Virus genome (UHGV): UHGV-1558314
DNA: 64,000 nt
Reading direction: 5' to 3' (one strand)
Origin: a virus
In this document: positions 1 to 64,000 of the stretch, in pieces
Layout of the letters: the number at the start of each line of letters is the position of its first letter
Numbering within the stretch: the first letter of the stretch is position 1
Made by a program: the position numbers and the translations under genes
Notes under the pieces: generated by a model
Seen by the model: the letters and a program-made list of their open reading frames with translations, nothing else
Told to the model about the DNA's origin: nothing
Database searches by the model: none

Positions 1-1417
1 CATATTGTGTAGACGCTTTTTGACGTTCAACATCATTCTTGAAATTGTTTGTATTGAGCTTTGACATCACAGATGCAATGTCAGAGTCAAGCACCGACAT
101 TTCTTGCTGAACTGCTCGTTTTTGATTGTACAATGACAAAATTCGAGATTTGTCAGTGTTGTCAATCAAATGCGTGTTAAGCTGAATGACTTTGAATGCT
201 TCTGCAGACAATTGCAAACGATTTGGCTTAATTGCATATTGCGATGGCGCAAGCATATCAGTAGTCAATGCGGCAATATAAGTGCCAATTGATGCGTCGC
301 CATGTGACAACATATACGAGTTTGCATTGACAAGCTCATTTGTTGCAGTACGAATTGTAAGTGTTGCAGTGTCAATCAAAACTGCTGGGCTGTACTGAGC
401 TACTGTGTTATATGCATCATGCACAGGCGACAAGAACAACACGAATTTTTCAGAATGTCGAAGTGGTACTTCAATGACTTTTCGAACAATGGGCTCTACA
501 AAGACGAGGTCAGTGACTTCTACATTCAATGCATTCAAGCCTGCAGTACGCTGCAGTATACATGTTTGCGACAGTTTGTCAATCGAAACAATTTGCAGTA
601 ATACTGAACCAGTTGGGTCTGACAATGTGTCACCGACTTTCAATGTCAGTGAACCAGCAACTTTTGCGTCAATTGCATCATATACAATGCTGTCAAGTTT
701 GACAGCGATTGTGCCATTGTTCGCATTTTGCTTCTTGAGAATTTTGAAGCTGCCACTTGATGCTGCTCGTCGTGGTCGCAGATTAACTGTGAAGTCTTCA
801 AGAGTATAGTCATCATCAGTATGCCAGCCATGCGCATCAATTTCAGCAAGCAATGCAGCATGGCTCATTTCAATGCCTGTTTGTGTCACAATTTGCTGCA
901 ATGCAGCAAACATGACGTCTGAGCATATGTACTTTGTAACTTGACATTGTTTAAGATACGATGATGCTTGACCAGTCACATCAATTTGCACGTGCATACC
1001 AAGCGCTGTTGCGCGTTCAAGCATATCATTGCCAAGTGCGACAACATTGTTATCTTCTGCTATCGTGCCTTGCAAAGTTTTCAAAGTCTCAGGCTGATTC
1101 AACAAGCTCATATGCACCATTGTACGCATATTGTTGTTTGCATCTACAAGTTGTGCATACAACTGCTCGCCATTATTTAAGCCTATCAAGACTTTCATAT
1201 TTTGCTCAATGACAGTCATGCGACGTTGAATTGACGCAAAGCTTGGCACAGTAATGCTTGTTGTGTTGCCATCGTCATTTGTCAATGTTATTGTGACTGT
1301 ATCTTCTGATGATGACACTGCAGCTTGCAGCACATCAAGGTATTGCAGACTATTGTCATACAGTTGCTTAATGTCTGACAGCAATTGTTGCATTGCATTT
1401 GTTGAAACTTCTGACAT
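1..1417 (-). CDS. hypothetical protein, 3' end beyond window (at least 472 aa)
   Basis: Manual reverse translation: ATG at 1417-1415 opens a continuous frame (MSEVSTNAMQQLLSDIKQLYDN...) with no stop before position 1. Absent from ORF track because it has no stop in window. Antisense ORFs 405..809 etc. are low-complexity. Confidence 0.5.
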   Translation of the reverse strand, partial: MSEVSTNAMQQLLSDIKQLYDNSLQYLDVLQAAVSSSEDTVTITLTNDDGNTTSITVPSFASIQRRMTVIEQNMKVLIGLNNGEQLYAQLVDANNNMRTMVHMSLLNQPETLKTLQGTIAEDNNVVALGNDMLERATALGMHVQIDVTGQASSYLKQCQVTKYICSDVMFAALQQIVTQTGIEMSHAALLAEIDAHGWHTDDDYTLEDFTVNLRPRRAASSGSFKILKKQNANNGTIAVKLDSIVYDAIDAKVAGSLTLKVGDTLSDPTGSVLLQIVSIDKLSQTCILQRTAGLNALNVEVTDLVFVEPIVRKVIEVPLRHSEKFVLFLSPVHDAYNTVAQYSPAVLIDTATLTIRTATNELVNANSYMLSHGDASIGTYIAALTTDMLAPSQYAIKPNRLQLSAEAFKVIQLNTHLIDNTDKSRILSLYNQKRAVQQEMSVLDSDIASVMSKLNTNNFKNDVERQKASTQY

Positions 1418-1503
1418 ATGCTTAAAATGTGGTGTTTGAATATGTACAAACAAAAAGACTGCTGCAAATTATTGCAGCAGTCTTTGATAATTGCTTGTTT
1501 ATG

Positions 1504-2397
1504 CTATGTCAATGCAATAAAGACATCACCAGATTGCTCAGCCTCAAGCTCTTTTTCAACTGTCTGTTGCATTGTTTGACCTTTTGACGCAAGTCTATCA
1601 AAGTTAATGCGAACATTGCCGGGCAACTTGAAGTCATATGTGCCAATGATATCTGCAAGTTCTTGCATGCATTGACCAGTGCAGTATCTCAAGAAACGCC
1701 TGTCTTCATACAATGATTGCAGTGGCACTCTTACCCAACACATCAACACCAAATCAGACCCTTCATTGTCACCAAGAATGTTCAGCTTATGACTAAATCT
1801 GTTGAAGTTATACGTGATTGTTCGTTGCAGAATGCTTTCATACGTGCCAATTTCATACATTGTCACCCACAAGTCATCTGCAATTGATGCATTTTGAGAA
1901 CCTGCAGGCCCAGCGTAGTTAAATGACACACCATTTGCCTCACTGTAGAAATTGATTGAATTGCTAAGCAGTCGTTCAAGATAGAAATTTGCACGCCGCA
2001 TTGATAACTTATGCTGCGATTCAAGTAGCTGAACATCTGATACAGCCCAGATTTGTGGCGGCAATTTGACAATTTTGTTTGCGCCATCAGTCATGTCAAT
2101 ATCGCGAACAACAAACCAGCGCTCTTCAAGAGCAGACTCAGAATGTTCAAAGAACCATTCTGCACAAGTCTCAATGATTTGTGGCATACGAGTCTTCGGA
2201 ATTGCAAATGGCAATGCACAGCCTCGTGTGACTTCTTGTACAAGTCGCTCAATAAATCGCAAGTCTATGCTGTAGTCATATCGAGAATTGATATTTTCGA
2301 CTTCAGGCTTATTGCACGCAGTTGTTGTAGCACCTTCAACTTTCCAAGAAGTTGCACCATCATTAAATTCTGCTTGTGGTTTACGATTGACTTTCAT
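1504..2397 (-). CDS. hypothetical protein (297 aa), possibly virion-associated
   Basis: Long ORF in track, co-directional and tightly packed with neighbours; no recognised motif. Confidence 0.5.
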   Translation of the reverse strand: MKVNRKPQAEFNDGATSWKVEGATTTACNKPEVENINSRYDYSIDLRFIERLVQEVTRGCALPFAIPKTRMPQIIETCAEWFFEHSESALEERWFVVRDIDMTDGANKIVKLPPQIWAVSDVQLLESQHKLSMRRANFYLERLLSNSINFYSEANGVSFNYAGPAGSQNASIADDLWVTMYEIGTYESILQRTITYNFNRFSHKLNILGDNEGSDLVLMCWVRVPLQSLYEDRRFLRYCTGQCMQELADIIGTYDFKLPGNVRINFDRLASKGQTMQQTVEKELEAEQSGDVFIALT

Positions 2398-2846
2398 AGA
2401 GTTTGTCTTACAACAAGTTGAATGACCGGCATATTGTACACGTCCATTTTGAATATGTCTTCGCCTTCTGTCATTAGCAATGCATCAAGAACCGCATTGC
2501 CAATGGGTGAATTCATAAACATTGACGTGCTATTAAGTGCCAATTCAGCCAAATATGTAGAAATATCTACATTATCGCCAGGTCGCATTTCCTGACGTAT
2601 ATAATAAGGGTCGTTTGGATTATCCAAGTAATCATTCCAGCCAAAACCATCGGGCTGCTTAGTATAAGCAATATCAGTAAAACCAAGCTGTGCTCTTATC
2701 ATCTTATCATTGTCAAGTAACTTGTACCAAACTTGGCCATCAGCAGATACCATGTAATTTGATGGCACAGTTAAGTTGTACTTTGATTTTGCTTGTGCAG
2801 CAGTTAATACGCCGCTTTCAAATGTGAAGCCAGCTGTTGCATGCAT
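2394..2846 (-). CDS. hypothetical protein (150 aa)
   Basis: ORF track; 4-nt overlap with the downstream gene typical of phage operons. Confidence 0.5.
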   Translation of the reverse strand: MHATAGFTFESGVLTAAQAKSKYNLTVPSNYMVSADGQVWYKLLDNDKMIRAQLGFTDIAYTKQPDGFGWNDYLDNPNDPYYIRQEMRPGDNVDISTYLAELALNSTSMFMNSPIGNAVLDALLMTEGEDIFKMDVYNMPVIQLVVRQTL

Positions 2847-2915
2847 AGCATTTTGTGCTCTGTAATGTTATTGAGTTACACGTGACATATGAGTCTCAAT
2901 TTTATTGTGTTTGTT

Positions 2916-2985
2916 TATCTATCAACTTGTGATTATCTCTATCTATCAACTTATGATTGTCCATCTCTTATCAAAGTTGTGATGT
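2916..2985. repeat. imperfect direct repeats (about 23-28 bp period, unit TATCTATCAACTT[G/A]TGAT)
   Basis: tatctatcaacttgtgattatctc / tatctatcaacttatgattgtccatctc / ttatcaaagttgtgatgtcaacttatggtg read directly in the intergenic region upstream (minus sense) of gene 2394..2846. Confidence 0.5.
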
Positions 2986-2989
2986 CAAC

Positions 2990-3601
2990 TTATGGTGCAA
3001 CAATCGGTCCGCCACCAGGCAGACTTGAGCATGTTTGCATGTACGAGTACAACAAGTTGCCAATGTTCTGCATAATGTTTGCAAACATAAGTGCAATGCC
3101 TCGCAAATCTGCTTCGCCTTCAAATGTGTTGATAAATGCTTGCTGAGCGCATGCAAACATTACTGGCACAGTCGATGCACTTGTCATTGCTATCACAGGT
3201 CCACCAGGCGACAAGGGCAGCACCGGTGGTGATGCTGGCACAGTTAAGTTTGTTGGAATCCATGCTGCAACTGCTGCAGCATAGGGCTTAAAGCCATTGC
3301 CAAACTTTATTGCAATGTTCTTTGGGTCTGCTTCACCTTGAAAAGTTTCTATAAGTGCTTGTCTGCCTGCTTCAAATAGAGATTGCTCAAGTGTAGCAGT
3401 TGGACCTGCAGCTATTGGACCGCCGACAGGCAAACCTGTGCAAGTTGCAATGTAGCTTGCTACACCTGTAGCAAACAATTGACTGAATTTGTTGGCAAAC
3501 TTTGATGCAATTTGTGGTCTATCAAGCTCACCTTGAAAAGTTGCAGTGTATGCTTGATATGCAATTGGCTGCACAGCAGCTTGCAATGTAGCGCCTGACA
3601 T
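2990..3601 (-). CDS. hypothetical protein with three internal repeats of about 70 aa
   Basis: ORF 2990..3664 trimmed to internal Met (MSGATLQ...) so it does not overlap the upstream gene. Motif F-x-GE-x-D...IA-x-KFAN-x-F occurs three times (TFQGELDRPQIASKFANKF; TFQGEADPKNIAIKFGNGF; TFEGEADLRGIALMFANIM). Confidence 0.45.
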   Translation of the reverse strand: MSGATLQAAVQPIAYQAYTATFQGELDRPQIASKFANKFSQLFATGVASYIATCTGLPVGGPIAAGPTATLEQSLFEAGRQALIETFQGEADPKNIAIKFGNGFKPYAAAVAAWIPTNLTVPASPPVLPLSPGGPVIAMTSASTVPVMFACAQQAFINTFEGEADLRGIALMFANIMQNIGNLLYSYMQTCSSLPGGGPIVAP

Positions 3602-3602
3602 A

Positions 3603-3887
3603 TCAATCCAACAATTGAGCAGCAGCAACTGCGCCAAGTGCTGCAGATATGAATGATTGCGCAATGTATGATAAACTCCAGCAACGTTCTATTGCATAGA
3701 GTTTTGACAAGCCACATGCAATAATGTCAAGTGTTACTGAAAGTAACGTAACTACAAGCAAATGTGTTCGCAATGGCACTTCAATTGTGTCGTATGTCAT
3801 TAGTGTTGTTGCAAATGCAATGAATGCGATTATTACGCAGTGCAGCAGTGCAAACATCAAGCGTTCAATGAAATGTTGACTGTTCAT
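3603..3887 (-). CDS. small membrane protein (two predicted TM helices)
   Basis: ORF track; hydrophobic stretches LLHCVIIAFIAFATTLM and LLVVTLLSVTLDIIACGL. Confidence 0.45.
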   Translation of the reverse strand: MNSQHFIERLMFALLHCVIIAFIAFATTLMTYDTIEVPLRTHLLVVTLLSVTLDIIACGLSKLYAIERCWSLSYIAQSFISAALGAVAAAQLLD

Positions 3888-3889
3888 AT

Positions 3890-4768
3890 TTAGTCTTGGC
3901 CTTTATCAATTGTTGCGATTTTTGATAGTGTCTCAGGCAAAAAGTTTGAGTCTTTCTTATGTGTACTGTTTGATGGCTGCTGCACTTTTGTAGGATATGT
4001 TCCAAACACAGGTGCGAGTGGACTTGTGTATGGATTGCCTTGAGCTGTTGTCTGGAGCTGCTTCATGACTTCTGCAAGATTGTCAACAACTTCTTTCACA
4101 TAGTCAAGAACATTTTGATGCGCAGTTTTGTTGTCATCTCCAACTACACAAGGCTGTTCTGATTTATCTGTGCTGCCAAAGCTCAAATGACCATCAGCAG
4201 TCATATGAATGACTCCATTTTTGTCAGCATCAGTAGTCATATGAATTGACTTGTCCTTGCGCAAATTGATGTCTGTGCCATTGTAGTGAATATGCCAGCC
4301 TTGTTCAGGTGTCCACCAAATGCCAAACTTGCCCTCTGTGCCATATCGTTCAGCATCATCATAGACAACAATCTTTGCTTTGGCGTTTTCATCACCAATG
4401 ACATCTTTTGCGATATCTGAACGAGAATCAAGATGCATCCAAGTCATATTGTAAACACCTCGACTCAAATCAAGCATAACCCAGTCACCCACAATTGGCG
4501 CATCATACATGTTCATCATGCTGCTATCTGCATAGCACCATGGCAGCTTGTCTGTAGCAATTTCATTGTCAGCAAATCGAGTAAAGCCATCAATTTGACA
4601 GCGTATACGACATTGTAACATGTCATCATCAACATCAACAACTTCACCAATGAGCTTAACTGGCATACCCTCTGTCAAAGACCCAATTGATGATGCAGTT
4701 ATTGATGCATTGTATGCTGATATCTTTTCAAACAGCTCTTCTTGAGTAACAAGCAACATATCAGACAT
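3890..4768 (-). CDS. putative baseplate spike/hub protein (gpV/gp5-like OB-fold motif)
   Basis: ORF track; YDAPIVGDWVMLDLSRGVYN resembles the P-x-VGD-x-V...G motif of gpV/gp5 N-terminal domains. Remembered motif, not searched. Confidence 0.35.
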   Translation of the reverse strand: MSDMLLVTQEELFEKISAYNASITASSIGSLTEGMPVKLIGEVVDVDDDMLQCRIRCQIDGFTRFADNEIATDKLPWCYADSSMMNMYDAPIVGDWVMLDLSRGVYNMTWMHLDSRSDIAKDVIGDENAKAKIVVYDDAERYGTEGKFGIWWTPEQGWHIHYNGTDINLRKDKSIHMTTDADKNGVIHMTADGHLSFGSTDKSEQPCVVGDDNKTAHQNVLDYVKEVVDNLAEVMKQLQTTAQGNPYTSPLAPVFGTYPTKVQQPSNSTHKKDSNFLPETLSKIATIDKGQD

Positions 4769-6198
4769 TACATTGAATCTTCATACACATTGATACGACC
4801 AAGCTTTGGTAGTTTGCTTTGGTCTGGTTCATACACAGGATTTGCAAGTGCTTTCTGTGATAAGTTGTCATCATACTTTGTTACTGCAGACCCTTTGAGC
4901 AATTGCTTTGCTCTTGAATATGCAAACTGTGGATTTGTCAATGCTGCAATTTCAACAGAATTCAAGCCATAAACATTGCCAACAGTCTTGCCAACAAGTA
5001 TTCGACTTGCTTGCATATTGATTTCAGCCAACGCATTTGCTGCAGTAGACAAAGCAAACTCTTTTGCATATTCAAGCGCTTCTTTAGCCGCTTTATTGAC
5101 TGCGTCTTTGAGCAATTGTTTGACTGATTGACCTTTCATTGTCGACACAACTTGCTGTGTAATCTTGCCGTATTTGCTGTCTTTTGCAAGCTTGACAAAT
5201 TGCTGGCCGTACGTCTCTTTCTTTTTCTCAACTGTTTCTGATGTATCAGTGTCACTAAGAATTTTTTGAGACTGCACTACAAGGCCCTTATGGCTATCTT
5301 TCATTGCTGCAAATGCAGATGAAATTGACAATGTGCCATATGACACTTTGATGTTGTTTGTCGCCATTGTAGGCTCAGCAGTGTTGTCTATGTCTTGTAC
5401 AAAATTTGCGCCAGAATCGGGCATAAATGCACATTGCCCAAAATTGAAGAGCACATACTGACCAGCATTGATTACGACTGCAATGTCATCAGGTCTTGCC
5501 ATTTGAGTTGATGATGACACGCCTTCTATGCGTGCTTGCTGAATTGCTTTGATGTCTTCACCGTAGTTTGCAACTTCTGTTCTCGTATCACCAAAACTGT
5601 GCTCTGACATACCAAGCATTTGCTCAACTTCATTGTCAAGTTTTAATGACTTGTCATCTGCAAGTTCTTCTTGGAATATGCGAACTTCTGTTACATACAC
5701 AAACATATTGAAGCGTTGCAAGTTCAGTGGTAGCACATAGACCATGCGGTCGTAGTCATATAACACTTGCTTGAGCAGTGTGTTAATTGTCGCAAATCGC
5801 CAGTCAACGCTTTCTGTCACAGTAAGCCCAATGGTTTTGTCATTCAAAATGACTTCTTTCATTGTTCGCTTATATGCGTCAGCAAGTCCTTGAATGCCTG
5901 TAAAGCAATGAAACGCAGAGTCCTGAATTGCTTGCAGCATCTTTATGACAATTTCAAGCTGTGCATATCGTGTATCATCACCAATTCGCTTCAAATACGC
6001 CAATGCGCTGTTCTTAAACTTAGCATCTGCAAGTAAACCCATTTCAGAGTCAAAGTTAAAGAACACTCTGAATGTCAAATATGTTGGGTCTTGATATGCA
6101 TTGCACAACACACCATTTATGACCTCTGGGTCAAGTGACATGAACTGGTATACACCATTGAACATGTCTATGCGTGAAGTTGCGTGATTTGATGGCAT
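4768..6198 (-). CDS. hypothetical protein (476 aa), likely virion-associated
   Basis: Long ORF in track; no recognised motif. Confidence 0.5.
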   Translation of the reverse strand: MPSNHATSRIDMFNGVYQFMSLDPEVINGVLCNAYQDPTYLTFRVFFNFDSEMGLLADAKFKNSALAYLKRIGDDTRYAQLEIVIKMLQAIQDSAFHCFTGIQGLADAYKRTMKEVILNDKTIGLTVTESVDWRFATINTLLKQVLYDYDRMVYVLPLNLQRFNMFVYVTEVRIFQEELADDKSLKLDNEVEQMLGMSEHSFGDTRTEVANYGEDIKAIQQARIEGVSSSTQMARPDDIAVVINAGQYVLFNFGQCAFMPDSGANFVQDIDNTAEPTMATNNIKVSYGTLSISSAFAAMKDSHKGLVVQSQKILSDTDTSETVEKKKETYGQQFVKLAKDSKYGKITQQVVSTMKGQSVKQLLKDAVNKAAKEALEYAKEFALSTAANALAEINMQASRILVGKTVGNVYGLNSVEIAALTNPQFAYSRAKQLLKGSAVTKYDDNLSQKALANPVYEPDQSKLPKLGRINVYEDSM

Positions 6199-6304
6199 AT
6201 TGTGTATAGTTTGCTTTCTTAATTTTTGGATATATACACATGCTCAAACTGCACAAAAAACTTCGCATCAATAACTTGATGCGAAGTGTACTCAATGTAA
6301 TATG

Positions 6305-7966
6305 CTAACGACCGTAGCTGTATGCATTTGCTTTATCAGCATTTGCTTTACGTGCATTGTTTCGTTGAGTTTGACTACGAATTGCTTTCTTATTGCCAGA
6401 TGCTGCAAGTGCATCATTGTACTGCTTAACTGCTGCATTGAGCTCGTTCACAAATTGCTGTGTATTGCATTGTTCAAGCAACAGCATGTCAGATGTCAAT
6501 TGCGCTGACTCAGTATTATCATTGAGCTGCTCCAAATCACGACAATTGTAATATGTGGTGACGTCATCATCTGTAATGCTGACACAAGTTGATGCAAATG
6601 CCACTGTAGGCTTAGCAATGTTGCATTCATATTCATAGTATTTGACGTCTTGATAGTCATATCCACCACTCAAGCGCTTAACTTTGACATTATTGCGAAC
6701 TTGTTCTACTTTCTGAATGTTTGCTATCTGTGCAAGCTGTGCATACTTAGACGCATCAATGGTTGCAACTCCAAGTGATTCAGATGCTTTAATGTCTTCA
6801 AGCAATTCATAAATTGCTGCAGCAATGTTTGATTTGATGCCTACATAATTTGCTGTTAGCTGCTGAGGCGTACGAGCTTGTTCAACAATCTTTACATTTT
6901 GACGAAGCTTAGCAAAGTTGTCAGTGCTTGTTAGCAATGCATTGTAGAGCAAAGTGTCATTTGCAGGCTCACCACCGTATTTGGCGCATAATGCATCGTT
7001 GGGCTTGCCAAACACGTCTTCAATACGATTTGCGTAGATACCAGTTGGAATTCGTGCAGCACTTCTGTTTGTCACATAGATTTCATTACCAGATTCATCG
7101 CAAATTGCTAAGTAACTGTTGTCTTCTGTGTATACTCTGCAAGTTTTGCCTTTGATATTTTTGAGCTTATATTTGCGATTGTTACTGTCAAACCATACGC
7201 TGTCGCTTTTAATGACATTGCCATCAGTGTCATAATTTGCAAACCACTGAAAAGTTTTAGAATTGAAACTCTTAGACTGCACTGCATCATTAGGTTCCCA
7301 AGTTGCATTTGGCAGCTGACGAGCATGCGTAGTCAATTCATATCGTCCATCGTCAGCATTCCATGTTTTTGTAATGATATGCGCCTTTGTTTTGTCTGTC
7401 CATACAGTGCAAGTGCCATCAGATGTTCGCTCAGAATACATTTCGCCAATAGGACTGATTTCCCAAAAGATGTCACCAGTTTTGCCAGCAGTCTGTATAA
7501 ACTTGCGATTGTCTTCACCAGTGATTCTATCGATGCGACCAACAAGTTCATATTTGCTTACAGTGTATTCATAGCCATTGTCGTCATATGCAATAGTGTG
7601 TTTGAGTCTGCACTGATATTTGCCATTGTCGGTATACAACTCCTGATAAACTTCACGGCCTTTGCTGTCATATGACCACTTGCCTAACAGTTGACCAAGT
7701 GAATTGTATTCAAGCCAAGTGCCTGACTGCTTGCCATCATTGTCCCAAGTTCGAATCATAGCAAGTTGAGCGTTATCGAACCACTGTTCGTCTTTAATGA
7801 CGACGCCTGCAGCATTCGTAGTAGTTCTACTACGCAAGCATTTGTCTACAAGACTTCCGTCTTTAAGTGTTTGCCAATGCGTCGTCGTGACTTTTTGTGC
7901 GTCTGCGTTTACATGCATAAGCACACTTGCCGCTAATACAAGCAGCAACATTTTTAGTGTTTTCAT
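6305..7966 (-). CDS. secreted repeat protein with N-terminal signal peptide and MORN-like repeats
   Basis: N-terminus MKTLKMLLLVLAASVLMHVNADAQ has basic n-region, hydrophobic core and A-x-A-like site. Body has W/Y-x-Y-x-x-x-G repeats (TWLEYNSLGQLLGKWSYDSKGREVYQELYTDNGKY). Confidence 0.55.
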   Translation of the reverse strand: MKTLKMLLLVLAASVLMHVNADAQKVTTTHWQTLKDGSLVDKCLRSRTTTNAAGVVIKDEQWFDNAQLAMIRTWDNDGKQSGTWLEYNSLGQLLGKWSYDSKGREVYQELYTDNGKYQCRLKHTIAYDDNGYEYTVSKYELVGRIDRITGEDNRKFIQTAGKTGDIFWEISPIGEMYSERTSDGTCTVWTDKTKAHIITKTWNADDGRYELTTHARQLPNATWEPNDAVQSKSFNSKTFQWFANYDTDGNVIKSDSVWFDSNNRKYKLKNIKGKTCRVYTEDNSYLAICDESGNEIYVTNRSAARIPTGIYANRIEDVFGKPNDALCAKYGGEPANDTLLYNALLTSTDNFAKLRQNVKIVEQARTPQQLTANYVGIKSNIAAAIYELLEDIKASESLGVATIDASKYAQLAQIANIQKVEQVRNNVKVKRLSGGYDYQDVKYYEYECNIAKPTVAFASTCVSITDDDVTTYYNCRDLEQLNDNTESAQLTSDMLLLEQCNTQQFVNELNAAVKQYNDALAASGNKKAIRSQTQRNNARKANADKANAYSYGR

Positions 7967-8273
7967 TGTTTGTTGTTATTTGAGATGGTTTTGGGCAAGC
8001 TGCAAAGAATGGATTGCATTTGTAGTTGTTCAGTCGCAAATCATCATACTGTGACTTGTCAATGTATTGCACTGTGACTTTGTTAAACGCTAGTTTGACG
8101 CCAAATCGAGCAGCGCATTGGCCATATAACATATAACGATAATTGACGTTCTTACGAGATATGCTGCTGTCCTTATTAAAGGATATTTTTCGTGTGCTTA
8201 TGTATGCAAATGTAACATCGCCGTCAAGACATGTAAACTTGCGTGCATACACATATACTAGAACAGTTTTCAT
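7863..8273 (-). CDS. doubtful small ORF
   Basis: ORF 7863..8375 trimmed to internal Met; its 3' end overlaps the signal-peptide gene start by about 100 nt and it is Cys-rich. Confidence 0.2.
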   Translation of the reverse strand: MKTVLVYVYARKFTCLDGDVTFAYISTRKISFNKDSSISRKNVNYRYMLYGQCAARFGVKLAFNKVTVQYIDKSQYDDLRLNNYKCNPFFAACPKPSQITTNNENTKNVAACISGKCAYACKRRRTKSHDDALANT

Positions 8274-8277
8274 AGCA

Positions 8278-9543
8278 TTACCGATATTTGATGTGCCATG
8301 GCCGCATAAATGCGCATGCATTAATGCAGTTTGCATACACATATCGAAGCATTGCAATTGCATTGCTGACATCACTTACTGCAGCAGGCTCATAATTTGC
8401 ATGGCCGCCAATCTTAGCATTCAAAGCATCACGAGTAATTGGTGCAAGACTCCCATTTCTGAGTTCAGGCCATAACTGTGCTGCAAGTGATGCATTGTTT
8501 ACAATGGCTTGCTTATGAAATATTGCATTTTCTCGTGCGTTCTTTTTGCAATTTGACTGCCATATGCCATACACAAAGTATGGCTGATGCATAACCACAC
8601 AATTGCCAGACAGCTGCAAAATTGCATGCACAAAGTCGATTGCAGTGTCTGCATCAAGACCCTTTGTTTTGCAATCATTGTAATCGATATTGTACAACTT
8701 AAGCCACTCTGCATCGAACATCTCATATGGGTCATTGATGTAAATGTGCTTGAACCATAGCAATTCTGCATCAGAAGACATCACTGCAATGTCTACTTGT
8801 GCAATACGCTGCCAGTTGTCATCAAATATGCTGCTTGGGATGCTGTCATGCTTTACGCCACTGTAGCATGTCATTGCTGCAGTGCAATGCAGCATAGGCC
8901 AAACTTGAAGTCGCTTGCAGCATTCTGCAAAAACATCTGCGCATGCATTGACATCAGCAAGGGCGTCATGAGCAGATTCAAAGTCATGACCGAACAAACC
9001 TCGATATGCATCGACAAGTTTTGCAGACCCATTGCTCAAATGCTTTGCAAAGCCTTTGTACAGAAACTTTGTGTCAATGACGGGATATTGAGTCATGAAG
9101 TTTGCAGTTTTGCAACGCTGACATTCATAATCGAGAATCGTCAAGTCATATGGTGCGTTGTGTGCAATAAGATGCGTTACACCAAAACGCTCCAAGTCAA
9201 GTCTGAACTGGTCAAGCACTTTTTGCATTGGCTCTCCATGTTCATACAACTGCGCCATAGTATGACCATGCACAGCAAGAGCTTCTGCTGGCATATCATC
9301 AAAACTGCTGTTGAATCTGCCAAGTGGCATTACAAGCATGTTGTTTCGATGCAGTTCTATAATGTTGCCCGCATAGTCAAGTCTGAAGATTTTGTATGCA
9401 AGCTGAACTACAAATGACATCTCTTGCAAATCAATGACATCTTGCTTATGCCAGTAATCGACTGCTAACCCTGTTGACTCTACATCAAACGCTGCGCATA
9501 CAAGCTCTGTGATATGCTCTTTGCTTTTATTGATATGTTCCAT
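8278..9543 (-). CDS. DEDDh-type 3'-5' exonuclease (DnaQ/DexA-like) with C-terminal extension
   Basis: Exo motifs AFDVESTGL (D-x-E), LIAHNAPYDLTIL, SAHDALADVNAC (H-x4-D) in the N-terminal 200 aa. Confidence 0.65.
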   Translation of the reverse strand: MEHINKSKEHITELVCAAFDVESTGLAVDYWHKQDVIDLQEMSFVVQLAYKIFRLDYAGNIIELHRNNMLVMPLGRFNSSFDDMPAEALAVHGHTMAQLYEHGEPMQKVLDQFRLDLERFGVTHLIAHNAPYDLTILDYECQRCKTANFMTQYPVIDTKFLYKGFAKHLSNGSAKLVDAYRGLFGHDFESAHDALADVNACADVFAECCKRLQVWPMLHCTAAMTCYSGVKHDSIPSSIFDDNWQRIAQVDIAVMSSDAELLWFKHIYINDPYEMFDAEWLKLYNIDYNDCKTKGLDADTAIDFVHAILQLSGNCVVMHQPYFVYGIWQSNCKKNARENAIFHKQAIVNNASLAAQLWPELRNGSLAPITRDALNAKIGGHANYEPAAVSDVSNAIAMLRYVYANCINACAFMRPWHIKYR

Positions 9544-9545
9544 GC

Positions 9546-10178
9546 TTATAAGAATTTTTCTGCAATCAAGCCAGGTGTAAAATCAGGATGGAACTGCAGA
9601 GGCCCATTATCAATGACATTGATTTCGAGATGATTGCCATCGATGTCTATGACAGACGCTTTGTCAAAGCCTACAGGGCTATTGTAGATGTACGCATTGC
9701 CAGATTTGTCAATGACAATATCACCATGAACAAAGTATTCACGCTCAGTTACAGCAAAGCCTCCGCAAGTTGCAGTGTTGTCTGACTCTTGTTTGACATC
9801 GTAGTCAGCTTTCAATGCTTGTGCAAGCGTAATGACATCTTTGCTGTACTTTCTGCGGCCAATAGGCGTGTCAATCATATTGATGAGCGACGTAATTTTG
9901 TCTTGCGGCGACATGTTCATAGCAGCATATTGCAATGCTGACATACAATGTAGCAATTCGCATGTATCAGTTGTAATACGACAAATCTGACAAACGTCAC
10001 CAATTGCAATGTCATCAATGTTGTCGCATTTTATTGATGTCACCAATAACTTTACGTTGTCATGCATGCACGATACTACAATAGAACTGATGCTGTTATC
10101 ATAATAACGTTCAATTTTTGTCACGGTTGCAATGCGGTAATTGCTGCGCTCTATCATGCGATAATTTGTTTTATTCAT
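9546..10178 (-). CDS. hypothetical protein (start uncertain)
   Basis: ORF 9546..10277 trimmed to internal Met MNKTNYRMIERS to avoid overlap with the upstream small gene. Confidence 0.4.
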   Translation of the reverse strand: MNKTNYRMIERSNYRIATVTKIERYYDNSISSIVVSCMHDNVKLLVTSIKCDNIDDIAIGDVCQICRITTDTCELLHCMSALQYAAMNMSPQDKITSLINMIDTPIGRRKYSKDVITLAQALKADYDVKQESDNTATCGGFAVTEREYFVHGDIVIDKSGNAYIYNSPVGFDKASVIDIDGNHLEINVIDNGPLQFHPDFTPGLIAEKFL

Positions 10179-10392
10179 ATGTGTAAGTGTGAAGTTGTTC
10201 AAAAAGGTCTTCAATTGAGTTTGTTTCAAATGCAAACTCATCTTTTGATATGCAAGTGACCATATAAATGCCATCAATATTTACAATGCGGCAATCATGG
10301 CCATCTGGGCTGAACTTCTTGTCTTTGTACAGAATTTCAGCCATGATGAGTCGTTGGTTAAGCGTAAGTGGATTGCTATAGAATCGTTTCAT
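10171..10392 (-). CDS. hypothetical small protein (73 aa)
   Basis: ORF track; operon packing. Confidence 0.4.
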   Translation of the reverse strand: MKRFYSNPLTLNQRLIMAEILYKDKKFSPDGHDCRIVNIDGIYMVTCISKDEFAFETNSIEDLFEQLHTYTYE

Positions 10393-10396
10393 ATCA

Positions 10397-10618
10397 TTAA
10401 GCTTCTTTGAAATTCAAGCAATTATTGAACCAGAGTTCTTCTGCAATCGTAAGCTCCAGTTCAGAGCAGTTATTCTTAATGAAGTCAGTCGGGTCATAAT
10501 TGAAATACACATATTCACCTGAATAGTGAAAAGGCTGTTCCATAGCAATCAATGCGAACATTAAACTGTCGATGTCCCTTTTATTGCCATATGCTACGTA
10601 AACTTTAATCTGTTTCAT
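10397..10618 (-). CDS. hypothetical small protein (73 aa)
   Basis: ORF track; preceded by a conserved promoter motif and a 5' UTR (AACCTCTACAACA-ATG) shared with gene 43203..43514. Confidence 0.45.
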   Translation of the reverse strand: MKQIKVYVAYGNKRDIDSLMFALIAMEQPFHYSGEYVYFNYDPTDFIKNNCSELELTIAEELWFNNCLNFKEA

Positions 10619-10635
10619 TGTTGTAGAGGTTTTAT

Positions 10636-10664
10636 ATTATATATTGATATATTACAACATTTGT
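10636..10664 (-). promoter_or_regulatory. conserved phage promoter motif (ATGTTGTAATAT...TATAAT)
   Basis: Minus-sense AAATGTTGTAATATATCAATATATAATATAAAACCTCTACAACAATG; the -10 TATAAT lies about 20 nt before the ATG. Confidence 0.45.
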
Positions 10665-10710
10665 TGTCAATTTGCACAATTGTTGTTAACAAAATGCATT
10701 ACATTGACAA

Positions 10711-10744
10711 AAAAATAAAGGCTCAGTTTGTATAACTGAGCCTC
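10711..10744 (-). terminator. rho-independent terminator after thyA
   Basis: 10-bp stem AGGCTCAGTT/AACTGAGCCT with 5-nt loop, followed on the minus strand by TTTATTTTTTTG. Confidence 0.55.
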
Positions 10745-10763
10745 TTGAAATGACACGAACTTA

Positions 10764-11822
10764 TTACTGCTTCAAGCCTGTGAACAGTTCATACTTGAAT
10801 GCAGGCCCTGCTGTGTAAGCCTCAAAGTAGAAGTCACCAATATTGATGCTTGCAATAGCGTCATCGACAGCTTTCTTGTAGCCTACACGTTCAATTGTCT
10901 GCTTATCGCATTTACGCCAATATGTGCTGTGCATCATAAGCGTGGGTGATGCAGCATAGTCTACTGCAAGCTGTTGTTTTGCAGTGTCAATGTGATGTTC
11001 ATAGATGTGCACATCATTGCCAGTCCAAATGAACTCTCTTGCCGCACAGTTAGTCAATGTTGCAACAATATGTGTAAGCAATGCATATGATGCGATATTG
11101 ATGGGCACACCAAGACACATGTCACAACTACGCTGAGTAAGCGCACAGTCAAGCCACATGCTTGGTACTTGAGCAGAATCAAGGCATTCTGCAGAACAAT
11201 CATGCACAAGCATGCTATCATTAGCAATCTGAATTCGTTCTTCAAGAGTCATTGGCTGACAATTGAACTGAAACAGCATATGACATGGCGGCAATGCCAT
11301 CTGAGACATTTGTGCAGGATTCCATGCAGACACGACTTTGTAGCGGCCAGTTGGATTGATGACAATGTCTTTAATGCAAGTTGCAAGTTGGTCATATCCA
11401 CTGTCATTGAAGTTGCGCCACTGATACCCATAGATAGGTCCGCAATCACCATACTCAGGCTTGCTGAATTTTGTGTTATGCAGTTCTGTGCACCAAGTTT
11501 CAAAGTCGACATCTTCACCTGGATGCAGTTTACGCCAATGACGATATGCATCCTGATGCCAGAACTTTGTAATACCAAGCGTGTCAAGCGTTTTTACATT
11601 TGTATCACCTGACATAAACCACAGAAGTTCTCCAATGACACCCTTGACAAACATTCTCTTGGATGTCAACAGTGGAAAGCCTTTACGCAAATCAAATCGC
11701 ATTGATTCTACAAACAATGACTTTGTGCGAGGCATGTTTTCACGAGCAGGCTCCTTAAATCTGCCATGTTCAATAACATTGTTAAGTACTCTCAAGTACT
11801 CAGTGTCGTGTTTGATATTCAT
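10764..11822 (-). CDS. thyA: thymidylate synthase (ThyA family, with insertion)
   Basis: FPLLTSKR, VVSAWNPAQ, catalytic ALPPCHMLFQF, and LGVPINIASYALL with Asn at the base-specificity position (uracil-specific). Confidence 0.8.
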   Translation of the reverse strand: MNIKHDTEYLRVLNNVIEHGRFKEPARENMPRTKSLFVESMRFDLRKGFPLLTSKRMFVKGVIGELLWFMSGDTNVKTLDTLGITKFWHQDAYRHWRKLHPGEDVDFETWCTELHNTKFSKPEYGDCGPIYGYQWRNFNDSGYDQLATCIKDIVINPTGRYKVVSAWNPAQMSQMALPPCHMLFQFNCQPMTLEERIQIANDSMLVHDCSAECLDSAQVPSMWLDCALTQRSCDMCLGVPINIASYALLTHIVATLTNCAAREFIWTGNDVHIYEHHIDTAKQQLAVDYAASPTLMMHSTYWRKCDKQTIERVGYKKAVDDAIASINIGDFYFEAYTAGPAFKYELFTGLKQ

Positions 11823-12483
11823 GAATGGGATGTTTATGAGTGTCTAATGATATGTCTGAGAATTCATATGCATACTTTGATATTGCAACACCATTTGCAT
11901 CTTCAAATGCTTCTGTAAAGTTGCTATCAATCCATCGTTTGACAGACTTAACTCCGCCTAAATGACATGCTGCAAGCAATGACGCTTCGGTTATTGTAAA
12001 TGTGTTATCATTGTATGTCGCTTTACGCCCAATTGCGTCATAACAACCGTAGTGCTGCAGCAATTCTTGTTGACGTTCAAGTAGCATATGCTGCACCGCA
12101 ATCTGCTTTGTAGAATCTTTAGCAATTTCTTGCAGTGAACAAGTCAATCCTTTGTATCGTACCAAGTCATCATGAGCAATCTTTGTTAGCTGCCATCGAC
12201 CTGTTGCGCCAAATCGATTTGTGATATGCCAACGATTGCGAGATTCAAGATAGCCCAGCTTATCTAAGTATTCTGCAAAGCTGCAAGTTTCTGGTTCAGT
12301 GACGTCTAACAAGACGTGCACATTTGACAAATTTGCGACTGGCGCATATGTGACATGTTTTGTTGCAGTGCAATCACATAATGTCGGCCATGCAATGATA
12401 AAAGCAACACCAATTTTGATGAGCGATTCACATAATCTTATCATTTGTTTGAAATTAGTGAAGAGCACTTGCAGGCAGCTCAA
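11800..12483 (-). CDS. hypothetical protein (227 aa; start uncertain)
   Basis: ORF track; overlaps thyA start by 23 nt; no confident motif. Confidence 0.4.
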   Translation of the reverse strand: MSCLQVLFTNFKQMIRLCESLIKIGVAFIIAWPTLCDCTATKHVTYAPVANLSNVHVLLDVTEPETCSFAEYLDKLGYLESRNRWHITNRFGATGRWQLTKIAHDDLVRYKGLTCSLQEIAKDSTKQIAVQHMLLERQQELLQHYGCYDAIGRKATYNDNTFTITEASLLAACHLGGVKSVKRWIDSNFTEAFEDANGVAISKYAYEFSDISLDTHKHPIHEYQTRH

Positions 12484-12509
12484 TCTCCTGACAGTACACT
12501 GTCATGCAA

Positions 12510-14387
12510 TCAAAAGCCTGCAAAGAAATCAGCATCAGCAGCATCTTGCTGCGATGTTGACTCTTGTTCAATCACAAATCGACTGTGCAACTTTTGATTA
12601 TGTTTTATGTATGGCATAATGCGCCGGATTGATTCATCAATGACAAACGTTTCACACCAGTCATTTGCATGTCGAATGCCTCGACCAACTGACTGTACGA
12701 AGCTTTGATAGCACTTATTGCGATACCAGCTTTCGTGATTTGCAGCTTTTGTTTTGACTACGATATCACCAAGTGATTGCCAAGGTAATTTTGCAACAAT
12801 TTGACATCTACAACGATTGTCTGGTAAGTCAACGCCTTCAGTAATGCTAAAGCCTACAAGTACGTAGTTAGTGCCATCAGCAAGCATTGCAAGTTTGTTT
12901 TGTTTATCTTCAGCATTGACATATGTCAGCATTCTGCGTTTGTGCTTGCTGTTATTGATGATATAGTTTGCAATGTCTCGTGTTGATGTGTGTATGATAC
13001 AGTTGCAGTCATGCGTGTCAAGAATGCTGTCAATCTTCTCAACAAGTCGAGGCATATTTGCCGCTTTATTCTTGTAGCTCAATGACAACGCAGGCCTGCA
13101 CAGTACAATGGGGGATTTGCTAAAATCCCAATCAGGCTCCATGTAGAATGCTACATAGTTTTTGATGCCATTGAGTGCAGCAAATGTGTCGATGTCACCA
13201 ATTGTCGCTGACATCCACAATTGTGCGTGTGTAGCATCACTGTGATGCACCAGCGTATTTGCAAGAAGCTCATCATTGACACATTTGAATTGCAAGCTGT
13301 TTGTTGCAGCGTCAAGTACTACAAGCATGTCACCAGGTGATTGTTCAGTTGCATCAAGCATTGTAATGATTGAATATGACAACGTATCACAGCTGGCAAC
13401 AAAGCGAATGAACGCTTTCTCAAATTGACCAAGTATTTTACCAGAATCCTGAAGTTCACTTAGCTTGTCATATGCAGTATGCAAAAAGTCTACAAGTTCT
13501 GACAACTGCTGTGCAAGCACTCTTGCTTCTGCTCGCATTGTTGCAATGTCATATTGTGTTGTTGCAAGCTTAATGATTGCTTTGACTTGTGCAAACACAT
13601 TATTGCGAAGTTCTACATATTTATTCTGATTTTCAAGAGTCATGATACCTGCAATCAGTGACTCGGCCTTTGTGCAATTCTGAATGAATCGAGGACCAAT
13701 TGACGTGTAAAGAAAGCCTGACAAAATGTCATCAATCTTATGGCACTCATCGAATATTGTCAATTCACGAGGCCCAAATAAGTTTTTGACGCAATTGACT
13801 TGTATCAACCAGTATGCATAATTGAGCACAGTGCAATTTGCTGCTGCAGCCTTTTGACGAGTCTGCAAATATGCGCATTTAGGTCCGCATGGCAATGCAA
13901 GAGCTTTCTTTGATGACAGCCCGTCTTGCTGGCATTTGCCCATACTGAATGGCAGCCCATTGACATGACAAATGTAGTTGTCTCGACCTTTGAGCATTAC
14001 ACAACTTCTGAATGCTGAAGTAGTTGTATCTGCTTTAGCATTGTTGTCGTACAAATATTGCTGAATGAACTTGTCGTACTGGTCTTGCAGCAGTTTATCA
14101 GAAGTCAGTACATACGACTTAAAGAACGTTGCACAAAACATTGCAACCACAGATTTCCCCGTTCCAGTCGCGCCCTGCAACACAACATTTTGCCCATTTG
14201 CAATGCAACGAATGATGTCAATAATTAGTTGACGTTGAGTTGCGTCAAAACGTGCTTGGTCCCATTTGCATGTCTTTGATTGTGCAAGATATGCTGAGAA
14301 TTTGTCGATATGTGCTACAATGAGCTCATCAAGCTCTTGCTGAGACTGTTCTTCTGTCTTATGTTCTGTTGGTGTTAGTCTACCCAT
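12510..14387 (-). CDS. XPD/DinG-like (Rad3 family) SF2 DNA helicase with Fe-S Cys cluster
   Basis: Walker A VLQGATGTGKSVV, DECH box IFDECHKIDD, motif VI VQSVGRGIRHANDW, and four Cys between motifs I and II (ICH, KCQ, PCGPKC). Confidence 0.7.
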   Translation of the reverse strand: MGRLTPTEHKTEEQSQQELDELIVAHIDKFSAYLAQSKTCKWDQARFDATQRQLIIDIIRCIANGQNVVLQGATGTGKSVVAMFCATFFKSYVLTSDKLLQDQYDKFIQQYLYDNNAKADTTTSAFRSCVMLKGRDNYICHVNGLPFSMGKCQQDGLSSKKALALPCGPKCAYLQTRQKAAAANCTVLNYAYWLIQVNCVKNLFGPRELTIFDECHKIDDILSGFLYTSIGPRFIQNCTKAESLIAGIMTLENQNKYVELRNNVFAQVKAIIKLATTQYDIATMRAEARVLAQQLSELVDFLHTAYDKLSELQDSGKILGQFEKAFIRFVASCDTLSYSIITMLDATEQSPGDMLVVLDAATNSLQFKCVNDELLANTLVHHSDATHAQLWMSATIGDIDTFAALNGIKNYVAFYMEPDWDFSKSPIVLCRPALSLSYKNKAANMPRLVEKIDSILDTHDCNCIIHTSTRDIANYIINNSKHKRRMLTYVNAEDKQNKLAMLADGTNYVLVGFSITEGVDLPDNRCRCQIVAKLPWQSLGDIVVKTKAANHESWYRNKCYQSFVQSVGRGIRHANDWCETFVIDESIRRIMPYIKHNQKLHSRFVIEQESTSQQDAADADFFAGF

Positions 14388-14404
14388 TCTAAATGAGATT
14401 TAGA
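14388..14404 (-). promoter_or_regulatory. palindromic leader element TCTAAATGAGATTTAGA abutting the helicase start codon
   Basis: Perfect 7-bp inverted repeat with 3-nt spacer at positions -1 to -17 from the ATG; identical element at 21342-21358. Confidence 0.5.
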
Positions 14405-14626
14405 TTATGTTCGAATATATGAGAACATATATTATTTGTAAAGATATAATACTACAAACAGCACACATTTGCACTTTGACATAACTGATTGAGTATCAAT
14501 CAATTATGAGTTTATAAAAGTTTTTCAAAAGTAGGGTGTTGTTGTTTGAGTAGAGTGTTGTTAATGCTGTCAGCTGTCTTGTTAGCATTATCGATTGCTT
14601 GCAAACTATCAGCCGTCATAGAACAT

Positions 14627-14666
14627 CACAAAAGCAAGCAGACTACAATTGCAGTCTGCTTGCTTT
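14627..14666 (-). terminator. rho-independent terminator (13-bp stem) followed by TTTTGTG
   Basis: AAGCAAGCAGACT / AGTCTGCTTGCTT stem; near-identical palindrome at 30977-31004. Confidence 0.55.
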
Positions 14667-14687
14667 GACATATGTGTAGCATATAGC

Positions 14688-15044
14688 TTATTTGCACATA
14701 AACAATGCAGCAAACCAATTCACTGGCTTGTCAATAAGCTGCTTCCACATAGTCCAATTGTACATGCCATGTGCAAACATTGTAAGAGCAAACAGCAGCA
14801 TACACATTGATACAAGCCAATCAGCAAATGGCATATTGCCCCATCGAATGTACTCGAAAATGCCAACTTTAACAAGCTGAGCAAACAAAATGAGCATTAC
14901 AGCCATTGCAAGTCGCGTCCAGACTACATATTGCTGAGTCTTATCTACAAACTTTGCAATCAATGCTGGCACAAAGTACATAATGTATGCAAACAGCAGC
15001 AAGCAAAAGCCTGCATACAGCAGATTAGAAATAAAAGCTCCCAT
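14688..15044 (-). CDS. integral membrane protein (3-4 TM)
   Basis: ORF track; strongly hydrophobic segments (FCLLLFAYIMYFVPALIA, AMAVMLILFAQLV, LVSMCMLLFALTMF). Confidence 0.45.
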   Translation of the reverse strand: MGAFISNLLYAGFCLLLFAYIMYFVPALIAKFVDKTQQYVVWTRLAMAVMLILFAQLVKVGIFEYIRWGNMPFADWLVSMCMLLFALTMFAHGMYNWTMWKQLIDKPVNWFAALFMCK

Positions 15045-15047
15045 ATT

Positions 15048-15929
15048 CTATCGTTTGAATTTGATGAAGTGTTCAGCATCGAGGCCCTCAAATACATACG
15101 GGTCAAGAGTTTCCCAGAAGTTTGAGTATGTCGTTGTCTTTGCAATGCTTGTTTGCTTTGACAAGTTCATATTTGGGTAGCCAAGCATTGCATAGTGTCG
15201 CTCATATATGTGCATTGACGTCGCATTATGCACATATGCGCCAAGCTTAAGACCAAGTTCATTTGCGACAAGTTCTTGCAACAAAGTGAATGCAAACTGG
15301 TCGTTGCAAAAGCCCCAAATGACATCATTGCTTCGCATGTATGTTGTCAAGTACAGCTTATCACCACGAACATTGAAAACAAGATTCAATGTGCATGGCA
15401 TGTCTTTGCCAGTGTAGTTTGCATATTGCGGCTCATAAATGCTAATAACTGCTCGTCTTGTGCATTCATGATTTCGCAAACGTTCAATGACATCTGCAAT
15501 CTGCTTGTGCCAAATTGCGCCATACTGTGAATTGACATTGACACCATCGTCGCTGAATTGCTTCCAACGAGGCAAATAACGTTCAATGCATTCAACTGCA
15601 GGATTGGCTGTCATGTACCACGCAAATTCTGCAGCAGCATTGAGCTTTTTCCATGGTCGTACGTCAATCTTGATTTGCCGCTGTGAAGGGTCCTGAATAA
15701 CTACAGACACATTCAGCAATTCTTTTGTTCGAGTCACTGTTTGTGCATTGTTGCCCTTTGATTCTACAAACTCACCTCTACAATGAAGTTCATACAAAAT
15801 TGAGCGAAATGCTTCTGTTGCAGTGTTTTCAATGATTGTCGTCTGTTGATAACATAAATTTGACGACAATGCTTCAGCATCATTGTACTTTATGCTGTCA
15901 TTGTCATAAGGTGAATTTTTTGTGTGCAT
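15048..15929 (-). CDS. deoxycytidylate 5-hydroxymethylase (T4 gp42-like, ThyA fold)
   Basis: Catalytic Cys in DMPCTLNLVF; YMRSNDVIWGFCNDQFAF closely resembles gp42 NMRSNDVVFGFRNDYAW, with Asp at the position equivalent to ThyA Asn177 / gp42 Asp179. Confidence 0.7.
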   Translation of the reverse strand: MHTKNSPYDNDSIKYNDAEALSSNLCYQQTTIIENTATEAFRSILYELHCRGEFVESKGNNAQTVTRTKELLNVSVVIQDPSQRQIKIDVRPWKKLNAAAEFAWYMTANPAVECIERYLPRWKQFSDDGVNVNSQYGAIWHKQIADVIERLRNHECTRRAVISIYEPQYANYTGKDMPCTLNLVFNVRGDKLYLTTYMRSNDVIWGFCNDQFAFTLLQELVANELGLKLGAYVHNATSMHIYERHYAMLGYPNMNLSKQTSIAKTTTYSNFWETLDPYVFEGLDAEHFIKFKR

Positions 15930-15953
15930 ATTTTGGGATGTTTGTTTTTGTTA

Positions 15954-17048
15954 TCATACAACGACGGTATCTCGTTTGCAATCTGTTCTGTCGAATATCG
16001 AGCAACAATATGATGCAGATTGCTCTTTGATTGCAATAGCTTCGTCATTGTCAAGTGATGAAATACCATCTATGTATGCTTTTGTATTGCCAGCGATGTC
16101 ATCATTTGTTAGCAATGCTGCACGACGTTCAGTACCAAAGAAGCCAAAGCACAATTGACGCTGCAATGCTTCACGAGAAATCTTGTCATCAAACTCGGAT
16201 TTCATGTGTTGCATAAATTCGACAATATCATCAATGTCGCATTGAGTAAAGTCAATGTACAATTTATGCATGTACTTGAATCGTTTGTAGTCTGTTGCAA
16301 GAATTTCTGGGTGCACAATGAACAACGTCTTTTTGCTGTCTATTGGATTTGCAATGACTGACGCTTGAACATAATCAACAAGCACGCCAGATTCACGAAG
16401 TTGCTCAACTGTTTTGCCAAATATATGCCCAAACGTGTCATCAAACCACTTCAAGTATACTTCGTTGTCTTCATCTTTTGATGCGCCAACAATGTAAATC
16501 TCATTGACTCCAAGCGCTTTAAGACGAGTGTCAGATAGCATCGTGTTCAATTGATGCTGCACATACAGCATTGGGCTGCTATGCAAAACTGTTTTGACAA
16601 TCTCACAAGCAATGTCCATATATGCATAGTCAAGCTTTGCAGATTTTGACACATACACTGCACGTTGCTGCAATGGCTCAATTGCTGAGCATGTGGTCAC
16701 AAAGTTGCCAACACATTCTGCTACTGCAATGTCATGCAAGTCATCTGCAATGTACACAATACTTGACAAGTCATCAAATGTTTGAACAAGTTGCTGAAGC
16801 TTTGTTTTGTAATTGCAGAGCATCAATGACTTGATGTTGCAATTGCCAAGCATTGTCTTGATGAGTCGTTGACCTGCTTCAGTGCTGTCACCAGAAATGA
16901 CATGCACATCGCAGTCAAACCAGTTCAACATGTCGATTGCATGCCGAACGCCATATTGCATTTGTTTTGCGAACTTGCCAGATTCATTGAACAGCATTTC
17001 ACCTGACATAATGCCGTCAAAGTCACATACGATTTGAAGTCTGTCCAT
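15954..17048 (-). CDS. HAD-superfamily phosphatase domain protein with uncharacterised C-terminal domain
   Basis: N-terminal IVCDFDGIM matches the HAD motif I (D-x-D-G). Confidence 0.5.
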   Translation of the reverse strand: MDRLQIVCDFDGIMSGEMLFNESGKFAKQMQYGVRHAIDMLNWFDCDVHVISGDSTEAGQRLIKTMLGNCNIKSLMLCNYKTKLQQLVQTFDDLSSIVYIADDLHDIAVAECVGNFVTTCSAIEPLQQRAVYVSKSAKLDYAYMDIACEIVKTVLHSSPMLYVQHQLNTMLSDTRLKALGVNEIYIVGASKDEDNEVYLKWFDDTFGHIFGKTVEQLRESGVLVDYVQASVIANPIDSKKTLFIVHPEILATDYKRFKYMHKLYIDFTQCDIDDIVEFMQHMKSEFDDKISREALQRQLCFGFFGTERRAALLTNDDIAGNTKAYIDGISSLDNDEAIAIKEQSASYCCSIFDRTDCKRDTVVV

Positions 17049-17052
17049 GTTG

Positions 17053-17358
17053 CTACAATTTTGAAGTTAAGTCAATTCGAATTTTGTCTGCGTTGCTTTG
17101 GTCAACAAATCTGTCATCAAAGAAACATTCAACTACGACAAGCTTCTTTGAATTCACAAATTCGATTAGCGATTTTTGCATTGCATCAAGTTGCTTCATG
17201 CATTTACAAAAGCTGCTGTATGACATGATTTGCTTTGGTAACATATCAAATGCGTCTGCAATTCGCTGATGAGCAATCTTTTTTGATGTTGCAATAATGA
17301 CATCTGCTTTGTTGTCATTTGCATGATTGCCAAATATCGCAATATGGTAAACTTTCAT
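17053..17358 (-). CDS. hypothetical small protein
   Basis: ORF 17053..17385 trimmed to internal Met MKVYHIAIFG. Confidence 0.35.
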   Translation of the reverse strand: MKVYHIAIFGNHANDNKADVIIATSKKIAHQRIADAFDMLPKQIMSYSSFCKCMKQLDAMQKSLIEFVNSKKLVVVECFFDDRFVDQSNADKIRIDLTSKL

Positions 17359-17412
17359 TGTATGAGTGATTTTGCTGTTATACATTTATGTTATATATGC
17401 ACATTGTGCCAG

Positions 17413-20400
17413 TTAACAAATTGATGACGTGCCATCAGTATTTGCTACAACTGTCAATGCACTATCAAACTCATCTTGTTGCAATACATGGTCAACTATG
17501 AGTGTTTTGCGAATTGCAGAAAGCTTGGTAAGCAACTGCATCAACACTTGCTGATAATTGATATTGTTGACATCATGCTCAGCGCCAACAATCTGCCCAT
17601 TGCTAAGCTTGCCACTGATTTCGTCAATGAGCAAGATGTTGCCCACTTTGTTTAAGCGTTGAGTCAAAATGAGATGCACGATTGCAAGACCTGCGAAAGT
17701 TCCTTCCATGCCAGACATTTGACTTACACTTCGAATTGACTTCGAGCCCATCAAGTCAATCATCTTCAACACATTGTTGTCATTGATGTCAAAGAACACT
17801 CGGTAGTTCAATGAATCCAGCAAATCATTGAGCTGTGCATTCAGTGATGTTGCAATTGCTGCAAAGACATATGAAACTAAGCCTCGTTTGCTTGTGCACT
17901 GCTTATATGCATTGTACACCAAGTTTGCAATGTTCCACTTTTTCGAAGCTTGCAAATCTTTCTTGAGAGCTTCAATTCGCACATTGTTTGCTGATAAGTC
18001 TGCTTGCATTGTTGCAATTTCTGCATTGATGCTTAGCAGTTTTGAGTTCGCTTCAGTTTCATGCTGCTTAGCATCATCAATGTCGACTTGCAATGCAGCA
18101 TTTGTTGTAATATGCTGCTGAGTTTGCTGTGCATGTTCAAGTGCAAATGCTGCAGCAGTCTTATCAATCTCAAGTTGTTTAAGCGCAGACTCATATGTCG
18201 CTTTCTTATCATACTCTGCTTGAGCAATTTCAAGTTCAGCATTTATTGCAGCCAGTTCTGATTCTACTGTAGATTTTGATTGCAATACATCTTGCTTTGC
18301 TTGTTCAGCTTTACGTTTGATGTCTGCAAGTTGATTTGTGATATCTGCAATTTGCATTTTGACTGCTTCGACTTCAAGCAATGTTGCTGCAGTAGCCATT
18401 GGTTGTGCAATGAATGCATCTAAGTCTCTTTGCGCATTGACTACAGTTCTCTGCAAATCATTGAGCTTTTCTGCATGCATGTCATATGCTGCTTTGTGTG
18501 CTGGATTCAGTGCAGCAATTATTGCATTTGAATCTGTAACATCTATGATTGCTGCTTGCAGTTGCTCAATTTCATACTTCAAATTGCCAATTTTGACAAC
18601 ATTCTCATTGAATTGCTCTGTCTTTTGCGCACATTCTTGACGCAACTTAGCAAGCTCAGTTGACAACCACAGCTTGTATGCTTGTCCTGTGCCAGATGTC
18701 AAGTCATTTGTACATACAGGGCATTTGTCGTTTTCAAGTTGCTTTTGCTTGTCTATAACATTGTCGATGTTTGTTTTTGCAGCAGATATTTCTGTTCTAA
18801 GTGCATTTTGAACAGTGTTGATGTCTTCAATTTGCTTTTGCAAAGCATCTATTTTTGCCCGAGTGTTTGCATTGTACGACTTGCCAAGATTTATCAGCAC
18901 AGAATCAATGTGCTGCTTTGCTGCATCATATGCAAGCTTTGATTCATCAAGCTTTGTTCTGTACAATGACTCTGCATGCGCAACTTCTTTCTGCACTTTT
19001 GCAGATAGCTCATTCTGTTTTGTAAGCAGCTCAGCATATGTATTGTGCAGCTGTGAGCCAGATGCTATGACATTTGTGTATGCTGTATTAGCTTCATTGT
19101 CAATATTAGTGAGTTGCTGCTCAATCTGTGCTTTTGCTGTTTGCAACTTAGACATATCTTGCAATGCAAGTGCAGCAATGTCAAGCTCAACTTTGTGAAT
19201 CTTTGCAATGATGCCATCGATATTTGCTGTTGCATCTTCTATAGTTAAGATGTCTGCAGGAATTTGATGTAGTTTCTTTGAGAGCTCTTCTACTTTTGCA
19301 CGAGCTTTTGTAAGCTTCGCGGACCACTCTTTTTGATTATCTTGTCGTAACTGCAAAGAGTAATTGAGTTCATTGCAAGTTGTATTGAGAGACTCAAGTT
19401 CTGCTTTTATTGCAACATCAGTCAATGCGGGCTTACTAAGGCCATCAAACAATGCAGCCTTTGCAGCATCATTAGAATTGCCAAGCTGTACAAATGTATT
19501 GATGCCAAGAGTATCAAGTAGCCAGTCATTCAATGAATTTGAGTCCATTGCAATGATTTGGTCAAGTAGTGTCTGATTGATACAAACATATCGCGACAAT
19601 TCCCAGATAGAGCCAAAGATTGCATATAGCGTGTCTTTGATTTCATGCTGCGGCACTACGTAGTCATCTGACAATCTTACAAGCTGAACAGTCTCATTGA
19701 CTGCTGACACGTTATCTCGCCATGAGCCATCTGCATTTATTCGAGAACCTCGTTTGAATTTGCGTTCAAGTGTTCGAATCAATTTGTAGTGAACATTTTG
19801 ACCTGCTACTACATGCACAAAGACACAAGAAGCTTCAAGCTTATCATATGACTCATTGTCAATCAATTTGTCATTGAAGTATGTCAAAGCGTTCTGCTTT
19901 GTTGCTGCAGAAGACTGTTCAGCGTCAATAAAGCCAGTCAGCAGCCATTTGATAAGTCTGAAGATTGTAGTCTTGCCATTGCCATTGTTGCCTCTAACTT
20001 GTGTAAGCTGTGCAAGATTGTCAAAGCTGACATCAACATCTTTCAATGCCATGAACTGATTTGCTTTAACATTTTGAATGACATATTTTGCAACTTCAGT
20101 GTCAAAAGACAATTTATCAATTTGTTCATCAATCAATGACTTGAACATGTCAACAAACTGCTGAGCATCTTCAGTAGCAACTATGGCATTGCGTTCAATG
20201 TATGCATTGACCCAGTCAAGTGCAGCGTCTTTAAGCCATTCAGCAGTTTGAACCTTTTGCAGCAAATTGTCGCCATTTGCGTCTACAGCATTGATTGAAT
20301 CAATGACAGCAGAATCATACAGAATGTCAATTGCAGCAACAACATATGAACTTACAAGATTCTGTGCAATGCGCTCAACAATACCAGACAGTTCGGGCTT

Positions 20401-21339
20401 TGTGACCTTTGACTTGATTTTGATTTTATTGATGCGGCCAGGGTTGATGAGTGCAATCTTGTCTGTTTTGACATCATTATCAATTGTGATTGTATGATAA
20501 TGCACAAGCTGCTCAAGTGGATGCCACTCTACCACAATTCGCTTGTTGTCAATATCGATGTCAAGCAAGTTGTAGCCATGTTCTGCAGTACCATGCTGTA
20601 TTGCAGTGTCATTCAACAAATAGTCGCCTTCACCAAAATCTCTGACAATTGGCGAGCCGCAATATGTTAATGTCTTATCACCAGCAACCCATATTGCATG
20701 CTTATGAATGTCACCCATTGCAACAAAGTTGCTATTAAATTGCATTGCATCTATACGACTGTCATTGTCACCACGAACAATACAATCATCAAAGTTGACA
20801 CAATTCTTTACAGGGTCATGGAACAGCTCAATGACACACATTGATGACAATGCTGCAATCTGCGATTCATCAAGTGATGCCCAAGGCGAATATGTGCCAC
20901 CAGACCACTTCTCATTTTGAGCCCATACTGCAGCAGCAAAACCAGGTGCAAGCAGTTCAACTCTTGAACTGTTGATATACTTGATTCGCTTGTCATCAAT
21001 TGCAGTTACAAGCTTGTCAATGCTATCTGTCCACTGCATTTGTGAACCATCACCAGCATCAAATGTGTTATCACGTTGCTTCAAATCATGATTGCCAGCA
21101 GTAATGACAATTTGAAGCTTGTCATTGACTTCAAGCATGCCTTTGAGCAGCTTAACAAACAGCGACTCTTCAAGTGAATTGCTATTCCAATGCTCAAACA
21201 CGTCGCCGACAATGAATACAAACTCAACTGACTTTGCTTTGTCAATTAGTTGTTTGTTGATGTGCTCATATTCTACGAAACGTCGTAAATGACCTTGTCG
21301 AACATTATATTGAATGTCTGCTATGTGAAGTGCTTTCAT
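17413..21339 (-). CDS. fused Mre11/SbcD nuclease - Rad50/SbcC ATPase (1308 aa)
   Basis: N-terminal phosphoesterase motifs VFIVGDVFEHW, VITAGNHDL, GDIHKH; Walker A GNNGNGKTTIFRLIKWLL; coiled-coil with zinc hook DKCPVCTNDL; signature SGMEGTFAGLAIV; Walker B LLIDEISGKLS. One uninterrupted ORF. Confidence 0.75.
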   Translation of the reverse strand: MKALHIADIQYNVRQGHLRRFVEYEHINKQLIDKAKSVEFVFIVGDVFEHWNSNSLEESLFVKLLKGMLEVNDKLQIVITAGNHDLKQRDNTFDAGDGSQMQWTDSIDKLVTAIDDKRIKYINSSRVELLAPGFAAAVWAQNEKWSGGTYSPWASLDESQIAALSSMCVIELFHDPVKNCVNFDDCIVRGDNDSRIDAMQFNSNFVAMGDIHKHAIWVAGDKTLTYCGSPIVRDFGEGDYLLNDTAIQHGTAEHGYNLLDIDIDNKRIVVEWHPLEQLVHYHTITIDNDVKTDKIALINPGRINKIKIKSKVTKPELSGIVERIAQNLVSSYVVAAIDILYDSAVIDSINAVDANGDNLLQKVQTAEWLKDAALDWVNAYIERNAIVATEDAQQFVDMFKSLIDEQIDKLSFDTEVAKYVIQNVKANQFMALKDVDVSFDNLAQLTQVRGNNGNGKTTIFRLIKWLLTGFIDAEQSSAATKQNALTYFNDKLIDNESYDKLEASCVFVHVVAGQNVHYKLIRTLERKFKRGSRINADGSWRDNVSAVNETVQLVRLSDDYVVPQHEIKDTLYAIFGSIWELSRYVCINQTLLDQIIAMDSNSLNDWLLDTLGINTFVQLGNSNDAAKAALFDGLSKPALTDVAIKAELESLNTTCNELNYSLQLRQDNQKEWSAKLTKARAKVEELSKKLHQIPADILTIEDATANIDGIIAKIHKVELDIAALALQDMSKLQTAKAQIEQQLTNIDNEANTAYTNVIASGSQLHNTYAELLTKQNELSAKVQKEVAHAESLYRTKLDESKLAYDAAKQHIDSVLINLGKSYNANTRAKIDALQKQIEDINTVQNALRTEISAAKTNIDNVIDKQKQLENDKCPVCTNDLTSGTGQAYKLWLSTELAKLRQECAQKTEQFNENVVKIGNLKYEIEQLQAAIIDVTDSNAIIAALNPAHKAAYDMHAEKLNDLQRTVVNAQRDLDAFIAQPMATAATLLEVEAVKMQIADITNQLADIKRKAEQAKQDVLQSKSTVESELAAINAELEIAQAEYDKKATYESALKQLEIDKTAAAFALEHAQQTQQHITTNAALQVDIDDAKQHETEANSKLLSINAEIATMQADLSANNVRIEALKKDLQASKKWNIANLVYNAYKQCTSKRGLVSYVFAAIATSLNAQLNDLLDSLNYRVFFDINDNNVLKMIDLMGSKSIRSVSQMSGMEGTFAGLAIVHLILTQRLNKVGNILLIDEISGKLSNGQIVGAEHDVNNINYQQVLMQLLTKLSAIRKTLIVDHVLQQDEFDSALTVVANTDGTSSIC

Positions 21340-21341
21340 AT

Positions 21342-21358
21342 TCTAAATGAGATTTAGA
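21342..21358 (-). promoter_or_regulatory. palindromic leader element TCTAAATGAGATTTAGA just upstream of the Mre11-Rad50 start codon
   Basis: Same 17-bp palindrome as at 14388-14404, at -3 to -19 from the ATG. Confidence 0.5.
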
Positions 21359-21386
21359 TTATATGTTGATATTGTACAACATGCAA
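21358..21386 (-). promoter_or_regulatory. sigma-70-like promoter TTGCAT-N17-TATAAT with conserved TTGTACAA core
   Basis: Minus-sense TTGCATGTTGTACAATATCAACATATAAT, about 18 nt upstream of the ATG at 21339. Confidence 0.55.
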
Positions 21387-21418
21387 AATGCACTTGCATT
21401 TTGATACAACGTATGTCA

Positions 21419-21766
21419 TTATTTTGCAAGCATTTTGCTGATTGCATCTATCACAGTTTCACTGAGCAAGTAGTAGACAACGCTTATCAGCAATGATATC
21501 AGTACTGCAGCTGTGATAAATTGCAACGCATTCACAATTGCACGCACAAATGTTATCTGTGTGTTGTATGCAAGCACTATGCAGCATAGCACAATAATGA
21601 CACACCAGACTACAATTGCATATGCAGGCATCAATGAATTTGTCCATATGCAGTACAATACAGTAGTTAGCATCAAAAATGCTATTGCTCTGATGACTGA
21701 CACAATGATGTCTATGTAGAGCTTCATTACACGTAAATGAACTCTTGGCTTATGCGGTTTCATCAT
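21419..21766 (-). CDS. small membrane protein
   Basis: ORF 21419..21829 trimmed to internal Met; hydrophobic segments IIVSVIRAIAFLMLTTVLYCIW, AIVVWCVIIVLCCIVLAY, AAVLISLLISVVYYLL. Confidence 0.4.
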   Translation of the reverse strand: MMKPHKPRVHLRVMKLYIDIIVSVIRAIAFLMLTTVLYCIWTNSLMPAYAIVVWCVIIVLCCIVLAYNTQITFVRAIVNALQFITAAVLISLLISVVYYLLSETVIDAISKMLAK

Positions 21767-23001
21767 GACTTTATGTACAATTCTGCAAGTTGTCTGGTGT
21801 ACAATCGTGGATTGTGATATGCTTTCCAATATGCAGTAGACTTTATTGCAGCAAGAATCTCATCATAATGTTTGACTGCTTTTGCTACAACTTCATCAAG
21901 TACATGCAAATCTTCTACACTAACAAGCAGCCATTTTTCTACAATGTCAATGAATTCTTGATTGCAATTAAAGCCATATTTGTAGTTGCAAGTGTCAAGT
22001 ACAAGTGGGATGCAGTCATTTGTCAGTGCTTCAAAAAATCTACGAAGACTGAAACAATTCTCATCATATGATGGAATGCTTAATGTAAACTTGGCAGTCT
22101 TGATGAGTTGCAAATACTCTTCGTATGGAATCAGAGGACCATTGTGCTTCCACTGATTGTTATGTCGTCTTGTTGTGTACTTGAACAAAAACTTTGAACT
22201 GTCAAGCTCACAAAGATGGTCCATGCGTAAAATGTAGTTATAGCGGTCTCTTCTATCAGGCCAACTGTCAGTCATTGCAAACACAAAGTCTCTTTGCTTG
22301 TCACATTTTGCTGACATACCTCTATGCTGACACATGCAGTACCAATATTGCTGCGATGGACTGAACTCGAACTTTGAGTGATGCTCACTGCCATCTTTGC
22401 ATTGTTGAACGTAAATATTGTCAGGCACAAAGTGAAAGTAGAAATGTCGAATTTGCAAGCCGTCAATGTAGTCAAGCTTATGCTGCAATGGGTCCTCACA
22501 GAAATTGTAACACTGAATGCGTTTTGCTGCAGCATACTCAGCAACTATGAATGTGCACACCCATTGCAATGCGATGTCTTCACTCTTCAAAAAGTCAACA
22601 AGTGGCTCATTTGGATGCGCTTTGCATTCATTGAACATTTTGTACCACTTGCATTGCTCCATGTCATACTTGGAGACTGTATTGCCATTAAAAAATGACA
22701 CAGTATCAATTTTGAATGCCTCAAGTTGTTTATGCACAATGTCGATTGCTTGTGCATATGTGACAGTCTCATCAGACATTATTTGTGCAAACTTGATTGG
22801 ATGCGCATGCAAATTTGCAATTGTGTCTGCTGACATTTTGCGCTGTGTATGATAATCGACATACAAAAACTGACACTTGTCTGTAAGCAATTCAAGCATT
22901 GCTACAGATTTCCATCGAATTGCTTGAAAGAAATTGAAGTGCGCAGTTTGAAAAATGAGATGCGTAGGCTTGTCAGAATGAGTCAAAGTTTGCATGGACA
23001 A
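21763..23001 (-). CDS. putative DNA glycosyltransferase, GT-B-like (paralog A1)
   Basis: Paralogous to 26026..27582 (shared EDPLQHKL[D/N]YID, SPSQQYWY, IPSYDENCFSLRRFFEALTNDCIPLV). The C-terminal S-L-R-x-F-x-E...P-L-V patch resembles the catalytic region of phage beta-glucosyltransferase. Family assignment is from memory. Confidence 0.45.
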   Translation of the reverse strand: MSMQTLTHSDKPTHLIFQTAHFNFFQAIRWKSVAMLELLTDKCQFLYVDYHTQRKMSADTIANLHAHPIKFAQIMSDETVTYAQAIDIVHKQLEAFKIDTVSFFNGNTVSKYDMEQCKWYKMFNECKAHPNEPLVDFLKSEDIALQWVCTFIVAEYAAAKRIQCYNFCEDPLQHKLDYIDGLQIRHFYFHFVPDNIYVQQCKDGSEHHSKFEFSPSQQYWYCMCQHRGMSAKCDKQRDFVFAMTDSWPDRRDRYNYILRMDHLCELDSSKFLFKYTTRRHNNQWKHNGPLIPYEEYLQLIKTAKFTLSIPSYDENCFSLRRFFEALTNDCIPLVLDTCNYKYGFNCNQEFIDIVEKWLLVSVEDLHVLDEVVAKAVKHYDEILAAIKSTAYWKAYHNPRLYTRQLAELYIKS

Positions 23002-24158
23002 ATGTCGCAGTTATGTTGATGTTTGTGTTTATTTATGAAGTCATATGTCACTGCAAAAAAGTGCTTTGCAATGTCATATCGAGTTTTCAAATATGCTGCT
23101 TGTCGTTCACAAAATGCTGCATAAATATCTGGGTGTTGTTTGAATGCTGCAATGCGTTGCTGTACTTGTTCTGCAGAATGCACATATGACACTTTGCTCA
23201 AATATACATCATCTGCAAATAATCGTTTGTCTTTGTCAACTGCGCAATCAACAAAAGTTGCAATTCGTGCAACAATTGCTTCACCGACACGATTTGGTAT
23301 TAGCCCATATTGCTCATATTGCTGTTCGCCGATAGCAATGTGTGCTGCTGCATATGACATTGCATATGGCACACTATAAAATGGCACACTAAAATCAAAT
23401 GAACAATTTGACTGCAGCAATTGTGTTTGTGCATCAGACAATCTACTTGTCAAGTTGCCTGTATATTTGTGCTCACCAAGAAAACTTGAGCGACAGCCTG
23501 AATCTACATAGTATCGAATGACTTTGTTTATGCGACTGTCAGATAGCATATGCCAATCTCTTGTAGCATATATCAAGTCTACTGTTTTTGCGCCAATATG
23601 ACGAGGCTCTATCGCAACATTGCTGTATGTTGGCAGCATAAACAATGGCAGCCATTTGACATTGTTGAACACTGAATGCTCATTTGACAAATTCATGCAC
23701 TGGCTAAGTTCAAGTACTGGCTCATCATACACGCCATGTAGCTCAACTCTGCCTGCATGCACAAAGTTGACACGCTTAAATGGAAATCGCATATCAGTGC
23801 AAACTGTCATTCTTGCTGCAATAGACATTCGCCACATAGCATGCAGCTTAACAACTGCTTCTGCTTGAGGTCGAGGCAACATATTTAGCAAATCAATCCA
23901 GCCGCCCCACAAAATCCAAACATCATTTGAACAGATGTTGAATTGCAAACTCAATATGTCTTCTACTGTTGTAGCAATAATGTCATGCCCATTGATGCTT
24001 GCAAGGTGTTTTCGTTGATTTGCAATAATAATGACTTGACTGAATGGAGACTCTGGAAATGACACAAGCGCTTTTGCAAACAACACGGGTTCTTGCGACA
24101 CCAAGTTGTTTGAGTATGGGTCGATTATGCAATCAAGCTTGTGTATGAAGAGTCTCAT
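22983..24158 (-). CDS. hypothetical DNA-modification-associated protein (paralog B1)
   Basis: Paralogous to 27579..28745 (similar N-termini MRLFIHKLD / MSKLFILKFD; shared L[L/I]PNR[W/V]-x-E-x-[V/I] near C-terminus). Sits immediately upstream of A1, as B2 does of A2. Confidence 0.4.
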   Translation of the reverse strand: MRLFIHKLDCIIDPYSNNLVSQEPVLFAKALVSFPESPFSQVIIIANQRKHLASINGHDIIATTVEDILSLQFNICSNDVWILWGGWIDLLNMLPRPQAEAVVKLHAMWRMSIAARMTVCTDMRFPFKRVNFVHAGRVELHGVYDEPVLELSQCMNLSNEHSVFNNVKWLPLFMLPTYSNVAIEPRHIGAKTVDLIYATRDWHMLSDSRINKVIRYYVDSGCRSSFLGEHKYTGNLTSRLSDAQTQLLQSNCSFDFSVPFYSVPYAMSYAAAHIAIGEQQYEQYGLIPNRVGEAIVARIATFVDCAVDKDKRLFADDVYLSKVSYVHSAEQVQQRIAAFKQHPDIYAAFCERQAAYLKTRYDIAKHFFAVTYDFINKHKHQHNCDICPCKL

Positions 24159-24889
24159 TTTGCAGATGATTCAAAAAATTTGTAGACATCGCAGTTAGCA
24201 ATGTGGTCATTCCAAGCATCTTCAGAGTCTGCAACAAAGCCACAATGACAGCGTTTTGGCTGCCAAACTGGTTCAACTACTGCAGGCATTGCTTCTTCAA
24301 TAGTGTTTGCAGGTTCATTATCTGCTGGCAATACTTCAACGTCTTCAACTTGTGCTGCATCTTGTTGTGCACGCTGCTCAATGACATTGCCCTCAAAGTC
24401 AAACTGAATGCCAGCTTGTTCTGCTTTTGTACGATTATTACGAGCTACGAACAAATACGCAAAGATGAATTCGACAAGCGCTATGGCAAGTGACTTCAGT
24501 GCATTGACAAGAAGCATGATGCCTGTTGATAAATGGCCGTCAAAGCTCAAAAACACGAACACACATGTAAAGCATGACATAAACACTGCAATCAGTGGAA
24601 TGTTCTTGTATTTTGGCAACAAATCAGAGTTGACTGATGTAAGCAACACAACGAATTGATAACCTATTGCAAGCCAATAGTCGCCAAACACTGCATAGAT
24701 ATGCGTAGTGATGCCAATAAGAAATGTGATAGTCACAATCATAATGAGCAACACACTTGTCAGAAAGTCTGCAATAGAATTGCTGAGCTTGTCATACCAG
24801 TGTTTGTTGACAATTGACGTGTTGGCTACGCGCACTTTACTAAGTGCATCTATGCCGCTTTTGATATTTGATTGTGCTTTCATACACAT
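24155..24889 (-). CDS. membrane protein with C-terminal Cys/His cluster
   Basis: Four hydrophobic segments; C-terminal RCHCGFV...HIANCDVY could bind zinc. Confidence 0.45.
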   Translation of the reverse strand: MCMKAQSNIKSGIDALSKVRVANTSIVNKHWYDKLSNSIADFLTSVLLIMIVTITFLIGITTHIYAVFGDYWLAIGYQFVVLLTSVNSDLLPKYKNIPLIAVFMSCFTCVFVFLSFDGHLSTGIMLLVNALKSLAIALVEFIFAYLFVARNNRTKAEQAGIQFDFEGNVIEQRAQQDAAQVEDVEVLPADNEPANTIEEAMPAVVEPVWQPKRCHCGFVADSEDAWNDHIANCDVYKFFESSAK

Positions 24890-25030
24890 ATAACGTTATA
24901 TCATATCTACACACAAAGCAAATGCTACTGCAAGTGCAGCCATAATTGCATATACGACTATCGATGCAGTATAATCTGATTCAGGATTCCACTTATCAGG
25001 TGTGTTAAGCTTGTGATACTTGTCTCGTCT

Positions 25031-25082
25031 CATCTTGAGTCAAAAAATGATGGCTGCTGCTACATTTTGTGAAATCATGTGC
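25031..25082 (-). promoter_or_regulatory. hairpin plus U-tract (possible attenuator or terminator) between promoter and gene 24155..24889
   Basis: 12-bp inverted repeat GATGGCTGCTGC / GCAGCAGCCATC with 20-nt loop, followed on the minus strand by TTTTTT. Confidence 0.4.
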
Positions 25083-25124
25083 AGCAGCCATCTGGCAGGT
25101 TTCTTGCTTTGTAAAGCTTGGATA

Positions 25125-25153
25125 GAGGATGGATTTTATATGTTGATATTGTA
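25125..25153 (-). promoter_or_regulatory. sigma-70-like promoter TTGCAT-N17-TATAAA (second copy of conserved motif)
   Basis: Minus-sense TTGCATGTTGTACAATATCAACATATAAA; spacer identical to the copy at 21358-21386. Confidence 0.5.
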
Positions 25154-25195
25154 CAACATGCAAAATGTATTTGCATTTTGATACAACATATATTG

Positions 25196-25411
25196 TCATT
25201 TTGCACAGTCTGATGCAATTAAATCTTTGTCAAAGCATTCATCTATAATGTCTTCAATAAGATACGCTTCGACATTGTTAAGCTTCAAGATATCTACGAG
25301 TTTTGCTTTGATATCGCAAGCTAATGCAGATTCGACTGTATGCAATATGACTGATGATACGACATGCTTGTCTGTCATCATTTGTAATTGCTGTGGTGTT
25401 ACTCTACTCAT
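25196..25411 (-). CDS. hypothetical small protein (71 aa)
   Basis: ORF track; 4-nt overlap with the upstream kinase gene. Confidence 0.35.
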   Translation of the reverse strand: MSRVTPQQLQMMTDKHVVSSVILHTVESALACDIKAKLVDILKLNNVEAYLIEDIIDECFDKDLIASDCAK

Positions 25412-25980
25412 GCGCCAAGTTCAGCTAAGCATTTCAACACATTGTCTTGCAGACTTGCATTGTTGTCAATTTCGACAATATGCAATGGTGAGTTCTTTCG
25501 CCACTCATCATATGCAGCAATCATTTCATTGCGTTTGCTGACATCAATGTTGACATCACCGCAAAAATTATCGACAAAATCTGGCACAACATCACGCTTG
25601 CATAAGAACACTACGTGCGGCAATGTTGCAAGCTTCTTTTCATATGCTTCAAAGAATGCTTGATGCTTATCAGTGTGCAGCTCTTTGTAAAGCGTTGTGT
25701 TGAAGATTTGATGCGTGATGAATGAACGGTCACACAAAAACGTTGCTTTGCCAAAGCCTTGAGAGTCATTTCCAATGAACTCTAAGAAGAAGCGCCAATC
25801 ATAAAAGAACGCTTCATTGAGGTCCCAAGGTTCGGGCATTGGGTCATCACCTGACTCATGCTGCTGCCACCAAGAACGAGATGTTCGTTTGCAATTGATA
25901 AACCATGGGCGCCACTTCATCAATTCATTGATGAGTGTTGTTTTGCCTGAAGCTTCTACACCTTCAAATATCGCTATCAT
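25408..25980 (-). CDS. P-loop deoxynucleoside monophosphate kinase (thymidylate kinase-like)
   Basis: N-terminal IAIFEGVEASGKTTLI (Tmk-type P-loop) and CDRSFITHQ (DR[Y/S]-like motif). Confidence 0.6.
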   Translation of the reverse strand: MIAIFEGVEASGKTTLINELMKWRPWFINCKRTSRSWWQQHESGDDPMPEPWDLNEAFFYDWRFFLEFIGNDSQGFGKATFLCDRSFITHQIFNTTLYKELHTDKHQAFFEAYEKKLATLPHVVFLCKRDVVPDFVDNFCGDVNIDVSKRNEMIAAYDEWRKNSPLHIVEIDNNASLQDNVLKCLAELGA

Positions 25981-26025
25981 TGTGTATTATGTTTGATTTT
26001 TGATTACAGTACAACGTAGTTATGC

Positions 26026-27582
26026 TCATTGCACTTCTACGAATGGCTCTTTCAACACAAAGCTGTCACCATTGCAACATGCGGCTGAGCCATCGTCTGC
26101 ATCAAGTGCGCATGACATATCAGACTTGCAGAACTTGCAATATGAACATGACCATGCATGACTCATAAAGTTGTTTGCTTCACAAATTACACAGCGCTCA
26201 TGTGAAAGTGTATTGTCGCAATTGTCACAAGACTTCTTGATTGGCACATCTTTATTGATATATGCAAGATGCAATGCAATATCATACACAAAGTCACCCG
26301 TATATTGCTGAATGAAATCAGTGTGCCACAACTCTTTTAACAATTGTGTATGTCTATATGGCTGAACAATGTCTTCAAGATGCTGCAAGTCATCATCGCT
26401 AACCATGAGCTTCTTAATGACAAACTGTTTGAACTGCGGCCATCTGTCAAACATATAGAGTTTGCATGAGTTGTGCACAAGTGGAACACAGCCAAGCACA
26501 ATGCTTTCACAGAATCTACGCAAACTAAAACAGTTTGCATCATATGACGGCACAATCAATGTGAATCTGCTATGCTTGATGAGTTCAAGGTATGTGTCAT
26601 ATGGCAGTAGCTTGTCTGACAATGGCTGCTGTTGCTTGTCCCTGCTGAAAAATCTGAACACAATGCCTTTATCAATTGCATCTTGATTGTGCAGATGCAT
26701 GAGTTTGTTGATGAGTTCTGTGCGTTCAGTTTTGTCTCGCCAAGTATTCGTCAATGCAAATGCAAAATTCAGTCGCTTGTCATCAAACGTCGCTTCAATG
26801 TCATCCCAAGTTTTGTCATGCAAATACCAGTATTGCTGTGATGGGCACCATCCATAATATGCAATAGCGTCTTGTTCTGCTGTAACGTCATACACATATG
26901 CAGAATTGTATTCAAGGCCAAGCCCTTTGACATTGTTGCAGTCATGAAAGTACCAATGCTGCACTTTGAATATCTTTGATGCACTGAATGCGCTTTCATA
27001 TGGCCCTGAATAGCGATAGTCAATGTAATTGAGCTTGTGCTGCAATGGGTCTTCGACAAAGTTGTTTATGACTGTGCCTTGTTGTTTGCCATTAGTCTTG
27101 CGAGCATTCAATGCAATATTGTACTGCATAATGACTGACAGCATCTCATACACTACATACATGAGTGCTTTGTAGACTGAGCCTGCTGCGTCAATTAGCG
27201 GCAAATCACGTTTGACTGATGCAGTACCAAATGTCTTGCAATATGCAGAAAATGTATCAAGTTCTGCCTGTTGAAATGAATTGCATGCGCCATTGAATAT
27301 GTTGAATGTTGCAATGTAGCTCATATTACAAGATGTCATTGACATATCAAGACGCTTCATAATGTCAGCAATGCGACATTGAGCAAAATCTGACACATCA
27401 ACATATTTGACATGATGACCTGATGCAGTCAAGCCAACTGCGACTTCTTTCATTTGTGGCACAAAGCCTACTACAATGAACAAGTCATCTTTGTTTGCTC
27501 GTTCAAACATTGCTGCACTTTTCCAAGTCAATGAATTGAAAAAGTCTATGTAGCCAGTCTGTGTGATGATATGTGTTCTCAT
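26026..27582 (-). CDS. putative DNA glycosyltransferase, GT-B-like (paralog A2) with Cys-rich C-terminal tail
   Basis: Paralog of 21763..23001 (VEDPLQHKLNYID, CPSQQYWY, VPSYDANCFSLRRFCESIVLGCVPLV). Extra C-terminal Cys cluster (CDNCDN...CVICE...CSYCKFCK). Confidence 0.45.
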   Translation of the reverse strand: MRTHIITQTGYIDFFNSLTWKSAAMFERANKDDLFIVVGFVPQMKEVAVGLTASGHHVKYVDVSDFAQCRIADIMKRLDMSMTSCNMSYIATFNIFNGACNSFQQAELDTFSAYCKTFGTASVKRDLPLIDAAGSVYKALMYVVYEMLSVIMQYNIALNARKTNGKQQGTVINNFVEDPLQHKLNYIDYRYSGPYESAFSASKIFKVQHWYFHDCNNVKGLGLEYNSAYVYDVTAEQDAIAYYGWCPSQQYWYLHDKTWDDIEATFDDKRLNFAFALTNTWRDKTERTELINKLMHLHNQDAIDKGIVFRFFSRDKQQQPLSDKLLPYDTYLELIKHSRFTLIVPSYDANCFSLRRFCESIVLGCVPLVHNSCKLYMFDRWPQFKQFVIKKLMVSDDDLQHLEDIVQPYRHTQLLKELWHTDFIQQYTGDFVYDIALHLAYINKDVPIKKSCDNCDNTLSHERCVICEANNFMSHAWSCSYCKFCKSDMSCALDADDGSAACCNGDSFVLKEPFVEVQ

Positions 27583-28745
27583 GATTTGAATGTTTGTTCA
27601 AGAATTGTGTAACACTGCACAATCATTACTGCAAGAGCTTTTTGCTGTGCTTGTTTGCAATCATCAAAATTTGTGGGCGCAGTGCGTACGCGTGTTTTGC
27701 TATTAAGTGTCGCAAATGTCGCGTAGTCATCGAAGCCTATAATGTCAGCAAATAGGGCAATTGGCTTATAATCTACAAGTATGTTGCAGCAATTTGCAAG
27801 TACGCCTTCAACCCATCGATTTGGCAGCAAGTCTGCTTGCACATACAATGAATCACCAACTACAAGATTGTATGCCGACTGTGACATTACACGCGGCATT
27901 GCATCGTATGTGACTTTGTATTTAAGTGTAAAGTTTGGTGCTGCTGATTTAATCGCAGACAAAATTGTGTCATCAAGATATGATGTTATGAGACACGTGT
28001 CGCACATATGTATGACAAATTGTTCAATCACACTTCTACGATACTCGTCAAGATATGTGAAACCTGCACAACTTGCACAGCATGCATATTGCTGCTTTAT
28101 GTCAGCAAAGCTACGCACATGAGCTTCAATTGCATTTTGCATCGTTACTTGTAGTTTAAGCAATCTTGGCTCTTTAATGTATTGAAGCTTCAATGCATTG
28201 ACTGCTGCAATGATTTGCAATGGGGCAAACACACATTGAGACTCATCAAGCCAAGCGTATTTGAGATTTTTGTGCTGGCATAGATGCGTAATGTTGTCTT
28301 TTTGTGATTCTAAGTACTCTTTGTAATTGTGCAATCGCTTTGTCAATGTGCATTCTTTATCAAAGTCGAATCGCAAATCAGTTGTTAGTGTAAATTTGCG
28401 AGCGTTTGACAAACACCATGTTTTGAATGCATTCCACAGAACATCTTGCTGAAATTCTGAGCAATGTTCAAGAGCAGCCTTTGAACCTTGCCAGAATATT
28501 GCGCAATCATCTGATTTTGCGCACTTCAGCATATCTTGCCATGCATGTATGTTATTGATAATATGCACATTATCATACACAAGCTCATCAAGTATTGCAT
28601 GCTTGTTCTCAGGGTCGCCAAACACATATACAGCATCAAACATTGTCTGCACAAAACCTGCAAATGCAATAGGTTCTGTATGCTTAAGATGCTGTACGTC
28701 TGAACGCACGCATGTGTCAAATTTCAAAATGAATAGTTTGCTCAT
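27579..28745 (-). CDS. hypothetical DNA-modification-associated protein (paralog B2)
   Basis: Paralog of 22983..24158; same position relative to its A partner. Confidence 0.4.
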   Translation of the reverse strand: MSKLFILKFDTCVRSDVQHLKHTEPIAFAGFVQTMFDAVYVFGDPENKHAILDELVYDNVHIINNIHAWQDMLKCAKSDDCAIFWQGSKAALEHCSEFQQDVLWNAFKTWCLSNARKFTLTTDLRFDFDKECTLTKRLHNYKEYLESQKDNITHLCQHKNLKYAWLDESQCVFAPLQIIAAVNALKLQYIKEPRLLKLQVTMQNAIEAHVRSFADIKQQYACCASCAGFTYLDEYRRSVIEQFVIHMCDTCLITSYLDDTILSAIKSAAPNFTLKYKVTYDAMPRVMSQSAYNLVVGDSLYVQADLLPNRWVEGVLANCCNILVDYKPIALFADIIGFDDYATFATLNSKTRVRTAPTNFDDCKQAQQKALAVMIVQCYTILEQTFKS

Positions 28746-29442
28746 ATACTTTGCAATTATCTATTACATGTTGATATTGTACTTCATCTATGATGTGATT
28801 TGCAATGACACCATATGAGGCGTCATACATTGGCATCTTCTCATATGACAATGCTGCGTCAAGATTGCATATCACATAATTGCAATGCACAATGTCATCT
28901 ACATTGTCACTAACTGCTACGATATTGACACACTTTGCAAGAAATGCATCATCAAAGTCTACTTGATTGCATGCAACCTCATAATCTGCTGCGCTTCTTG
29001 GGTACCAATATAACTCAATGCCAGCACTACTAAGTAGTCGCAAGCCATCTATGTGATGATACAAGTCAACAAAATGCACTTGCTTAACGCCTGCTTGCAA
29101 AATAAGCTTTGCGCAATCAATGCATGGACTGTATGTTACATACAGCACTGCGTCATTTGCGGTCGCATTGCCATATTTGCACAGCTTCATCAATGCGTTT
29201 GATTCTGCATGCAAAACTTCTTTGTTGGTTTTGATACCTGCCGATGTTGCATGCTCACAACAATTTGACATGCCAGTTGGCATGCCATTGTAGCCATCTG
29301 AAATTATGCAACCATTTTTTACAAGCAATGCGCCAACTTTTGCTCGCTGAGCATATGAATTTAATGACCAAAGCTCAGCCATTTTAAGATATATGAGATT
29401 TCGTTGAAACTGCTTTGTTTCAGACCAAGTTAGCCATTTCAT
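28717..29442 (-). CDS. dCMP deaminase (zinc-dependent cytidine/deoxycytidylate deaminase family)
   Basis: Zinc-ligand motifs LHAESNAL (H-A-E) and YSPCIDCAKL (P-C-x-x-C). Confidence 0.8.
   Translation of the reverse strand: MKWLTWSETKQFQRNLIYLKMAELWSLNSYAQRAKVGALLVKNGCIISDGYNGMPTGMSNCCEHATSAGIKTNKEVLHAESNALMKLCKYGNATANDAVLYVTYSPCIDCAKLILQAGVKQVHFVDLYHHIDGLRLLSSAGIELYWYPRSAADYEVACNQVDFDDAFLAKCVNIVAVSDNVDDIVHCNYVICNLDAALSYEKMPMYDASYGVIANHIIDEVQYQHVIDNCKVYEQTIHFEI
28763..28791 (-). promoter_or_regulatory. partial copy of conserved promoter motif inside the 3' end of the dCMP deaminase gene
   Basis: Minus-sense GAAGTACAATATCAACATGTAAT, about 18 nt upstream of the B2 start codon at 28745. Confidence 0.35.
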
Positions 29443-29446
29443 ATGC

Positions 29447-30829
29447 TTACAGTGAGTTTATAATTTTGATAAAGTCTGTTACAATGTTTGTATGCAACTC
29501 AATGAGATAGTTGTCTTGTAATGTCATAAGCTCATCAAGTTCATCTACACTTAATGACTTGAAGACTTCTGCACAATGCTTGGCATTTTTGATGTGTGCG
29601 ACTTTATGATACTTGATAAAGTCAGGACACACACAATTATTCACGTACATACAAGGCAAGCCTGCAAGCATTGATTCAGTTGCTCTGAATGTAATTGCGT
29701 TGCATTGTTTCATATTCTCTTCACACACAATGTATGCAAAGTCGAACTGCGACAAGTATGTTAACATGTCAAAATACTTGATTGTGCCATTATAGACATG
29801 TGGCATATCAATGTCGATATTGCCGACAACATGAGTTTCGATGTCTGCGCAGCCAAGCAAATCAATGACTTCTTGTTTGCGTTCAGCGCACATGTCATTC
29901 CAAGCAACCATCGGCATTGCAGTAGTCAACTTGCCTGATTGCAATTTTGCTAAACGTTTTTCGTTATGTGATGCATACAATGGAATGCCTTCAAGTCTTG
30001 CATGCTGAATTGTGTTGACATTGATTTCTGTCAGCATTGACAACGCATTATGCATGTTCTGTGCTTGTGTGACAACTGTCATCTTTTTGCAGCGCAATCT
30101 AAAGTTTGCAATGTGTGGCACGAGTCGTAAATCATACCACAGCCATACAATGTCACCCTTCCATGACTCAATAAGCTGCTTGTGCTGTTTGTAGATGACT
30201 GACTGACTCATCAAGTCATTCATTGCTGAGCATACAATGTACAACACACCATATTTGTCAATTGAGTGCTGCACATAGTCAACTGAGCAGCATAGCACAT
30301 CTTTGTCGAAAAGTTTTGGGTCATGCACTTCTGCATCATCTACAATAAGATGTGCCTTGTATTGATGCTGCTTTGTTGCATCAATGATGCGAGCAATTGC
30401 AAAGCATTCTCTACTTTGAATGTCTGTCTTATCTTGTCGTGGTTGGTCTTGTGTTCGTACAGGATATGCAGGCTTAAGTATTACAGGCACAAAATGTGTT
30501 TTTGCAGAATATGGTGCATCTACTGCAGCAAACTCCGCGTTGCATCGTTGTGAATGCAGATGTCGTGCATATGATTGCAACAATTCATGAATCATTGCAA
30601 TGTACTCTTTCAATTCAAACAGCTCGTGTACAGTTGCGTTTGTTATGTCGACTACGACAGTTTGTCGCACAATTGGATACACACAAATAACGTAATCATT
30701 ATATGATAGTGGAATGCCTATAAATGCTGAGCATCTGTTTCGAAGCCATGCAATGCAATCAGCGTCAAACACAATTTCATATTGCTGCTGCAAAGCATTT
30801 AATTGCGCTATAATCAAATCATTGTGCAT
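29447..30829 (-). CDS. putative glycosyltransferase-like protein (family C)
   Basis: C-terminal ITFRATESMLAGLPCMYV resembles the GT-B acceptor/donor motif (R-x-x-E...G-x-P). Confidence 0.4.
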   Translation of the reverse strand: MHNDLIIAQLNALQQQYEIVFDADCIAWLRNRCSAFIGIPLSYNDYVICVYPIVRQTVVVDITNATVHELFELKEYIAMIHELLQSYARHLHSQRCNAEFAAVDAPYSAKTHFVPVILKPAYPVRTQDQPRQDKTDIQSRECFAIARIIDATKQHQYKAHLIVDDAEVHDPKLFDKDVLCCSVDYVQHSIDKYGVLYIVCSAMNDLMSQSVIYKQHKQLIESWKGDIVWLWYDLRLVPHIANFRLRCKKMTVVTQAQNMHNALSMLTEINVNTIQHARLEGIPLYASHNEKRLAKLQSGKLTTAMPMVAWNDMCAERKQEVIDLLGCADIETHVVGNIDIDMPHVYNGTIKYFDMLTYLSQFDFAYIVCEENMKQCNAITFRATESMLAGLPCMYVNNCVCPDFIKYHKVAHIKNAKHCAEVFKSLSVDELDELMTLQDNYLIELHTNIVTDFIKIINSL

Positions 30830-30845
30830 ATTCGTATTGTTTTAT

Positions 30846-30874
30846 CATATATGAATATATTGTACAACATGTAT
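30846..30874 (-). promoter_or_regulatory. conserved promoter motif (ATACAT-N17-TATATG variant)
   Basis: Minus-sense ATACATGTTGTACAATATATTCATATATG, 16 nt upstream of the ATG at 30829. Confidence 0.45.
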
Positions 30875-30970
30875 TGAGCTTTTGCACAACATATGTTGTT
30901 AAAATATCATCATTGTACAACATAAAGCGCATATTTGCACGTTGTGTTGCTAAAAATATTGTTATTGTAC

Positions 30971-31004
30971 ACAAAACAAGCAGACTGCAATTGCAGTCTG
31001 CTTG
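30971..31004 (-). terminator. rho-independent terminator (perfect 28-bp palindrome) followed by TTTTGT
   Basis: CAAGCAGACTGCAATTGCAGTCTGCTTG; stem near-identical to the hairpin at 14632-14666. Confidence 0.55.
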
Positions 31005-31051
31005 CACTTGTTATTAACCCTTAAAATCAATGACACTATGTCAATGTCATT

Positions 31052-31597
31052 TTAGTTTGCGTCCGCTTCCTGCGATTCAGCTTCAGCAGACTTTTCAGCA
31101 AGTTCTGCTTGCTTGCGTTTGTCAATTTCCTGCAAGCAAGTATCAAGTGCAGTAGCATTTTCACGATACTGCTCGTCGAACTTCTGTACTTCTGCTGCAG
31201 GTGCCTCAAGCAGATTGTTGAGCGAATCCAGTGCTGCAGCAACCTGAGCACCCTTGAACTTCGTTGTAGATACTGCACGAACAATGTACTTGAACTCGAA
31301 GATGCCCATGGTGCTTCGTCCTTTTGCAGCGTCAGTAGCCCATGCAGCAAATGCGACAACATCACGCATAAGTCGCATATCAAACTCAAGCTGCGGCAAA
31401 ACAAGTTCGCACACATTACGTGCAACAGACTTGAGCAATTCGCCATCAGTCGTGACAATCATCTGCATTGACTGCGATTTGTCTTCGAGTTCTTTTCGAG
31501 CTTCACTGAGCAACTTTTCAAGTGCTTTCAGCTGCTCCATTGTCATGTCTTTGAGTTCAGTTGCAGGCTTTGCTGCAACAGCATTTTTCTTTGCCAT
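31052..31597 (-). CDS. hypothetical protein (181 aa), predicted helical with acidic C-terminus
   Basis: ORF track; charged, Ala/Lys/Glu-rich sequence. Confidence 0.45.
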   Translation of the reverse strand: MAKKNAVAAKPATELKDMTMEQLKALEKLLSEARKELEDKSQSMQMIVTTDGELLKSVARNVCELVLPQLEFDMRLMRDVVAFAAWATDAAKGRSTMGIFEFKYIVRAVSTTKFKGAQVAAALDSLNNLLEAPAAEVQKFDEQYRENATALDTCLQEIDKRKQAELAEKSAEAESQEADAN

Positions 31598-31610
31598 ATG
31601 AATAAATGTG

Positions 31611-32171
31611 TTATGAGATGATTTTGATGATTGCTAATGCTAATGTTGCTAAGCACAATGCGCTTAACAGAATCTTCCATATTGTGGCAGAATATCTTAA
31701 CAATCGTAAGGGCTGTTCTTCTGCATATGCAAGATATTCGAGTTCAGCAACATTTGACATCACTGTTCTAATGATGCCATTGCCAGTGTAGTTATGTCGA
31801 AGTGTTACGACATCAAGCAGATTGTTTTGCACAAGTTGATTGAAGACAGGTTCCATGCGTTCATGCATGATGTGCTCAACAATTGCGACTGAGTCAAGTG
31901 CTTCAAATTCTGTGCCCTGTATTGTTGCAATGACTTCAGCAGGGAGCTGCGTATGCACAATGAGACATCGTTGTTCATTGAACAATGCAAATCCACTGTT
32001 CTTCAAAAATGTCAAAAAGTACTCATGCTCAGGGTCATTAAGATAGTCAAGCAGATATTGATGCCACTTGTTAGCTTCTGCATCAAGCTTGTTTAGACGT
32101 CGAATGACACCAAATGGCCATAGAGCCAATTTGGTATTGTGGAGGACGGTTTTATATTTCATATGCATCAA
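31611..32171 (-). CDS. hypothetical protein with C-terminal membrane anchor
   Basis: ORF track; C-terminal ILLSALCLATLALAIIKII. Confidence 0.45.
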   Translation of the reverse strand: MMHMKYKTVLHNTKLALWPFGVIRRLNKLDAEANKWHQYLLDYLNDPEHEYFLTFLKNSGFALFNEQRCLIVHTQLPAEVIATIQGTEFEALDSVAIVEHIMHERMEPVFNQLVQNNLLDVVTLRHNYTGNGIIRTVMSNVAELEYLAYAEEQPLRLLRYSATIWKILLSALCLATLALAIIKIIS

Positions 32172-33166
32172 TGTTCAAGATGACATGCACCATTCTGACA
32201 GCCCGCATTGCCATCTGACATGCTTGCAAGATTTGCATTGCTGTCACCACCAGCAGCTTGACCAATATTACCAGATGAGCCAACAATGCTTATGAGTCTG
32301 CTGTCAGACATTGCAGAGCCTGCATTAGCCGAACCTGATTTGCTTGGCAATGATATTCTGGCTTCATCATAGTTGCCACCAAAAGTGATGTTCAAGTCAA
32401 GTGTAGAATCATCACCATCAATATCAATGTTGTGCTCGTAGTCTGTGATGATGTCATCGCCAGCCCATATATTATCGCCAGAATTAATTGCAGGATATTG
32501 CAAGTGTAATGTCAATGGAAGCTTGATGACTGCATCAATGTCTTCTTTGCCATGCGCAATTGTATGCTGAGCATCCATAGAAGACACATCGAATTCATAT
32601 GACGCGCCATGCATAGTGCCCGCCCAGACAAAACCATACATGTTCAACTGATACAGCTTGCTAAGCAGATACTCGTAAGTCTCAAGCGCAGTTAGCCAAT
32701 CTGTTGAAAACACTTGAACATTGATTGCAAAATCTACTGGTATTCGTCTCATTGTGCTATACAATGCAGCAGGCACGCTGTCAATTGTAGCAATCAAACG
32801 AATCTGTGTATCTTGCATGCCAAGCGCTTGTTTGTTGATTCGAGGCGACTCTACTTCAACAACGCATCGCGGCACAGTTTGAACAAAGTTCTTCGCGTCA
32901 ACAAATGCATTTTCAAGTGAATTTGTTGGTGTATTGCCAACTGGGCTTGAGCCTTTACCAACAAGTTCACCTGACCAATATCGTTGGTCGCCAGTGCTCA
33001 GCATGTATGTAGGCATATTCAGACGAGCATACAAATCAGACAGCAGGCCAATAAATGCATTACGAAAGAAGTGCTGAAATGTCACGTCTTTTGCATTGAC
33101 TTGCTGTTTGATTGCAGCTTGAGCTGATTTCAGCTCAGCCGAGCCTCTGTTCAGTGAATCTTTCAT
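32168..33166 (-). CDS. hypothetical protein (332 aa)
   Basis: ORF track; Gly/Ser-rich C-terminal tail. Confidence 0.45.
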   Translation of the reverse strand: MKDSLNRGSAELKSAQAAIKQQVNAKDVTFQHFFRNAFIGLLSDLYARLNMPTYMLSTGDQRYWSGELVGKGSSPVGNTPTNSLENAFVDAKNFVQTVPRCVVEVESPRINKQALGMQDTQIRLIATIDSVPAALYSTMRRIPVDFAINVQVFSTDWLTALETYEYLLSKLYQLNMYGFVWAGTMHGASYEFDVSSMDAQHTIAHGKEDIDAVIKLPLTLHLQYPAINSGDNIWAGDDIITDYEHNIDIDGDDSTLDLNITFGGNYDEARISLPSKSGSANAGSAMSDSRLISIVGSSGNIGQAAGGDSNANLASMSDGNAGCQNGACHLEH

Positions 33167-33597
33167 TGGTCAAGCATATCATTAGCAGCTTTTTGCTGCA
33201 TAACGAGTTTTAGCAAAGCGTCATTGCCCTGTGATTCAAGCATGTTTTTAGCTATGATGAGCTTGTTTGTGTATGACAACTGGTCCCAACAAAGCTTTGT
33301 GTCAAGCTCATAGTATGTGTTGATTGCATCAAACACATCGATAAGCTGCAAAGCGTTTTTTGTTAACGCAGCGCATTTTGCAATGCACTCATTGTACTTT
33401 GTAGGTTCAATGAACTTATATTTGCGAAGTCTTATTCTAATGTACCTGTGATACGAAGACTTTTGCAAAAACTGTTCTATTGTAGATGTTGCTAATGCTA
33501 CTACAGTGTCGTCATTGATTGAAAGCTTGTCGTATTTGATTTCAAACCGCTCAAGTTCCGTAGATAGCCATTCATTGTCAAATATCGACTTACCCAT
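33163..33597 (-). CDS. hypothetical protein (144 aa)
   Basis: ORF track; operon packing. Confidence 0.45.
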   Translation of the reverse strand: MGKSIFDNEWLSTELERFEIKYDKLSINDDTVVALATSTIEQFLQKSSYHRYIRIRLRKYKFIEPTKYNECIAKCAALTKNALQLIDVFDAINTYYELDTKLCWDQLSYTNKLIIAKNMLESQGNDALLKLVMQQKAANDMLDQ

Positions 33598-33621
33598 AGT
33601 GTATGAACTGCTTGTAGCGTG

Positions 33622-33939
33622 TTATTGCATATTGTCGACAATCAGTTGTTCAAGTGCAATAGCTGACAATGCACCAGTTGCACGACCAGCTTCAATGCAA
33701 TCACGAAAGACAATTGTCGTTGGTACTGAACGAACATTATGAGTGCTATCAAGCTCATCGCACTCTTCAACATTCACTTCAGCAAATGTCACCTTGCCAT
33801 TGAATTTCTTTTCAGTTGACTCGAAAATTGGTGCATAGCCTTGACAAGGCACGCACCATGGCGCACTGAACTTCACTACAACGAGTTGATTGTTTGCAAG
33901 TGCTCGAGCCATTTCGGCTTTATGTTTGAGTTGCAACAT
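33622..33939 (-). CDS. thioredoxin
   Basis: Active-site APWCVPCQ (W-C-x-P-C) in a 105-aa protein of thioredoxin size. Confidence 0.75.
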   Translation of the reverse strand: MLQLKHKAEMARALANNQLVVVKFSAPWCVPCQGYAPIFESTEKKFNGKVTFAEVNVEECDELDSTHNVRSVPTTIVFRDCIEAGRATGALSAIALEQLIVDNMQ

Positions 33940-33981
33940 ATCTTTTTATGTTTGTTTGTTGACAATATATGTATATTTGCA

Positions 33982-34437
33982 TTACTCATCATCTTCTACA
34001 GCAAGAACAGCTTCAAGCAATCTTGCGGTGCCTTTGCTAATGTTCTTGTCTTTGACGTTGGTGAGCTTTTTAAGGTCATACTGCATGATGCGCTCAAGCT
34101 TCTTTGCAGACTTGACTATGTCAACATCTTCAGCACGCATTGCTTTTGCAATTTGTGCAGCAAAGATGCACTTGTAGATATCAAGTTCTACGAAATCTGC
34201 TGCTTTGATGTCCTGTTCTTTGTACAGCTCAGTCAATGCTAAGCCAAACTGATTTGACGCTCTGTCAAAATCAACTTTTGTTGCGGGCTGTTGTGTTGCA
34301 TTTGCTACAGCTTGAATTCGCTTTGTGACAAGCAAATAAGTGTCAAACACACCTTTGAGGTCTCGCTGCTCAACTATAGGCCGCAGCATTTCTTTGATTT
34401 CAGTAGAATTGAACGGTTGCATATTGTTTATTAGCAT
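33982..34437 (-). CDS. hypothetical protein (151 aa)
   Basis: ORF track. Confidence 0.45.
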   Translation of the reverse strand: MLINNMQPFNSTEIKEMLRPIVEQRDLKGVFDTYLLVTKRIQAVANATQQPATKVDFDRASNQFGLALTELYKEQDIKAADFVELDIYKCIFAAQIAKAMRAEDVDIVKSAKKLERIMQYDLKKLTNVKDKNISKGTARLLEAVLAVEDDE

Positions 34438-34455
34438 TTATATTGATAATGTACA

Positions 34456-36051
34456 TCAAAGTTTGAATTTTTGCACTTTTGCATCTACTGGCATCTTTTC
34501 AGCGTCATAGATTCGTTTTCGAGCAGCAAAGTGTTGCATGTCATAATTGCAGTAGCAGTAGCCTTTGCGAAGCTTGACAAGCATATCACTGTGAATTGTA
34601 AGCTTATGTGCAATATCAATAATGATTGCTTTCTGCTTAAGTGGATGCTTACGCAACAGTCGCCCAATTGACTGCAATGTTACGTTGTCAGATTTGCCAA
34701 TCATCAAGAATGCAGCATAAAACCAAGCATGCACAGATACGCCTGTAGATAATGTGCCAGTTGTTGCAATCATGATGTGTCTATCAGGCTCTGCTTCCAT
34801 CATTGCAAGCATGTCTTTGCGTTCATGCAAGGGTACATCACCTCTAATGATGTGAACAACCTTGTCAACACCAGACTGCTGTATGAATGTTTGACATGCA
34901 TCATAGATGTTCTGCACATGGTCTCGTCGTTTGCAAAGCACAAGAGCATTTTTGTCAAGCGAACAAATGATTTTTGCAATGAGCTTGTTAGCATCGACGT
35001 AGTTCATGCAATGATGTTGTTCTGCTGGAAGCAGTCTTGCAGTGTTATCAAACACTTCAGGATGCTCTTCAAGATACTGCACAAATGACGCATCATATTC
35101 TGCTGAATGCTCAATGACTACTCGTTTAATTTCAAAGTCAGACACGATGTTCTTTTCGAGTGCTTGAGCTACACCAAATGTACCCAATATTGGCCCAATG
35201 TAAGATTCAATTGTCAAACGAGCTGCAGTGTGCTCAAGTGGCAATGAACCAGAAACTCCAAGACGATAATGAGCTTTTGTGCAATGACTGAAGATTTCAC
35301 GAATTGATGCTGCAGGTGCACCATGAGCTTCATCAGTTACAATGAAGTCGAACTGTTCGAAAAAATCTGCTGGCATATTAACAAGACTTTGATATGTGCC
35401 GACAACCATATCTGCATCTTGCATCTTGTACTCATTGCGAACGCCTGAATGGATTTTGTAGAGCTTGTAGTTCTTGTTTGCTAAATCTGACTCATTTTGT
35501 TGATAGCTGACAACAATATCGTCAAATGCTTGTGACACGAGATGCACCGAGGGCACAATCATAAGTGTTTTGCCATTGATTCTCTTGCTATCTTTTAAGA
35601 AGCGACTAATTACATAAACAAGAGCTGTTTTGCCATAAGAAGTCGCAAGGCGTAAACAGCATTTCTTGAATTTGCAAGCAGTCAAAATAAACTTGAGCTG
35701 GTCGTCACGCATGTCAAATGGCATGTCAAGACATTCTGCCCATTGCTCAAGTTCTTCAAGCGACACAATGCGGTCAAAGTTGTCAATGAGGCCCTCAATC
35801 TTGACTTCGTATGGAATTGGCTTACGCAATTGTAAGTCCCAAATACGCTTCCATAAGCCAAATGGTAGGTATATGCCATTAAACACATAGCAAATTTGCC
35901 CATTCCAATCTGTTTTGCGCCCTTTGCGCTTATTGACTGCTGCTGCAACAAAGTTTGGCACTTCTGCAGTAGCTTCAGCGTATAATTGCTTGGCTTCCAA
36001 ATCATTTGCTTCGACAATCTGAAGCAAATCACCTATGACTTTGAGTCTCAT
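34456..36051 (-). CDS. SF2 DEAH-box DNA helicase (UvsW-like)
   Basis: Walker A LATSYGKTALVYVI, DEAH box FIVTDEAHGAPAA, motif VI LQSIGRLLRKHP. Confidence 0.65.
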   Translation of the reverse strand: MRLKVIGDLLQIVEANDLEAKQLYAEATAEVPNFVAAAVNKRKGRKTDWNGQICYVFNGIYLPFGLWKRIWDLQLRKPIPYEVKIEGLIDNFDRIVSLEELEQWAECLDMPFDMRDDQLKFILTACKFKKCCLRLATSYGKTALVYVISRFLKDSKRINGKTLMIVPSVHLVSQAFDDIVVSYQQNESDLANKNYKLYKIHSGVRNEYKMQDADMVVGTYQSLVNMPADFFEQFDFIVTDEAHGAPAASIREIFSHCTKAHYRLGVSGSLPLEHTAARLTIESYIGPILGTFGVAQALEKNIVSDFEIKRVVIEHSAEYDASFVQYLEEHPEVFDNTARLLPAEQHHCMNYVDANKLIAKIICSLDKNALVLCKRRDHVQNIYDACQTFIQQSGVDKVVHIIRGDVPLHERKDMLAMMEAEPDRHIMIATTGTLSTGVSVHAWFYAAFLMIGKSDNVTLQSIGRLLRKHPLKQKAIIIDIAHKLTIHSDMLVKLRKGYCYCNYDMQHFAARKRIYDAEKMPVDAKVQKFKL

Positions 36052-36065
36052 GACATGACTTGTTA

Positions 36066-36105
36066 AATGAAAAGAGGCTCAGACAAACAATGTCTGTCTG
36101 AGCCT
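36066..36105 (-). terminator. rho-independent terminator after the SSB gene
   Basis: 12-bp stem GAGGCTCAGACA / TGTCTGAGCCTC, followed on the minus strand by TTTTCATTT. Confidence 0.55.
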
Positions 36106-36131
36106 CGAGCATCTTTGATGCGCTTGTACTG

Positions 36132-37265
36132 CTACTTGAGCCCATTGATGAATGCTTCAGTTTCAGCATCCATCGTTGCTGCTGCAGGTGCTGCTGCTGG
36201 AGCTGCTGCAGGTGCAGGCTCTGCTGCAGGTGCTGAAGCTGCTGCAAACGGGTCAATAGCTGTCTGAGCTGCTGGTGCAGTAGCAGGCGCAGCTGCCGGA
36301 GCTGCTGCAGGTGCAGGCTGAGTAGTCTGTGCCTGCTGAGCTGCTGACGAATTGATGACAATGTCAGGCCAGATATCCGACACATCCTTGTAGTTAGCAA
36401 GGCGCATCTTAACCTGACGCTTGATGTCATCAGAAGCTTCGTGGTAGCCCCACTCCTTTTCGACATTCGGGTACTCCTTGAGCATGTCGACAATCTGCTG
36501 CATGATTTGCTGCTTGTATGCAGGGTCAGTGTCATACTTCGCCTGGTCAACAAGGCTGCCATCTGCAAGCAGCATCGACGATACGTTGGGCGAAATCGTC
36601 GAAGTCTCGTAGTCACGCATTTCAACGCCATTGACGTCTTTAAGCGTAATCTTCAAGAGAATGTCGTGGCCCTTAACAGGATGGAACATGTCCATAGGCT
36701 GAGCGCCCATTTGGATGTCTTCGTCGGTCGGCTTCATTGAGCTCAGCATTCTTTTATACAATGCAGCAGGGAGTCGATATGGGAGTACTTTCCCAACGTT
36801 CTCAGGGTGCACTGAATCAGCTTTGATTTGCACGAGGCAAGTGTACTGACTCTGCATACTGAACTCTCGCTTTGCAAGCGCTTCCTGCTGAGCATCCTTG
36901 GTATTGATGAGTTCCCAGTAGAACGCCGAAATGGGGCACCAACCGTAGGGTTTCATCAAATTTTCCGGATTTTCAGGATGCGGATTAGGCGAGCTCGGCG
37001 AATTGTAGCGGAAGCCCTGATTATGGCCAGTTGCAAACCAGTAATAACGAACGATTGAAATCGGTACTGCTGGGTCTGCTAAATTCGGCAATACGCGAAT
37101 AACTGCACGATAAACTTTGTCCTTTGGCGAATCCTGCGGCTTAGGATTGAAGAACTCAGGTCCTGCAGAACGTTCCGGCTTAGCAAAGCTTGCTACATTG
37201 TCCGGCTGGACATCAAAGATTGACAGCGGCTGATTACCGGTCTGTCCATTTTCAATTTGTGACAT
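36132..37265 (-). CDS. single-stranded DNA-binding protein (T4 gp32-like) with Ala/Pro-rich linker
   Basis: RAVIRVLPN and HPENVGKVLPYRL resemble gp32 core segments (AVIRFLPS; APENEGKVFKYRF), recalled from memory. Codon usage is visibly G/C-richer than neighbours. Confidence 0.55.
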   Translation of the reverse strand: MSQIENGQTGNQPLSIFDVQPDNVASFAKPERSAGPEFFNPKPQDSPKDKVYRAVIRVLPNLADPAVPISIVRYYWFATGHNQGFRYNSPSSPNPHPENPENLMKPYGWCPISAFYWELINTKDAQQEALAKREFSMQSQYTCLVQIKADSVHPENVGKVLPYRLPAALYKRMLSSMKPTDEDIQMGAQPMDMFHPVKGHDILLKITLKDVNGVEMRDYETSTISPNVSSMLLADGSLVDQAKYDTDPAYKQQIMQQIVDMLKEYPNVEKEWGYHEASDDIKRQVKMRLANYKDVSDIWPDIVINSSAAQQAQTTQPAPAAAPAAAPATAPAAQTAIDPFAAASAPAAEPAPAAAPAAAPAAATMDAETEAFINGLK

Positions 37266-37337
37266 CGCAATAAATTTTTAGAAAGTTTAACAAAAAGTTT
37301 GAAATGAACTCTTCAGAAAATCTTCAGAAGTTTATTT

Positions 37338-37398
37338 GTTATTTGTATATGTATTGTGCAACATGCATATTCATATTGTATATGAATATGATACAACA
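37338..37398 (-). promoter_or_regulatory. two tandem copies of the conserved promoter motif upstream of the SSB gene
   Basis: Minus-sense TTCGCATGTTGTATCATATTCATATACAAT and ATATGCATGTTGCACAATACATATACAAAT. Confidence 0.45.
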
Positions 37399-37416
37399 TG
37401 CGAATATCATTTGCAC

Positions 37417-38553
37417 TTATCTTGCATGACCGCAATCGTACACTGCAACATAACCAGCATCAATCATAGTCTGTTCATCTTGACCACAGTCTTCAATGTG
37501 CTCTTTTGTCTTCAAATGACACCAGTGCTTACGAATTGTTGACTTGTCATCTGACAGTTGCGGATTGAGCACAAAATCAGTTGAGTCTACTTGTTCACCT
37601 GCAAGATGCTTTCTAATGGCGTCAATGACTTCGTTGTCATCCATCCATTCGAATATTGTAATGCAAGTGTAGCCATGTTTGAGAGCAAGTTGAGCTTTGT
37701 CGAAGTGGTAGAATTTGCCAACTGGCTTATTGTGTTTTGTGCGCCCAGTTAAATATGCAAAGCCATATGTTGCATTGTGTGACCAAAGAGGATTAACTTC
37801 AATCAAAAGTTTGCAGTGTTCATTACAATAATCAAGGTCATATGACCATCGTCCAAGATTGACATTATCAAGCCCGCAATCAATACCAAGTTCTTGCAGC
37901 AATTTGTCATGCCACCAATGGTTTGTTTGCGATTTTATATGACCTTGAGCATTACGGCATTTAGTAGTCATACAAAACCATGGCACACCATGTCGTTCCA
38001 TATTGACTTCTTGAACGCGTTCAAGATTGCCGCTCTTATTGCCATAACGTTGCTGTTTTGTTTGCAATGCAGCATCAATATTGCCCCATGCATTGCCATA
38101 TCGTTTTACAACAGTTTGTCTACGTTTTTCAACATCACAGCACTTATTGCCATATTTACGCAATTTAGTGTCAAATGCTTTTTGTGTATTGCCTACGCCA
38201 CGTTTGACCCATTTGCGCTCTTTGCCTTGTTGACATCGTTCTTGGTTACCCCATGTGCTGCCATATCGTTCTAAATTTGTTTGTCTACGTTTTTCAACAT
38301 TGCCTGCTTTGCATCCATATCGTGCTAAATTTGTTTGTTGTTGTTTAGCTACGCAATCTTTGTTACGTGCAGGAAATTCAACGCCTAATGAACGTAGACA
38401 GCCAATTCTACGATTATAATTACGTTTAATATTGCCGTGTGATGTTTTACAAGGCCCATATCTTACAAACTCAGTTGTTCTCAACAACTCATCTCGCTCT
38501 TGCTCAAGCTCTGCAATGCGCTTCTCAAGAGCTTCACCAGTTAGTGGCGTCAT
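37417..38553 (-). CDS. basic tandem-repeat protein with C-terminal restriction-endonuclease-like domain (putative homing-type nuclease)
   Basis: Five to six tandem repeats of about 22 aa with consensus [K/Q]-x-QTN-L-x-RYG-x-x-x-GN; C-terminal DLDYCNEHCKLLIEVNPLWSHN resembles the D...l-IEV-[D/N]-G...H patch of Vsr/DUF559-type nucleases. Tentative. Confidence 0.4.
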   Translation of the reverse strand: MTPLTGEALEKRIAELEQERDELLRTTEFVRYGPCKTSHGNIKRNYNRRIGCLRSLGVEFPARNKDCVAKQQQTNLARYGCKAGNVEKRRQTNLERYGSTWGNQERCQQGKERKWVKRGVGNTQKAFDTKLRKYGNKCCDVEKRRQTVVKRYGNAWGNIDAALQTKQQRYGNKSGNLERVQEVNMERHGVPWFCMTTKCRNAQGHIKSQTNHWWHDKLLQELGIDCGLDNVNLGRWSYDLDYCNEHCKLLIEVNPLWSHNATYGFAYLTGRTKHNKPVGKFYHFDKAQLALKHGYTCITIFEWMDDNEVIDAIRKHLAGEQVDSTDFVLNPQLSDDKSTIRKHWCHLKTKEHIEDCGQDEQTMIDAGYVAVYDCGHAR

Positions 38554-39305
38554 TTCACTTCAGGTTTTGCTTGCTTGGCCAACTCAGCTTCAGCATTGAA
38601 CTCTTTGCCCTCAGCTTTCATTGTTTCAGCATAAGTCTTTTCATCAGTGTAACGTTCTACGTCATCACCAAGCAGTTTTGCAACTTCATCATCTGCTTCA
38701 AACAATGGCTGTGGATTGTCATCATTGTCATCTTTGAGTTGCTCAAATGTGCTGTTATGCTTTTCTGCAATTTTGATGAGGTCAACGATTGAACGAGTTA
38801 CGAGTTCACCATTGATGCCTGACTGTTGTTCAGATTGACCAGAGCCTTGTTGCAATTCTGCTTGAGTTGCTCGAACATTATTATTGAGTGATGCAAGTAC
38901 ATTGGGAAGAGTTCGACAATATGATATATACTGCTGAACCAACGACATTGCATCATTCTGCAGTTTGATGAGAAATGCAAACTCACCCATGCCTCCGCCT
39001 TGTGCATCAATGCGCTCGAATACTGAATCAAGTGCATGCATTGCATAGAACACTTGTTTGCAAAGTAAATTGATGTTTGTCTTCTCCATCTCGATTGATG
39101 CATCGATAAACGGTGACTTAACATCTGCTGCTATGCACAATTTGCGAACTTCGTCAACATATTTTGAACACTTGTCAAGTGTCTTGTCAAGTTTGCTTCG
39201 GTCAAACTGCTTGTAAACTTCTAATGCATCGCTTACTTCTGCAGCATCCAATATTGCATTTGCTGCAGCCAATTCTGATTCTCTGCTCATCTCAAAATGG
39301 TCCAA
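38550..39305 (-). CDS. hypothetical protein (251 aa)
   Basis: ORF track. Confidence 0.45.
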   Translation of the reverse strand: MDHFEMSRESELAAANAILDAAEVSDALEVYKQFDRSKLDKTLDKCSKYVDEVRKLCIAADVKSPFIDASIEMEKTNINLLCKQVFYAMHALDSVFERIDAQGGGMGEFAFLIKLQNDAMSLVQQYISYCRTLPNVLASLNNNVRATQAELQQGSGQSEQQSGINGELVTRSIVDLIKIAEKHNSTFEQLKDDNDDNPQPLFEADDEVAKLLGDDVERYTDEKTYAETMKAEGKEFNAEAELAKQAKPEVK

Positions 39306-39901
39306 GCTTCAATGATTGCTGAAAAATCTTCAAAGGGCATTGTAGTGTAGCCGGAATCACCCCAAGATATACCCCAGCTATTCTTGATGATGAATGAGTC
39401 TTTTGTATAGCCGACAATTGACACTGCATGACCACCAAAATTGCCATCGCCTTTCCAAAAATGCTCAGCATCAATGTCTTTTACGAGCATACCAACAAAG
39501 ACAGGCCCATTTGCTACAACAGCAGATTTGATTTCATCAATTGTGTAGCAACGTCTGTATGCAGTTATTGGCAATTGCTCTGAGCCCTTTGACATTTTGA
39601 TTGGCTGTGCTTTGAGTAGCTTAAAGACGTCACGTGGAATCATGCCCTCTTGAGGCTTATTTGAACGACGCTCATACAATGCTTTGATGTCAAGCTTGCC
39701 TTGCATAGACAGCACAGAAGACCACCAGTCAATCATTGTTGCTGCTGTGTAAGCTGCACACATTGATGTACTGCCTTGGTCTTCTACTTGAAGCTGAGCA
39801 AGCTTATATGCAAGTGGCAAGTCGGTTTTTGCGTCAAAGCGCAAGTCTCTGTCATCTTGTGGTGACTGGATGTAGCCCAGTCCATATGTCATCTGTTTCA
39901 T
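39287..39901 (-). CDS. papain-like (C1 family) cysteine peptidase
   Basis: Catalytic motifs in order: QGSTSMCAAYTAA (Gln...Cys), GGHAVSIVGY (His), KNSWGISWGDSGY (Asn-Ser-Trp). Confidence 0.6.
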   Translation of the reverse strand: MKQMTYGLGYIQSPQDDRDLRFDAKTDLPLAYKLAQLQVEDQGSTSMCAAYTAATMIDWWSSVLSMQGKLDIKALYERRSNKPQEGMIPRDVFKLLKAQPIKMSKGSEQLPITAYRRCYTIDEIKSAVVANGPVFVGMLVKDIDAEHFWKGDGNFGGHAVSIVGYTKDSFIIKNSWGISWGDSGYTTMPFEDFSAIIEAWTILR

Positions 39902-39916
39902 ATCAGATAGTGTATA

Positions 39917-40213
39917 TCATTGTTCATGCCAGTGTCCTGTCAAGTCAAACATTGCTTCACGTTGTGCCTTTGTGCATTTTGCAATGTCGTCAATAATCCA
40001 ACGCGGAGTGCTTCCCCAGTTGCAATATCGAATATAGCCTAATTGCTCAAGTTCTGCAACTGGGTCATACGCAAGACTAATTGGCATATTGTATGCATCA
40101 AACAGTTCTGGTTTGAGCTTTTGCAACAATATGTCAGCAGTTTTGTTATGTTCAGCAAAGCCACAGTAGGTGACTTGACCTGATGAGCTTAACCAGCAAG
40201 ATTGCATTGTCAT
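39917..40213 (-). CDS. hypothetical protein (98 aa)
   Basis: ORF track. Confidence 0.4.
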   Translation of the reverse strand: MTMQSCWLSSSGQVTYCGFAEHNKTADILLQKLKPELFDAYNMPISLAYDPVAELEQLGYIRYCNWGSTPRWIIDDIAKCTKAQREAMFDLTGHWHEQ

Positions 40214-40572
40214 TCATTTGGTTGAGGCTCAATTCGCATCACTACACGCACAGAATCTCTATAAGGATAAACTGACGCAACAATCAAATACCAACGTTTG
40301 TCGTCGACTTCGCCATTTGACTTGATGTATGGCGCAGAAGTAGTAATGTATCGAGCATGTTTGAATGTCGTATCTACTCTTGCAGCAAGACAGGTAGAAT
40401 CAGTCGTTTGAGCATGCCACACATCAATTTCTGGTAAATACGTGTTATGAGCATTGCATACACTATCAACAAATTCTCGTGGTTGCAAAGTGACAGTTGA
40501 CACATATATTGGCTTAACTGCAGCGCATGCAATGCATGCAATTGCAATGAACAACAATGTAAATCGTTTCAT
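40210..40572 (-). CDS. small secreted or lipoprotein-like protein
   Basis: N-terminus MKRFTLLFIAIACIACAA is a signal peptide with Cys near the predicted cleavage region. Confidence 0.45.
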   Translation of the reverse strand: MKRFTLLFIAIACIACAAVKPIYVSTVTLQPREFVDSVCNAHNTYLPEIDVWHAQTTDSTCLAARVDTTFKHARYITTSAPYIKSNGEVDDKRWYLIVASVYPYRDSVRVVMRIEPQPNE

Positions 40573-40576
40573 ATTC

Positions 40577-40846
40577 TTAGACGTTTTGTAGTTCTACAAT
40601 ATCATATCGCTTATGCAATTCAGACCAGTCACGAACGTAGCCTGTCATAAAGACATGCAACATGTATGGCTTGCTGTCAACATACTTGACTGCACCTGCA
40701 GCATCTTTGATTTGCTTGGCAGTTAGCCAAACTTCTGCGTTGTTACTTGTGTATACGCAATGATACACAGGCTCTGACAATTCAGTCACTGTGATTTTCT
40801 TGCCATTGCGCAATATGCATCGTACTTGTTTGCCCATTGCTTGCAA
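40577..40846 (-). CDS. small hypothetical protein (paralog of 41180..41476)
   Basis: Shared segments VTELSEPVYHCVY / ITELAQPVFPCFVY and GYVRDWSEL / GYVRGWTEL. Confidence 0.4.
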   Translation of the reverse strand: MQAMGKQVRCILRNGKKITVTELSEPVYHCVYTSNNAEVWLTAKQIKDAAGAVKYVDSKPYMLHVFMTGYVRDWSELHKRYDIVELQNV

Positions 40847-40886
40847 TTTATGATATTGTTAAGATATCTACAAAAAGCAATGCACT

Positions 40887-41183
40887 CTACAAAAAGCAAT
40901 GCACCATAAAACCCAAGAACATAATTATTGCAGGCTGCATGATGCAATACATAAAGAACTGTGCAGCAATCGGCAATTCATTGAACTTGTTGACTGTGTC
41001 ATGATTCTTGAACAATGCCAGTACAAATGATATCCCAATTGCATGCTTAAGCGATAACGCAGTCAATGCGGGCCACACAGGCATCACAAACCACTCCCAG
41101 AAGTTCATAATAATGCAGCCATTCAGAATATAGCCTAACAGCATGAACATAATGCATGCAACAGTTGTCAGAAAGTTTTTCAT
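40887..41183 (-). CDS. small membrane protein (3 TM; holin-like candidate)
   Basis: ORF track; three hydrophobic segments in a 98-aa protein. Confidence 0.4.
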   Translation of the reverse strand: MKNFLTTVACIMFMLLGYILNGCIIMNFWEWFVMPVWPALTALSLKHAIGISFVLALFKNHDTVNKFNELPIAAQFFMYCIMQPAIIMFLGFMVHCFL

Positions 41184-41476
41184 ATACGCTCAAGTTTTAT
41201 GATGTCAGTTCTTAATGATTTGTATACAGCAAATAATTCAGTCCAGCCTCGTACATAACCAACGCCAATTACATGCAATGCATGTGCATCTGGTTTTGTA
41301 TGGCAATGTCTTGCATGAGGCTGCTGTTCAAGTTCTGCTTGTGTAAGATAGACCTTTGATGTGTCATCATACACAAAACATGGAAATACTGGCTGTGCAA
41401 GTTCTGTTATGTCAATGTCTTGACCATTAGATAGCTTTGCAAGATATAATGTATTGGATTGCATATTAGCTTGCAT
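41180..41476 (-). CDS. small hypothetical protein (paralog of 40577..40846)
   Basis: See 40577..40846. Confidence 0.4.
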   Translation of the reverse strand: MQANMQSNTLYLAKLSNGQDIDITELAQPVFPCFVYDDTSKVYLTQAELEQQPHARHCHTKPDAHALHVIGVGYVRGWTELFAVYKSLRTDIIKLERI

Positions 41477-41477
41477 A

Positions 41478-42401
41478 TTACATTGAGATGTTAAGAATTC
41501 GCTTGACTACAGAATCGATATCATTGTTTGCAGCATTGCACAGTTCCATGCGAACATTAGAATCAATGAACAAGTTATGAAACGTTGACGCAGCTTGAAC
41601 AAGATGACACCAGATTGCTCGTCTACACATTGCAAGTTCTCTGTCAGCTTTGCTGCATTGCATGAGATACGAGTTTGCTCTATCACTGTAATATGACTGA
41701 GCATACTTGCATTGACGTTCAGCGTCATTTACAATGTACATGTATGGAGTCTTGACGTCAAAGTAAATTTTGCAATACAATGACTTGTCATCAATTGCAA
41801 AGTCATCAATATTGACAGTCAAATCTGTCATTGCATACGTCAAACCTCTGTCATGCAAATATGCAAACATTGCAGTATAGCATTGATGCAATGTAGCAAT
41901 CAATTCACATTTGTCAGTTGACTGAACAACTTTGTATGCTGCTTTGATTGCCTTTGCATATATGAGCTGCAAACACAGCTCTTTGCGACGCAATGCTTTG
42001 CGTTCAAATTGTCGCTCATATTTGATGTGCTTACGTATGCGTTTGCGTTCTGTAAGCAATTTCGACAAGTCAATACGAATGTATTTTGATACATTTGTAA
42101 CAGCGGTGTCAATACTGTGCCACTGTTCAATGTCGTCAATGTCAAGTTCATGCGCAAGTGAATGTGACACTCTGCCGTACATGTATAAGACTTTGCAGTT
42201 GTCATCGCATAATGCATACATACACCATGATGACAGTTCAATGTCATGCTCAAATGTGGCAAAATCAACTTCTACTGCAATATTTGCGTTTGTGCATATG
42301 CATTTTTGAATGTCAATGTCACTTAAGTACCACTTGAAAAATGAATCGACTTCTGCAGAATGTTGACTTATGATGCGCTTGAACAGCTTGTTCGATTTCA
42401 T
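41478..42401 (-). CDS. hypothetical protein (307 aa)
   Basis: ORF track. Confidence 0.45.
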   Translation of the reverse strand: MKSNKLFKRIISQHSAEVDSFFKWYLSDIDIQKCICTNANIAVEVDFATFEHDIELSSWCMYALCDDNCKVLYMYGRVSHSLAHELDIDDIEQWHSIDTAVTNVSKYIRIDLSKLLTERKRIRKHIKYERQFERKALRRKELCLQLIYAKAIKAAYKVVQSTDKCELIATLHQCYTAMFAYLHDRGLTYAMTDLTVNIDDFAIDDKSLYCKIYFDVKTPYMYIVNDAERQCKYAQSYYSDRANSYLMQCSKADRELAMCRRAIWCHLVQAASTFHNLFIDSNVRMELCNAANNDIDSVVKRILNISM

Positions 42402-42688
42402 GCTCGTATAAGTTTGATGACACAGTGCCTACAAGTAGCAAAAGTACTCAATATTGTTTCTACTTTGACACTGTACTGCACATCAATGACACGATATGTG
42501 CCACACAATGCAGACATTTCTTGACGACGTTCTGCAGGTACATTGACACTGTCTGTCAAATTGATGATTGCACCAATCTGCATAGATGACATGACTGCAA
42601 ATTGTTCTGGACCTACTTCTGCTTTGCGATATGCGACTTGTTTGTTGTTTTCGCAAATACTGAATGCTACTGTATAATCTGGTGTCAT
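42398..42688 (-). CDS. hypothetical protein (96 aa)
   Basis: ORF track; 4-nt overlap. Confidence 0.4.
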   Translation of the reverse strand: MTPDYTVAFSICENNKQVAYRKAEVGPEQFAVMSSMQIGAIINLTDSVNVPAERRQEMSALCGTYRVIDVQYSVKVETILSTFATCRHCVIKLIRA

Positions 42689-42700
42689 GATAGTCGCGTT

Positions 42701-43180
42701 TTATTCATTATCGTCATCATATCCCATGCAATCTTCAAGACTTGCAAAGTCATCATCAAAGTCATCGAATTCAGGCTCTTTATTGCACCATTTGTAAGGT
42801 GGATTGTTGAGCAATTCAAGCTCTATTGCATTTGACTGTGCAGAAATCGGAACATATTCGAATGCTTCGACTGACATATCAAATTTGATGCAATGCAGCC
42901 ACGGAAACATATCAGTGTCCTCATGCACAATGGGCTGACGAACGTAGTCTTTCATTGCAATGAACTTGCTGCTGTTGTCCCAGTCTTCAATAGGAATTTC
43001 AAACTGTGATATGGTCGTATGACAATCGTCAAAGAAATTGCAGGATACGCCTACAATAACGTGCGTGTCTGTACGTTGACGTTCTATTGCAAGAAAGTCG
43101 TGTTTCTTGGAAAGATGAACTTCTCCATGCTTCTCTAAAAAGATTTTAAGAAGCTCTTTGTTAATGTCATTGATATTCAT
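42701..43180 (-). CDS. hypothetical acidic protein (159 aa)
   Basis: ORF track; acidic C-terminus. Confidence 0.4.
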   Translation of the reverse strand: MNINDINKELLKIFLEKHGEVHLSKKHDFLAIERQRTDTHVIVGVSCNFFDDCHTTISQFEIPIEDWDNSSKFIAMKDYVRQPIVHEDTDMFPWLHCIKFDMSVEAFEYVPISAQSNAIELELLNNPPYKWCNKEPEFDDFDDDFASLEDCMGYDDDNE

Positions 43181-43202
43181 TGCTGTAGAGATTTTATGAT
43201 GT

Positions 43203-43514
43203 TTAATACTGAGTTTTTGCAGATATAGCTACTTTAATTGCTGCTTTAATTTGTTCGATTGCATCTTGTGAGAACAATTCTGGCACTGCTAAATAGTGAT
43301 ACCATGATGTTGGCGCTGCCTGCATATCAGTTCGTTTAATTGCGAACCGAAGTTCTTTTGGTGAACCAAGGCAACCCATATATTGGCAGCTTATTAGCTT
43401 AACTTGCACATTGTTAATGCTGCTATGAATAGCAAGATGAGACAGATTTATTCTGTCATAGAATTTTAGATGCTTGAGTTGTTTTTCAATTGCTTTGAAT
43501 GCGTTTGTATTCAT
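43203..43514 (-). CDS. hypothetical protein (103 aa)
   Basis: ORF track; promoter/5' UTR (AAACCTCTACAACA-ATG) near-identical to that of gene 10397..10618. Confidence 0.4.
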   Translation of the reverse strand: MNTNAFKAIEKQLKHLKFYDRINLSHLAIHSSINNVQVKLISCQYMGCLGSPKELRFAIKRTDMQAAPTSWYHYLAVPELFSQDAIEQIKAAIKVAISAKTQY

Positions 43515-43587
43515 TGTTGTAGAGGTTTGTATACTATATTGATATATGATAATTGTACTACAAATTTATCAAATTTGCACTGATTTA

Positions 43588-43696
43588 ATATATAATATGT
43601 CAATAAATTTCACATATAAAGTCTTTTCGCTTATGAAAACTACTCAACTCTGGTTTGAACGCCAGCAGTCAATCGCGGGGGGGCTCTTCGTGACAC
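43588..43696. repeat. left arm of a near-perfect inverted repeat of about 109 bp
   Basis: tatataatatgtcaataaatttcacatataaagtcttttcgcttatgaaaactactcaactctggtttgaacgccagcagtcaatcgcgggggggctcttcgtgacac; its reverse complement occurs at 46611-46721 with one small indel. Confidence 0.85.
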
Positions 43697-43749
43697 AGGC
43701 ATGCGCATATACGTGCGTGACAATGCTGATAACATTGTTAATGGGCTAA
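43633..43749 (+). other. short leader ORF (MKTTQLWFERQQSIAGG...) containing a G7 tract, in the +1 frame relative to downstream gene 43701..44333
   Basis: ATG at 43633; G7 at 43677-43683. The gene A frame is open from 43659 through the G tract, so a -1 shift or one extra G fuses leader and gene. Confidence 0.5.
43677..43683 (+). repeat. homopolymeric G7 tract (candidate slippage site)
   Basis: cgcgggggggctc read directly. Confidence 0.9.
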
Positions 43750-44333
43750 CTTGCTATTTGCACTGTATTGAAACAGGTCGAACACTTCAAAGAGACTTGC
43801 ACACAAGCAATAATGGTGATGGCGTCACATTTTACATAACTGGTGATGACTATAAGCAATTAGTCGGCTCAACAAAAGACGCACAATTTTATCTTATTGA
43901 CACGCCTGATGCTGCAGATATGTCTTGGTCATCTGCAGCATTTACACTTAGATATGGCGCAGATATAGTTAACAACACACTAAATGTCAATATTGAAGCG
44001 TTCAAATCATGCGAAGTAACAATAACTAACAGTGGCAATACATGCAGTTGCACCGCAATGCTTGAATCTGCATTGCCAGTGGCAATTAAACTGTCAACAA
44101 TTTGCAATACATCAGTAGCATCTAATGTCGATGTGTCAGTTAACATAGCTGCAAATAGCTTGACTGCTAATTTTAGAGTTGGCAATAGCTTATCTGCAAA
44201 ATTGACGCATGTCGGCATATGGTCTATTGCTAATGCTTCTTATGTTTCACCAATATATGAGGGTGCTATAATTGTGAAAACACTGAACGACATATTTCAC
44301 GTGTTCATAACAGATAAGACAACACTTGGCTAA
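43701..44333 (+). CDS. cassette gene A (210 aa), candidate variable fibre or receptor-binding protein
   Basis: ORF track; first plus-strand gene after the strand switch; starts 5 nt after the IR. Confidence 0.5.
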   Translation: MRIYVRDNADNIVNGLTCYLHCIETGRTLQRDLHTSNNGDGVTFYITGDDYKQLVGSTKDAQFYLIDTPDAADMSWSSAAFTLRYGADIVNNTLNVNIEAFKSCEVTITNSGNTCSCTAMLESALPVAIKLSTICNTSVASNVDVSVNIAANSLTANFRVGNSLSAKLTHVGIWSIANASYVSPIYEGAIIVKTLNDIFHVFITDKTTLG

Positions 44334-44368
44334 GTGTACATATCTTACAACATTCAAACATATAGCAT

Positions 44369-44425
44369 ATGAAAACTCCACAATTTTGGTTTGAGCGTCA
44401 ACAAGGGCTAGCGGGGGGGCTCTAA
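44369..44425 (+). other. leader ORF copy B (MKTPQFWFERQQGLAGGL, 18 aa) with G7 tract
   Basis: Diverged at nucleotide level from the IR copy but conserved as peptide. Stop immediately after the G tract, while the gene B frame opens immediately before it. Confidence 0.5.
44413..44419 (+). repeat. homopolymeric G7 tract
   Basis: gcgggggggctc read directly. Confidence 0.9.
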
Positions 44426-44462
44426 ATTAGTCTACCTGCAACTTGTTATTGGCGACGCTTCG

Positions 44463-44891
44463 TTGTACAACTTTGGCACTACTGAAACAATGGCGATACA
44501 AGGTACAATATCGCTTGACAATGTCACAGTTAACATACCAACGTCAGGCTTTCCTATCAAAATGATGGAATGCCGCGGTGGTGAAACTCATGCAATTGGT
44601 GCGTTAATGATGCCAAAAGCTTATGACTACTCAAACTTTGCTGCAAAAATTGGTTTTGGCTGCTATGCAGCAGATGGTCGTGGCACTGGCAACGTTTACA
44701 ACATCAATGTGTATGCCAACATTAACAACACAAGCCCTGGTGGTAATCCCATACTGTTAACTTCTATGGCATGGCAATATCCATTAGGCGTTGGTGATAA
44801 GCTTACATTGCCAATGTCAAATCCATCTGTCAAAGTTAACAATGGAGATATCGTGTCAATCATACTTAAGAATGCAAGGAAAGTCAGCTAA
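44463..44891 (+). CDS. cassette gene B (142 aa; start uncertain)
   Basis: ORF track uses a TTG start; in-frame ATG at 44490. The frame is open upstream to the G7 tract (RGGSKLVYLQLVIGDASLYNFGTTET...). Confidence 0.45.
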   Translation: MYNFGTTETMAIQGTISLDNVTVNIPTSGFPIKMMECRGGETHAIGALMMPKAYDYSNFAAKIGFGCYAADGRGTGNVYNINVYANINNTSPGGNPILLTSMAWQYPLGVGDKLTLPMSNPSVKVNNGDIVSIILKNARKVS

Positions 44892-44975
44892 CTGACAGAT
44901 GCATCACATATAAGCAATGCTCCACTGAGAAATCTCAGTGGAGCATTTTTTGTGCTGTTTGGCAATTTTAGACAT

Positions 44976-45386
44976 CTATATGCTATAGTATGCCCTATTG
45001 ACAAGCAACACATAGTCACCACACAGTAATGCAGCGTACGACATCATGCAATCATCTTGCGGCGCACTGACATCTGCATATCCTTTTGCGTACATAACCA
45101 TGTTGTTGTGCACAAAGTCAACTTTAGCATTTGCATAAATTGCATCAGTGCCACGGTCAACTATAAATGATTCACCGCGTTCAAGCGCATTTGCATTAAT
45201 TGTCACGGTAGATGTACCAGCATTAATGCTGTACAATGTATTTGGCACAGCATTAATGCTGGTACTTGATACCGTCATAAACTTAGCAGCAAATATGCTA
45301 TCAACCAAATCACCAAATTGTGCTGAGGTGGGTTTATCTCCGGTTTCAAAATACGTTTTGAGTACCGAACGTGTTTGAACTGCCAT
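44976..45386 (-). CDS. tail-fibre-like protein (cassette gene D, 136 aa)
   Basis: N-terminal LKTYFETGDKPTSAQFGDLVDSIF resembles a motif I recall from phage tail fibre/collar proteins. Not searched. Confidence 0.45.
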   Translation of the reverse strand: MAVQTRSVLKTYFETGDKPTSAQFGDLVDSIFAAKFMTVSSTSINAVPNTLYSINAGTSTVTINANALERGESFIVDRGTDAIYANAKVDFVHNNMVMYAKGYADVSAPQDDCMMSYAALLCGDYVLLVNRAYYSI

Positions 45387-45404
45387 ATGTTTCGATGTTT
45401 TAAG

Positions 45405-45587
45405 TTATGCAATGTGACATGAAAGCAACACTGCAAACTTTTCATCGAATGCAATGTCACCTACGTTATAACAAGAGATTGAGCCAGATATGTGACCCCC
45501 CCAATTCAATTTGAATGTCATAAAGCTTATGAGTTTGTAAATGTTTGTTTTGTTTATATATTTTGACTGCCCATATGTACATATCAA
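45405..45587 (-). other. small upstream ORF (60 aa) containing a G7 tract, in frame with and 6 codons upstream of gene D
   Basis: ORF track; ...FKLNWGGHISG... spans the G7 tract. Confidence 0.3.
45496..45502 (-). repeat. homopolymeric G7 tract (C7 on plus strand)
   Basis: gtgaccccccccaatt read directly. Confidence 0.9.
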
Positions 45588-45658
45588 AACAACATCTTAG
45601 TTGTTTTGCATCTTGCATCAAAACAACATCTTAGTTGTTTTGCATCTTGCATCAAAAC
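45583..45658. repeat. tandem direct repeat (34-bp unit, 2.2 copies), each unit containing a 9-bp-stem hairpin
   Basis: atcaaaacaacatcttagttgttttgcatcttgc repeated; CAAAACAAC / GTTGTTTTG inverted repeat inside each unit. Confidence 0.8.
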
Positions 45659-45895
45659 TCATAGGCATTGCATTCAAAGATGAAGATTTTACAGCAGACA
45701 TTGCACTTGATAACGCGTCATTTTATGATGGCCAAACTGCATGGCTAACTGGAAAGCTTCTGGCAGCATTGTGTTAAGTATAAAACAGTTACATTGAAAG
45801 CTAACACAACAGTAAACATCGCCATTTAATGCACATCAAAAACTCCACTGAACAATTAAGTTCAGTGGAGTTTTTGATGTGTAGTGTGCAAAATA

Positions 45896-46549
45896 CTACA
45901 ACATATTCCAGTTTGTTATGTCATACATGTTGAAGCTGAACGCTGATGTGATGTATCCAAGAGTAGTCAAGATGTCCACACCAACTACAGGGTCATTTGC
46001 AATAAGCAAAATACAGTTAGTGACAGACGTATCGACCATATTGTCTGCTTGAAAATCATTGTGCATCAACCAGTCAGCAAAGCAGATGTCATAGTACACA
46101 GGATTGCCTGCAAATACTTTATCATTTCCAAATGCTTCTGATGGGTGCGACAATGTAGATGCAAGCAGTTGAATGTCTTCATCTGTGCAAGACGATTTAA
46201 TGTCATCAAGCACAATTGCTACACGCTGCTCATTTGTCTCTGAATCACCTCTATGAATTTCATGAATCCAAGGCAAGCATGCAAGTGCATCACCACATGT
46301 CAAATTGACATTATCAAGTGTCTCGCCTTGACCTGCGTAGCAATATAAAGTGGAGCCAGTGCCATAACGTAGACAGTCATTTATGCTGACATTATCAAGA
46401 TACACTGAACAAATTGACAATGCACCTGCACCAAGCCTGTTTGCAGGAATTGTCAACTTATATGTTGGCACGCCATTTGACTGCACTGTAATAGGCGAGC
46501 CCGCTAATAATTCACCAGTGTCAGCATCATAGCATTCGACTTCTTGCAT
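45896..46549 (-). CDS. cassette gene C (217 aa), candidate variable fibre or receptor-binding protein
   Basis: ORF track; its frame is open upstream through the IR G7 tract (TPAVNRGGALRDTIISGTINKADGSLLEAAYAT-MQEVECYD...). Confidence 0.5.
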   Translation of the reverse strand: MQEVECYDADTGELLAGSPITVQSNGVPTYKLTIPANRLGAGALSICSVYLDNVSINDCLRYGTGSTLYCYAGQGETLDNVNLTCGDALACLPWIHEIHRGDSETNEQRVAIVLDDIKSSCTDEDIQLLASTLSHPSEAFGNDKVFAGNPVYYDICFADWLMHNDFQADNMVDTSVTNCILLIANDPVVGVDILTTLGYITSAFSFNMYDITNWNML

Positions 46550-46610
46550 AGTCGCATATGCAGCTTCAAGTAGTGAACCATCTGCTTTGTTGATAGTGCC
46601 GCTGATAATA

Positions 46611-46721
46611 GTGTCACGAAGAGCCCCCCCGCGATTGACTGCTGGCGTTCAAACCAGAGTTGAGTAGTTTTCATAAGCGAAAAGACTTTTTGTATGTGAA
46701 ATTTATTGACATATTATATAT
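46611..46721. repeat. right arm of the inverted repeat (reverse complement of 43588-43696)
   Basis: Direct comparison of both arms; includes the leader ORF start (ATG at 46674, minus) and a G7 tract. Confidence 0.85.
46624..46630 (-). repeat. homopolymeric G7 tract (C7 on plus strand)
   Basis: gagcccccccgcg read directly. Confidence 0.9.
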
Positions 46722-46734
46722 CAGGCAGCAATAT

Positions 46735-46775
46735 GCACAAAAAAGAAGAGCATCGGTTAAAAACCGATGCTCTTT
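46735..46775 (-). terminator. rho-independent terminator after BACON-like gene
   Basis: Stem GAAGAGCATCGGTT / AACCGATGCTCTTT, followed on the minus strand by TTTTTTGTG. Confidence 0.55.
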
Positions 46776-46822
46776 CAAGTTCTGCTGTGAACTGTTCAAT
46801 AGTGTAATCTTGTTGTACTCGA

Positions 46823-47437
46823 TTACGATACAGTCCACGGGCAGTTTGCGGTAACCGTAACCGTAACGGCAGGAGTACCGGCCTGAGGAATCGTGATTTC
46901 CTGCTTGTCGAGTACCAGCGTCGGGTCACCAGCAGCCTGAACGATTGCAATCTGAGCAGTCTGGGCACCGTTGGCAGTTACCAAAATCGATGTCGTGCGC
47001 TCGTTAATCGTCAAGTTGGCAGGAATGTCAAGCTCAATGCTGAAAGCAAACTCGGCGTTGGCACCAGGGTCACCAGTGATTGCTACGCCATTGTTGGTTT
47101 CTACACCAGCAACTGCGTACTTTTTAGGCAGTTCGATAACAAACTCGCCGCCCTCAACGATGCTGAACGTCAGCTTCGATGAGTTAGATACACCGGTTAC
47201 GGTAAGAGTACCGCCAGCTTTAGGAGCTGACATCTCTGAGCCGTTGTCAAATGACACGAACTCAGCCTTTGCAGTCTGCTGTACATTGTACGTTGAAGGC
47301 GCTGCAATACCAGCACCCTGAACGGTTACAACACCAGTACGTGCAATACGACCAGTGTGGGCGTCAGCAGAGTTGGAAATTGAACCATTACCCGAACCAG
47401 ATGTCGGGCTAAGTTTCAACCATGCGGGTTTAGCCAT
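46823..47437 (-). CDS. BACON/Ig-like domain protein (204 aa)
   Basis: N-terminus MAKPAWLKLSPTSGSGNGSISNSADAHTGRIARTGVVTV fits the BACON pattern (W-L...SP-x-SG-x-G...R-x-G-x-VTV) and ends ...VTVTANCPWTVS. Codon usage is G/C-richer than its neighbours. Confidence 0.5.
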   Translation of the reverse strand: MAKPAWLKLSPTSGSGNGSISNSADAHTGRIARTGVVTVQGAGIAAPSTYNVQQTAKAEFVSFDNGSEMSAPKAGGTLTVTGVSNSSKLTFSIVEGGEFVIELPKKYAVAGVETNNGVAITGDPGANAEFAFSIELDIPANLTINERTTSILVTANGAQTAQIAIVQAAGDPTLVLDKQEITIPQAGTPAVTVTVTANCPWTVS

Positions 47438-47495
47438 TGTTCAAAATTGTTATTAAGTGAGTGTATATGTTTAACACAAATTCGATGATTGCTCA

Positions 47496-48095
47496 TCAAA
47501 GAATTTTCCAAGAAGCGTTTGATGTCAAATTCATTGTGATTGTCGTGCCATCATCATCAACTGTCACAGATTCTGTACTCAGCACAAGAGTTGCTGCAGC
47601 AGCTGCTTGAGTAATGCTAACATTCAATGATTTGCCACCAGGAGTTGTCACTGTCAATACAAATGATTTCTGTTCAATTGTCAAATTTTGCGGTATTGTA
47701 GCTTCAATTGACCATGCAAACTTTGCAATATATCCAGGGTCATTTGCAATTGCTGTGTCATTTGTTGCAGCGACGCCATTTGCTGTGTACGCAGTCGGAA
47801 TGCTAAGATTCGGATTTGTAGTTGCAAACTTAAGTTTTGCTGCGTTAGACTCACCAGAAACAACAATTTTTGTGGTTGCCGCAGAAACATTGTATGATGT
47901 TGTGCCAGATACAAATTCTGCAAGAGCAGCTTGGTTGATTGTTGCTTGCTTTGTAACTGTTGGTGTGGTCTTCGTTTGCACAGTCGCAATTGTGCTACGA
48001 ATGCCTCTGCCGGTATGAGCTCCTGCAGTAAATGCCAGGATATCATTACCCTCACCAGACATTGGTGAACACTGTGCCCATATAGCTTTTGCCAT
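47496..48095 (-). CDS. BACON/Ig-like domain protein (199 aa), paralog
   Basis: N-terminus MAKAIWAQCSPMSGEGNDILAFTAGAHTGRGIRSTIATV parallels 46823..47437 and 48167..52495. Confidence 0.5.
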   Translation of the reverse strand: MAKAIWAQCSPMSGEGNDILAFTAGAHTGRGIRSTIATVQTKTTPTVTKQATINQAALAEFVSGTTSYNVSAATTKIVVSGESNAAKLKFATTNPNLSIPTAYTANGVAATNDTAIANDPGYIAKFAWSIEATIPQNLTIEQKSFVLTVTTPGGKSLNVSITQAAAAATLVLSTESVTVDDDGTTITMNLTSNASWKIL

Positions 48096-48166
48096 TGTTA
48101 CTGTGCAATTTTTAATTGTTTGACATGATATTTATATGCATTGCTTAAGCAATGTTGAATTGACAT

Positions 48167-51100
48167 TTATCGAACAAGGAATGATGTACCAACAACCATA
48201 TTCGGGATTGCCAAGCCATTGCCAGACTGGCTTACTGCAACTGTGCCACTTGTGTAGCCTGACAATGCAGCAGTAATTGTTGCCGACCTGCTGTTATCTG
48301 AACCCCAGTTGTTTGCAGCTGACAATGTCGAACCGCTGATTGTGAATGCACCATTGTTCGATGAGTACGTTGGAGTAACCGCAGCATCTGATGTTGTAGA
48401 CTGACCTGTCGTGTACTTTGTGACAGTTCGACCTGTCGTAGACAATGTTGCAGTGCCACCAGCAGCCCCAAAGCTTGTAACAGTTGAGCTGACAATCAGA
48501 GTCTTCGTAGTCGAAGTCACACTGTTGGCTTCCTGTGTAGCAGTGATTGCTTTTGAGCCAGTTTGACCATTCAACGCAACCGTCATATTGACTGTAGCGG
48601 TTCTTGCAGAACCAGCAGTTGTGCCACGATTTGCAGCAGTCAATGAACCGGTTGTACTACTGTTAAGCGTAAAGCCAGTAGTTGTAGCCATACTGTATGA
48701 AATTGTACCGCCAGATGTAATAGTAGTTTTTGAACCACTTGTGTACGTTGCTGTCTGCGAGTATGCTGGCGTGCCTGTTGGAGTCTTTGTTGCACCTGCT
48801 GCAGCAAATGTTGCATATGATGTTGCTGTAGTAACTGTGACTGCGCTGTATGATACACTGTTAGCTGCTTGATAAACATCAAGAGCTTTTGTAGCAGTCT
48901 TAGACCCTTCACCAGTAGCAGTTGCAGTCAAAGTGCCAATCTTTGTACGAGCTTTGACTGTAGTGCCAAGCGATGATGCGCTGACTTTTGTGCTATACGC
49001 AATGCTAACTGAACCTGGCCTTGTGCTGCCAGACGTATATGTAATTGTCTGTGATGCACTGATGCCAGACATTGATGCAACTTCACCGCCACCAGCAGGA
49101 ATATCTGACACAGTTCCACCAGAAATTGTAACCGCGCCATATGTCGTAATTGCATTTGCAGCTTGGTACACATCGACTGCTTTTGTTCCAGATTTGCCAT
49201 TGACTGTTACTGTAACAGTAGATGTTGTAATCTTTGTGCGGGCTTTAGCAGTAGTGCCAAGTGAACTACCAGACACTGCGCCAGTAGACGTTGTTACACC
49301 AGTGCCAGACCATGATTTGCTGCCACCAGACGTAACTGTCTGTGTTGAGCCACTTGACCACATAACTGATTGACTGAATGACACTGAAGGCGTAACTGAG
49401 CCACCCTTTGCAGGAACATCGCTATAAGTCATCGAAACTGTGGGCGTACCATATGTAGCAGCATTAGCATTTTGAGATGCAGTAGCAGTCTTTGTTCCAC
49501 TGATGGCTTTTGTGCCTGCAGCATTGTATGACGCAGTAGGCGTCCATGTAGCTGTTACAGTCTTTGTGACTGTCAGCGATGTAGTTGCGCCACTTGCAGT
49601 AGTGCCTTTTGATGATGCGGTTATAGCACCAGTAGATGTATTGAGTGCAGTGAACAATCCTGATGCGCCTGGCCAACTATATGATGTTGTAGTTGACAAT
49701 GAACCATACGTAGATGCTGGCGCAGTAGTTGAAGTACTGCCACTACTAAAATGGTATGTTACTGTGTTTGCACCATTTGACGGTGTAGATGTTCCGCCAC
49801 CTGCAGCAATTGCAGGATATGACATCGAACCAACTGCAATATTGAGTGCAGTCACATAGTTGCCTGCCTGATAAATCGTGGCAGACTTGCTGGCAGATTT
49901 GCCATTCATTGTGACTTTAACAGTCAGTGTGCCTGCAGTAGTCTGGTTAGATATTGCGGTGTCTTTTGATTGCGCAGTGACTGTTGACGTATACTCAATT
50001 GTTCCGCCGCTTGTCAGTGTTTCTGTCGTCTTTTCACCAGTAGCATATGTCGTAGTTTTGACCTGCGAGTAAGTTACTGTGCCAGATTTTACAGAACCTC
50101 CGCTTGCTGCAATGATAGTTGCAGACGGCGTCAAGTTAACTGTGATATCGCTATATGTAACTGTGCCAGCAGATTGAGCTGCTTGATAAACATCTGCAGC
50201 TTTTGATGCAGACTTGCCATTGAGTGCTACTGTGACAGTCAATGTGCCAATCTTTGTTCGTGGCTTAACTGTTGTGCCAAGTGATGATGCAGTGATACCT
50301 GCTGCTGGACTGTATGAAATTGTTGCACCAGTAGTGATGTTCTGTGTTGAAGTTGATGTGTATGTTGCAGTCTGCGAATATGACACATTGCCGCTCTTAA
50401 TTGTACCACCAGTTACAGGAATATCTGCTACAGTGAAGCTTGAAATTGTAACTGCGCCATATGACACAGTGTTTGCAACTTGCTTGACTGTGCAAGAACC
50501 AGTTTTTGTAACACCGCCCTCAGTATATGAGCCAGAAATTGTAATGCTGCGTTCTGCGCCTACGACTGTTGTGCGATTTGCTGCAGTTACTGTAGCAGTC
50601 GACAATGTAAAGCCAGTTGCTGAACCGCTAAGTGTTGCAGATACTGCAGCAGATGACGTTGAGCCTGATGCATATGTGTATGACGCTGTTGAAGTGATTG
50701 TAGTTGAACCGCCACCAGCTGCCAATGTTGCAGCGCCAGGTGTCAATGTCAAGCCATTCAGCGTCTTTGAGTTTGCAGTTTGTGTTGCAGTAGCAGTTTT
50801 TGTAGCAGACTTGCCATTGATTGCTACCGTAACTGTGACAGCATTTGAAGCATCAGTAGAGCCTACATATGATGTGCCCATTGACGTTACAGTCAATGCG
50901 CCACTTGTCGTATTCAATGTCCAGCGTGACTTAGCAGTCATTGCATAAGACAATGTAGCGCCACTTGTCAATGTGCCACCTGAGCCAGCTACGCCATTCC
51001 AAGTCCAAACTTGTGAATATGAAACAGTTGGGTTTGATGTACCACCAGCAGGAGCAATGTTAGCATATGAGAATGTTCCAATGACAGGCGTTGCATAGAC

Positions 51101-52495
51101 TTTAGCACCTGCAGCTTGGTTGAACGTAATATCTTTTGATGCAGACTTACCATTTGCAGTGACTGTCAAGGTGACAACAAACCCATTACGTGCAACAGTA
51201 GAATTGTTGTTTGTCACTGTGACATTCAAGCCAGACAAGCTGTAGCCTGTTGCAGCAGTTTTGACGGCAGCAGTCCATATGCCGCCTGACGTGTTACTAT
51301 CAGTTGAGCCGCTGCTGTATGTCATTGACTGCGTAAATGTTGCAGATGCATTAGCTGCAACAGTTTGACCTGCTACTGCAAGAGCAACTGGTGTTGTCTT
51401 TGTAATGACTGGTGTGCCGTATGTAATGCTGTTGGCTGCTTGTGTAATTGATACAGTAGCAGTTGCATTGCCATATGACGCTGTGCCGCTAAATGACCGA
51501 GCATCACCGACAGTCTTACCACGATTTGCAGATGTTACAGAATTTGCAGATATTGTAAAGCCTGTTGCAGTGCCTGTAATTGTTGGCTTGACATTTGTTT
51601 CAGTAGATGTAACAACACCGTTCCATGTCACAGTGTACGTACCAGTGATGGTTGATGTTCCACCTGCTGCAGTATGACTTGTTGAATATGTGTTCAAAGC
51701 AAGTTTGTACACAACTGAACCTGCAGCTTGTGAGCATTTAACGGTCTTCGATAATTCATGACCACTTACAGTCAGTGTTGGTGTAACTGCTGCAGTTGAC
51801 GTGTTGTTCGGTGTATTGACAGTGATTGTTGCAGGACCTGTGCCAGATGCTTTTGAGACTGACCAACCTGCAGGTACGCCCGAAATTGTCCATGCAAAGT
51901 CAGGATTACAAGAAATTGCGAATGTCTTCGATTCACCCTTTGCAACAAATGACAAAGTTTCTGGTGATACTGCCAATGTTGCACTTGCACCAGCTTGATT
52001 TACTGTAAATGTTGCAGACTTGCCACCAGGCGTTGACAATGTGAAAGTGAATGCCTTTGCAGCGATTGCAGTATGTGCAGCAATCTGCACTCGTACAATG
52101 ACTTCAAATTCTGCATTGACACCAGGGTCATTGTCAAAATTTGTATTAAGCGCATAATCTTTGCTTGCAACAGTTACGCCAAGCACTGTGCCACTTGCAG
52201 TACCGCCAGTACTGCCAAGCACAAGTTTTTGTGCATTTGTGACACATTTCAATGTTGCAATAGTGCCACCATTTGACGCAATGTTTGTAGATGCAACTGT
52301 AGCTCGTATAGTTTCACCAGGAGACTCTTGCAATACTGCACAGTTTTCAGTTACTACTGGTGAACCTGTAGTTGTTTGCGCAGTAAAGCTGCCAGACCTG
52401 TTATTTCGACCAGTATGCACAGATGCTTTGACAGACAACTGTGAGTTGCCTGTGCCAACATCAGGTGTAACTGTCAACCAAGTAGGCTTTGCCAT
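48167..52495 (-). CDS. giant Ser/Thr/Gly-rich fibre or adhesin-like protein (1442 aa) with N-terminal BACON-like domain and about eight tandem Ig-like repeats
   Basis: N-terminus MAKPTWLTVTPDVGTGNSQLSVKASVHTGRNNRSGSF; repeated T[L/V]TV-x-x-NGKS-x-[ST]K...YQAAN modules of about 100 aa. Plus-strand ORFs here are antisense artefacts. Confidence 0.65.
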   Translation of the reverse strand: MAKPTWLTVTPDVGTGNSQLSVKASVHTGRNNRSGSFTAQTTTGSPVVTENCAVLQESPGETIRATVASTNIASNGGTIATLKCVTNAQKLVLGSTGGTASGTVLGVTVASKDYALNTNFDNDPGVNAEFEVIVRVQIAAHTAIAAKAFTFTLSTPGGKSATFTVNQAGASATLAVSPETLSFVAKGESKTFAISCNPDFAWTISGVPAGWSVSKASGTGPATITVNTPNNTSTAAVTPTLTVSGHELSKTVKCSQAAGSVVYKLALNTYSTSHTAAGGTSTITGTYTVTWNGVVTSTETNVKPTITGTATGFTISANSVTSANRGKTVGDARSFSGTASYGNATATVSITQAANSITYGTPVITKTTPVALAVAGQTVAANASATFTQSMTYSSGSTDSNTSGGIWTAAVKTAATGYSLSGLNVTVTNNNSTVARNGFVVTLTVTANGKSASKDITFNQAAGAKVYATPVIGTFSYANIAPAGGTSNPTVSYSQVWTWNGVAGSGGTLTSGATLSYAMTAKSRWTLNTTSGALTVTSMGTSYVGSTDASNAVTVTVAINGKSATKTATATQTANSKTLNGLTLTPGAATLAAGGGSTTITSTASYTYASGSTSSAAVSATLSGSATGFTLSTATVTAANRTTVVGAERSITISGSYTEGGVTKTGSCTVKQVANTVSYGAVTISSFTVADIPVTGGTIKSGNVSYSQTATYTSTSTQNITTGATISYSPAAGITASSLGTTVKPRTKIGTLTVTVALNGKSASKAADVYQAAQSAGTVTYSDITVNLTPSATIIAASGGSVKSGTVTYSQVKTTTYATGEKTTETLTSGGTIEYTSTVTAQSKDTAISNQTTAGTLTVKVTMNGKSASKSATIYQAGNYVTALNIAVGSMSYPAIAAGGGTSTPSNGANTVTYHFSSGSTSTTAPASTYGSLSTTTSYSWPGASGLFTALNTSTGAITASSKGTTASGATTSLTVTKTVTATWTPTASYNAAGTKAISGTKTATASQNANAATYGTPTVSMTYSDVPAKGGSVTPSVSFSQSVMWSSGSTQTVTSGGSKSWSGTGVTTSTGAVSGSSLGTTAKARTKITTSTVTVTVNGKSGTKAVDVYQAANAITTYGAVTISGGTVSDIPAGGGEVASMSGISASQTITYTSGSTRPGSVSIAYSTKVSASSLGTTVKARTKIGTLTATATGEGSKTATKALDVYQAANSVSYSAVTVTTATSYATFAAAGATKTPTGTPAYSQTATYTSGSKTTITSGGTISYSMATTTGFTLNSSTTGSLTAANRGTTAGSARTATVNMTVALNGQTGSKAITATQEANSVTSTTKTLIVSSTVTSFGAAGGTATLSTTGRTVTKYTTGQSTTSDAAVTPTYSSNNGAFTISGSTLSAANNWGSDNSRSATITAALSGYTSGTVAVSQSGNGLAIPNMVVGTSFLVR

Positions 52496-52550
52496 TTTAT
52501 GTCGTTTTGTTATTTTCTGTGATATTTACACACACAATGTAACTTGCATT

Positions 52551-54479
52551 TTATCGAACATGCCAAAGAGTGTTCGACTTCACATTGACAGAGCTCTTAA
52601 AGTTATTATGACTACATAGCCAAACATGCGACTTATCAAGTTCTGCATAGGCATCTGACTTTAAGAATGCTTCAGAAGATTTGCTTGTCTGTTGCTTTGT
52701 CATTGATGCATCGCCTACAAGCATTGCAGTAGAGCCTTTGTACACTTGTTGCGCGTCATCTGCAATCAATGTAGCTTCAAACGGCTGTTGCTGCATAAGC
52801 AATGCAAGCGTAGACCTACATGCATCTTTGTCTACTCGTATATGTGTGATTTTGCCAGCAAAGCCATACAGCTGAACAATGTCTGAGTCATTTGACCAGT
52901 CATGCAAAATTGATGTAGACTTAACAACTTCTGTCAAGATTTGCATGTCATTGACTATGGTCGATGTTGACAAACTCAGTACAAGTTCAACGTCACCATT
53001 GTTAAGATTGCGTTGTCTAATGACTACGCCGTTCCAGCTCTTGCAAATCTTATCATCTACGCTTGCTAAGCTTTCGCCAGTTTTGACATCAAGCACATGT
53101 AACAAGCCAGATGACACTGCAAGCATCAATCTGCCAAGTCGCATCAGTTGCCATGATGCTGCTTGAGCTTTTGCATTGTCTTCAAGCATAAACAAGCAAC
53201 ATGCAGACCAATCTGACGTATCAAGTGATTTGACATACTCAACTGCAATGTCATTGCCAACTGCATTCATATCATAATATGCAGCAGACACTGGCACATA
53301 TTTGAACGACAGCGGTGATTCATTTACACTGACTGCTTTATGAATGAATCTACGATTAGTTTCGTACATGCTCAAGTCGACATGCATGTCATTAACAAAC
53401 ATATTGAGAGCAATGTCTTCGACTTGTTCAGTTGCAACTTTGTCTGCATCAAAAGTATCGAATGTTTTTGTGAGCTCGTCCAAATTAAGTATCTCTTTCA
53501 CATCATCAGCAACTTGCATCTTAGACTCGTCACGATATTCAGGTCGATGCTCATATGACTTCAATGTTAGCTCATAATATGGCGTTGATAACATAATGCC
53601 ATTTGGATGCTGCACAGATGCGACTTCAAGCATTCGATTTGCTATTGGCACGTAGCAATAGTCAAATTGCTGCGGCTGCTTGCCAATGCCAAATACTCGT
53701 TCATATTCTGCTTTTGGCACATGAGCTGTTATGCATTGTTCAAAATCAATGTCAAATGCGTCATATGTGACTTTGTTCGTGCTAAATTCATTGTCAACGA
53801 CCATCAACTTCAGCCACTTAACTGCGCCAGTATGAATCAAATCATATGCACGCAATGATGCAACACGATGTTCATCTGACACTTCATGACTAAACCAGAT
53901 AACAACATGACCAAGCTGACGATTCACAGCATTTACAATGTTGTCTTGCAATGCTATAGCATCTTGCATGTGCGTGTATGGATTGTACAGATGATTGTCT
54001 GATTCAATGACAATTGATGCTTGTTTTGCTGGTGCAAAAATCTCGTCAGCATATGTGACATTGTCAACAGACTCTTCATTGACTTTGATGTCTTCAAGCA
54101 CGTATGAGTCATGACGAACATTTGCTGCATCTGTCCATTGCTTGCGCCATGCAATATCAACAATCATAATGAACTTGACATACACTGGTTCGTCCGCAGT
54201 TGCATATGCAAGTACAAACTCATTCAAATGCGTTGCAGCATCATACACAGACCCAGGCTCAGACCACGTCTTGCCTACATCTACAGACCATTTGAACTGC
54301 ACATTGAGCATTGCATGACATTGCTCAGCATTGTCGACAAGCTCAATGTTATTCAATGAGCCTTTGATATCTGCAGCAAATTCAAGATACAGCGTAGAAT
54401 CTTGTCTTACGATGATGCAATCGTCATCAGCCCTTTGTGACACTGACTGCTTTGTTGATTCGTTTGATGACTTTGCCAT
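52551..54479 (-). CDS. hypothetical virion structural protein (642 aa)
   Basis: Long ORF directly upstream of the fibre genes; no confident motif. Confidence 0.45.
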   Translation of the reverse strand: MAKSSNESTKQSVSQRADDDCIIVRQDSTLYLEFAADIKGSLNNIELVDNAEQCHAMLNVQFKWSVDVGKTWSEPGSVYDAATHLNEFVLAYATADEPVYVKFIMIVDIAWRKQWTDAANVRHDSYVLEDIKVNEESVDNVTYADEIFAPAKQASIVIESDNHLYNPYTHMQDAIALQDNIVNAVNRQLGHVVIWFSHEVSDEHRVASLRAYDLIHTGAVKWLKLMVVDNEFSTNKVTYDAFDIDFEQCITAHVPKAEYERVFGIGKQPQQFDYCYVPIANRMLEVASVQHPNGIMLSTPYYELTLKSYEHRPEYRDESKMQVADDVKEILNLDELTKTFDTFDADKVATEQVEDIALNMFVNDMHVDLSMYETNRRFIHKAVSVNESPLSFKYVPVSAAYYDMNAVGNDIAVEYVKSLDTSDWSACCLFMLEDNAKAQAASWQLMRLGRLMLAVSSGLLHVLDVKTGESLASVDDKICKSWNGVVIRQRNLNNGDVELVLSLSTSTIVNDMQILTEVVKSTSILHDWSNDSDIVQLYGFAGKITHIRVDKDACRSTLALLMQQQPFEATLIADDAQQVYKGSTAMLVGDASMTKQQTSKSSEAFLKSDAYAELDKSHVWLCSHNNFKSSVNVKSNTLWHVR

Positions 54480-55977
54480 TTCGAGGATTTATGATTGCAA
54501 GTTCAATATCATAGTCGCCGATATGACGAAAATGATGTCTAAAAAGATATTTGTCAGATGTAGCTTCAATGACTCCACCAGATATTGCATTGCGATATGT
54601 GCATGTCCATTTGATGTCATGTGGAGCATAAGCATATGACAGCTCATCTGGGAAGCAGCACACTTGACTACCAACTGTCACAGTTGCGCCATTGTCAATC
54701 TTGCAAAACCTTGTATCATTTGGTCTACGTTGCACTGCATAGTGATGTTGACATTCAAACATATCTGATTTGATTGACAAAGTTTGCCAAGGTGATTCAA
54801 TGAGATATCGAGGCTTTTGAGACTCTTCACTTACAAGTTTACAATGTAACCCAAGATTTTCAAGCTCTTCAACAAGTTGAGTGTTTGCAATGTGTAGGGT
54901 GTAGTGTTTGTCATTTGTGTGTATTTCCACATCATGCTCAGTAGCATCAACGACATCTGCAATGATTGTCGCAGGCCAATTGCCAGTCAGCTCAAAGTCA
55001 TCAAATGAGAAATGCAAATCTGTTTTGACATGCAATTGTGCTCTGCTCATAGGCTCTTTGCTGTACGCATACAATGCCCATTGCATTGAATTGTCAAGCA
55101 TCTGAATTTCTTGCACAGACCATGTAAACTTCACAAATTGTGAATCTGCTTGCAATTCACAGTAGTCATTGATTTGCTTGAGCAAGTCTTTAACATCTGT
55201 GTATGCAATGTTGACTTCATCTGCGTCAACTTGAACGCCATCGACATCGACAAACTCAGACATCGACATTGCAAACGTGCCAGCACCTTCAATATCAATT
55301 TGCATGTTCAGATATGTTGAGCCGTACTGCAACAATCGCATGCAATCAGAATCAATAAGTTTGATGTCATTCAAATGGTCAAGCCATAGAACATTTGATT
55401 GCGCCTTGTCAAGATTGTAGAGCCATTTTATGATTGAGCCGTCTTTTTTGACATTTTCTGGGTCAAATACGTTAGGGTCTGGGTAGCTCATGAAATCTGG
55501 CACACCCAATGCTTTGCGTGTGCTATAGAACAATGTAGCATTGTTCATGCCTGCAATGTCAATAGACTCATCAGGCTCTTGAAGCTTTGCAGCAATTTGA
55601 GACAATGAATTGCCAGCATATGACTGCTCAAGTGAATGTAGTTTGCAGTCTGCAATAGCAATGACGAAGTTTGCTTGCAATTCTACGATGTTCAGTGTGC
55701 GTTTGAACACTTGCACTTGACCATAGCAATCTTTGAGAGTCAACACAAGTTCATATGCACCTGCAGTTGTTATGCCAAGCTTAAGATGCTGTTGAACATC
55801 AAGATACGTTCTGTCAAACACAAGCTTGCCAGATTCATCATAGATTTCATATGTAGCTTCTCTACAATTTTGTATGAGCGCAGATAAGTCTGCGTCTTTT
55901 GATGACCATGCTGCAATTGAAATGTCTATAATTGCTACATTGTCTCTGTAAAAAAGCCCTATAGGTTGCGGATTCAT
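54427..55977 (-). CDS. hypothetical virion structural protein (516 aa)
   Basis: ORF track. Confidence 0.45.
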   Translation of the reverse strand: MNPQPIGLFYRDNVAIIDISIAAWSSKDADLSALIQNCREATYEIYDESGKLVFDRTYLDVQQHLKLGITTAGAYELVLTLKDCYGQVQVFKRTLNIVELQANFVIAIADCKLHSLEQSYAGNSLSQIAAKLQEPDESIDIAGMNNATLFYSTRKALGVPDFMSYPDPNVFDPENVKKDGSIIKWLYNLDKAQSNVLWLDHLNDIKLIDSDCMRLLQYGSTYLNMQIDIEGAGTFAMSMSEFVDVDGVQVDADEVNIAYTDVKDLLKQINDYCELQADSQFVKFTWSVQEIQMLDNSMQWALYAYSKEPMSRAQLHVKTDLHFSFDDFELTGNWPATIIADVVDATEHDVEIHTNDKHYTLHIANTQLVEELENLGLHCKLVSEESQKPRYLIESPWQTLSIKSDMFECQHHYAVQRRPNDTRFCKIDNGATVTVGSQVCCFPDELSYAYAPHDIKWTCTYRNAISGGVIEATSDKYLFRHHFRHIGDYDIELAIINPRNGKVIKRINKAVSVTKG

Positions 55978-55988
55978 TATATTGCAGT

Positions 55989-56438
55989 CTATTGATGATT
56001 GTTGTTATCGCACTTATTGAGCAACTGGTCATAATACGTTTGCTCTGTCTTACGCTGCTGTTCTATCAAAATGATGATTTGTTCCATCTGAATTTCAAAC
56101 GCGGCGTTTTTGCGAACAAGTGCCTTATGTTGCTCAGCAGTCAATGATGCGTCAAGAATATCCAACATATCTGCATAATATGCAGCAATAATTTTGTTGT
56201 ATTGCTGCATTGCAGTTTGCAATGACTCAAATGACTGGTCAGATAATGTTGACAAAATCTGAACATGCATTTTGTCTGTCAAGCCAATTTTTGCTTGCAG
56301 CAAATCACGTTCTGCTGAATGCTTTCTGTCAATGTTGATGATAAACATCATCAAAATCATCAATACAAAAGCTATAACAGTCTTGTAGTTCTTGTCATCA
56401 ATGAATCGCAGCAAAAATATGTCTAAAAACTTTTCCAT
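55989..56438 (-). CDS. hypothetical protein with N-terminal TM segment (149 aa)
   Basis: ORF track; VIAFVLMILMMFIINI hydrophobic segment. Confidence 0.4.
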   Translation of the reverse strand: MEKFLDIFLLRFIDDKNYKTVIAFVLMILMMFIINIDRKHSAERDLLQAKIGLTDKMHVQILSTLSDQSFESLQTAMQQYNKIIAAYYADMLDILDASLTAEQHKALVRKNAAFEIQMEQIIILIEQQRKTEQTYYDQLLNKCDNNNHQ

Positions 56439-56440
56439 TG

Positions 56441-57790
56441 TTACTCTGCGATTTCCCAGATTCGTGTTCGTTTATTTGCTATGCTTCGTACAACAGCATC
56501 ATCACCTATGTGAACATCCAATGCTCGATTTGACGTCAATGTGATGTTCTTTGTGCCACCAGGCTGCTCAAATGACAAGTTAGCTTTGTCAAGTTCAAGC
56601 AATGGGGCCAAGTCCATGCTTTGGTCAATAAGCCAATCAAAGTACTCAGCGTCAATTTGTGTCGTGTCAATGTCTGCTTCAGTTACTACAAAAATGTCAT
56701 TAAGCTTGTTTGGTCTAACAGTGTCACCAATTGGCTCAAATGCAGTGCTTGACAGAAGCATTGTATGTGGACGAATGTAAATGATGTCTTCATCTACAAA
56801 TGCATTCATATCTTTGACGACAATTTGTGCTGCAGGAGTGTATGGCTTTGACGTCACAATTTCTGCATTGTCTGAGCCATACAAATACCGAGCCATGTAG
56901 GATGCAAAAACATCAATGCTGACATCTGCAAAATGAATGTGCTCTGGCAAAAAGACATCTTCAAGAATCATGACAAGATACTGCAGCTTCAGCAACAAAT
57001 CTTGATTGTCTGCCATGTTCTTGACAAATTCAGGCATGCCACAATTCAGATATTTGCCAGACGCTTCATTGTATTCATAGGTCAATTGCAGCAAATTTGT
57101 GCGTTTGTACATGCCTGCGTATGGCGAAATGTCATCTTGCAATGACAATAATGTTCTGTTGTTGCCATCAAGTGATTTGAGCACTTCATAGATGCGAACA
57201 GCTTCACTGTAGCCAAGCCAGTCTAATGCAGCATGCAACCCATTGTATGTACCAAGCTTACTGTCAATGTCATCTCGTCGTATGAGCCACTCTCTTGCTT
57301 TGCTATTCTGCAATATGAAGTCAACGACATCTTGTCGAATGTCATTCAGCATCAATGCTTTGTTGTAGTACTCAAGATAGTCATGACCCATATTAGACAT
57401 CATGACAAGCAAGCGTTCATCTGCGTCAACGACTGTAGCAGTCACATTGACATGCAATGCAATGCCATCAACGACAACTTCAATTGCACAAACATTATTG
57501 CCAACATCAACAGCGTTGAATATGATGTTTGCAATCATATCATTGTTGACAAGATGTCGAGTAGTCTTATCTACAAGCAGCAATTCATTGTTCTCGTCAA
57601 CTGCAAAGAAACTCAATGCAGATGATAGCAATCTGACTGTGCATTCAACATTGTCTGAAAACAATGATGCAATGTTATATGTGCCCTTTGACACATTGCC
57701 AAGCTCTATGTTAGCGCCGTCATAGATGCGCTTGCCGAATCTGTCAAAAATGTTTATTGCAGCCATGTTACAGTTTCTTATCGATGTCAA
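56441..57790 (-). CDS. hypothetical virion structural protein (449 aa)
   Basis: ORF track. Confidence 0.45.
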   Translation of the reverse strand: MTSIRNCNMAAINIFDRFGKRIYDGANIELGNVSKGTYNIASLFSDNVECTVRLLSSALSFFAVDENNELLLVDKTTRHLVNNDMIANIIFNAVDVGNNVCAIEVVVDGIALHVNVTATVVDADERLLVMMSNMGHDYLEYYNKALMLNDIRQDVVDFILQNSKAREWLIRRDDIDSKLGTYNGLHAALDWLGYSEAVRIYEVLKSLDGNNRTLLSLQDDISPYAGMYKRTNLLQLTYEYNEASGKYLNCGMPEFVKNMADNQDLLLKLQYLVMILEDVFLPEHIHFADVSIDVFASYMARYLYGSDNAEIVTSKPYTPAAQIVVKDMNAFVDEDIIYIRPHTMLLSSTAFEPIGDTVRPNKLNDIFVVTEADIDTTQIDAEYFDWLIDQSMDLAPLLELDKANLSFEQPGGTKNITLTSNRALDVHIGDDAVVRSIANKRTRIWEIAE

Positions 57791-58010
57791 AGTATGACGT
57801 AAAGCGATTCACAAATTCAACAAACAAAATCGACAATGCATCACACATGCCAATGAGAGTTGACACGCCAAAATACGCTGCAACTCTTGTGCTCTTATTG
57901 AACACTACTCTACTATATACGCCACTCTGCCATGATGGCTTTGCGGTGACAAGCATTGATTGCTTGATTTTGTCTCTTGTTGTGAAATTCGATTGCATAT
58001 TTGTGAATCA

Positions 58011-59621
58011 TCAACATTCTACATACGAGCCATCAGTGTTTTCAACAAGCACTTTGATGCTCAAGCCCACATCTGTGCCTTGCTGACTTCTTATCAATGG
58101 CACAATGTTTTTTGATTGTGGTGCAATGTTGCCCATATTGTCAATGTGCTCGTCATTGCCAATAAACTGTACATCCACTGATTTGATGACATCAAGCTCT
58201 TCAAGTTTTGCAATTGCAGCAGAACGACTAACGAATGTCGATGCATTTGACCATGAGTCTTCTACAAATGTTTTTGCAGCATCAAGCAATTGCTGCTTGA
58301 CGTCTTCTATATTTTGCAGTACTGCGGTCTTTTTGACAAGAATGAGCATCTGATAAAATTCAAGTTGCACAGTGTCAAATTGTACATCAGTTAGCAGCAC
58401 ATAGTCACCAGTGTTTTCAATAGCATTGTTCAGATATTGTCTATCTATAGAGTCAATCGTAAATTCTGCTATTGGCAATGACCAGTAGTCATACACTATT
58501 GAGCCTGCTTTGACATACTTGTCTGCAATGTTGGGCACCAGTACAACATGAATTGTCTGAGTCTCTGTATTTGACCAGACATCAAGTATCTTATACTGGC
58601 CAAAACGTGACATGAATGCTCTGATTGAATCTGCTGAGTGCAACACAAGTGCCCTGTTAATTGAGCCTGCATGTGAACGTATCGATTCGATGTCTTCACC
58701 ATTGTAACCACCTACAATGTCTGTCAACTGTTCAATGACTAATACACCCTTTGGGCTTACAGCAGTAGTGTTTGCATCATACATGCCATTGACCCATTCA
58801 AATGTTGCATCATTGTCAATCAAAATGTTTCCTGCATAGCCCTCACATGCAGTGTATTCTACATTGACGACTGCATTTTGTGCAGGAATTTGACCAGCAG
58901 TACCATTGCCAAACACAATCTGTAGTTTGCCATCATATGACCAGCGTTCAATGTACCCCTTGCTGTATCGGTCCATTTCATCAAACCCTGCATAGCAAGT
59001 CCACAGCTCATTGCCAACTGTGACAGTCAATGAATCCTCAGACACAATCAAGTTGCGCTCTTCGATAGTGAATGTTGTCATTGACTCACCATCAGAAATA
59101 TATTGCTGAGACTTGCGTTCACCTTGTCTAACTGCGAATTCATATCGTACACCCGTCAACTCATTGTTGATGTTGAGTTGCGCAAAGTCTTGATGCATGT
59201 CGATGTAGTACATCAGCGAGTTCTCTTTGCATTTAATTGCAGCATATCGCTTAATGAACACAGTCGGGCCAAGCTCTTTAACTGCGTCATATGAAAAACT
59301 TAATGCAATTTTGCCTGATGCTGCAATGCCACCAACACATTTGTAGCATGCAAGCTGCGCAAGACCTCGTACAGATGCAGTTTGTTCTGCAGTAAGCAAG
59401 TTGTTTTCTTTTGTGCCTACTACAATTTGCGTAAAGATGAGTGACGCAAGTTCTCTGAAACTCTGAACAAGAATTCCAAAAATTGTATATTTGCCATACT
59501 GCTTCTTTGTAGAGTTCAGCAAATTCTGCAGCCAAGTATCTATAGACTGTGACACGCCTGAATATGACATTTGCATTTTCTGCATCCATGTCATATTGTC
59601 ACGAGTGTTATTTGTGCGCAT
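58011..59621 (-). CDS. hypothetical virion structural protein (about 536 aa; start reassigned)
   Basis: ORF 58011..59723 begins by translating the tandem DNA repeats (MCAYSKRLILICAHSKR...), so the start is moved to an internal Met (MRTNNTRDNMTWMQKM...). Confidence 0.4.
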   Translation of the reverse strand: MRTNNTRDNMTWMQKMQMSYSGVSQSIDTWLQNLLNSTKKQYGKYTIFGILVQSFRELASLIFTQIVVGTKENNLLTAEQTASVRGLAQLACYKCVGGIAASGKIALSFSYDAVKELGPTVFIKRYAAIKCKENSLMYYIDMHQDFAQLNINNELTGVRYEFAVRQGERKSQQYISDGESMTTFTIEERNLIVSEDSLTVTVGNELWTCYAGFDEMDRYSKGYIERWSYDGKLQIVFGNGTAGQIPAQNAVVNVEYTACEGYAGNILIDNDATFEWVNGMYDANTTAVSPKGVLVIEQLTDIVGGYNGEDIESIRSHAGSINRALVLHSADSIRAFMSRFGQYKILDVWSNTETQTIHVVLVPNIADKYVKAGSIVYDYWSLPIAEFTIDSIDRQYLNNAIENTGDYVLLTDVQFDTVQLEFYQMLILVKKTAVLQNIEDVKQQLLDAAKTFVEDSWSNASTFVSRSAAIAKLEELDVIKSVDVQFIGNDEHIDNMGNIAPQSKNIVPLIRSQQGTDVGLSIKVLVENTDGSYVEC

Positions 59622-59648
59622 ATCAGTTAATTTGTTTGTATATGTATT

Positions 59649-59722
59649 CGAATGTGCACACATGAGAATAGGTCTCTTCGAATGTGCACATATGAGAATA
59701 AGTCTCTTCGAATATGCGCACA
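59649..59722. repeat. tandem direct repeat (30-bp unit, about 2.5 copies) with TGTGCACA palindromes
   Basis: cgaatgtgcacacatgagaataggtctctt / cgaatgtgcacatatgagaataagtctctt / cgaatatgcgcaca; related atttgtgcgcatatc at 59611-59625. Confidence 0.8.
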
Positions 59723-59752
59723 AAAAGAAGAGCTTGCATATGCAAGCTCTTC
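59719..59752 (-). terminator. rho-independent terminator (26-bp perfect palindrome) followed by TTTTTGTG
   Basis: GAAGAGCTTGCATATGCAAGCTCTTC, downstream of gene 59795..60178. Confidence 0.55.
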
Positions 59753-59794
59753 CATCGCCAAAACCTATCTAATTATGGAAACACCTCTGAAAGG

Positions 59795-60178
59795 TCAAAT
59801 TATGAATCGTTTTGTGATTGGCCTGAAGTCTTCTGGCAAATCATAACGTTTTGTGATTGTTACATCGCAAACAAGCAAATCGTTCATTTGTGTAGCAGAT
59901 TTTGTAATGAAACAGTTGACAGACCATTCAAACAAATGCTGCGTAACGCTATAGTTTTTGAGTGCAGTAATGATATGTGATTGAATTGTTGCTGTCGAAA
60001 TGCTTCTGTGATAAAGCGCAGCATCAATCTTCTCGACATCAAACATAATGTCAATTTCATTCAAAAAGACACGCAATGAATCTGTTGTTTGCAATTCATC
60101 ATCTTCTTGAGTTTCTACAAAGTCAATACCTTGTAGCTCTTGTGACATTTGTGATGTATCGAAACGATTATCTGACAT
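59795..60178 (-). CDS. hypothetical protein (127 aa)
   Basis: ORF track. Confidence 0.4.
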   Translation of the reverse strand: MSDNRFDTSQMSQELQGIDFVETQEDDELQTTDSLRVFLNEIDIMFDVEKIDAALYHRSISTATIQSHIITALKNYSVTQHLFEWSVNCFITKSATQMNDLLVCDVTITKRYDLPEDFRPITKRFII

Positions 60179-60184
60179 GATATG

Positions 60185-61495
60185 CTATGCTGTTTGTTGA
60201 ACATTGACAGTCACAAGCACCTGTTTACCAGGCTCCTGCGATTTCATTTGACGTGACACTTCAATGAATGCATCAAGCAATTGCGCAGGTGAAACAGTCA
60301 TGCCTTGCTCCATAAGCTGCTTACGCAATGCTGCGATTTGCTGACTTGCATTTTGGTCATTGCCAATTGACAACATTAGTGAATCAAGTCGACGTCCAAG
60401 TTCTGCAACTTTAAGTTGAATTGACTGCAATTGCGATGCTGAATCTGCAAGTTGACTGATAGCTTGCATGTACAAATCAAGCGACACGCCATCAATGTTC
60501 GACACTTCAATTGGTGCAAGGCCGACATTGCATGAGCTTACTCGAGTGCAAATGCGAAATGCGATTGCATTTGCAGAGCCATCATCAGACATTGCTTTCT
60601 TAACAAAGCGTTGCATGCTATAGCCTCTGCCACCTGATTCTTCATATCGATTGACAAAGAACAATGAGTGCAAGCATCGTGTTTTGATAGATGGATTTGA
60701 CTGCAGCCAAACATCACAATACAATGCAATGCAATTGAATTCAATGTCTTCATTGAATGTTTCATAATCTGAGAACTGCAGCTTCAATCTGTCAACTGCA
60801 CGGCTCAAACTGTATCGACTTGCAGGTTCTACGACATCTGCATTGTCATAGATTGCTTTTGTGAATGTCGTGTCGCCATCTTCAAGACCTTGCGCGTTTT
60901 CTTGAAATGTTTCTGGCACATAGCCAACTTCAATGTCTGGATATGTTGCAGCAGTCCACTTTGCATTGCATCGCTTTGCATTTGCAGGTATGTACAGATA
61001 CTGTTCTGTGTATGACATGCCGTTAAGCTCAACTACACCAAAATCTATCGCATTGCCAATGTATGTAACAAGCGGCTGCCAATCTGAACGTTGCACGAAT
61101 GCTGCGCCATCTGCAGTAGACTCAAGTTCAAGAGCAGAAGCCTTTTGAAACATCTTCCACAACGCAGATTCTGTGAATGTTTCATTGGCAGACTCCAGCA
61201 ATGACGTTGCAAGCAATGAGCAGTTGTCGAGGTAGTTTTGACACAATGCTGGCACAAGAGCATTGGCGTCTTCGACCATCGTAGTGTCATTGAACTCTGA
61301 TGGATGCACAAAGAACTTTTGCCCATTGTGCTCAGCGTCATTGTACCAATCTGGAATGTTCAAACAAGCAAACACAGATGGTGACACGACAATGTCGTGA
61401 TTTAATGTCGCATTTGTCAGTAGCGTATTTGTGTCAGTGAACACAAGTACAGTGCCTTGTGTTAACTTTAACGGGTCGAAAACGGAAACTCTCAT
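60185..61495 (-). CDS. hypothetical virion structural protein (436 aa)
   Basis: ORF track. Confidence 0.45.
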   Translation of the reverse strand: MRVSVFDPLKLTQGTVLVFTDTNTLLTNATLNHDIVVSPSVFACLNIPDWYNDAEHNGQKFFVHPSEFNDTTMVEDANALVPALCQNYLDNCSLLATSLLESANETFTESALWKMFQKASALELESTADGAAFVQRSDWQPLVTYIGNAIDFGVVELNGMSYTEQYLYIPANAKRCNAKWTAATYPDIEVGYVPETFQENAQGLEDGDTTFTKAIYDNADVVEPASRYSLSRAVDRLKLQFSDYETFNEDIEFNCIALYCDVWLQSNPSIKTRCLHSLFFVNRYEESGGRGYSMQRFVKKAMSDDGSANAIAFRICTRVSSCNVGLAPIEVSNIDGVSLDLYMQAISQLADSASQLQSIQLKVAELGRRLDSLMLSIGNDQNASQQIAALRKQLMEQGMTVSPAQLLDAFIEVSRQMKSQEPGKQVLVTVNVQQTA

Positions 61496-61497
61496 TG

Positions 61498-61932
61498 TTA
61501 TAAAATTGTCAATCGATGCTCTGCATCAGTTTGCTCACTGTTAAATGTCACTGTCACTGAGTGCTCAGTGTCATTGAAACTTGCAATGCATTCATGCTCA
61601 ATGCCTGCAATTCGCAAATGCACATCAGCAAAAGTCTTGTCAATTGTTGATTTGATGACATACACATATTGCGGTGCTTGTGATTCAAGTCGAGTAACAG
61701 TCACATACTGATTGTCTACTTGCTCTTCACTATTTACAAGCTCAGTCAATGTTGGCTTTACTACACTGACATGTGCAAACTGCAATGCTTTAAGTACTGC
61801 TTTGCTTCTTGAATCTACTTGTTGCTGATTTGACACCAGCAGTTTGATTGCAGAGTATGGTGTCTCTACATTAGCATCAATAGTATTGAGTGCAATAGGC
61901 TTTACAGTAGCCAAAAATTCTGCAAGTGTCAT
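61498..61932 (-). CDS. hypothetical protein (144 aa)
   Basis: ORF track. Confidence 0.4.
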   Translation of the reverse strand: MTLAEFLATVKPIALNTIDANVETPYSAIKLLVSNQQQVDSRSKAVLKALQFAHVSVVKPTLTELVNSEEQVDNQYVTVTRLESQAPQYVYVIKSTIDKTFADVHLRIAGIEHECIASFNDTEHSVTVTFNSEQTDAEHRLTIL

Positions 61933-61933
61933 A

Positions 61934-62464
61934 TTATGAAAGCTGAGCCGTAGTGTACCAAGTTAAGTCAGATTCATTGTACGTCAATGCAATTGTAAGA
62001 GCTTGACCAAGTTGCTGTGACAATTGCTTACATGAATCAATGAATGCTTGCATATCTGCATATGACTTTGTGTAGAACATGCCCCATTCTGTTGTATTGA
62101 CTGCGACATTATGAACATCTGCAAGATGACAGACTTCTACAGATGATACATTAAAGTCTGAGCCATCTTCATCAACATGATGCACATTGTTTGCGCACCA
62201 ATACTGATACAAACGAGCTTTGTCTGATGCAGTCATGTCAAACTGCATGCGTTGAGCAATTGATTCATCGACATTATCAATGAATTGCTTTGCTGACTTT
62301 GATTCAAGCATCGCATGATGCAGTGTATGATTTGCATGCCAGTCTGGAGTGCCGATTGCTACGCTAAGCTGATTTTCAAACACAAATTGTTGTGCTTGAG
62401 CTTCTTCGTAGCATTGTGTCCATGTCTTTGTCATGTTGTTTATCTTAAGTTTGTATATGTACAA
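61934..62464 (-). CDS. hypothetical protein (176 aa)
   Basis: ORF track. Confidence 0.4.
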   Translation of the reverse strand: MYIYKLKINNMTKTWTQCYEEAQAQQFVFENQLSVAIGTPDWHANHTLHHAMLESKSAKQFIDNVDESIAQRMQFDMTASDKARLYQYWCANNVHHVDEDGSDFNVSSVEVCHLADVHNVAVNTTEWGMFYTKSYADMQAFIDSCKQLSQQLGQALTIALTYNESDLTWYTTAQLS

Positions 62465-62490
62465 ATAATGTTGATGTTGTATTGAAGCAT

Positions 62491-62533
62491 CGCAAAATAA
62501 GGCCAGACTACTCGGTTGAGCTTGCCTGGCCTT
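62491..62533 (-). terminator. putative terminator after sigma factor gene
   Basis: 8-bp stem AAGGCCAG / CTGGCCTT with long loop, followed on the minus strand by TTATTTTG. Confidence 0.35.
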
Positions 62534-62551
62534 TCAAATGCATTTTGCTTA

Positions 62552-63448
62552 TTACAGTGTTCCGCAAAGCAATTCACGTAAATCCATGCCGGCTTGTGTA
62601 CTGTACTGAGCAATAAGATTACGTTCTGAATCAGACATACTCCAATAAATCTTATGCAGAGCTCTACGAATAATAGTATGAATGCCAGATGTGCTACAAT
62701 TGAACTTCTTTGCAAGTTCTGCATGAGTTAACAAATCAGCATCGCCAAGGCCATACACATGTGTGAGTACAAGCTTTTCATTTTGAGTGAGTTGTTCAAA
62801 TGCTCTTTGCAGAATCTTTGTGATACGTTTGTGAGCATCTTCGATTTCAAGAACTTCTTGGCCTGTTTTGAAGTCTGACCTCAAATCATTCTGAACTGGT
62901 GACCATGCGTCACCATCTTTGTCAAGTGTAGTGTCATCCTTGCTGATGAATTGCTTGCCTTCAAGAGCTCTTTCATATGCTCCACGAATACCAGTAGATA
63001 ATTGTTGACTTGTCAGATTGAGTTCGTCAAGCACATATTTCTTAATCCAAGGATATGCATATGTGCTAAACTTTGCTTCACGAACTCCTGCAGGCAATAC
63101 GCCTTCTACGTAATTCTTGGCTGCTATTGACAATCCAAGATTGCCTGCTTGAATGACGTCATCAAATGGAACCGAGCGTTTGCCAGATGCGAACCATAAG
63201 CTTCGTGCAACTGATATGACCAATCTTAAACAAGATTTGATAAGAGCTTCACGATTTTCTTGAGTCTTCTTGAATCGAGTAACATCACAATATCGCTTTG
63301 CAGTAGCCAGCGATTTGACTTCTTCAGGAGTAAGCTCATTCTCCATCCTCATTTGCTTGAGCTCTTCCTTTGTGTATAGACGTTCTCTTGTGATTCTACC
63401 TACGTCCTTTACGTAGCCTTGATTGATTTGTGAATTTGAACCTGCCAT
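62552..63448 (-). CDS. sigma-70-family RNA polymerase sigma factor (regions 2 and 4)
   Basis: Region 2: DDVIQAGNLGLSIAAKNY and FSTYAYPWIKKYV; region 4 HTH: LTQNEKLVLTHVYGLGDADLLTHAELAKKFNCSTSGIHTIIRRALHKI. Confidence 0.7.
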   Translation of the reverse strand: MAGSNSQINQGYVKDVGRITRERLYTKEELKQMRMENELTPEEVKSLATAKRYCDVTRFKKTQENREALIKSCLRLVISVARSLWFASGKRSVPFDDVIQAGNLGLSIAAKNYVEGVLPAGVREAKFSTYAYPWIKKYVLDELNLTSQQLSTGIRGAYERALEGKQFISKDDTTLDKDGDAWSPVQNDLRSDFKTGQEVLEIEDAHKRITKILQRAFEQLTQNEKLVLTHVYGLGDADLLTHAELAKKFNCSTSGIHTIIRRALHKIYWSMSDSERNLIAQYSTQAGMDLRELLCGTL

Positions 63449-63581
63449 GGTTGTGTAACTTATTTAGTTTTAATTTGTTATATAAATTTAATCATTTTTT
63501 GTCACATATGAAAATGTTTTGCACATTATTGTCACATAAAGTGTAAAAAAGTTATGAACATTTTGTTAACACATGTAGACA

Positions 63582-64000
63582 TCAAACCATTTCATTCAAC
63601 TTGTCGACGTTCTTTTTAGCGTCTGCACTTTGTACAAATGCATAGACATTATCATAGACTTTGCTAATTGCTGCATCTGTGTAATCATAGAAGCTGTGTC
63701 GAGTTCTTGAAGTTCTGCCACCTTTGATGCCAAGTGATGCTTTGTCAGAATCTGATGGTTTCCAATATGTTCGTCCAAACCCCGTAGATAGAATCATACT
63801 TTCCACGCCAGACCTATCTCGTGGCATAGCATGTTTCAAATGGCAAGTTACAATGAAGTCAGTTGGAAAGTCATCATAGCCAAGCTCACTTGATGCAGGT
63901 TGAATGTCAGTCTTCGTTAAGATAAGATTGCCAATGCTTGCTATGGGTCGAAGTGGGTTTCCTAATAGCAAGTGCCATTCGCCGATGGCGTCGCCCTTCA
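63582..64000 (-). CDS. hypothetical protein, 5' end beyond window; weak calcineurin-like phosphoesterase resemblance
   Basis: Frame is open to the window edge (…KGDAIGEWHLLLGNPLRP…); the listed ORF start at 63971 is a TTG. GD-x-x-G...LLLGN loosely recalls the GD...GNH[DE] metallophosphatase motif. Confidence 0.35.
   Translation of the reverse strand, partial: KGDAIGEWHLLLGNPLRPIASIGNLILTKTDIQPASSELGYDDFPTDFIVTCHLKHAMPRDRSGVESMILSTGFGRTYWKPSDSDKASLGIKGGRTSRTRHSFYDYTDAAISKVYDNVYAFVQSADAKKNVDKLNEMV

What the first reader, a model, noticed from the sequence alone, without database searches (positions are those of the whole stretch)
46823..52495. Three consecutive BACON/Ig-like genes including a 1442-aa multi-repeat fibre
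All three start MAKP[T/A]W... followed by a BACON-like domain, and the largest adds about eight Ig-like repeats of roughly 100 aa with conserved NGKS...YQAAN strands. BACON domains are associated with Bacteroidetes glycan binding, so these are candidate capsid-decoration or adhesin proteins and hint at a Bacteroidetes host. The absence of Shine-Dalgarno sequences upstream of genes is consistent with that.
Basis: partly seen in the sequence, partly recalled or inferred. Interest (0 to 1): 0.45.

Follow-up and report, generated by a model that had tools for sequence, protein, structure and literature searches.

The report
Phage fibre genes with split BACON domains
Three neighbouring genes of a large gut-type phage encode fibre or adhesin proteins whose BACON domains are cut in half at the protein ends, so that the end of one protein and the start of the next probably snap together into one domain and link the pieces into a chain.

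Summary
The three minus-strand ORFs are real: p3 48167-52495 (1442 aa), p2 47496-48095 (199 aa) and p1 46823-47437 (204 aa). They are paralogues. They do not carry an ordinary N-terminal BACON domain.

Each begins with only the C-terminal half of a viral BACON domain (PF19190 positions 42-93 of 94). p1, p2 and the upstream 642-aa ORF (52551-54479) end exactly after the N-terminal half. Joining a 'donor' end to an 'acceptor' start in silico gives one full-length PF19190 match across the junction.

In 85 loci, 167 of 172 donor-ending ORFs are followed within 8-58 nt by an acceptor-starting ORF. Natural single-chain fusions of the same units exist.

Best reading: BACON halves reassemble in trans (fold complementation). 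A T4 gp14-like neck protein (gp642), the link units (p2, p1) and a long arm (p3, 11 diverged ~100-aa beta repeats) would then join into a modular fibre or adhesin. This is inferred, not shown. Closure within one chain remains possible for p1 and p2.

A Bacteroidota host is supported. The Ig-like fold of the repeats is unproven. I found no description of split BACON domains in the searchable literature.

The parts
52551..54479 (-). gp642: candidate anchor protein, a T4 gp14-like neck (head-closure) protein with a long C-terminal extension
   Evidence: phrog_679 'head closure Hc2', E 7.8e-5, residues 231-368. It is 40% identical to L087 gp762, which hits PF11649 T4_neck-protein at 23 bits. 6 of 10 family members hit PF11649, best E 8.7e-6. 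gp642 itself does not reach Pfam E 0.01.
52554..52652 (-). Donor half-BACON (strands A-C) at the extreme C-terminus of gp642: ...AYAELDKSHVWLCSHNNFKSSVNVKSNTLWHVR*
   Evidence: Gapless match to the p1 C-terminus, found by the motif scan. The donor HMM hit ends at the stop codon. gp642C+p3N concatenated gives PF19190 25.9 bits, profile 20-83, and PF13004 25.2 bits. The donor end is conserved in homologues P0390, P0391 and P0396-P0398.
48167..52495 (-). p3: 1442-aa terminal arm with an acceptor half only and no donor end
52328..52495 (-). p3 acceptor half-BACON (strands C'-G), residues 1-56, starting at Met1
   Evidence: PF13004 20.2 bits, residues 3-49, profile 8-57. Acceptor HMM hit. AlphaFold2 pLDDT 83-92 with four strands.
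51986..52327 (-). p3 middle beta-sandwich domain (about residues 57-170) with the conserved DPG motif, shared with p1 and p2
51719..51985 (-). p3 complete BACON domain in one chain (about residues 171-259). Its first half is homologous to the C-termini of p1 and p2.
   Evidence: Alignment. PF19190 23.2 bits, profile 2-92 of 94, below the cut-off of 25. AlphaFold2 gives strands A, A', B, C and then C'-G.
48212..51718 (-). Eleven diverged repeats of about 100-130 aa (residues 260-1428), Thr/Ser/Ala/Gly-rich and predicted all-beta
   Evidence: Iterative HMM search. Alignment A4 with 23-59% identity to the reference copy and invariant Gly and Gln. No Pfam, PDB or BACON profile match. AlphaFold2 confidence is low.
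48170..48211 (-). Conserved C-terminal peptide of p3 (GLAIPNMVVGTSFLVR)
   Evidence: The same motif ends P0130-type proteins (LGIGKMVIGSTFKVF) and P0244 (GGIGEMIVESNFFVR). Function unknown.
47496..48095 (-). p2: 199-aa link unit (acceptor half, middle domain, donor half)
47499..47597 (-). p2 donor half-BACON at the C-terminus (...ATLVLSTESVTVDDDGTTITMNLTSNASWKIL*)
   Evidence: p2C+p1N concatenated gives PF19190 30.5 bits, profile 7-93, against 18.7 bits (profile 42-93) for p1 alone.
46823..47437 (-). p1: 204-aa link unit (acceptor half, middle domain, donor half), a member of a very large family of about 202-aa proteins
   Evidence: More than 1150 homologues. 72 of the top 149 clusters at 50% identity are stand-alone proteins of 190-230 aa. 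AlphaFold2 pLDDT 96.2, pTM 0.83.
46826..46924 (-). p1 donor half-BACON at the C-terminus (...PTLVLDKQEITIPQAGTPAVTVTVTANCPWTVS*)
   Evidence: p1C+p3N gives 33.1 bits and p1C+p1N gives 34.4 bits on PF19190.
46746..46774 (-). Intrinsic-terminator-like hairpin closing the gene block
   Evidence: 13-bp stem with 6 GC pairs and a T-run. Also visible in the sequence.

Best explanation
The block gp642-p3-p2-p1 encodes a modular, all-beta fibre or adhesin of a roughly 175-kb myovirus that most likely infects Bacteroidota.

Its BACON domains are split between polypeptides. p3, p2 and p1 start at Met1 with the C-terminal half of the beta-sandwich (strands C'-G, the 'acceptor'). gp642, p2 and p1 stop right after the N-terminal half (strands A-C, the 'donor').

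Neither half can bury its hydrophobic core alone. A donor end and an acceptor start from different chains are therefore proposed to co-fold into one BACON domain. This is fold complementation, like donor-strand complementation in pili but with half a domain.

This would join subunits head to tail without a covalent bond. gp642 (T4 gp14-like neck protein) would be the virion anchor. p2 and p1 would be about 200-aa link units. p3 would be the distal arm, consisting of a middle domain, one intact BACON and 11 repeats, roughly 14 beta domains.

The arm presumably mediates reversible adhesion to host-cell or mucosal glycans.

Shown: the half-domain anatomy, the gene-order rule and the natural fusions. 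Inferred: trans assembly, the order of subunits, the neck location and the adhesin function.
For: 1. Half domains at the termini. PF19190 covers only profile positions 42-93 of 94 at the p1 N-terminus. p1 and p2 end where p3 continues into a complete BACON.

2. In-silico concatenation of a donor end and an acceptor start gives single PF19190 matches across the junction. Most run nearly full length (profile positions 3-8 to 92-93); the two p3-acceptor junctions stop at position 83:
- p2C+p1N, 30.5 bits, profile 7-93
- gp642C+p3N, 25.9 bits
- p1C+p3N, 33.1 bits
- L001 gp82C+gp202N, 38.7 bits
- L088 181C+P0126N, 35.2 bits

3. Spacing. The two hallmark aromatic residues are 8 residues apart across the window's junctions. 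In 499 intact domains the spacing is 7 (401 cases) or 8.

4. Gene order in 85 loci. 172 of 177 donor hits end within 5 aa of a stop codon. 169 of 174 acceptor hits start within 30 aa of the preceding stop. 167 of 172 donor-ending ORFs are followed within 8-58 nt by an acceptor-starting ORF, and 167 of 169 the other way round.

5. Donor-only and acceptor-only proteins have no possible partner within their own chain:
- anchors of about 85 aa and caps of about 80 aa in crAss-like cassettes
- P0130- and P0126-type giants with an orphan acceptor half
- independent lineages L085, L087, L088 and L089

6. Rosetta-stone fusions. P0243, P0269, P0275 and P0244 carry the same units in one chain with intact BACONs between them. 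P0281 has an anchor-like domain fused to a unit.

7. ORFs on either side of a junction are in different frames and each downstream ORF has a conserved Met start, so they are separate polypeptides.

8. The anchor family hits T4 gp14-type neck profiles.

9. In relative L087 the gene order gp762, 202, 200, 2284 is fully collinear with a donor-to-acceptor chain.
Against: - Trans complementation is therefore inferred only from sequence logic.
- The AlphaFold2 monomer of p1 is very confident throughout, including the C-terminal half (pLDDT 94-97, pTM 0.83). This is compatible with the two ends closing on each other within one chain. Coordinates could not be inspected.
- A p1-like protein stands alone in phage csAssE-Sib.
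- The p1-type gene is last, with no downstream acceptor, both here and in L087.
- In the window the gene order (gp642, p3, p2, p1) is not collinear with a single chain.
- The 85 loci are not independent. There are about 21 distinct junction sequences.
- The neck assignment rests on weak profile hits. gp642 itself scores E 7.8e-5 against a PHROG family and has no Pfam or PDB hit.
Confidence: 0.6

Rival explanations
1. Closure within one chain (circular permutation). In p1 and p2 the N-terminal and C-terminal halves of the same chain fold together into one BACON next to the middle domain, giving compact stand-alone two-domain proteins. The donor/acceptor gene adjacency would then be a relic of gene fission without a role in assembly.
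For: The AlphaFold2 monomer of p1 has pLDDT 96.2 and pTM 0.83, with a confident C-terminus. p1C+p1N scores 34.4 bits on PF19190. A homologue stands alone in csAssE-Sib. p1-type genes here and in L087 lack a downstream acceptor.
Against: - It cannot explain donor-only anchors, acceptor-only caps and giants such as p3, which keep an orphan half.
- It cannot explain proteins of 1200-1700 aa with both halves at their far ends (P0154, P0161, P0166-P0173).
- It cannot explain the near-perfect donor-to-acceptor gene order across diverged lineages.
- AlphaFold monomers are known to self-complement swapped elements (own knowledge).
- In the p1 model, DSSP calls only two short strands in the donor half. 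The intact p3 BACON shows four.
Confidence: 0.2
2. One reading: three ordinary proteins, each with a whole N-terminal BACON glycan-binding domain, acting independently as capsid decoration proteins.
For: PF13004 is above its cut-off in p1. BACON/Ig-like gut-phage proteins confer adherence when displayed (PMC13370021).
Against: The longer viral BACON profile shows that only half the domain is present at the N-terminus, and the missing half lies at the C-terminus of the neighbouring gene. There is no capsid-binding element or capsid gene nearby. The neighbours are baseplate and neck genes. The BACON of BoGH5A bound no glycan.
Confidence: 0.1
3. Recoding. The ORFs are joined during translation by frameshifting, hopping or read-through into one giant protein with intact BACON domains.
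For: Concatenation restores an intact domain with native spacing.
Against: Junction ORFs are in different frames and are separated by 8-71 nt. Each downstream ORF starts with a conserved ATG and the MAK motif at profile position 1. Any translated spacer would lengthen the C-C' loop beyond the 7-8 residues seen in intact domains.
Confidence: 0.05
4. A decayed or mis-assembled gene: one ancestral multi-BACON gene broken by mutations or sequencing errors.
For: Fused single-chain versions exist elsewhere.
Against: The same split is present in a 98%-identical p3 on 30 contigs and in a 96%-identical p1. It is also present in more than 70 clusters of about 200-aa proteins at 50% identity and in at least five architectures. 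The breakpoint is always the same loop.
Confidence: 0.03

Closest known systems
crAssphage-type BACON tandem-repeat proteins and single-BACON ORFs of gut phages (de Jonge et al. 2019, PMC6949934; Pfam PF19190 'Viral BACON domain')
   Same: The same domain family, the same ecological setting (human-gut phages of Bacteroidota), proximity to tail or structural genes, and a modular, horizontally exchanged architecture.
   Different: That work describes whole domains within one ORF. It noted a 'shorter N-terminus' of phage BACONs, but not that the missing half lies at the end of the preceding gene. Here the domain is divided between polypeptides at a fixed loop.
Modular BACON/PKD/Ig-like adhesins of crAss-like and Flandersviridae-like gut phages (Nat Commun 2026, PMC13370021)
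   Same: Multi-domain all-beta proteins with BACON, encoded next to structural genes in Bacteroidota phages. They were shown experimentally to raise epithelial adherence and gut retention when displayed on K1F. p3's repeats have homologues in contigs of about 83 kb that fit that group by size.
   Different: I could not verify that the tested proteins are members of the p1 or p3 families, because no sequences are held in the supplements. That paper does not address how the proteins attach to the virion or to each other.
Donor-strand complementation in chaperone-usher pili and strand exchange in Bacteroidia type V pili (own knowledge; CfaE/CfaB and pilin chaperones appear among the fold matches)
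   Same: An incomplete Ig-like fold in one subunit is completed by a segment of the next, giving non-covalent head-to-tail polymers.
   Different: In pili a single strand is donated. Here about four strands, half of the sandwich contributing to both sheets, would be donated. No chaperone, usher or protease is evident, and the partners are different gene products encoded in order.
T4 fibritin (wac) whiskers on the gp13/gp14 neck (own knowledge; PF11649 and phrog_679)
   Same: A fibre gene lies next to a gp14-like neck gene, downstream of baseplate genes. It is possibly a neck-attached accessory fibre.
   Different: Fibritin is a trimeric coiled coil with a foldon. p3 is all-beta and has no coiled coil, and attachment here would be by domain complementation.
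T4 Hoc and other Ig-like capsid decoration proteins (the BAM model)
   Same: Exposed Ig-like domains on a virion, proposed to bind mucin glycans.
   Different: There is no capsid-binding module and no capsid context here. The anchor looks like a neck protein.

Membership tests
BACON domain (Pfam PF13004 / PF19190 viral BACON) | Profile match at or above the curated cut-off | tested here: met
   p1 scores 34 bits on PF13004, cut-off 25. p3 scores 20.2 bits and p2 has no hit on their own. The joined halves p2C+p1N (30.5 bits), gp642C+p3N (25.9 bits) and p1C+p3N (33.1 bits) pass PF19190.
BACON domain (Pfam PF13004 / PF19190 viral BACON) | The four hallmark residues W, N, R and Q (de Jonge 2019) | tested here: met
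   In the alignment of joined halves with the intact p3 BACON, N26, W31 and Q85 are invariant and R66 is present in at least 90% of sequences. The hallmark residues are listed in PMC6949934.
BACON domain (Pfam PF13004 / PF19190 viral BACON) | A complete beta-sandwich of about 80-95 aa within one polypeptide | tested here: not met
   The terminal segments cover only profile positions 42-93 (N-termini) or about 1-40 (C-termini) of PF19190. Only p3 residues 171-259 form a whole domain, at 23.2 bits, just under the cut-off.
BACON domain (Pfam PF13004 / PF19190 viral BACON) | Carbohydrate binding | not testable with these tools
The BACON of BoGH5A bound none of the glycans tested (cited in PMC9853417).
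   Eleven repeats are confirmed. The predicted secondary structure is all beta, but pLDDT is below 50. There is no Pfam hit, no PDB sequence hit, and the profile comparison with BACON gives a probability of 3%.
Donor-strand / fold-complementation polymers (pilus-like assembly) | Subunits with an incomplete Ig-like fold at a terminus | tested here: met
   Half-domain termini are seen in gp642, p1, p2 and p3, and in more than 160 ORFs of related loci.
Donor-strand / fold-complementation polymers (pilus-like assembly) | Completion of the fold by a neighbouring subunit (in trans) | not testable with these tools
Support is indirect: gene order, orphan halves and natural fusions.
T4 gp14-type neck (head-closure) proteins, for the anchor gp642 | Profile match to PF11649 or phrog_679 | tested here: inconclusive
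   gp642 hits phrog_679 at E 7.8e-5 but has no Pfam hit at E 0.01. 6 of 10 family members hit PF11649, best E 8.7e-6, and L087 gp762 scores 23 bits against a cut-off of 25. There is no PDB hit.
Capsid decoration proteins (Hoc-like) | A capsid-binding module or capsid-gene context | tested here: not met
   No such domain is present. The neighbours are a baseplate wedge gene (phrog_219, 58011-59723) and a neck-like gene.

The most novel reading that the evidence does not exclude
Gut phages of Bacteroidota build accessory fibres from interchangeable gene products that are clicked together by reconstituting a split Ig-like (BACON) domain. Half a beta-sandwich at the C-terminus of one protein would pair with the other half at the N-terminus of the next. 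This would be a natural split-protein connector. It would allow anchors (neck protein, small crAss-type anchors, coiled-coil fibres), about 200-aa links, and distal modules (caps, glycine-rich domains, long repeat arms) to be shuffled between unrelated phages.
Probability: 0.5. Interest if true: 0.78.

Novelty: new variant of a known kind. Interest (0 to 1): 0.62.

Why it matters
BACON-carrying proteins are the hallmark accessory proteins of the most abundant human-gut phages, and nobody knows how they sit on the virion.

If the split-domain rule holds, it has four consequences:
1. It explains why viral BACON hits look 'N-terminally truncated'.
2. It tells annotators that neighbouring small ORFs (anchors of about 85 aa, links of about 200 aa, caps of about 80 aa) are parts of one structure.
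3. It predicts from sequence alone which proteins bind which.
4. It offers a natural, genetically encoded, non-covalent connector for phage display or protein engineering.

It would also shift the presumed role of BACON in phages from glycan binding to a structural coupling.

Tried and rejected
- Megablast of 12 kb against GenBank phages found no match.
- PHROGs, Pfam and NCBIfam searches on most neighbouring ORFs found nothing useful.
- AlphaFold2 of p3 residues 1-577 left the repeat region unresolved because the alignment there was shallow. I therefore ran no fold search on that model.
- The first narrow half-domain HMMs found only the p1 family itself. They had to be re-seeded with diverse sequences.
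- A search of the supplements of PMC13370021 for the sequences of the tested adhesins found none held as text.
- Profile searches against PDB sequences with the repeat alignment and with the gp642 family alignment found nothing significant.
- Read-through or frameshift fusion was considered and rejected, on frame, spacer and conserved-Met grounds.
- Stop-codon reassignment was considered. The junction ORFs are out of frame, so it does not apply.
- Literature searches for split BACON domains or strand complementation in phage fibres returned nothing relevant.
Full report
**Observation.** The region 46823-52495 holds three consecutive minus-strand ORFs:
- p3, 48167-52495, 1442 aa
- p2, 47496-48095, 199 aa
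- p1, 46823-47437, 204 aa

They are transcribed in the order p3, p2, p1. The spacers are 71 and 58 nt, and a strong terminator-like hairpin follows at 46774-46746. p1 and p2 are 38% identical over their full length (E 3e-37). Both align with residues 1-205 of p3 (E 3e-15 and 2e-21). p3 and p1 start MAKP[T/A]W, and p2 starts MAKAIW.

An iterative profile search finds 10 clear repeats of about 100-130 aa and one weak one between residues 260 and 1428 of p3. An alignment of the 11 copies shows 23-59% identity to the reference copy, with one invariant Gly and one invariant Gln. The repeats are not detectable as DNA tandem repeats, so they are old and not an assembly artefact. Shine-Dalgarno cores are essentially absent: 1 of 44 ORFs, the same as background.

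**What the 'BACON-like domain' really is.** Pfam confirms BACON in p1: PF13004 scores 34 bits against a cut-off of 25. p3 reaches 20.2 bits and p2 has no hit. The longer viral BACON model PF19190 aligns the p1 N-terminus only to profile positions 42-93 of 94. The proteins therefore begin in the middle of the domain.

p1 and p2 also end abruptly (...TANCPWTVS*...TSNASWKIL*). This is exactly the point at which the homologous segment of p3 (residues 171-205) runs on into a complete BACON, residues 171-259. So each small protein has three parts: the C-terminal half of a BACON (strands C'-G, the 'acceptor'), a middle beta domain, and the N-terminal half of a BACON (strands A-C, the 'donor').

A motif scan of the window showed that the upstream 642-aa ORF (52551-54479) also ends in a donor half...LDKSHVWLCSHNNFKSSVNVKSNTLWHVR*. 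It aligns with the p1 end without gaps.

**Test by virtual joining.** I concatenated a donor end with an acceptor start and scanned Pfam. Each pair below gave a single PF19190 match spanning the junction:

| Pair | PF19190 bits | Profile positions |
|---|---|---|
| p2C+p1N | 30.5 | 7-93 |
| gp642C+p3N | 25.9 | 20-83 |
| p1C+p3N | 33.1 | 8-83 |
| p1C+p1N | 34.4 | 8-93 |
| L001 gp82C+gp202N | 38.7 | 4-92 |
| L088 181C+P0126N | 35.2 | 3-93 |
| p3 intact BACON | 23.2 | 2-92 |

For comparison, p1 alone scores 18.7 bits over profile positions 42-93. p1C+p2N gave no hit.

The joined sequences align collinearly with the intact domain and carry the hallmark W, N, R and Q residues (hallmark residues from PMC6949934). 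The two hallmark aromatic residues are 8 residues apart across the window's junctions (WKIL|MAKPAW, WHVR|MAKPTW). In 499 intact domains from relatives the spacing is 7 (401 cases) or 8.

**How general it is.**
- p1 has more than 1150 homologues of about 202 aa.
- A profile search of 1.84 billion cluster representatives gives 4701 hits at E<=1e-3. Of the top 149, 72 are stand-alone proteins of 190-230 aa, and 67 of these end in the donor motif.
- I fetched 80 viral loci plus others and built donor and acceptor HMMs. 172 of 177 donor hits end within 5 residues of a stop codon. 169 of 174 acceptor hits begin within 30 residues of the preceding stop.
- 167 of 172 donor-ending ORFs are followed within 8-58 nt by an acceptor-starting ORF, and 167 of 169 the other way round.

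The commonest cassette, found in crAss-like contigs, has three genes:
1. an anchor of about 85 aa ending in a donor half
2. a link of about 202 aa with both halves
3. either a cap of about 80 aa that is little more than an acceptor half, or a protein of 450-580 aa starting with an acceptor half, in one case followed by a glycine-rich ALK_LTK_GRD domain

The loci are not independent, with about 21 distinct junction sequences. However, the rule recurs in clearly different architectures:
- cr127_1 (Crevaviridae): a 70-aa anchor followed by a 211-aa link
- L088: a 181-aa donor-ending ORF followed by a 2154-aa acceptor-starting ORF
- L089: a 656-aa coiled-coil/PEGA protein ending in a donor, followed by a 1665-aa protein with both halves
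- L087: a relative of this phage with the order gp762 (donor), 202, 200, 2284 (acceptor only), 203

Many large homologues of p3 carry an orphan acceptor half with no donor anywhere in the chain, for example P0130 and P0126. Others carry the two halves 1100-1600 residues apart, for example P0154, P0161 and P0166-P0173.

Natural single-chain fusions also exist. P0243, P0269 and P0275 have the layout acceptor half, middle domain, intact BACON, middle domain, donor half. P0244 has four units. P0281 has an unrelated N-domain fused through an intact BACON to a unit. These are Rosetta stones. They show that the donor half of one unit pairs with the acceptor half of the next in a linear string.

**Mechanism proposed.** The halves contribute strands to both sheets of the sandwich, so neither should be stable alone. 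This step is an inference from Ig-fold topology and from the strand pattern of the p3 model. I therefore propose that a donor end and an acceptor start from different chains co-fold into one BACON and couple the subunits non-covalently.

The window has three donors (gp642, p2, p1) and three acceptors (p3, p2, p1). There is one donor-only protein (gp642) and one acceptor-only protein (p3). This is what a linear chain of anchor, links and terminal arm requires. L087 is collinear with such a chain. The window's gene order is not, so the actual order here is open. Two possibilities are gp642·p3 plus a separate p2·p1 pair, or gp642·p2·p1·p3.

Junction ORFs are in different frames, and each downstream ORF begins with a conserved Met-Ala-Lys. 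This argues against read-through or frameshift fusion.

**Structure predictions.** The p1 model is very confident (pLDDT 96.2, pTM 0.83) and all-beta. Its best structural matches are generic:
- Ig-like and Calx-beta domains
- the BACON-containing BoGH5A
- pilins and their chaperones
- a phage SU10 tail surface protein

I could not inspect coordinates, so I cannot say whether the model closes the two halves within one chain. DSSP calls only two short strands in the donor half of p1. It calls four in the intact p3 BACON.

The p3(1-577) model is good for residues 1-260 (pLDDT about 83-94 for the acceptor half and middle domain, 65-89 for the intact BACON). It is poor for the repeats (below 50). 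The Ig-like nature of the repeats therefore remains a reasonable guess only. They have no Pfam, PDB or BACON profile match.

**Where on the virion.** The upstream genes include a baseplate wedge homologue (phrog_219, 58011-59723). gp642 hits phrog_679 'head closure Hc2' (E 7.8e-5). Its 40%-identical relative gp762 hits the same PHROG and also PF11649 T4_neck-protein (23 bits, cut-off 25). 6 of 10 family members hit PF11649, best E 8.7e-6.

The anchor is therefore probably a T4 gp14-like neck protein with a C-terminal extension of about 270 residues ending in the donor half. The fibre would then be a neck or collar appendage, analogous in position to T4 whiskers. This is weakly supported: there is no PDB hit, and gp642 itself fails Pfam. 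In other lineages the anchors differ, so the connector looks portable between attachment sites.

**Host and element.** The window belongs to a phage of about 175 kb. p3 occurs at 98% identity on a 176.9-kb contig, and p1 at 96% identity on a 174.6-kb IMG/VR contig. The window carries SbcCD-like, helicase, gp32-like and sigma-factor genes.

The fused metallophosphoesterase/SbcC-like protein is closest, at about 26% identity, to jumbo phages of Chryseobacterium and Tenacibaculum. p1 relatives occur in Crassvirales and in four Bacteroidales MAG bins. Together with the lack of Shine-Dalgarno motifs, a Bacteroidota host is well supported, though not proven.

**Comparison with what is known.** BACON domains in crAss-like and other gut phages, their tandem arrays and their association with tail genes are known (PMC6949934). 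A 2026 study showed that BACON/PKD/Ig-like proteins of crAss-like and Flandersviridae-like phages confer epithelial adherence when displayed on K1F (PMC13370021). The locus is therefore a member of a known kind of accessory adhesin or fibre.

The new element is the division of the domain between polypeptides at a fixed loop, with a strict donor-to-acceptor gene order. I found no description of this in the searchable literature. De Jonge et al. did note that phage BACONs have a shorter N-terminus than PF13004, which the split explains.

The closest mechanistic analogue is donor-strand complementation in pili, but here with half a domain and different gene products. The only biochemically tested BACON bound no glycan. 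This fits a structural, coupling role.

**Verdict.** The half-domain anatomy and the gene-order rule are shown. Trans complementation (confidence about 0.6), the neck location (about 0.4) and the adhesin function are inferred. The main rival, closure within one chain of the small proteins, could hold for p1 and p2 without negating trans coupling of gp642 with p3.

Noticed in passing
window 46001-52000: G+C is 0.44-0.46 across the three genes, against about 0.39-0.41 in the rest of the window. This could reflect the Thr/Ala/Gly/Ser-rich coding or horizontal acquisition of the module.
   Followed up: no
window 48170-48211 (p3 C-terminus); P0130, P0244: Acceptor-only 'terminal' proteins share a conserved C-terminal peptide: GLAIPNMVVGTSFLVR, LGIGKMVIGSTFKVF and GGIGEMIVESNFFVR. 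It could be a second docking or oligomerisation element.
   Followed up: partly
window 56441-57790 (-): A 449-aa ORF (phrog_28177) between the baseplate wedge gene and gp642 has a BACON-like segment near its C-terminus (...LSFEQPGGTKNITLTSNRALDVHIG...) that is not terminal.
   Followed up: partly
window 44976-45386 (-): A 136-aa ORF starts with a conserved-looking motif, SVLKTYFETGDKPTSAQFGDLVDSIF. It has no family hit. It might be another fibre or adaptor N-terminus.
   Followed up: no
window 43701-44891 (+): Two plus-strand ORFs (210 and 142 aa) form an island in an otherwise minus-strand window, just downstream of the fibre block. They have no family hits.
   Followed up: no
L001 9723-9971; L071, L055, L007, L079 anchors: The crAss-type anchors of about 85 aa start with MGC or MSC and carry short repeats of the type RIGxGLxV before the donor half. 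By size and position they resemble small head-fibre or tail-fibre stubs. They have no Pfam hit.
   Followed up: partly
L089 4031-6001: Here the donor-ending protein is a 656-aa coiled-coil protein with PEGA and a 'Head_fiber_dimeric' domain (PF25641, 76 bits). The connector is therefore used on quite different anchors.
   Followed up: partly
P0157-P0240 (contigs of about 83 kb): p3's repeats have many homologues in proteins of 1680-2257 aa on contigs of about 83 kb. These have a different N-terminus (MVKSKTSPNIIL...PWKEG) and a C-terminus ...PPWVSGNWSYYW.
   Followed up: no
window 17413-21339 (-): A 1308-aa fused metallophosphoesterase/SbcC-like protein (phrog_35725, E 7e-113). Its only cultured relatives are in jumbo phages of Flavobacteriia.
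   Followed up: partly
window 36029-38553 (-): A homing-endonuclease-like ORF (37417-38553, phrog_3339) lies next to a gp32-like SSB gene (36132-37265). The SSB gene overlaps a 200-aa ORF (36029-36631) in another frame.
   Followed up: no
L086 (phage csAssE-Sib) 4989-5645: A p1-family protein stands alone among opposite-strand replication genes and tRNAs. It is annotated as 'glycosyl hydrolase family 5 protein', and in cr111_1 and cr127_1 its relatives are annotated 'lipocalin-like protein'. Both names appear to be transferred from BACON-only similarity.
   Followed up: partly

What the first reader, a model, noticed from the sequence alone, without database searches (positions are those of the whole stretch)
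62552..63448. Phage-encoded sigma-70-family sigma factor with repeated TGTCACATA motifs upstream
Clear region 2 (FSTYAYPWI) and region 4 HTH place this in the sigma-70 family, unlike the minimal T4 gp55. The upstream intergenic region carries two direct copies of TTGTCACATA (63499-63508 and 63529-63538), possible autoregulatory or activator sites. This sigma factor is a candidate reader of the conserved promoter family.
Basis: partly seen in the sequence, partly recalled or inferred. Interest (0 to 1): 0.5.

Follow-up and report, generated by a model that had tools for sequence, protein, structure and literature searches.

The report
Phage sigma factor with host-type promoter
This is a real but uncharacterised phage-encoded sigma factor of a known kind (relatives are annotated in PAU/PTm1-like jumbo phages); the repeated 10-mer upstream is a strain-private coincidence lying inside a conserved promoter that looks like the Bacteroidota host's own type.

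Summary
The ORF (62552-63448, minus strand, 298 aa) is a genuine sigma-70-family protein. Pfam regions 2 and 4 score above their curated cut-offs, a confident AlphaFold model matches solved sigma factors, and the core-binding and -10-melting residues are conserved. No sigma-3 domain is detected, and there is a conserved C-terminal extension.

It belongs to a small metagenome-only clade (11 clusters). The closest cultured relatives are the sigma factors of Tenacibaculum phage PTm1, Chryseobacterium phage MA9V-1 and Sphingomonas phage PAU. In all relatives examined except MA9V-1 the gene sits at the head of the same baseplate module.

Both TTGTCACATA copies exist, but the exact pair is private to this strain. 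Three contigs with 98-99% identical proteins have one substitution in each copy. A 10-nt repeat arises in about 8% of shuffles of this AT-rich spacer.

What is conserved upstream is a Bacteroidota-type promoter (TTTC-N19-TAAATTTA). The proximal copy lies in its spacer.

Likely mechanism (inferred): host RNA polymerase makes the sigma factor early. The factor then redirects core enzyme to phage promoters with TAYAAT-type -10 elements that the host sigma should not read. Which promoter family it reads is unresolved. This is a new member of a known kind, of modest interest.

The parts
62552..63448 (-). Sigma-70-family gene, 298 aa. Layout: N-terminal helices (about residues 10-49, aligned to region 1.2 of RpoD/SigA), sigma-2 (about 63-146), an acidic linker or 'finger' (about 147-195, no three-helix sigma-3 domain), sigma-4 (196-270), and a conserved C-terminal extension (273-298).
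63483..63490 (-). TAAATTTA. It matches the Bacteroidota -7 promoter element TAHHTTTG at 7 of 8 positions (A instead of G at -5). A TAHHTTT(G/A) box is present upstream of the sigma gene in all 14 relatives' sigma upstream regions examined.
   Evidence: consensus from PMC6847099
63477..63496 (-). Conserved block AATGATTAAATTTATATAAC (consensus TTTTGATTAAwTTTAtAtA). It is the most conserved stretch of the upstream region and occurs only once in the 64-kb window.
63510..63513 (-). TTTC, exactly 19 nt upstream of the -7 box. This is the position of the Bacteroidota -33 element (TTTG).
63499..63508 (-). It lies in the -33/-7 spacer. Its 5' part (ATATGT, TGTGA) is position-conserved in several relatives and in two MA9V-1 promoters.
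63529..63538 (-). Distal copy of the motif. Only its TGA core (about -50 from the -10-like hexamer) is position-conserved. The 10-mer is mutated in the 98-99% relatives.
62491..62533 (-). Intrinsic terminator after the sigma gene: GGCCAG...CTGGCC hairpin followed by UUAUUUUG.
   Evidence: -29 kcal/mol, z -5.06, 0 of 200 shuffles as stable. A hairpin at the same place is visible in the relatives.
62448..62462 (-). GTACATATACAAACT, a 'class C' late-type promoter-like motif directly after the terminator and 14 nt before the next gene. It is a candidate target of the sigma factor.
59633..59647 (-). ATACATATACAAACA, a class C motif in front of the baseplate-wedge gene.
37392..37416 (-). A 'class A' bipartite promoter-like site, GTGCAAWW-N10-TGTTGTA (that is, -35 GTGCAA, 17 bp, -10 TAYAAT), in front of the gp32-like gene. 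Other strict copies lie at 30916-30940, 30863-30887, 25182-25206 and 10653-10677, all on the minus strand. It is a candidate target of the sigma factor.

Best explanation
The gene encodes a phage alternative sigma factor of the sigma-70 family.

Step 1 (inferred from promoter form). The host's own RNA polymerase holoenzyme transcribes the gene from a Bacteroidota-type promoter, TTTC-N19-TAAATTTA. This promoter is conserved upstream of every ortholog. It stands apart from the flanking transcription units and is closed by a strong terminator. The sigma factor would therefore be an early product.

Step 2 (inferred from conserved residues and fold). The protein binds host core RNA polymerase. Region 2.2 (IQAGNxGL) would contact the beta-prime coiled coil and region 4 the beta flap.

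Step 3 (inferred, unresolved in detail). It directs the enzyme to phage-specific promoters whose -10 elements are of the TAYAAT/TATAAA type, which the diverged Bacteroidota primary sigma factor should not read. My split is as follows.
- About 0.45: its main targets are the bipartite 'class A' promoters (GTGCAAWW, 17-bp spacing, TGTTG-TAYAAT). These lie in front of replication, nucleotide-metabolism and DNA-modification genes.
- About 0.35: it reads, alone or with a co-factor, the single-block 'class C' promoters ((G/A)TACATATAaAAAC). These lie in front of structural genes.

The two TATGTGACAA copies are not a pair of dedicated operator sites. The proximal copy is part of the promoter spacer, and the exact repetition is a strain-specific coincidence.
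For: Sigma identity.
- Pfam r2 and r4 score above their cut-offs, as does TIGR02937.
- Against PDB sequences the best matches are SigA/RpoD/RpoS, with region 2 and region 4 aligned.
- The AF2 model has mean pLDDT 84. All top Foldseek PDB hits are sigma factors at probability 1.0.
- The top viral hit is the PTm1 sigma factor.
- Invariant residues across 12 family members include Q100/G102/N103/G105 (region 2.2) and K126-A131, W134 (KFSTYA..W, region 2.3).

Host-type promoter.
- The TAHHTTT(G/A) box aligns without gaps in 9 orthologous upstream regions.
- It is also found upstream of the sigma genes of L130, L131, MA9V-1 and PTm1.
- L131 has a textbook TTTG-N19-TAAATTTG.
- The window promoter resembles MA9V-1 orf21 over about 45 nt.
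- The published consensus is TTTG/TAHHTTTG (PMC6847099).

Bacteroidota host.
- 0 of 62 genes have a Shine-Dalgarno-like 4-mer, and A is enriched at -3.
- The cultured relatives infect Tenacibaculum and Chryseobacterium.

Separate regulation.
- The terminator has z -5.06.
- Different motif classes sit on the flanking genes.
- The class B core occurs once in 64 kb.

Candidate targets.
- Class A has five strict copies, all on the gene strand with identical spacing. It precedes the gp32-like, helicase and SbcC-like genes.
- A class C weight matrix built only from relatives picks 59633, 62448 and 1433 in the window. These lie in front of a baseplate-wedge gene and in structural-gene regions.
- No TTTG..TAnnTTTG promoter lies in front of any other gene of the window.
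- No other sigma or RNA polymerase Pfam family occurs in 48 further window proteins.

Synteny. The order sigma, two small genes, a gene of about 436 aa, a small gene, then baseplate wedge is kept in L002, L005, L006, L008, L130 and cultured PTm1.
Against: - Nothing here shows core binding or transcription.
- The -7 box has A where host promoters have a nearly invariant G, and the -33 element is TTTC rather than TTTG. Recognition by the host sigma factor is therefore plausible, not shown.
- The block just upstream of the box (TTTTGAT) is more conserved than a host promoter would require. An unknown factor may bind it.
- Only 64 kb of a genome of about 175 kb was seen. A second sigma factor or a gp55/gp33-like pair could lie elsewhere and read one or both promoter classes.
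- Class C promoters have no -35 element. That fits a region-2-only factor better than a sigma factor with a conserved region 4.
- Class A sites also occur inside the structural region of relatives. The functional split between the classes is not clean.
Confidence: 0.6

Rival explanations
1. It is a late-gene sigma factor, the functional counterpart of T4 gp55 (plus gp33) in one chain. It would read only the class C motifs (TACATATAaAAAC, some containing TATAAATA) in front of structural genes. Region 4 would hold the beta flap without reading a -35 element.
For: - The gene sits at the head of the baseplate module in every relative examined except MA9V-1, including PTm1.
- Class C motifs flank it on both sides in relatives and precede structural genes in the window.
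- A variant, CATATAAATATC, in the 48096-48166 spacer contains the T4 late core TATAAATA.
- The phage has T4-like genes: a gp32-like protein, a beta-glucosyltransferase-like protein and thymidylate-synthase-family proteins.
- T4 gp55-gp33 fusions work as a single pseudo-sigma (PMC2988020).
Against: - There is no detectable similarity to gp55.
- Region 4, including its recognition helix, is conserved within the clade, which suggests DNA reading. Class C has no -35 element.
- A host-type promoter shared with small, presumably early genes in MA9V-1 would place synthesis well before late genes. This is compatible with the rival but not specific to it.
Confidence: 0.3
2. One reading: the two TGTCACATA copies are binding sites of a regulator, or of the sigma holoenzyme itself, that controls the sigma gene (autoregulation or activation).
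For: - There are two exact 10-mers 30 nt apart.
- ATGTG occurs four times in the 133-nt spacer.
- Short cores (TGTGA at about -24, TGA at about -50) are position-conserved.
- A related palindrome, ATGTGCACAT, is repeated with a 30-nt period upstream of the baseplate-wedge gene.
Against: - Both copies carry a substitution in three contigs with 98-99% identical protein.
- There is no repeat in the 32-78% relatives.
- The chance of such a repeat in this spacer is about 8%.
- The motif is not enriched in the window.
- The sigma promoter does not resemble class A or class C, so self-reading is unlikely.
Confidence: 0.12
3. The sigma factor acts mainly on the host. It would mimic a host alternative sigma factor and switch on a host regulon, as the sporulation-type sigma factors of some Bacillus phages do.
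For: Phage sigma factors that alter host programmes exist (bioRxiv 10.1101/2021.11.12.468384, listed). NCBIfam gives partial similarity to RpoS, RpoH and SigK.
Against: - No specific bacterial family cut-off is reached.
- The nearest bacterial sequences are only about 28% identical.
- No close homologue was found in 185,579 species genomes.
- The position within the structural module is strictly conserved.
- The phage carries abundant non-host promoter motifs that need a reader.
Confidence: 0.05

Closest known systems
Sigma factors of the PAU / PTm1 / MA9V-1 group of jumbo myoviruses (PAU gp1, PTm1 ORF-168, MA9V-1 ORF23)
   Same: - They are the best phage matches by sequence, at 27-32% identity, and by fold.
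- PTm1 keeps the same gene order from sigma to baseplate wedge.
- They have the same kind of upstream TAHHTTT(G/A) promoter box.
- The G(M/I)DL(R/Q)ELL motif after region 4 is shared with MA9V-1.
   Different: - Identity is low.
- MA9V-1 ORF23 is 387 aa with about 147 extra C-terminal residues.
- The region 4 recognition helix is not conserved in MA9V-1.
- Genome size (about 175 kb) and habitat (apparently gut metagenomes) differ.
- None of these proteins appears to have been studied experimentally. The MA9V-1 paper only annotates the gene.
'RpoD-like complete' sigma factors of group 2 (T4-like) jumbo phages (Iyer et al. 2021, PMC7824862)
   Same: It is a phage without a recognisable RNA polymerase of its own in the part seen. 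It has T4-like replication and SSB genes and a fuller sigma factor rather than only a minimal one.
   Different: No sigma-3 domain is detected here. I could not check whether a minimal gp55-like sigma factor or gp33 is also present.
T4 gp55 + gp33 (split late sigma factor)
   Same: The phage background is T4-like. The late-type motif resembles TATAAATA and lacks a -35 element. One chain with regions 2 and 4 would cover both roles (PMC2988020).
   Different: There is no sequence similarity to gp55. Region 4 is a true sigma-70 region 4. No sliding-clamp link is shown: a search for a shared C-terminal tail in window proteins found nothing.
Bacillus phage SPO1 gp28 and coliphage phiEco32 gp36
   Same: These are early or middle phage-encoded sigma-70-family proteins that replace the host sigma factor and drive the next temporal class. 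phiEco32 gp36 reads a long -10-only motif (own knowledge; the phiEco32 system is cited in PMC12276001 and PMC4331800, listed).
   Different: The clades are unrelated. The host has a non-canonical primary promoter type. The targets here are undefined.

Membership tests
Sigma-70 family | Region 2 (core binding, -10 recognition and melting) | tested here: met
   PF04542 scores 34 bits against 24. The sequence IQAGNLGL...KFSTYAYPWI aligns to SigA/RpoD regions 2.2-2.3. These residues are invariant in the family.
Sigma-70 family | Region 4 helix-turn-helix | tested here: met
   PF04545 scores 31 bits against 24.1. The region aligns to SigA region 4. The model has helices 196-270.
Sigma-70 family | Overall fold like solved sigma factors | tested here: met
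   The top 50 Foldseek PDB hits are all sigma factors or sigma-containing holoenzyme complexes, at probability 1.0 and E down to 2e-7. TM-scores are low (about 0.3), as expected for a multi-domain protein modelled off the enzyme.
Sigma-70 family | Binds core RNA polymerase and confers promoter-specific initiation | not testable with these tools
   This needs biochemistry.
Group 1/2 sigma (RpoD/RpoS type) | Region 3 domain, region 1.1, and family-specific profile scores | tested here: not met
   There is no PF04539 hit, whereas the bacterial hits carry it. The model shows only short elements between residues 147 and 195. NCBIfam RpoD/RpoS models score 46-70 bits against cut-offs of 354-555.
Group 4 (ECF) sigma | Compact two-domain protein with ECF-type region 4 | tested here: inconclusive
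   The architecture is two-domain-like. However, PF08281 scores 18.9 against a cut-off of 25.7. There is a helical N-terminal extension of about 60 aa. The best region-2 matches are group 1 sigma factors. TIGR02937 is a superfamily-level model.
T4 gp55-type late sigma | Sequence similarity to gp55 | tested here: not met
   Only general sigma-factor PHROGs are hit. tblastn against 50,697 phage records finds no T4-like phage.
PAU/PTm1-type phage sigma clade | Homology plus conserved position ahead of the baseplate-wedge module | tested here: met
   BLASTP against MA9V-1 gives E 6e-21 and against PTm1 E 6e-16. The PTm1 gene order ORF-168 to ORF-173 matches the window.
Bacteroidota primary-sigma promoter (for the sigma gene's own promoter) | -7 element TAHHTTTG with a -33 TTTG about 19 nt upstream | tested here: inconclusive
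   The window has TAAATTTA (7 of 8 positions, A for G at -5) and TTTC at N19. Distant relatives L131, PTm1 and MA9V-1 have the full TAHHTTTG. The transcription start is not mapped.

The most novel reading that the evidence does not exclude
The clade could be one half of an orthogonal transcription system in Bacteroidota phages. In this reading the phage supplies a 'canonical-type' sigma factor, made from a host-type promoter. That factor reads E. coli-like -35/-10 promoters (GTGCAA, 17 bp, TAYAAT) and T4-late-like blocks that the diverged host sigma factor cannot use. Phage middle and late genes would thus be insulated from the host machinery. The protein would be a single-chain equivalent of T4's split gp55/gp33 sigma. 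Its conserved GxDLxELL tail would serve as a docking site for a still unknown co-activator.
Probability: 0.2. Interest if true: 0.55.

Novelty: new member of a known kind. Interest (0 to 1): 0.3.

Why it matters
Phage-encoded sigma factors that reprogramme host RNA polymerase are textbook biology. Homologues of this one are already annotated in related cultured phages, so the gene itself is not a surprise.

The modest value lies elsewhere.
- No member of this PAU/PTm1-like sigma clade appears to have been studied.
- The hosts are Bacteroidota, whose primary promoters are unusual.
- The window offers a compact, testable set: one sigma gene with a host-like promoter and two clearly different phage promoter families.

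If the sigma-promoter pairing were established, it could give orthogonal expression parts for Bacteroides. It would also describe a temporal programme for a widespread group of large gut phages.

Tried and rejected
- Megablast of the region against 50,697 phage records found no match.
- A scan of 185,579 species genomes with the family alignment returned only ordinary bacterial sigma factors at 24-46% identity. It gave no prophage and no host clue.
- The alignment-based scan of IMG/VR was swamped by generic sigma factors.
- The first AlphaFold run, with 12 sequences, was unusable (pLDDT 50). A 60-sequence alignment fixed this.
- Reading the proximal copy as a -35 hexamer (GTGACA-17-TATAAC) was replaced by the -33/-7 reading once distant relatives were aligned.
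- A sliding-clamp-binding tail, as in T4 gp55/gp33, was considered. No other window protein shares the C-terminal motif, and in MA9V-1 the motif is internal. This is left as speculation.
- The idea that the class-A-driven pair of genes (about 200 aa and 160 aa) near sigma in relatives is a gp55/gp33-like pair gave no PHROG support.
- Rfam found no RNA family in 62300-64000.
- The spacer RNA has no significant fold (z -0.49), and there is no terminator upstream of the gene.
- Similarity to the MzaA defence sigma factor is partial only (58.7 bits against a cut-off of 800).
- A search for host-type TTTG..TAnnTTTG promoters elsewhere in the window found only sites inside genes.

Full report
THE OBSERVATION

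The ORF at 62552-63448 (minus strand) starts with ATG and encodes 298 aa.
- Pfam finds Sigma70_r2 (residues 69-143, 34 bits against a cut-off of 24) and Sigma70_r4 (216-267, 31 bits against 24.1).
- NCBIfam's superfamily model TIGR02937 scores 69.5 against a cut-off of 42.9. None of the specific RpoD, RpoS, RpoH, SigK or FliA models comes near its cut-off.
- PHROG 351, 'RNA polymerase sigma factor', matches at E 3.8e-26.

The two TTGTCACATA copies are at the stated coordinates, 30 nt apart.

THE PROTEIN

Against PDB sequences the best matches are primary sigma factors (SigA 7e-9). Region 2 and region 4 align separately.

Family conservation:
- Twelve family members (43-98% identical) align end to end.
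- Invariant residues fall in region 2.2 (Q100, G102, N103, G105) and region 2.3 (K126-A131 = KFSTYA, W134).
- Others fall in an acidic segment (S169-K170-D171), region 4 (S254, R262, K266) and a C-terminal extension (E275, R276, G287, D289, R291, C295).

Structure:
- A shallow alignment gave a poor model.
- A 60-sequence alignment gave mean pLDDT 84.
- The model has N-terminal helices, a sigma-2 bundle (63-146), only short elements between 147 and 195, sigma-4 (196-270) and two extra C-terminal helices.
- No region 3 profile is hit, whereas the bacterial homologues all carry it.
- Foldseek against the PDB returns only sigma factors.
- Against viral models the top hit is the PTm1 sigma factor.

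I conclude it is a genuine sigma-70-family protein with an atypical layout: region 1.2-like, then sigma-2, a linker and sigma-4, with no sigma-3 and an added tail.

RELATIVES

- The close family is small. There are 11 clusters in a 5.8-billion-protein search, all from metagenomes, followed by a drop to about 28% identity with bacterial sigma factors.
- Only 4 clusters reach E below 1e-60 in the exhaustive profile search.
- A 174.6-kb IMG/VR contig carries a 99% identical copy.
- No species genome holds a close copy.
- Among cultured phages the best matches are Sphingomonas phage PAU gp1, Chryseobacterium phages MA9V-1/2 and Tenacibaculum phages PTm1/5, at 27-32% identity.
- The gene order is kept in L002, L005, L006, L008, L130 and PTm1: sigma, two small genes, a gene of about 436 aa, a small gene, then baseplate wedge.
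- The MA9V-1 paper only annotates the gene as RpoS-like.
- A survey of jumbo phages already notes that T4-like 'group 2' phages carry either minimal or RpoD-like sigma factors (PMC7824862).

THE REPEAT

A direct repeat of at least 10 nt appears in 8.3% of dinucleotide-preserving shuffles of this 133-nt, 75% A+T spacer. The 10-mer is not enriched in the window.

The comparative evidence is more telling.
- In three contigs whose sigma protein is 98-99% identical (L001, L125, L126) the distal copy reads TATGTGAAAA and the proximal copy CATGTGACAA.
- In the relatives at 32-78% identity there is no repeat.
- The perfect pair is therefore private to this strain.

WHAT IS CONSERVED UPSTREAM

Nine orthologous spacers align without gaps over about 60 nt.
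- The strongest block is TTTTGATTAAwTTTAtAtA. In the window this is 63477-63496, and its core occurs only once in 64 kb.
- Inside the block lies TAAATTTA or TAATTTTA. This matches the Bacteroidota -7 element TAHHTTTG except for A in place of G at -5.
- TTTC lies exactly 19 nt upstream, where the -33 TTTG would be (consensus from PMC6847099).

More distant sigma genes carry the full element.
- L131 has TTTG-N19-TAAATTTG.
- PTm1 has TATTTTTG.
- MA9V-1 has TATATTTG.

The window's promoter resembles that of MA9V-1 orf21, a small gene just upstream of that phage's sigma gene, over about 45 nt. Compare TTTTCATATGTgacAAAAAtgatTAaATTTAtATAACAAATTAAA with TTTTCATATGTtgtcAAAAAtgccTAtATTTAcATAACAAATTAAA.

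Its ATATGT part belongs to a deeply conserved promoter. Of the distal copy only a TGA core is position-conserved.

Homology between the window and its 98-99% relatives starts about 115 nt upstream of the ATG. Beyond that point they carry an unrelated gene. The spacer therefore travels with the sigma gene.

HOST

- None of 62 gene starts has a Shine-Dalgarno-like 4-mer.
- The upstream regions are A-rich and G-poor, with A at -3 in 52% of genes. This is the Bacteroidota pattern (PMC6847099).
- Together with the hosts of the cultured relatives and a weak BACON-domain hit, this points to a Bacteroidota host. This is an inference.

SURROUNDINGS AND CANDIDATE TARGETS

A strong intrinsic terminator follows the gene (-29 kcal/mol, z -5.06). 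Apart from the sigma promoter, two motif families are evident.

Class A is GTGCAAWW-N10-TGTTGTA, that is -35 GTGCAA, 17 bp, -10 TAYAAT.
- It has five strict copies, all on the gene strand with identical spacing, plus looser ones.
- It is conserved in L002, L006 and L008.
- It precedes the gp32-like, helicase and SbcC-like genes and the region encoding thymidylate-synthase-family and glucosyltransferase-like proteins.

Class C is (G/A)TACATATAaAAAC.
- It often lies directly after a terminator and 12-25 nt before a start codon, with no conserved -35 element.
- A weight matrix built only from relatives picks 59633, 62448 and 1433 in the window. These lie in front of a baseplate-wedge gene and in structural-gene regions.
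- A variant, CATATAAATATC, contains the T4 late core TATAAATA.

Neither family resembles the host consensus. No host-type TTTG..TAnnTTTG promoter precedes any other gene in the window. One possible exception was seen at 43559-43573. No other sigma or RNA polymerase family was found in 48 further window proteins.

MECHANISM

Shown:
- sigma-family membership;
- conserved core-binding and melting residues;
- a conserved promoter of its own, distinct from those of its neighbours;
- a terminator;
- conserved position in the genome.

Inferred:
- The host holoenzyme makes the sigma factor early.
- The sigma factor then takes core enzyme to phage promoters with TAYAAT-type -10 elements.

The bipartite class A promoters fit a sigma factor with regions 2 and 4 best, and I give this about 0.45. 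The genomic position and the T4-like late motif argue for class C, at about 0.35. It may read both. Only 64 kb of about 175 kb was visible, so a second factor cannot be excluded.

VERDICT

The sigma factor is real and belongs to a known kind. The repeat is not a meaningful feature in itself. The interesting residue is an uncharacterised sigma clade in Bacteroidota phages with a clear, testable promoter set.

Noticed in passing
window 10653-10677, 25182-25206, 30863-30887, 30916-30940, 37392-37416 (minus); looser copies at 21375, 25152, 37357, 44346, about 14420, about 43550: A conserved bipartite promoter-like family, GTGCAAWW-N10-TGTTGTA(Y)AAT, with fixed spacing. All copies are on the gene strand, in the 10-45 kb replication and nucleotide-metabolism region. 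It is also present in relatives L002, L006 and L008.
   Followed up: partly
window 62448-62462, 59633-59647, 1433-1447 (minus); 45577-45591 (plus); variant CATATAAATATC in 48096-48166: A single-block motif, (G/A)TACATATAaAAAC, often right after a terminator and 12-25 nt before the start codon of structural genes. It resembles the T4 late promoter TATAAATA and is conserved in all relatives and in PTm1 (ATACATACAATAAAG before ORF-170).
   Followed up: partly
window 59647-59722: A 30-nt tandem repeat (2.5 copies, 89% matches) between a terminator and the class C motif of the baseplate-wedge gene. Each unit carries the perfect palindrome ATGTGCACAT next to TTCGAA, which looks like an operator array. 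Relatives have other repeats (for example ...AGCAAGCTTCGAA... in L005) at the same place.
   Followed up: no
window 45583-45658: A perfect 34-nt tandem repeat (2.2 copies), immediately downstream of a plus-strand class C-like motif, in a region where gene orientation switches. It could be a small RNA or a regulatory array.
   Followed up: no
window 40867-40904: A perfect 19-nt tandem duplication (GTGCATTGCTTTTTGTAGA on the gene strand) upstream of the small gene at 40577-40837.
   Followed up: no
window about 14388-14410 and 21340-21362 (minus): An identical 22-nt leader, CATAATCTAAATCTCATTTAGA (hairpin TCTAAAT-ctc-ATTTAGA), directly before the start codons of the helicase gene (12510-14387) and the 1308-aa SbcC-like/metallophosphoesterase gene (17413-21339).
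   Followed up: no
window 10764-11822, 15048-15929, 21763-24158, 26026-27582, plus one of the small genes: Two thymidylate-synthase-family genes, a dCMP deaminase, and several glycosyltransferase or beta-glucosyltransferase-like genes. Together they suggest T4-style hypermodified (hydroxymethylated and glycosylated) DNA.
   Followed up: no
whole window (62 gene starts): There are no Shine-Dalgarno sequences at all (0 of 62). Leaders are A-rich and G-poor, with A at -3 in 52%. Nearly all genes are on one strand. This fits a Bacteroidota host.
   Followed up: yes
window 63582-64000 versus L001/L125 upstream genes: In the window the gene upstream of sigma is the conserved syntenic gene of about 500 aa (50% identical to L006's). 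In the 98-99% strains an unrelated 434-aa gene lies there instead. Homology resumes about 115 nt before the sigma ATG, so there is a recombination or insertion boundary at the edge of the promoter region.
   Followed up: partly
window 43559-43573 (minus): TTTGATAAATTTGTA: a full host-type TAAATTTG box overlapping a class A-like TTTGTAGTACAAT, upstream of the 103-aa gene at 43203-43514. Besides the sigma promoter it is the only other host-like promoter candidate seen in the window.
   Followed up: no
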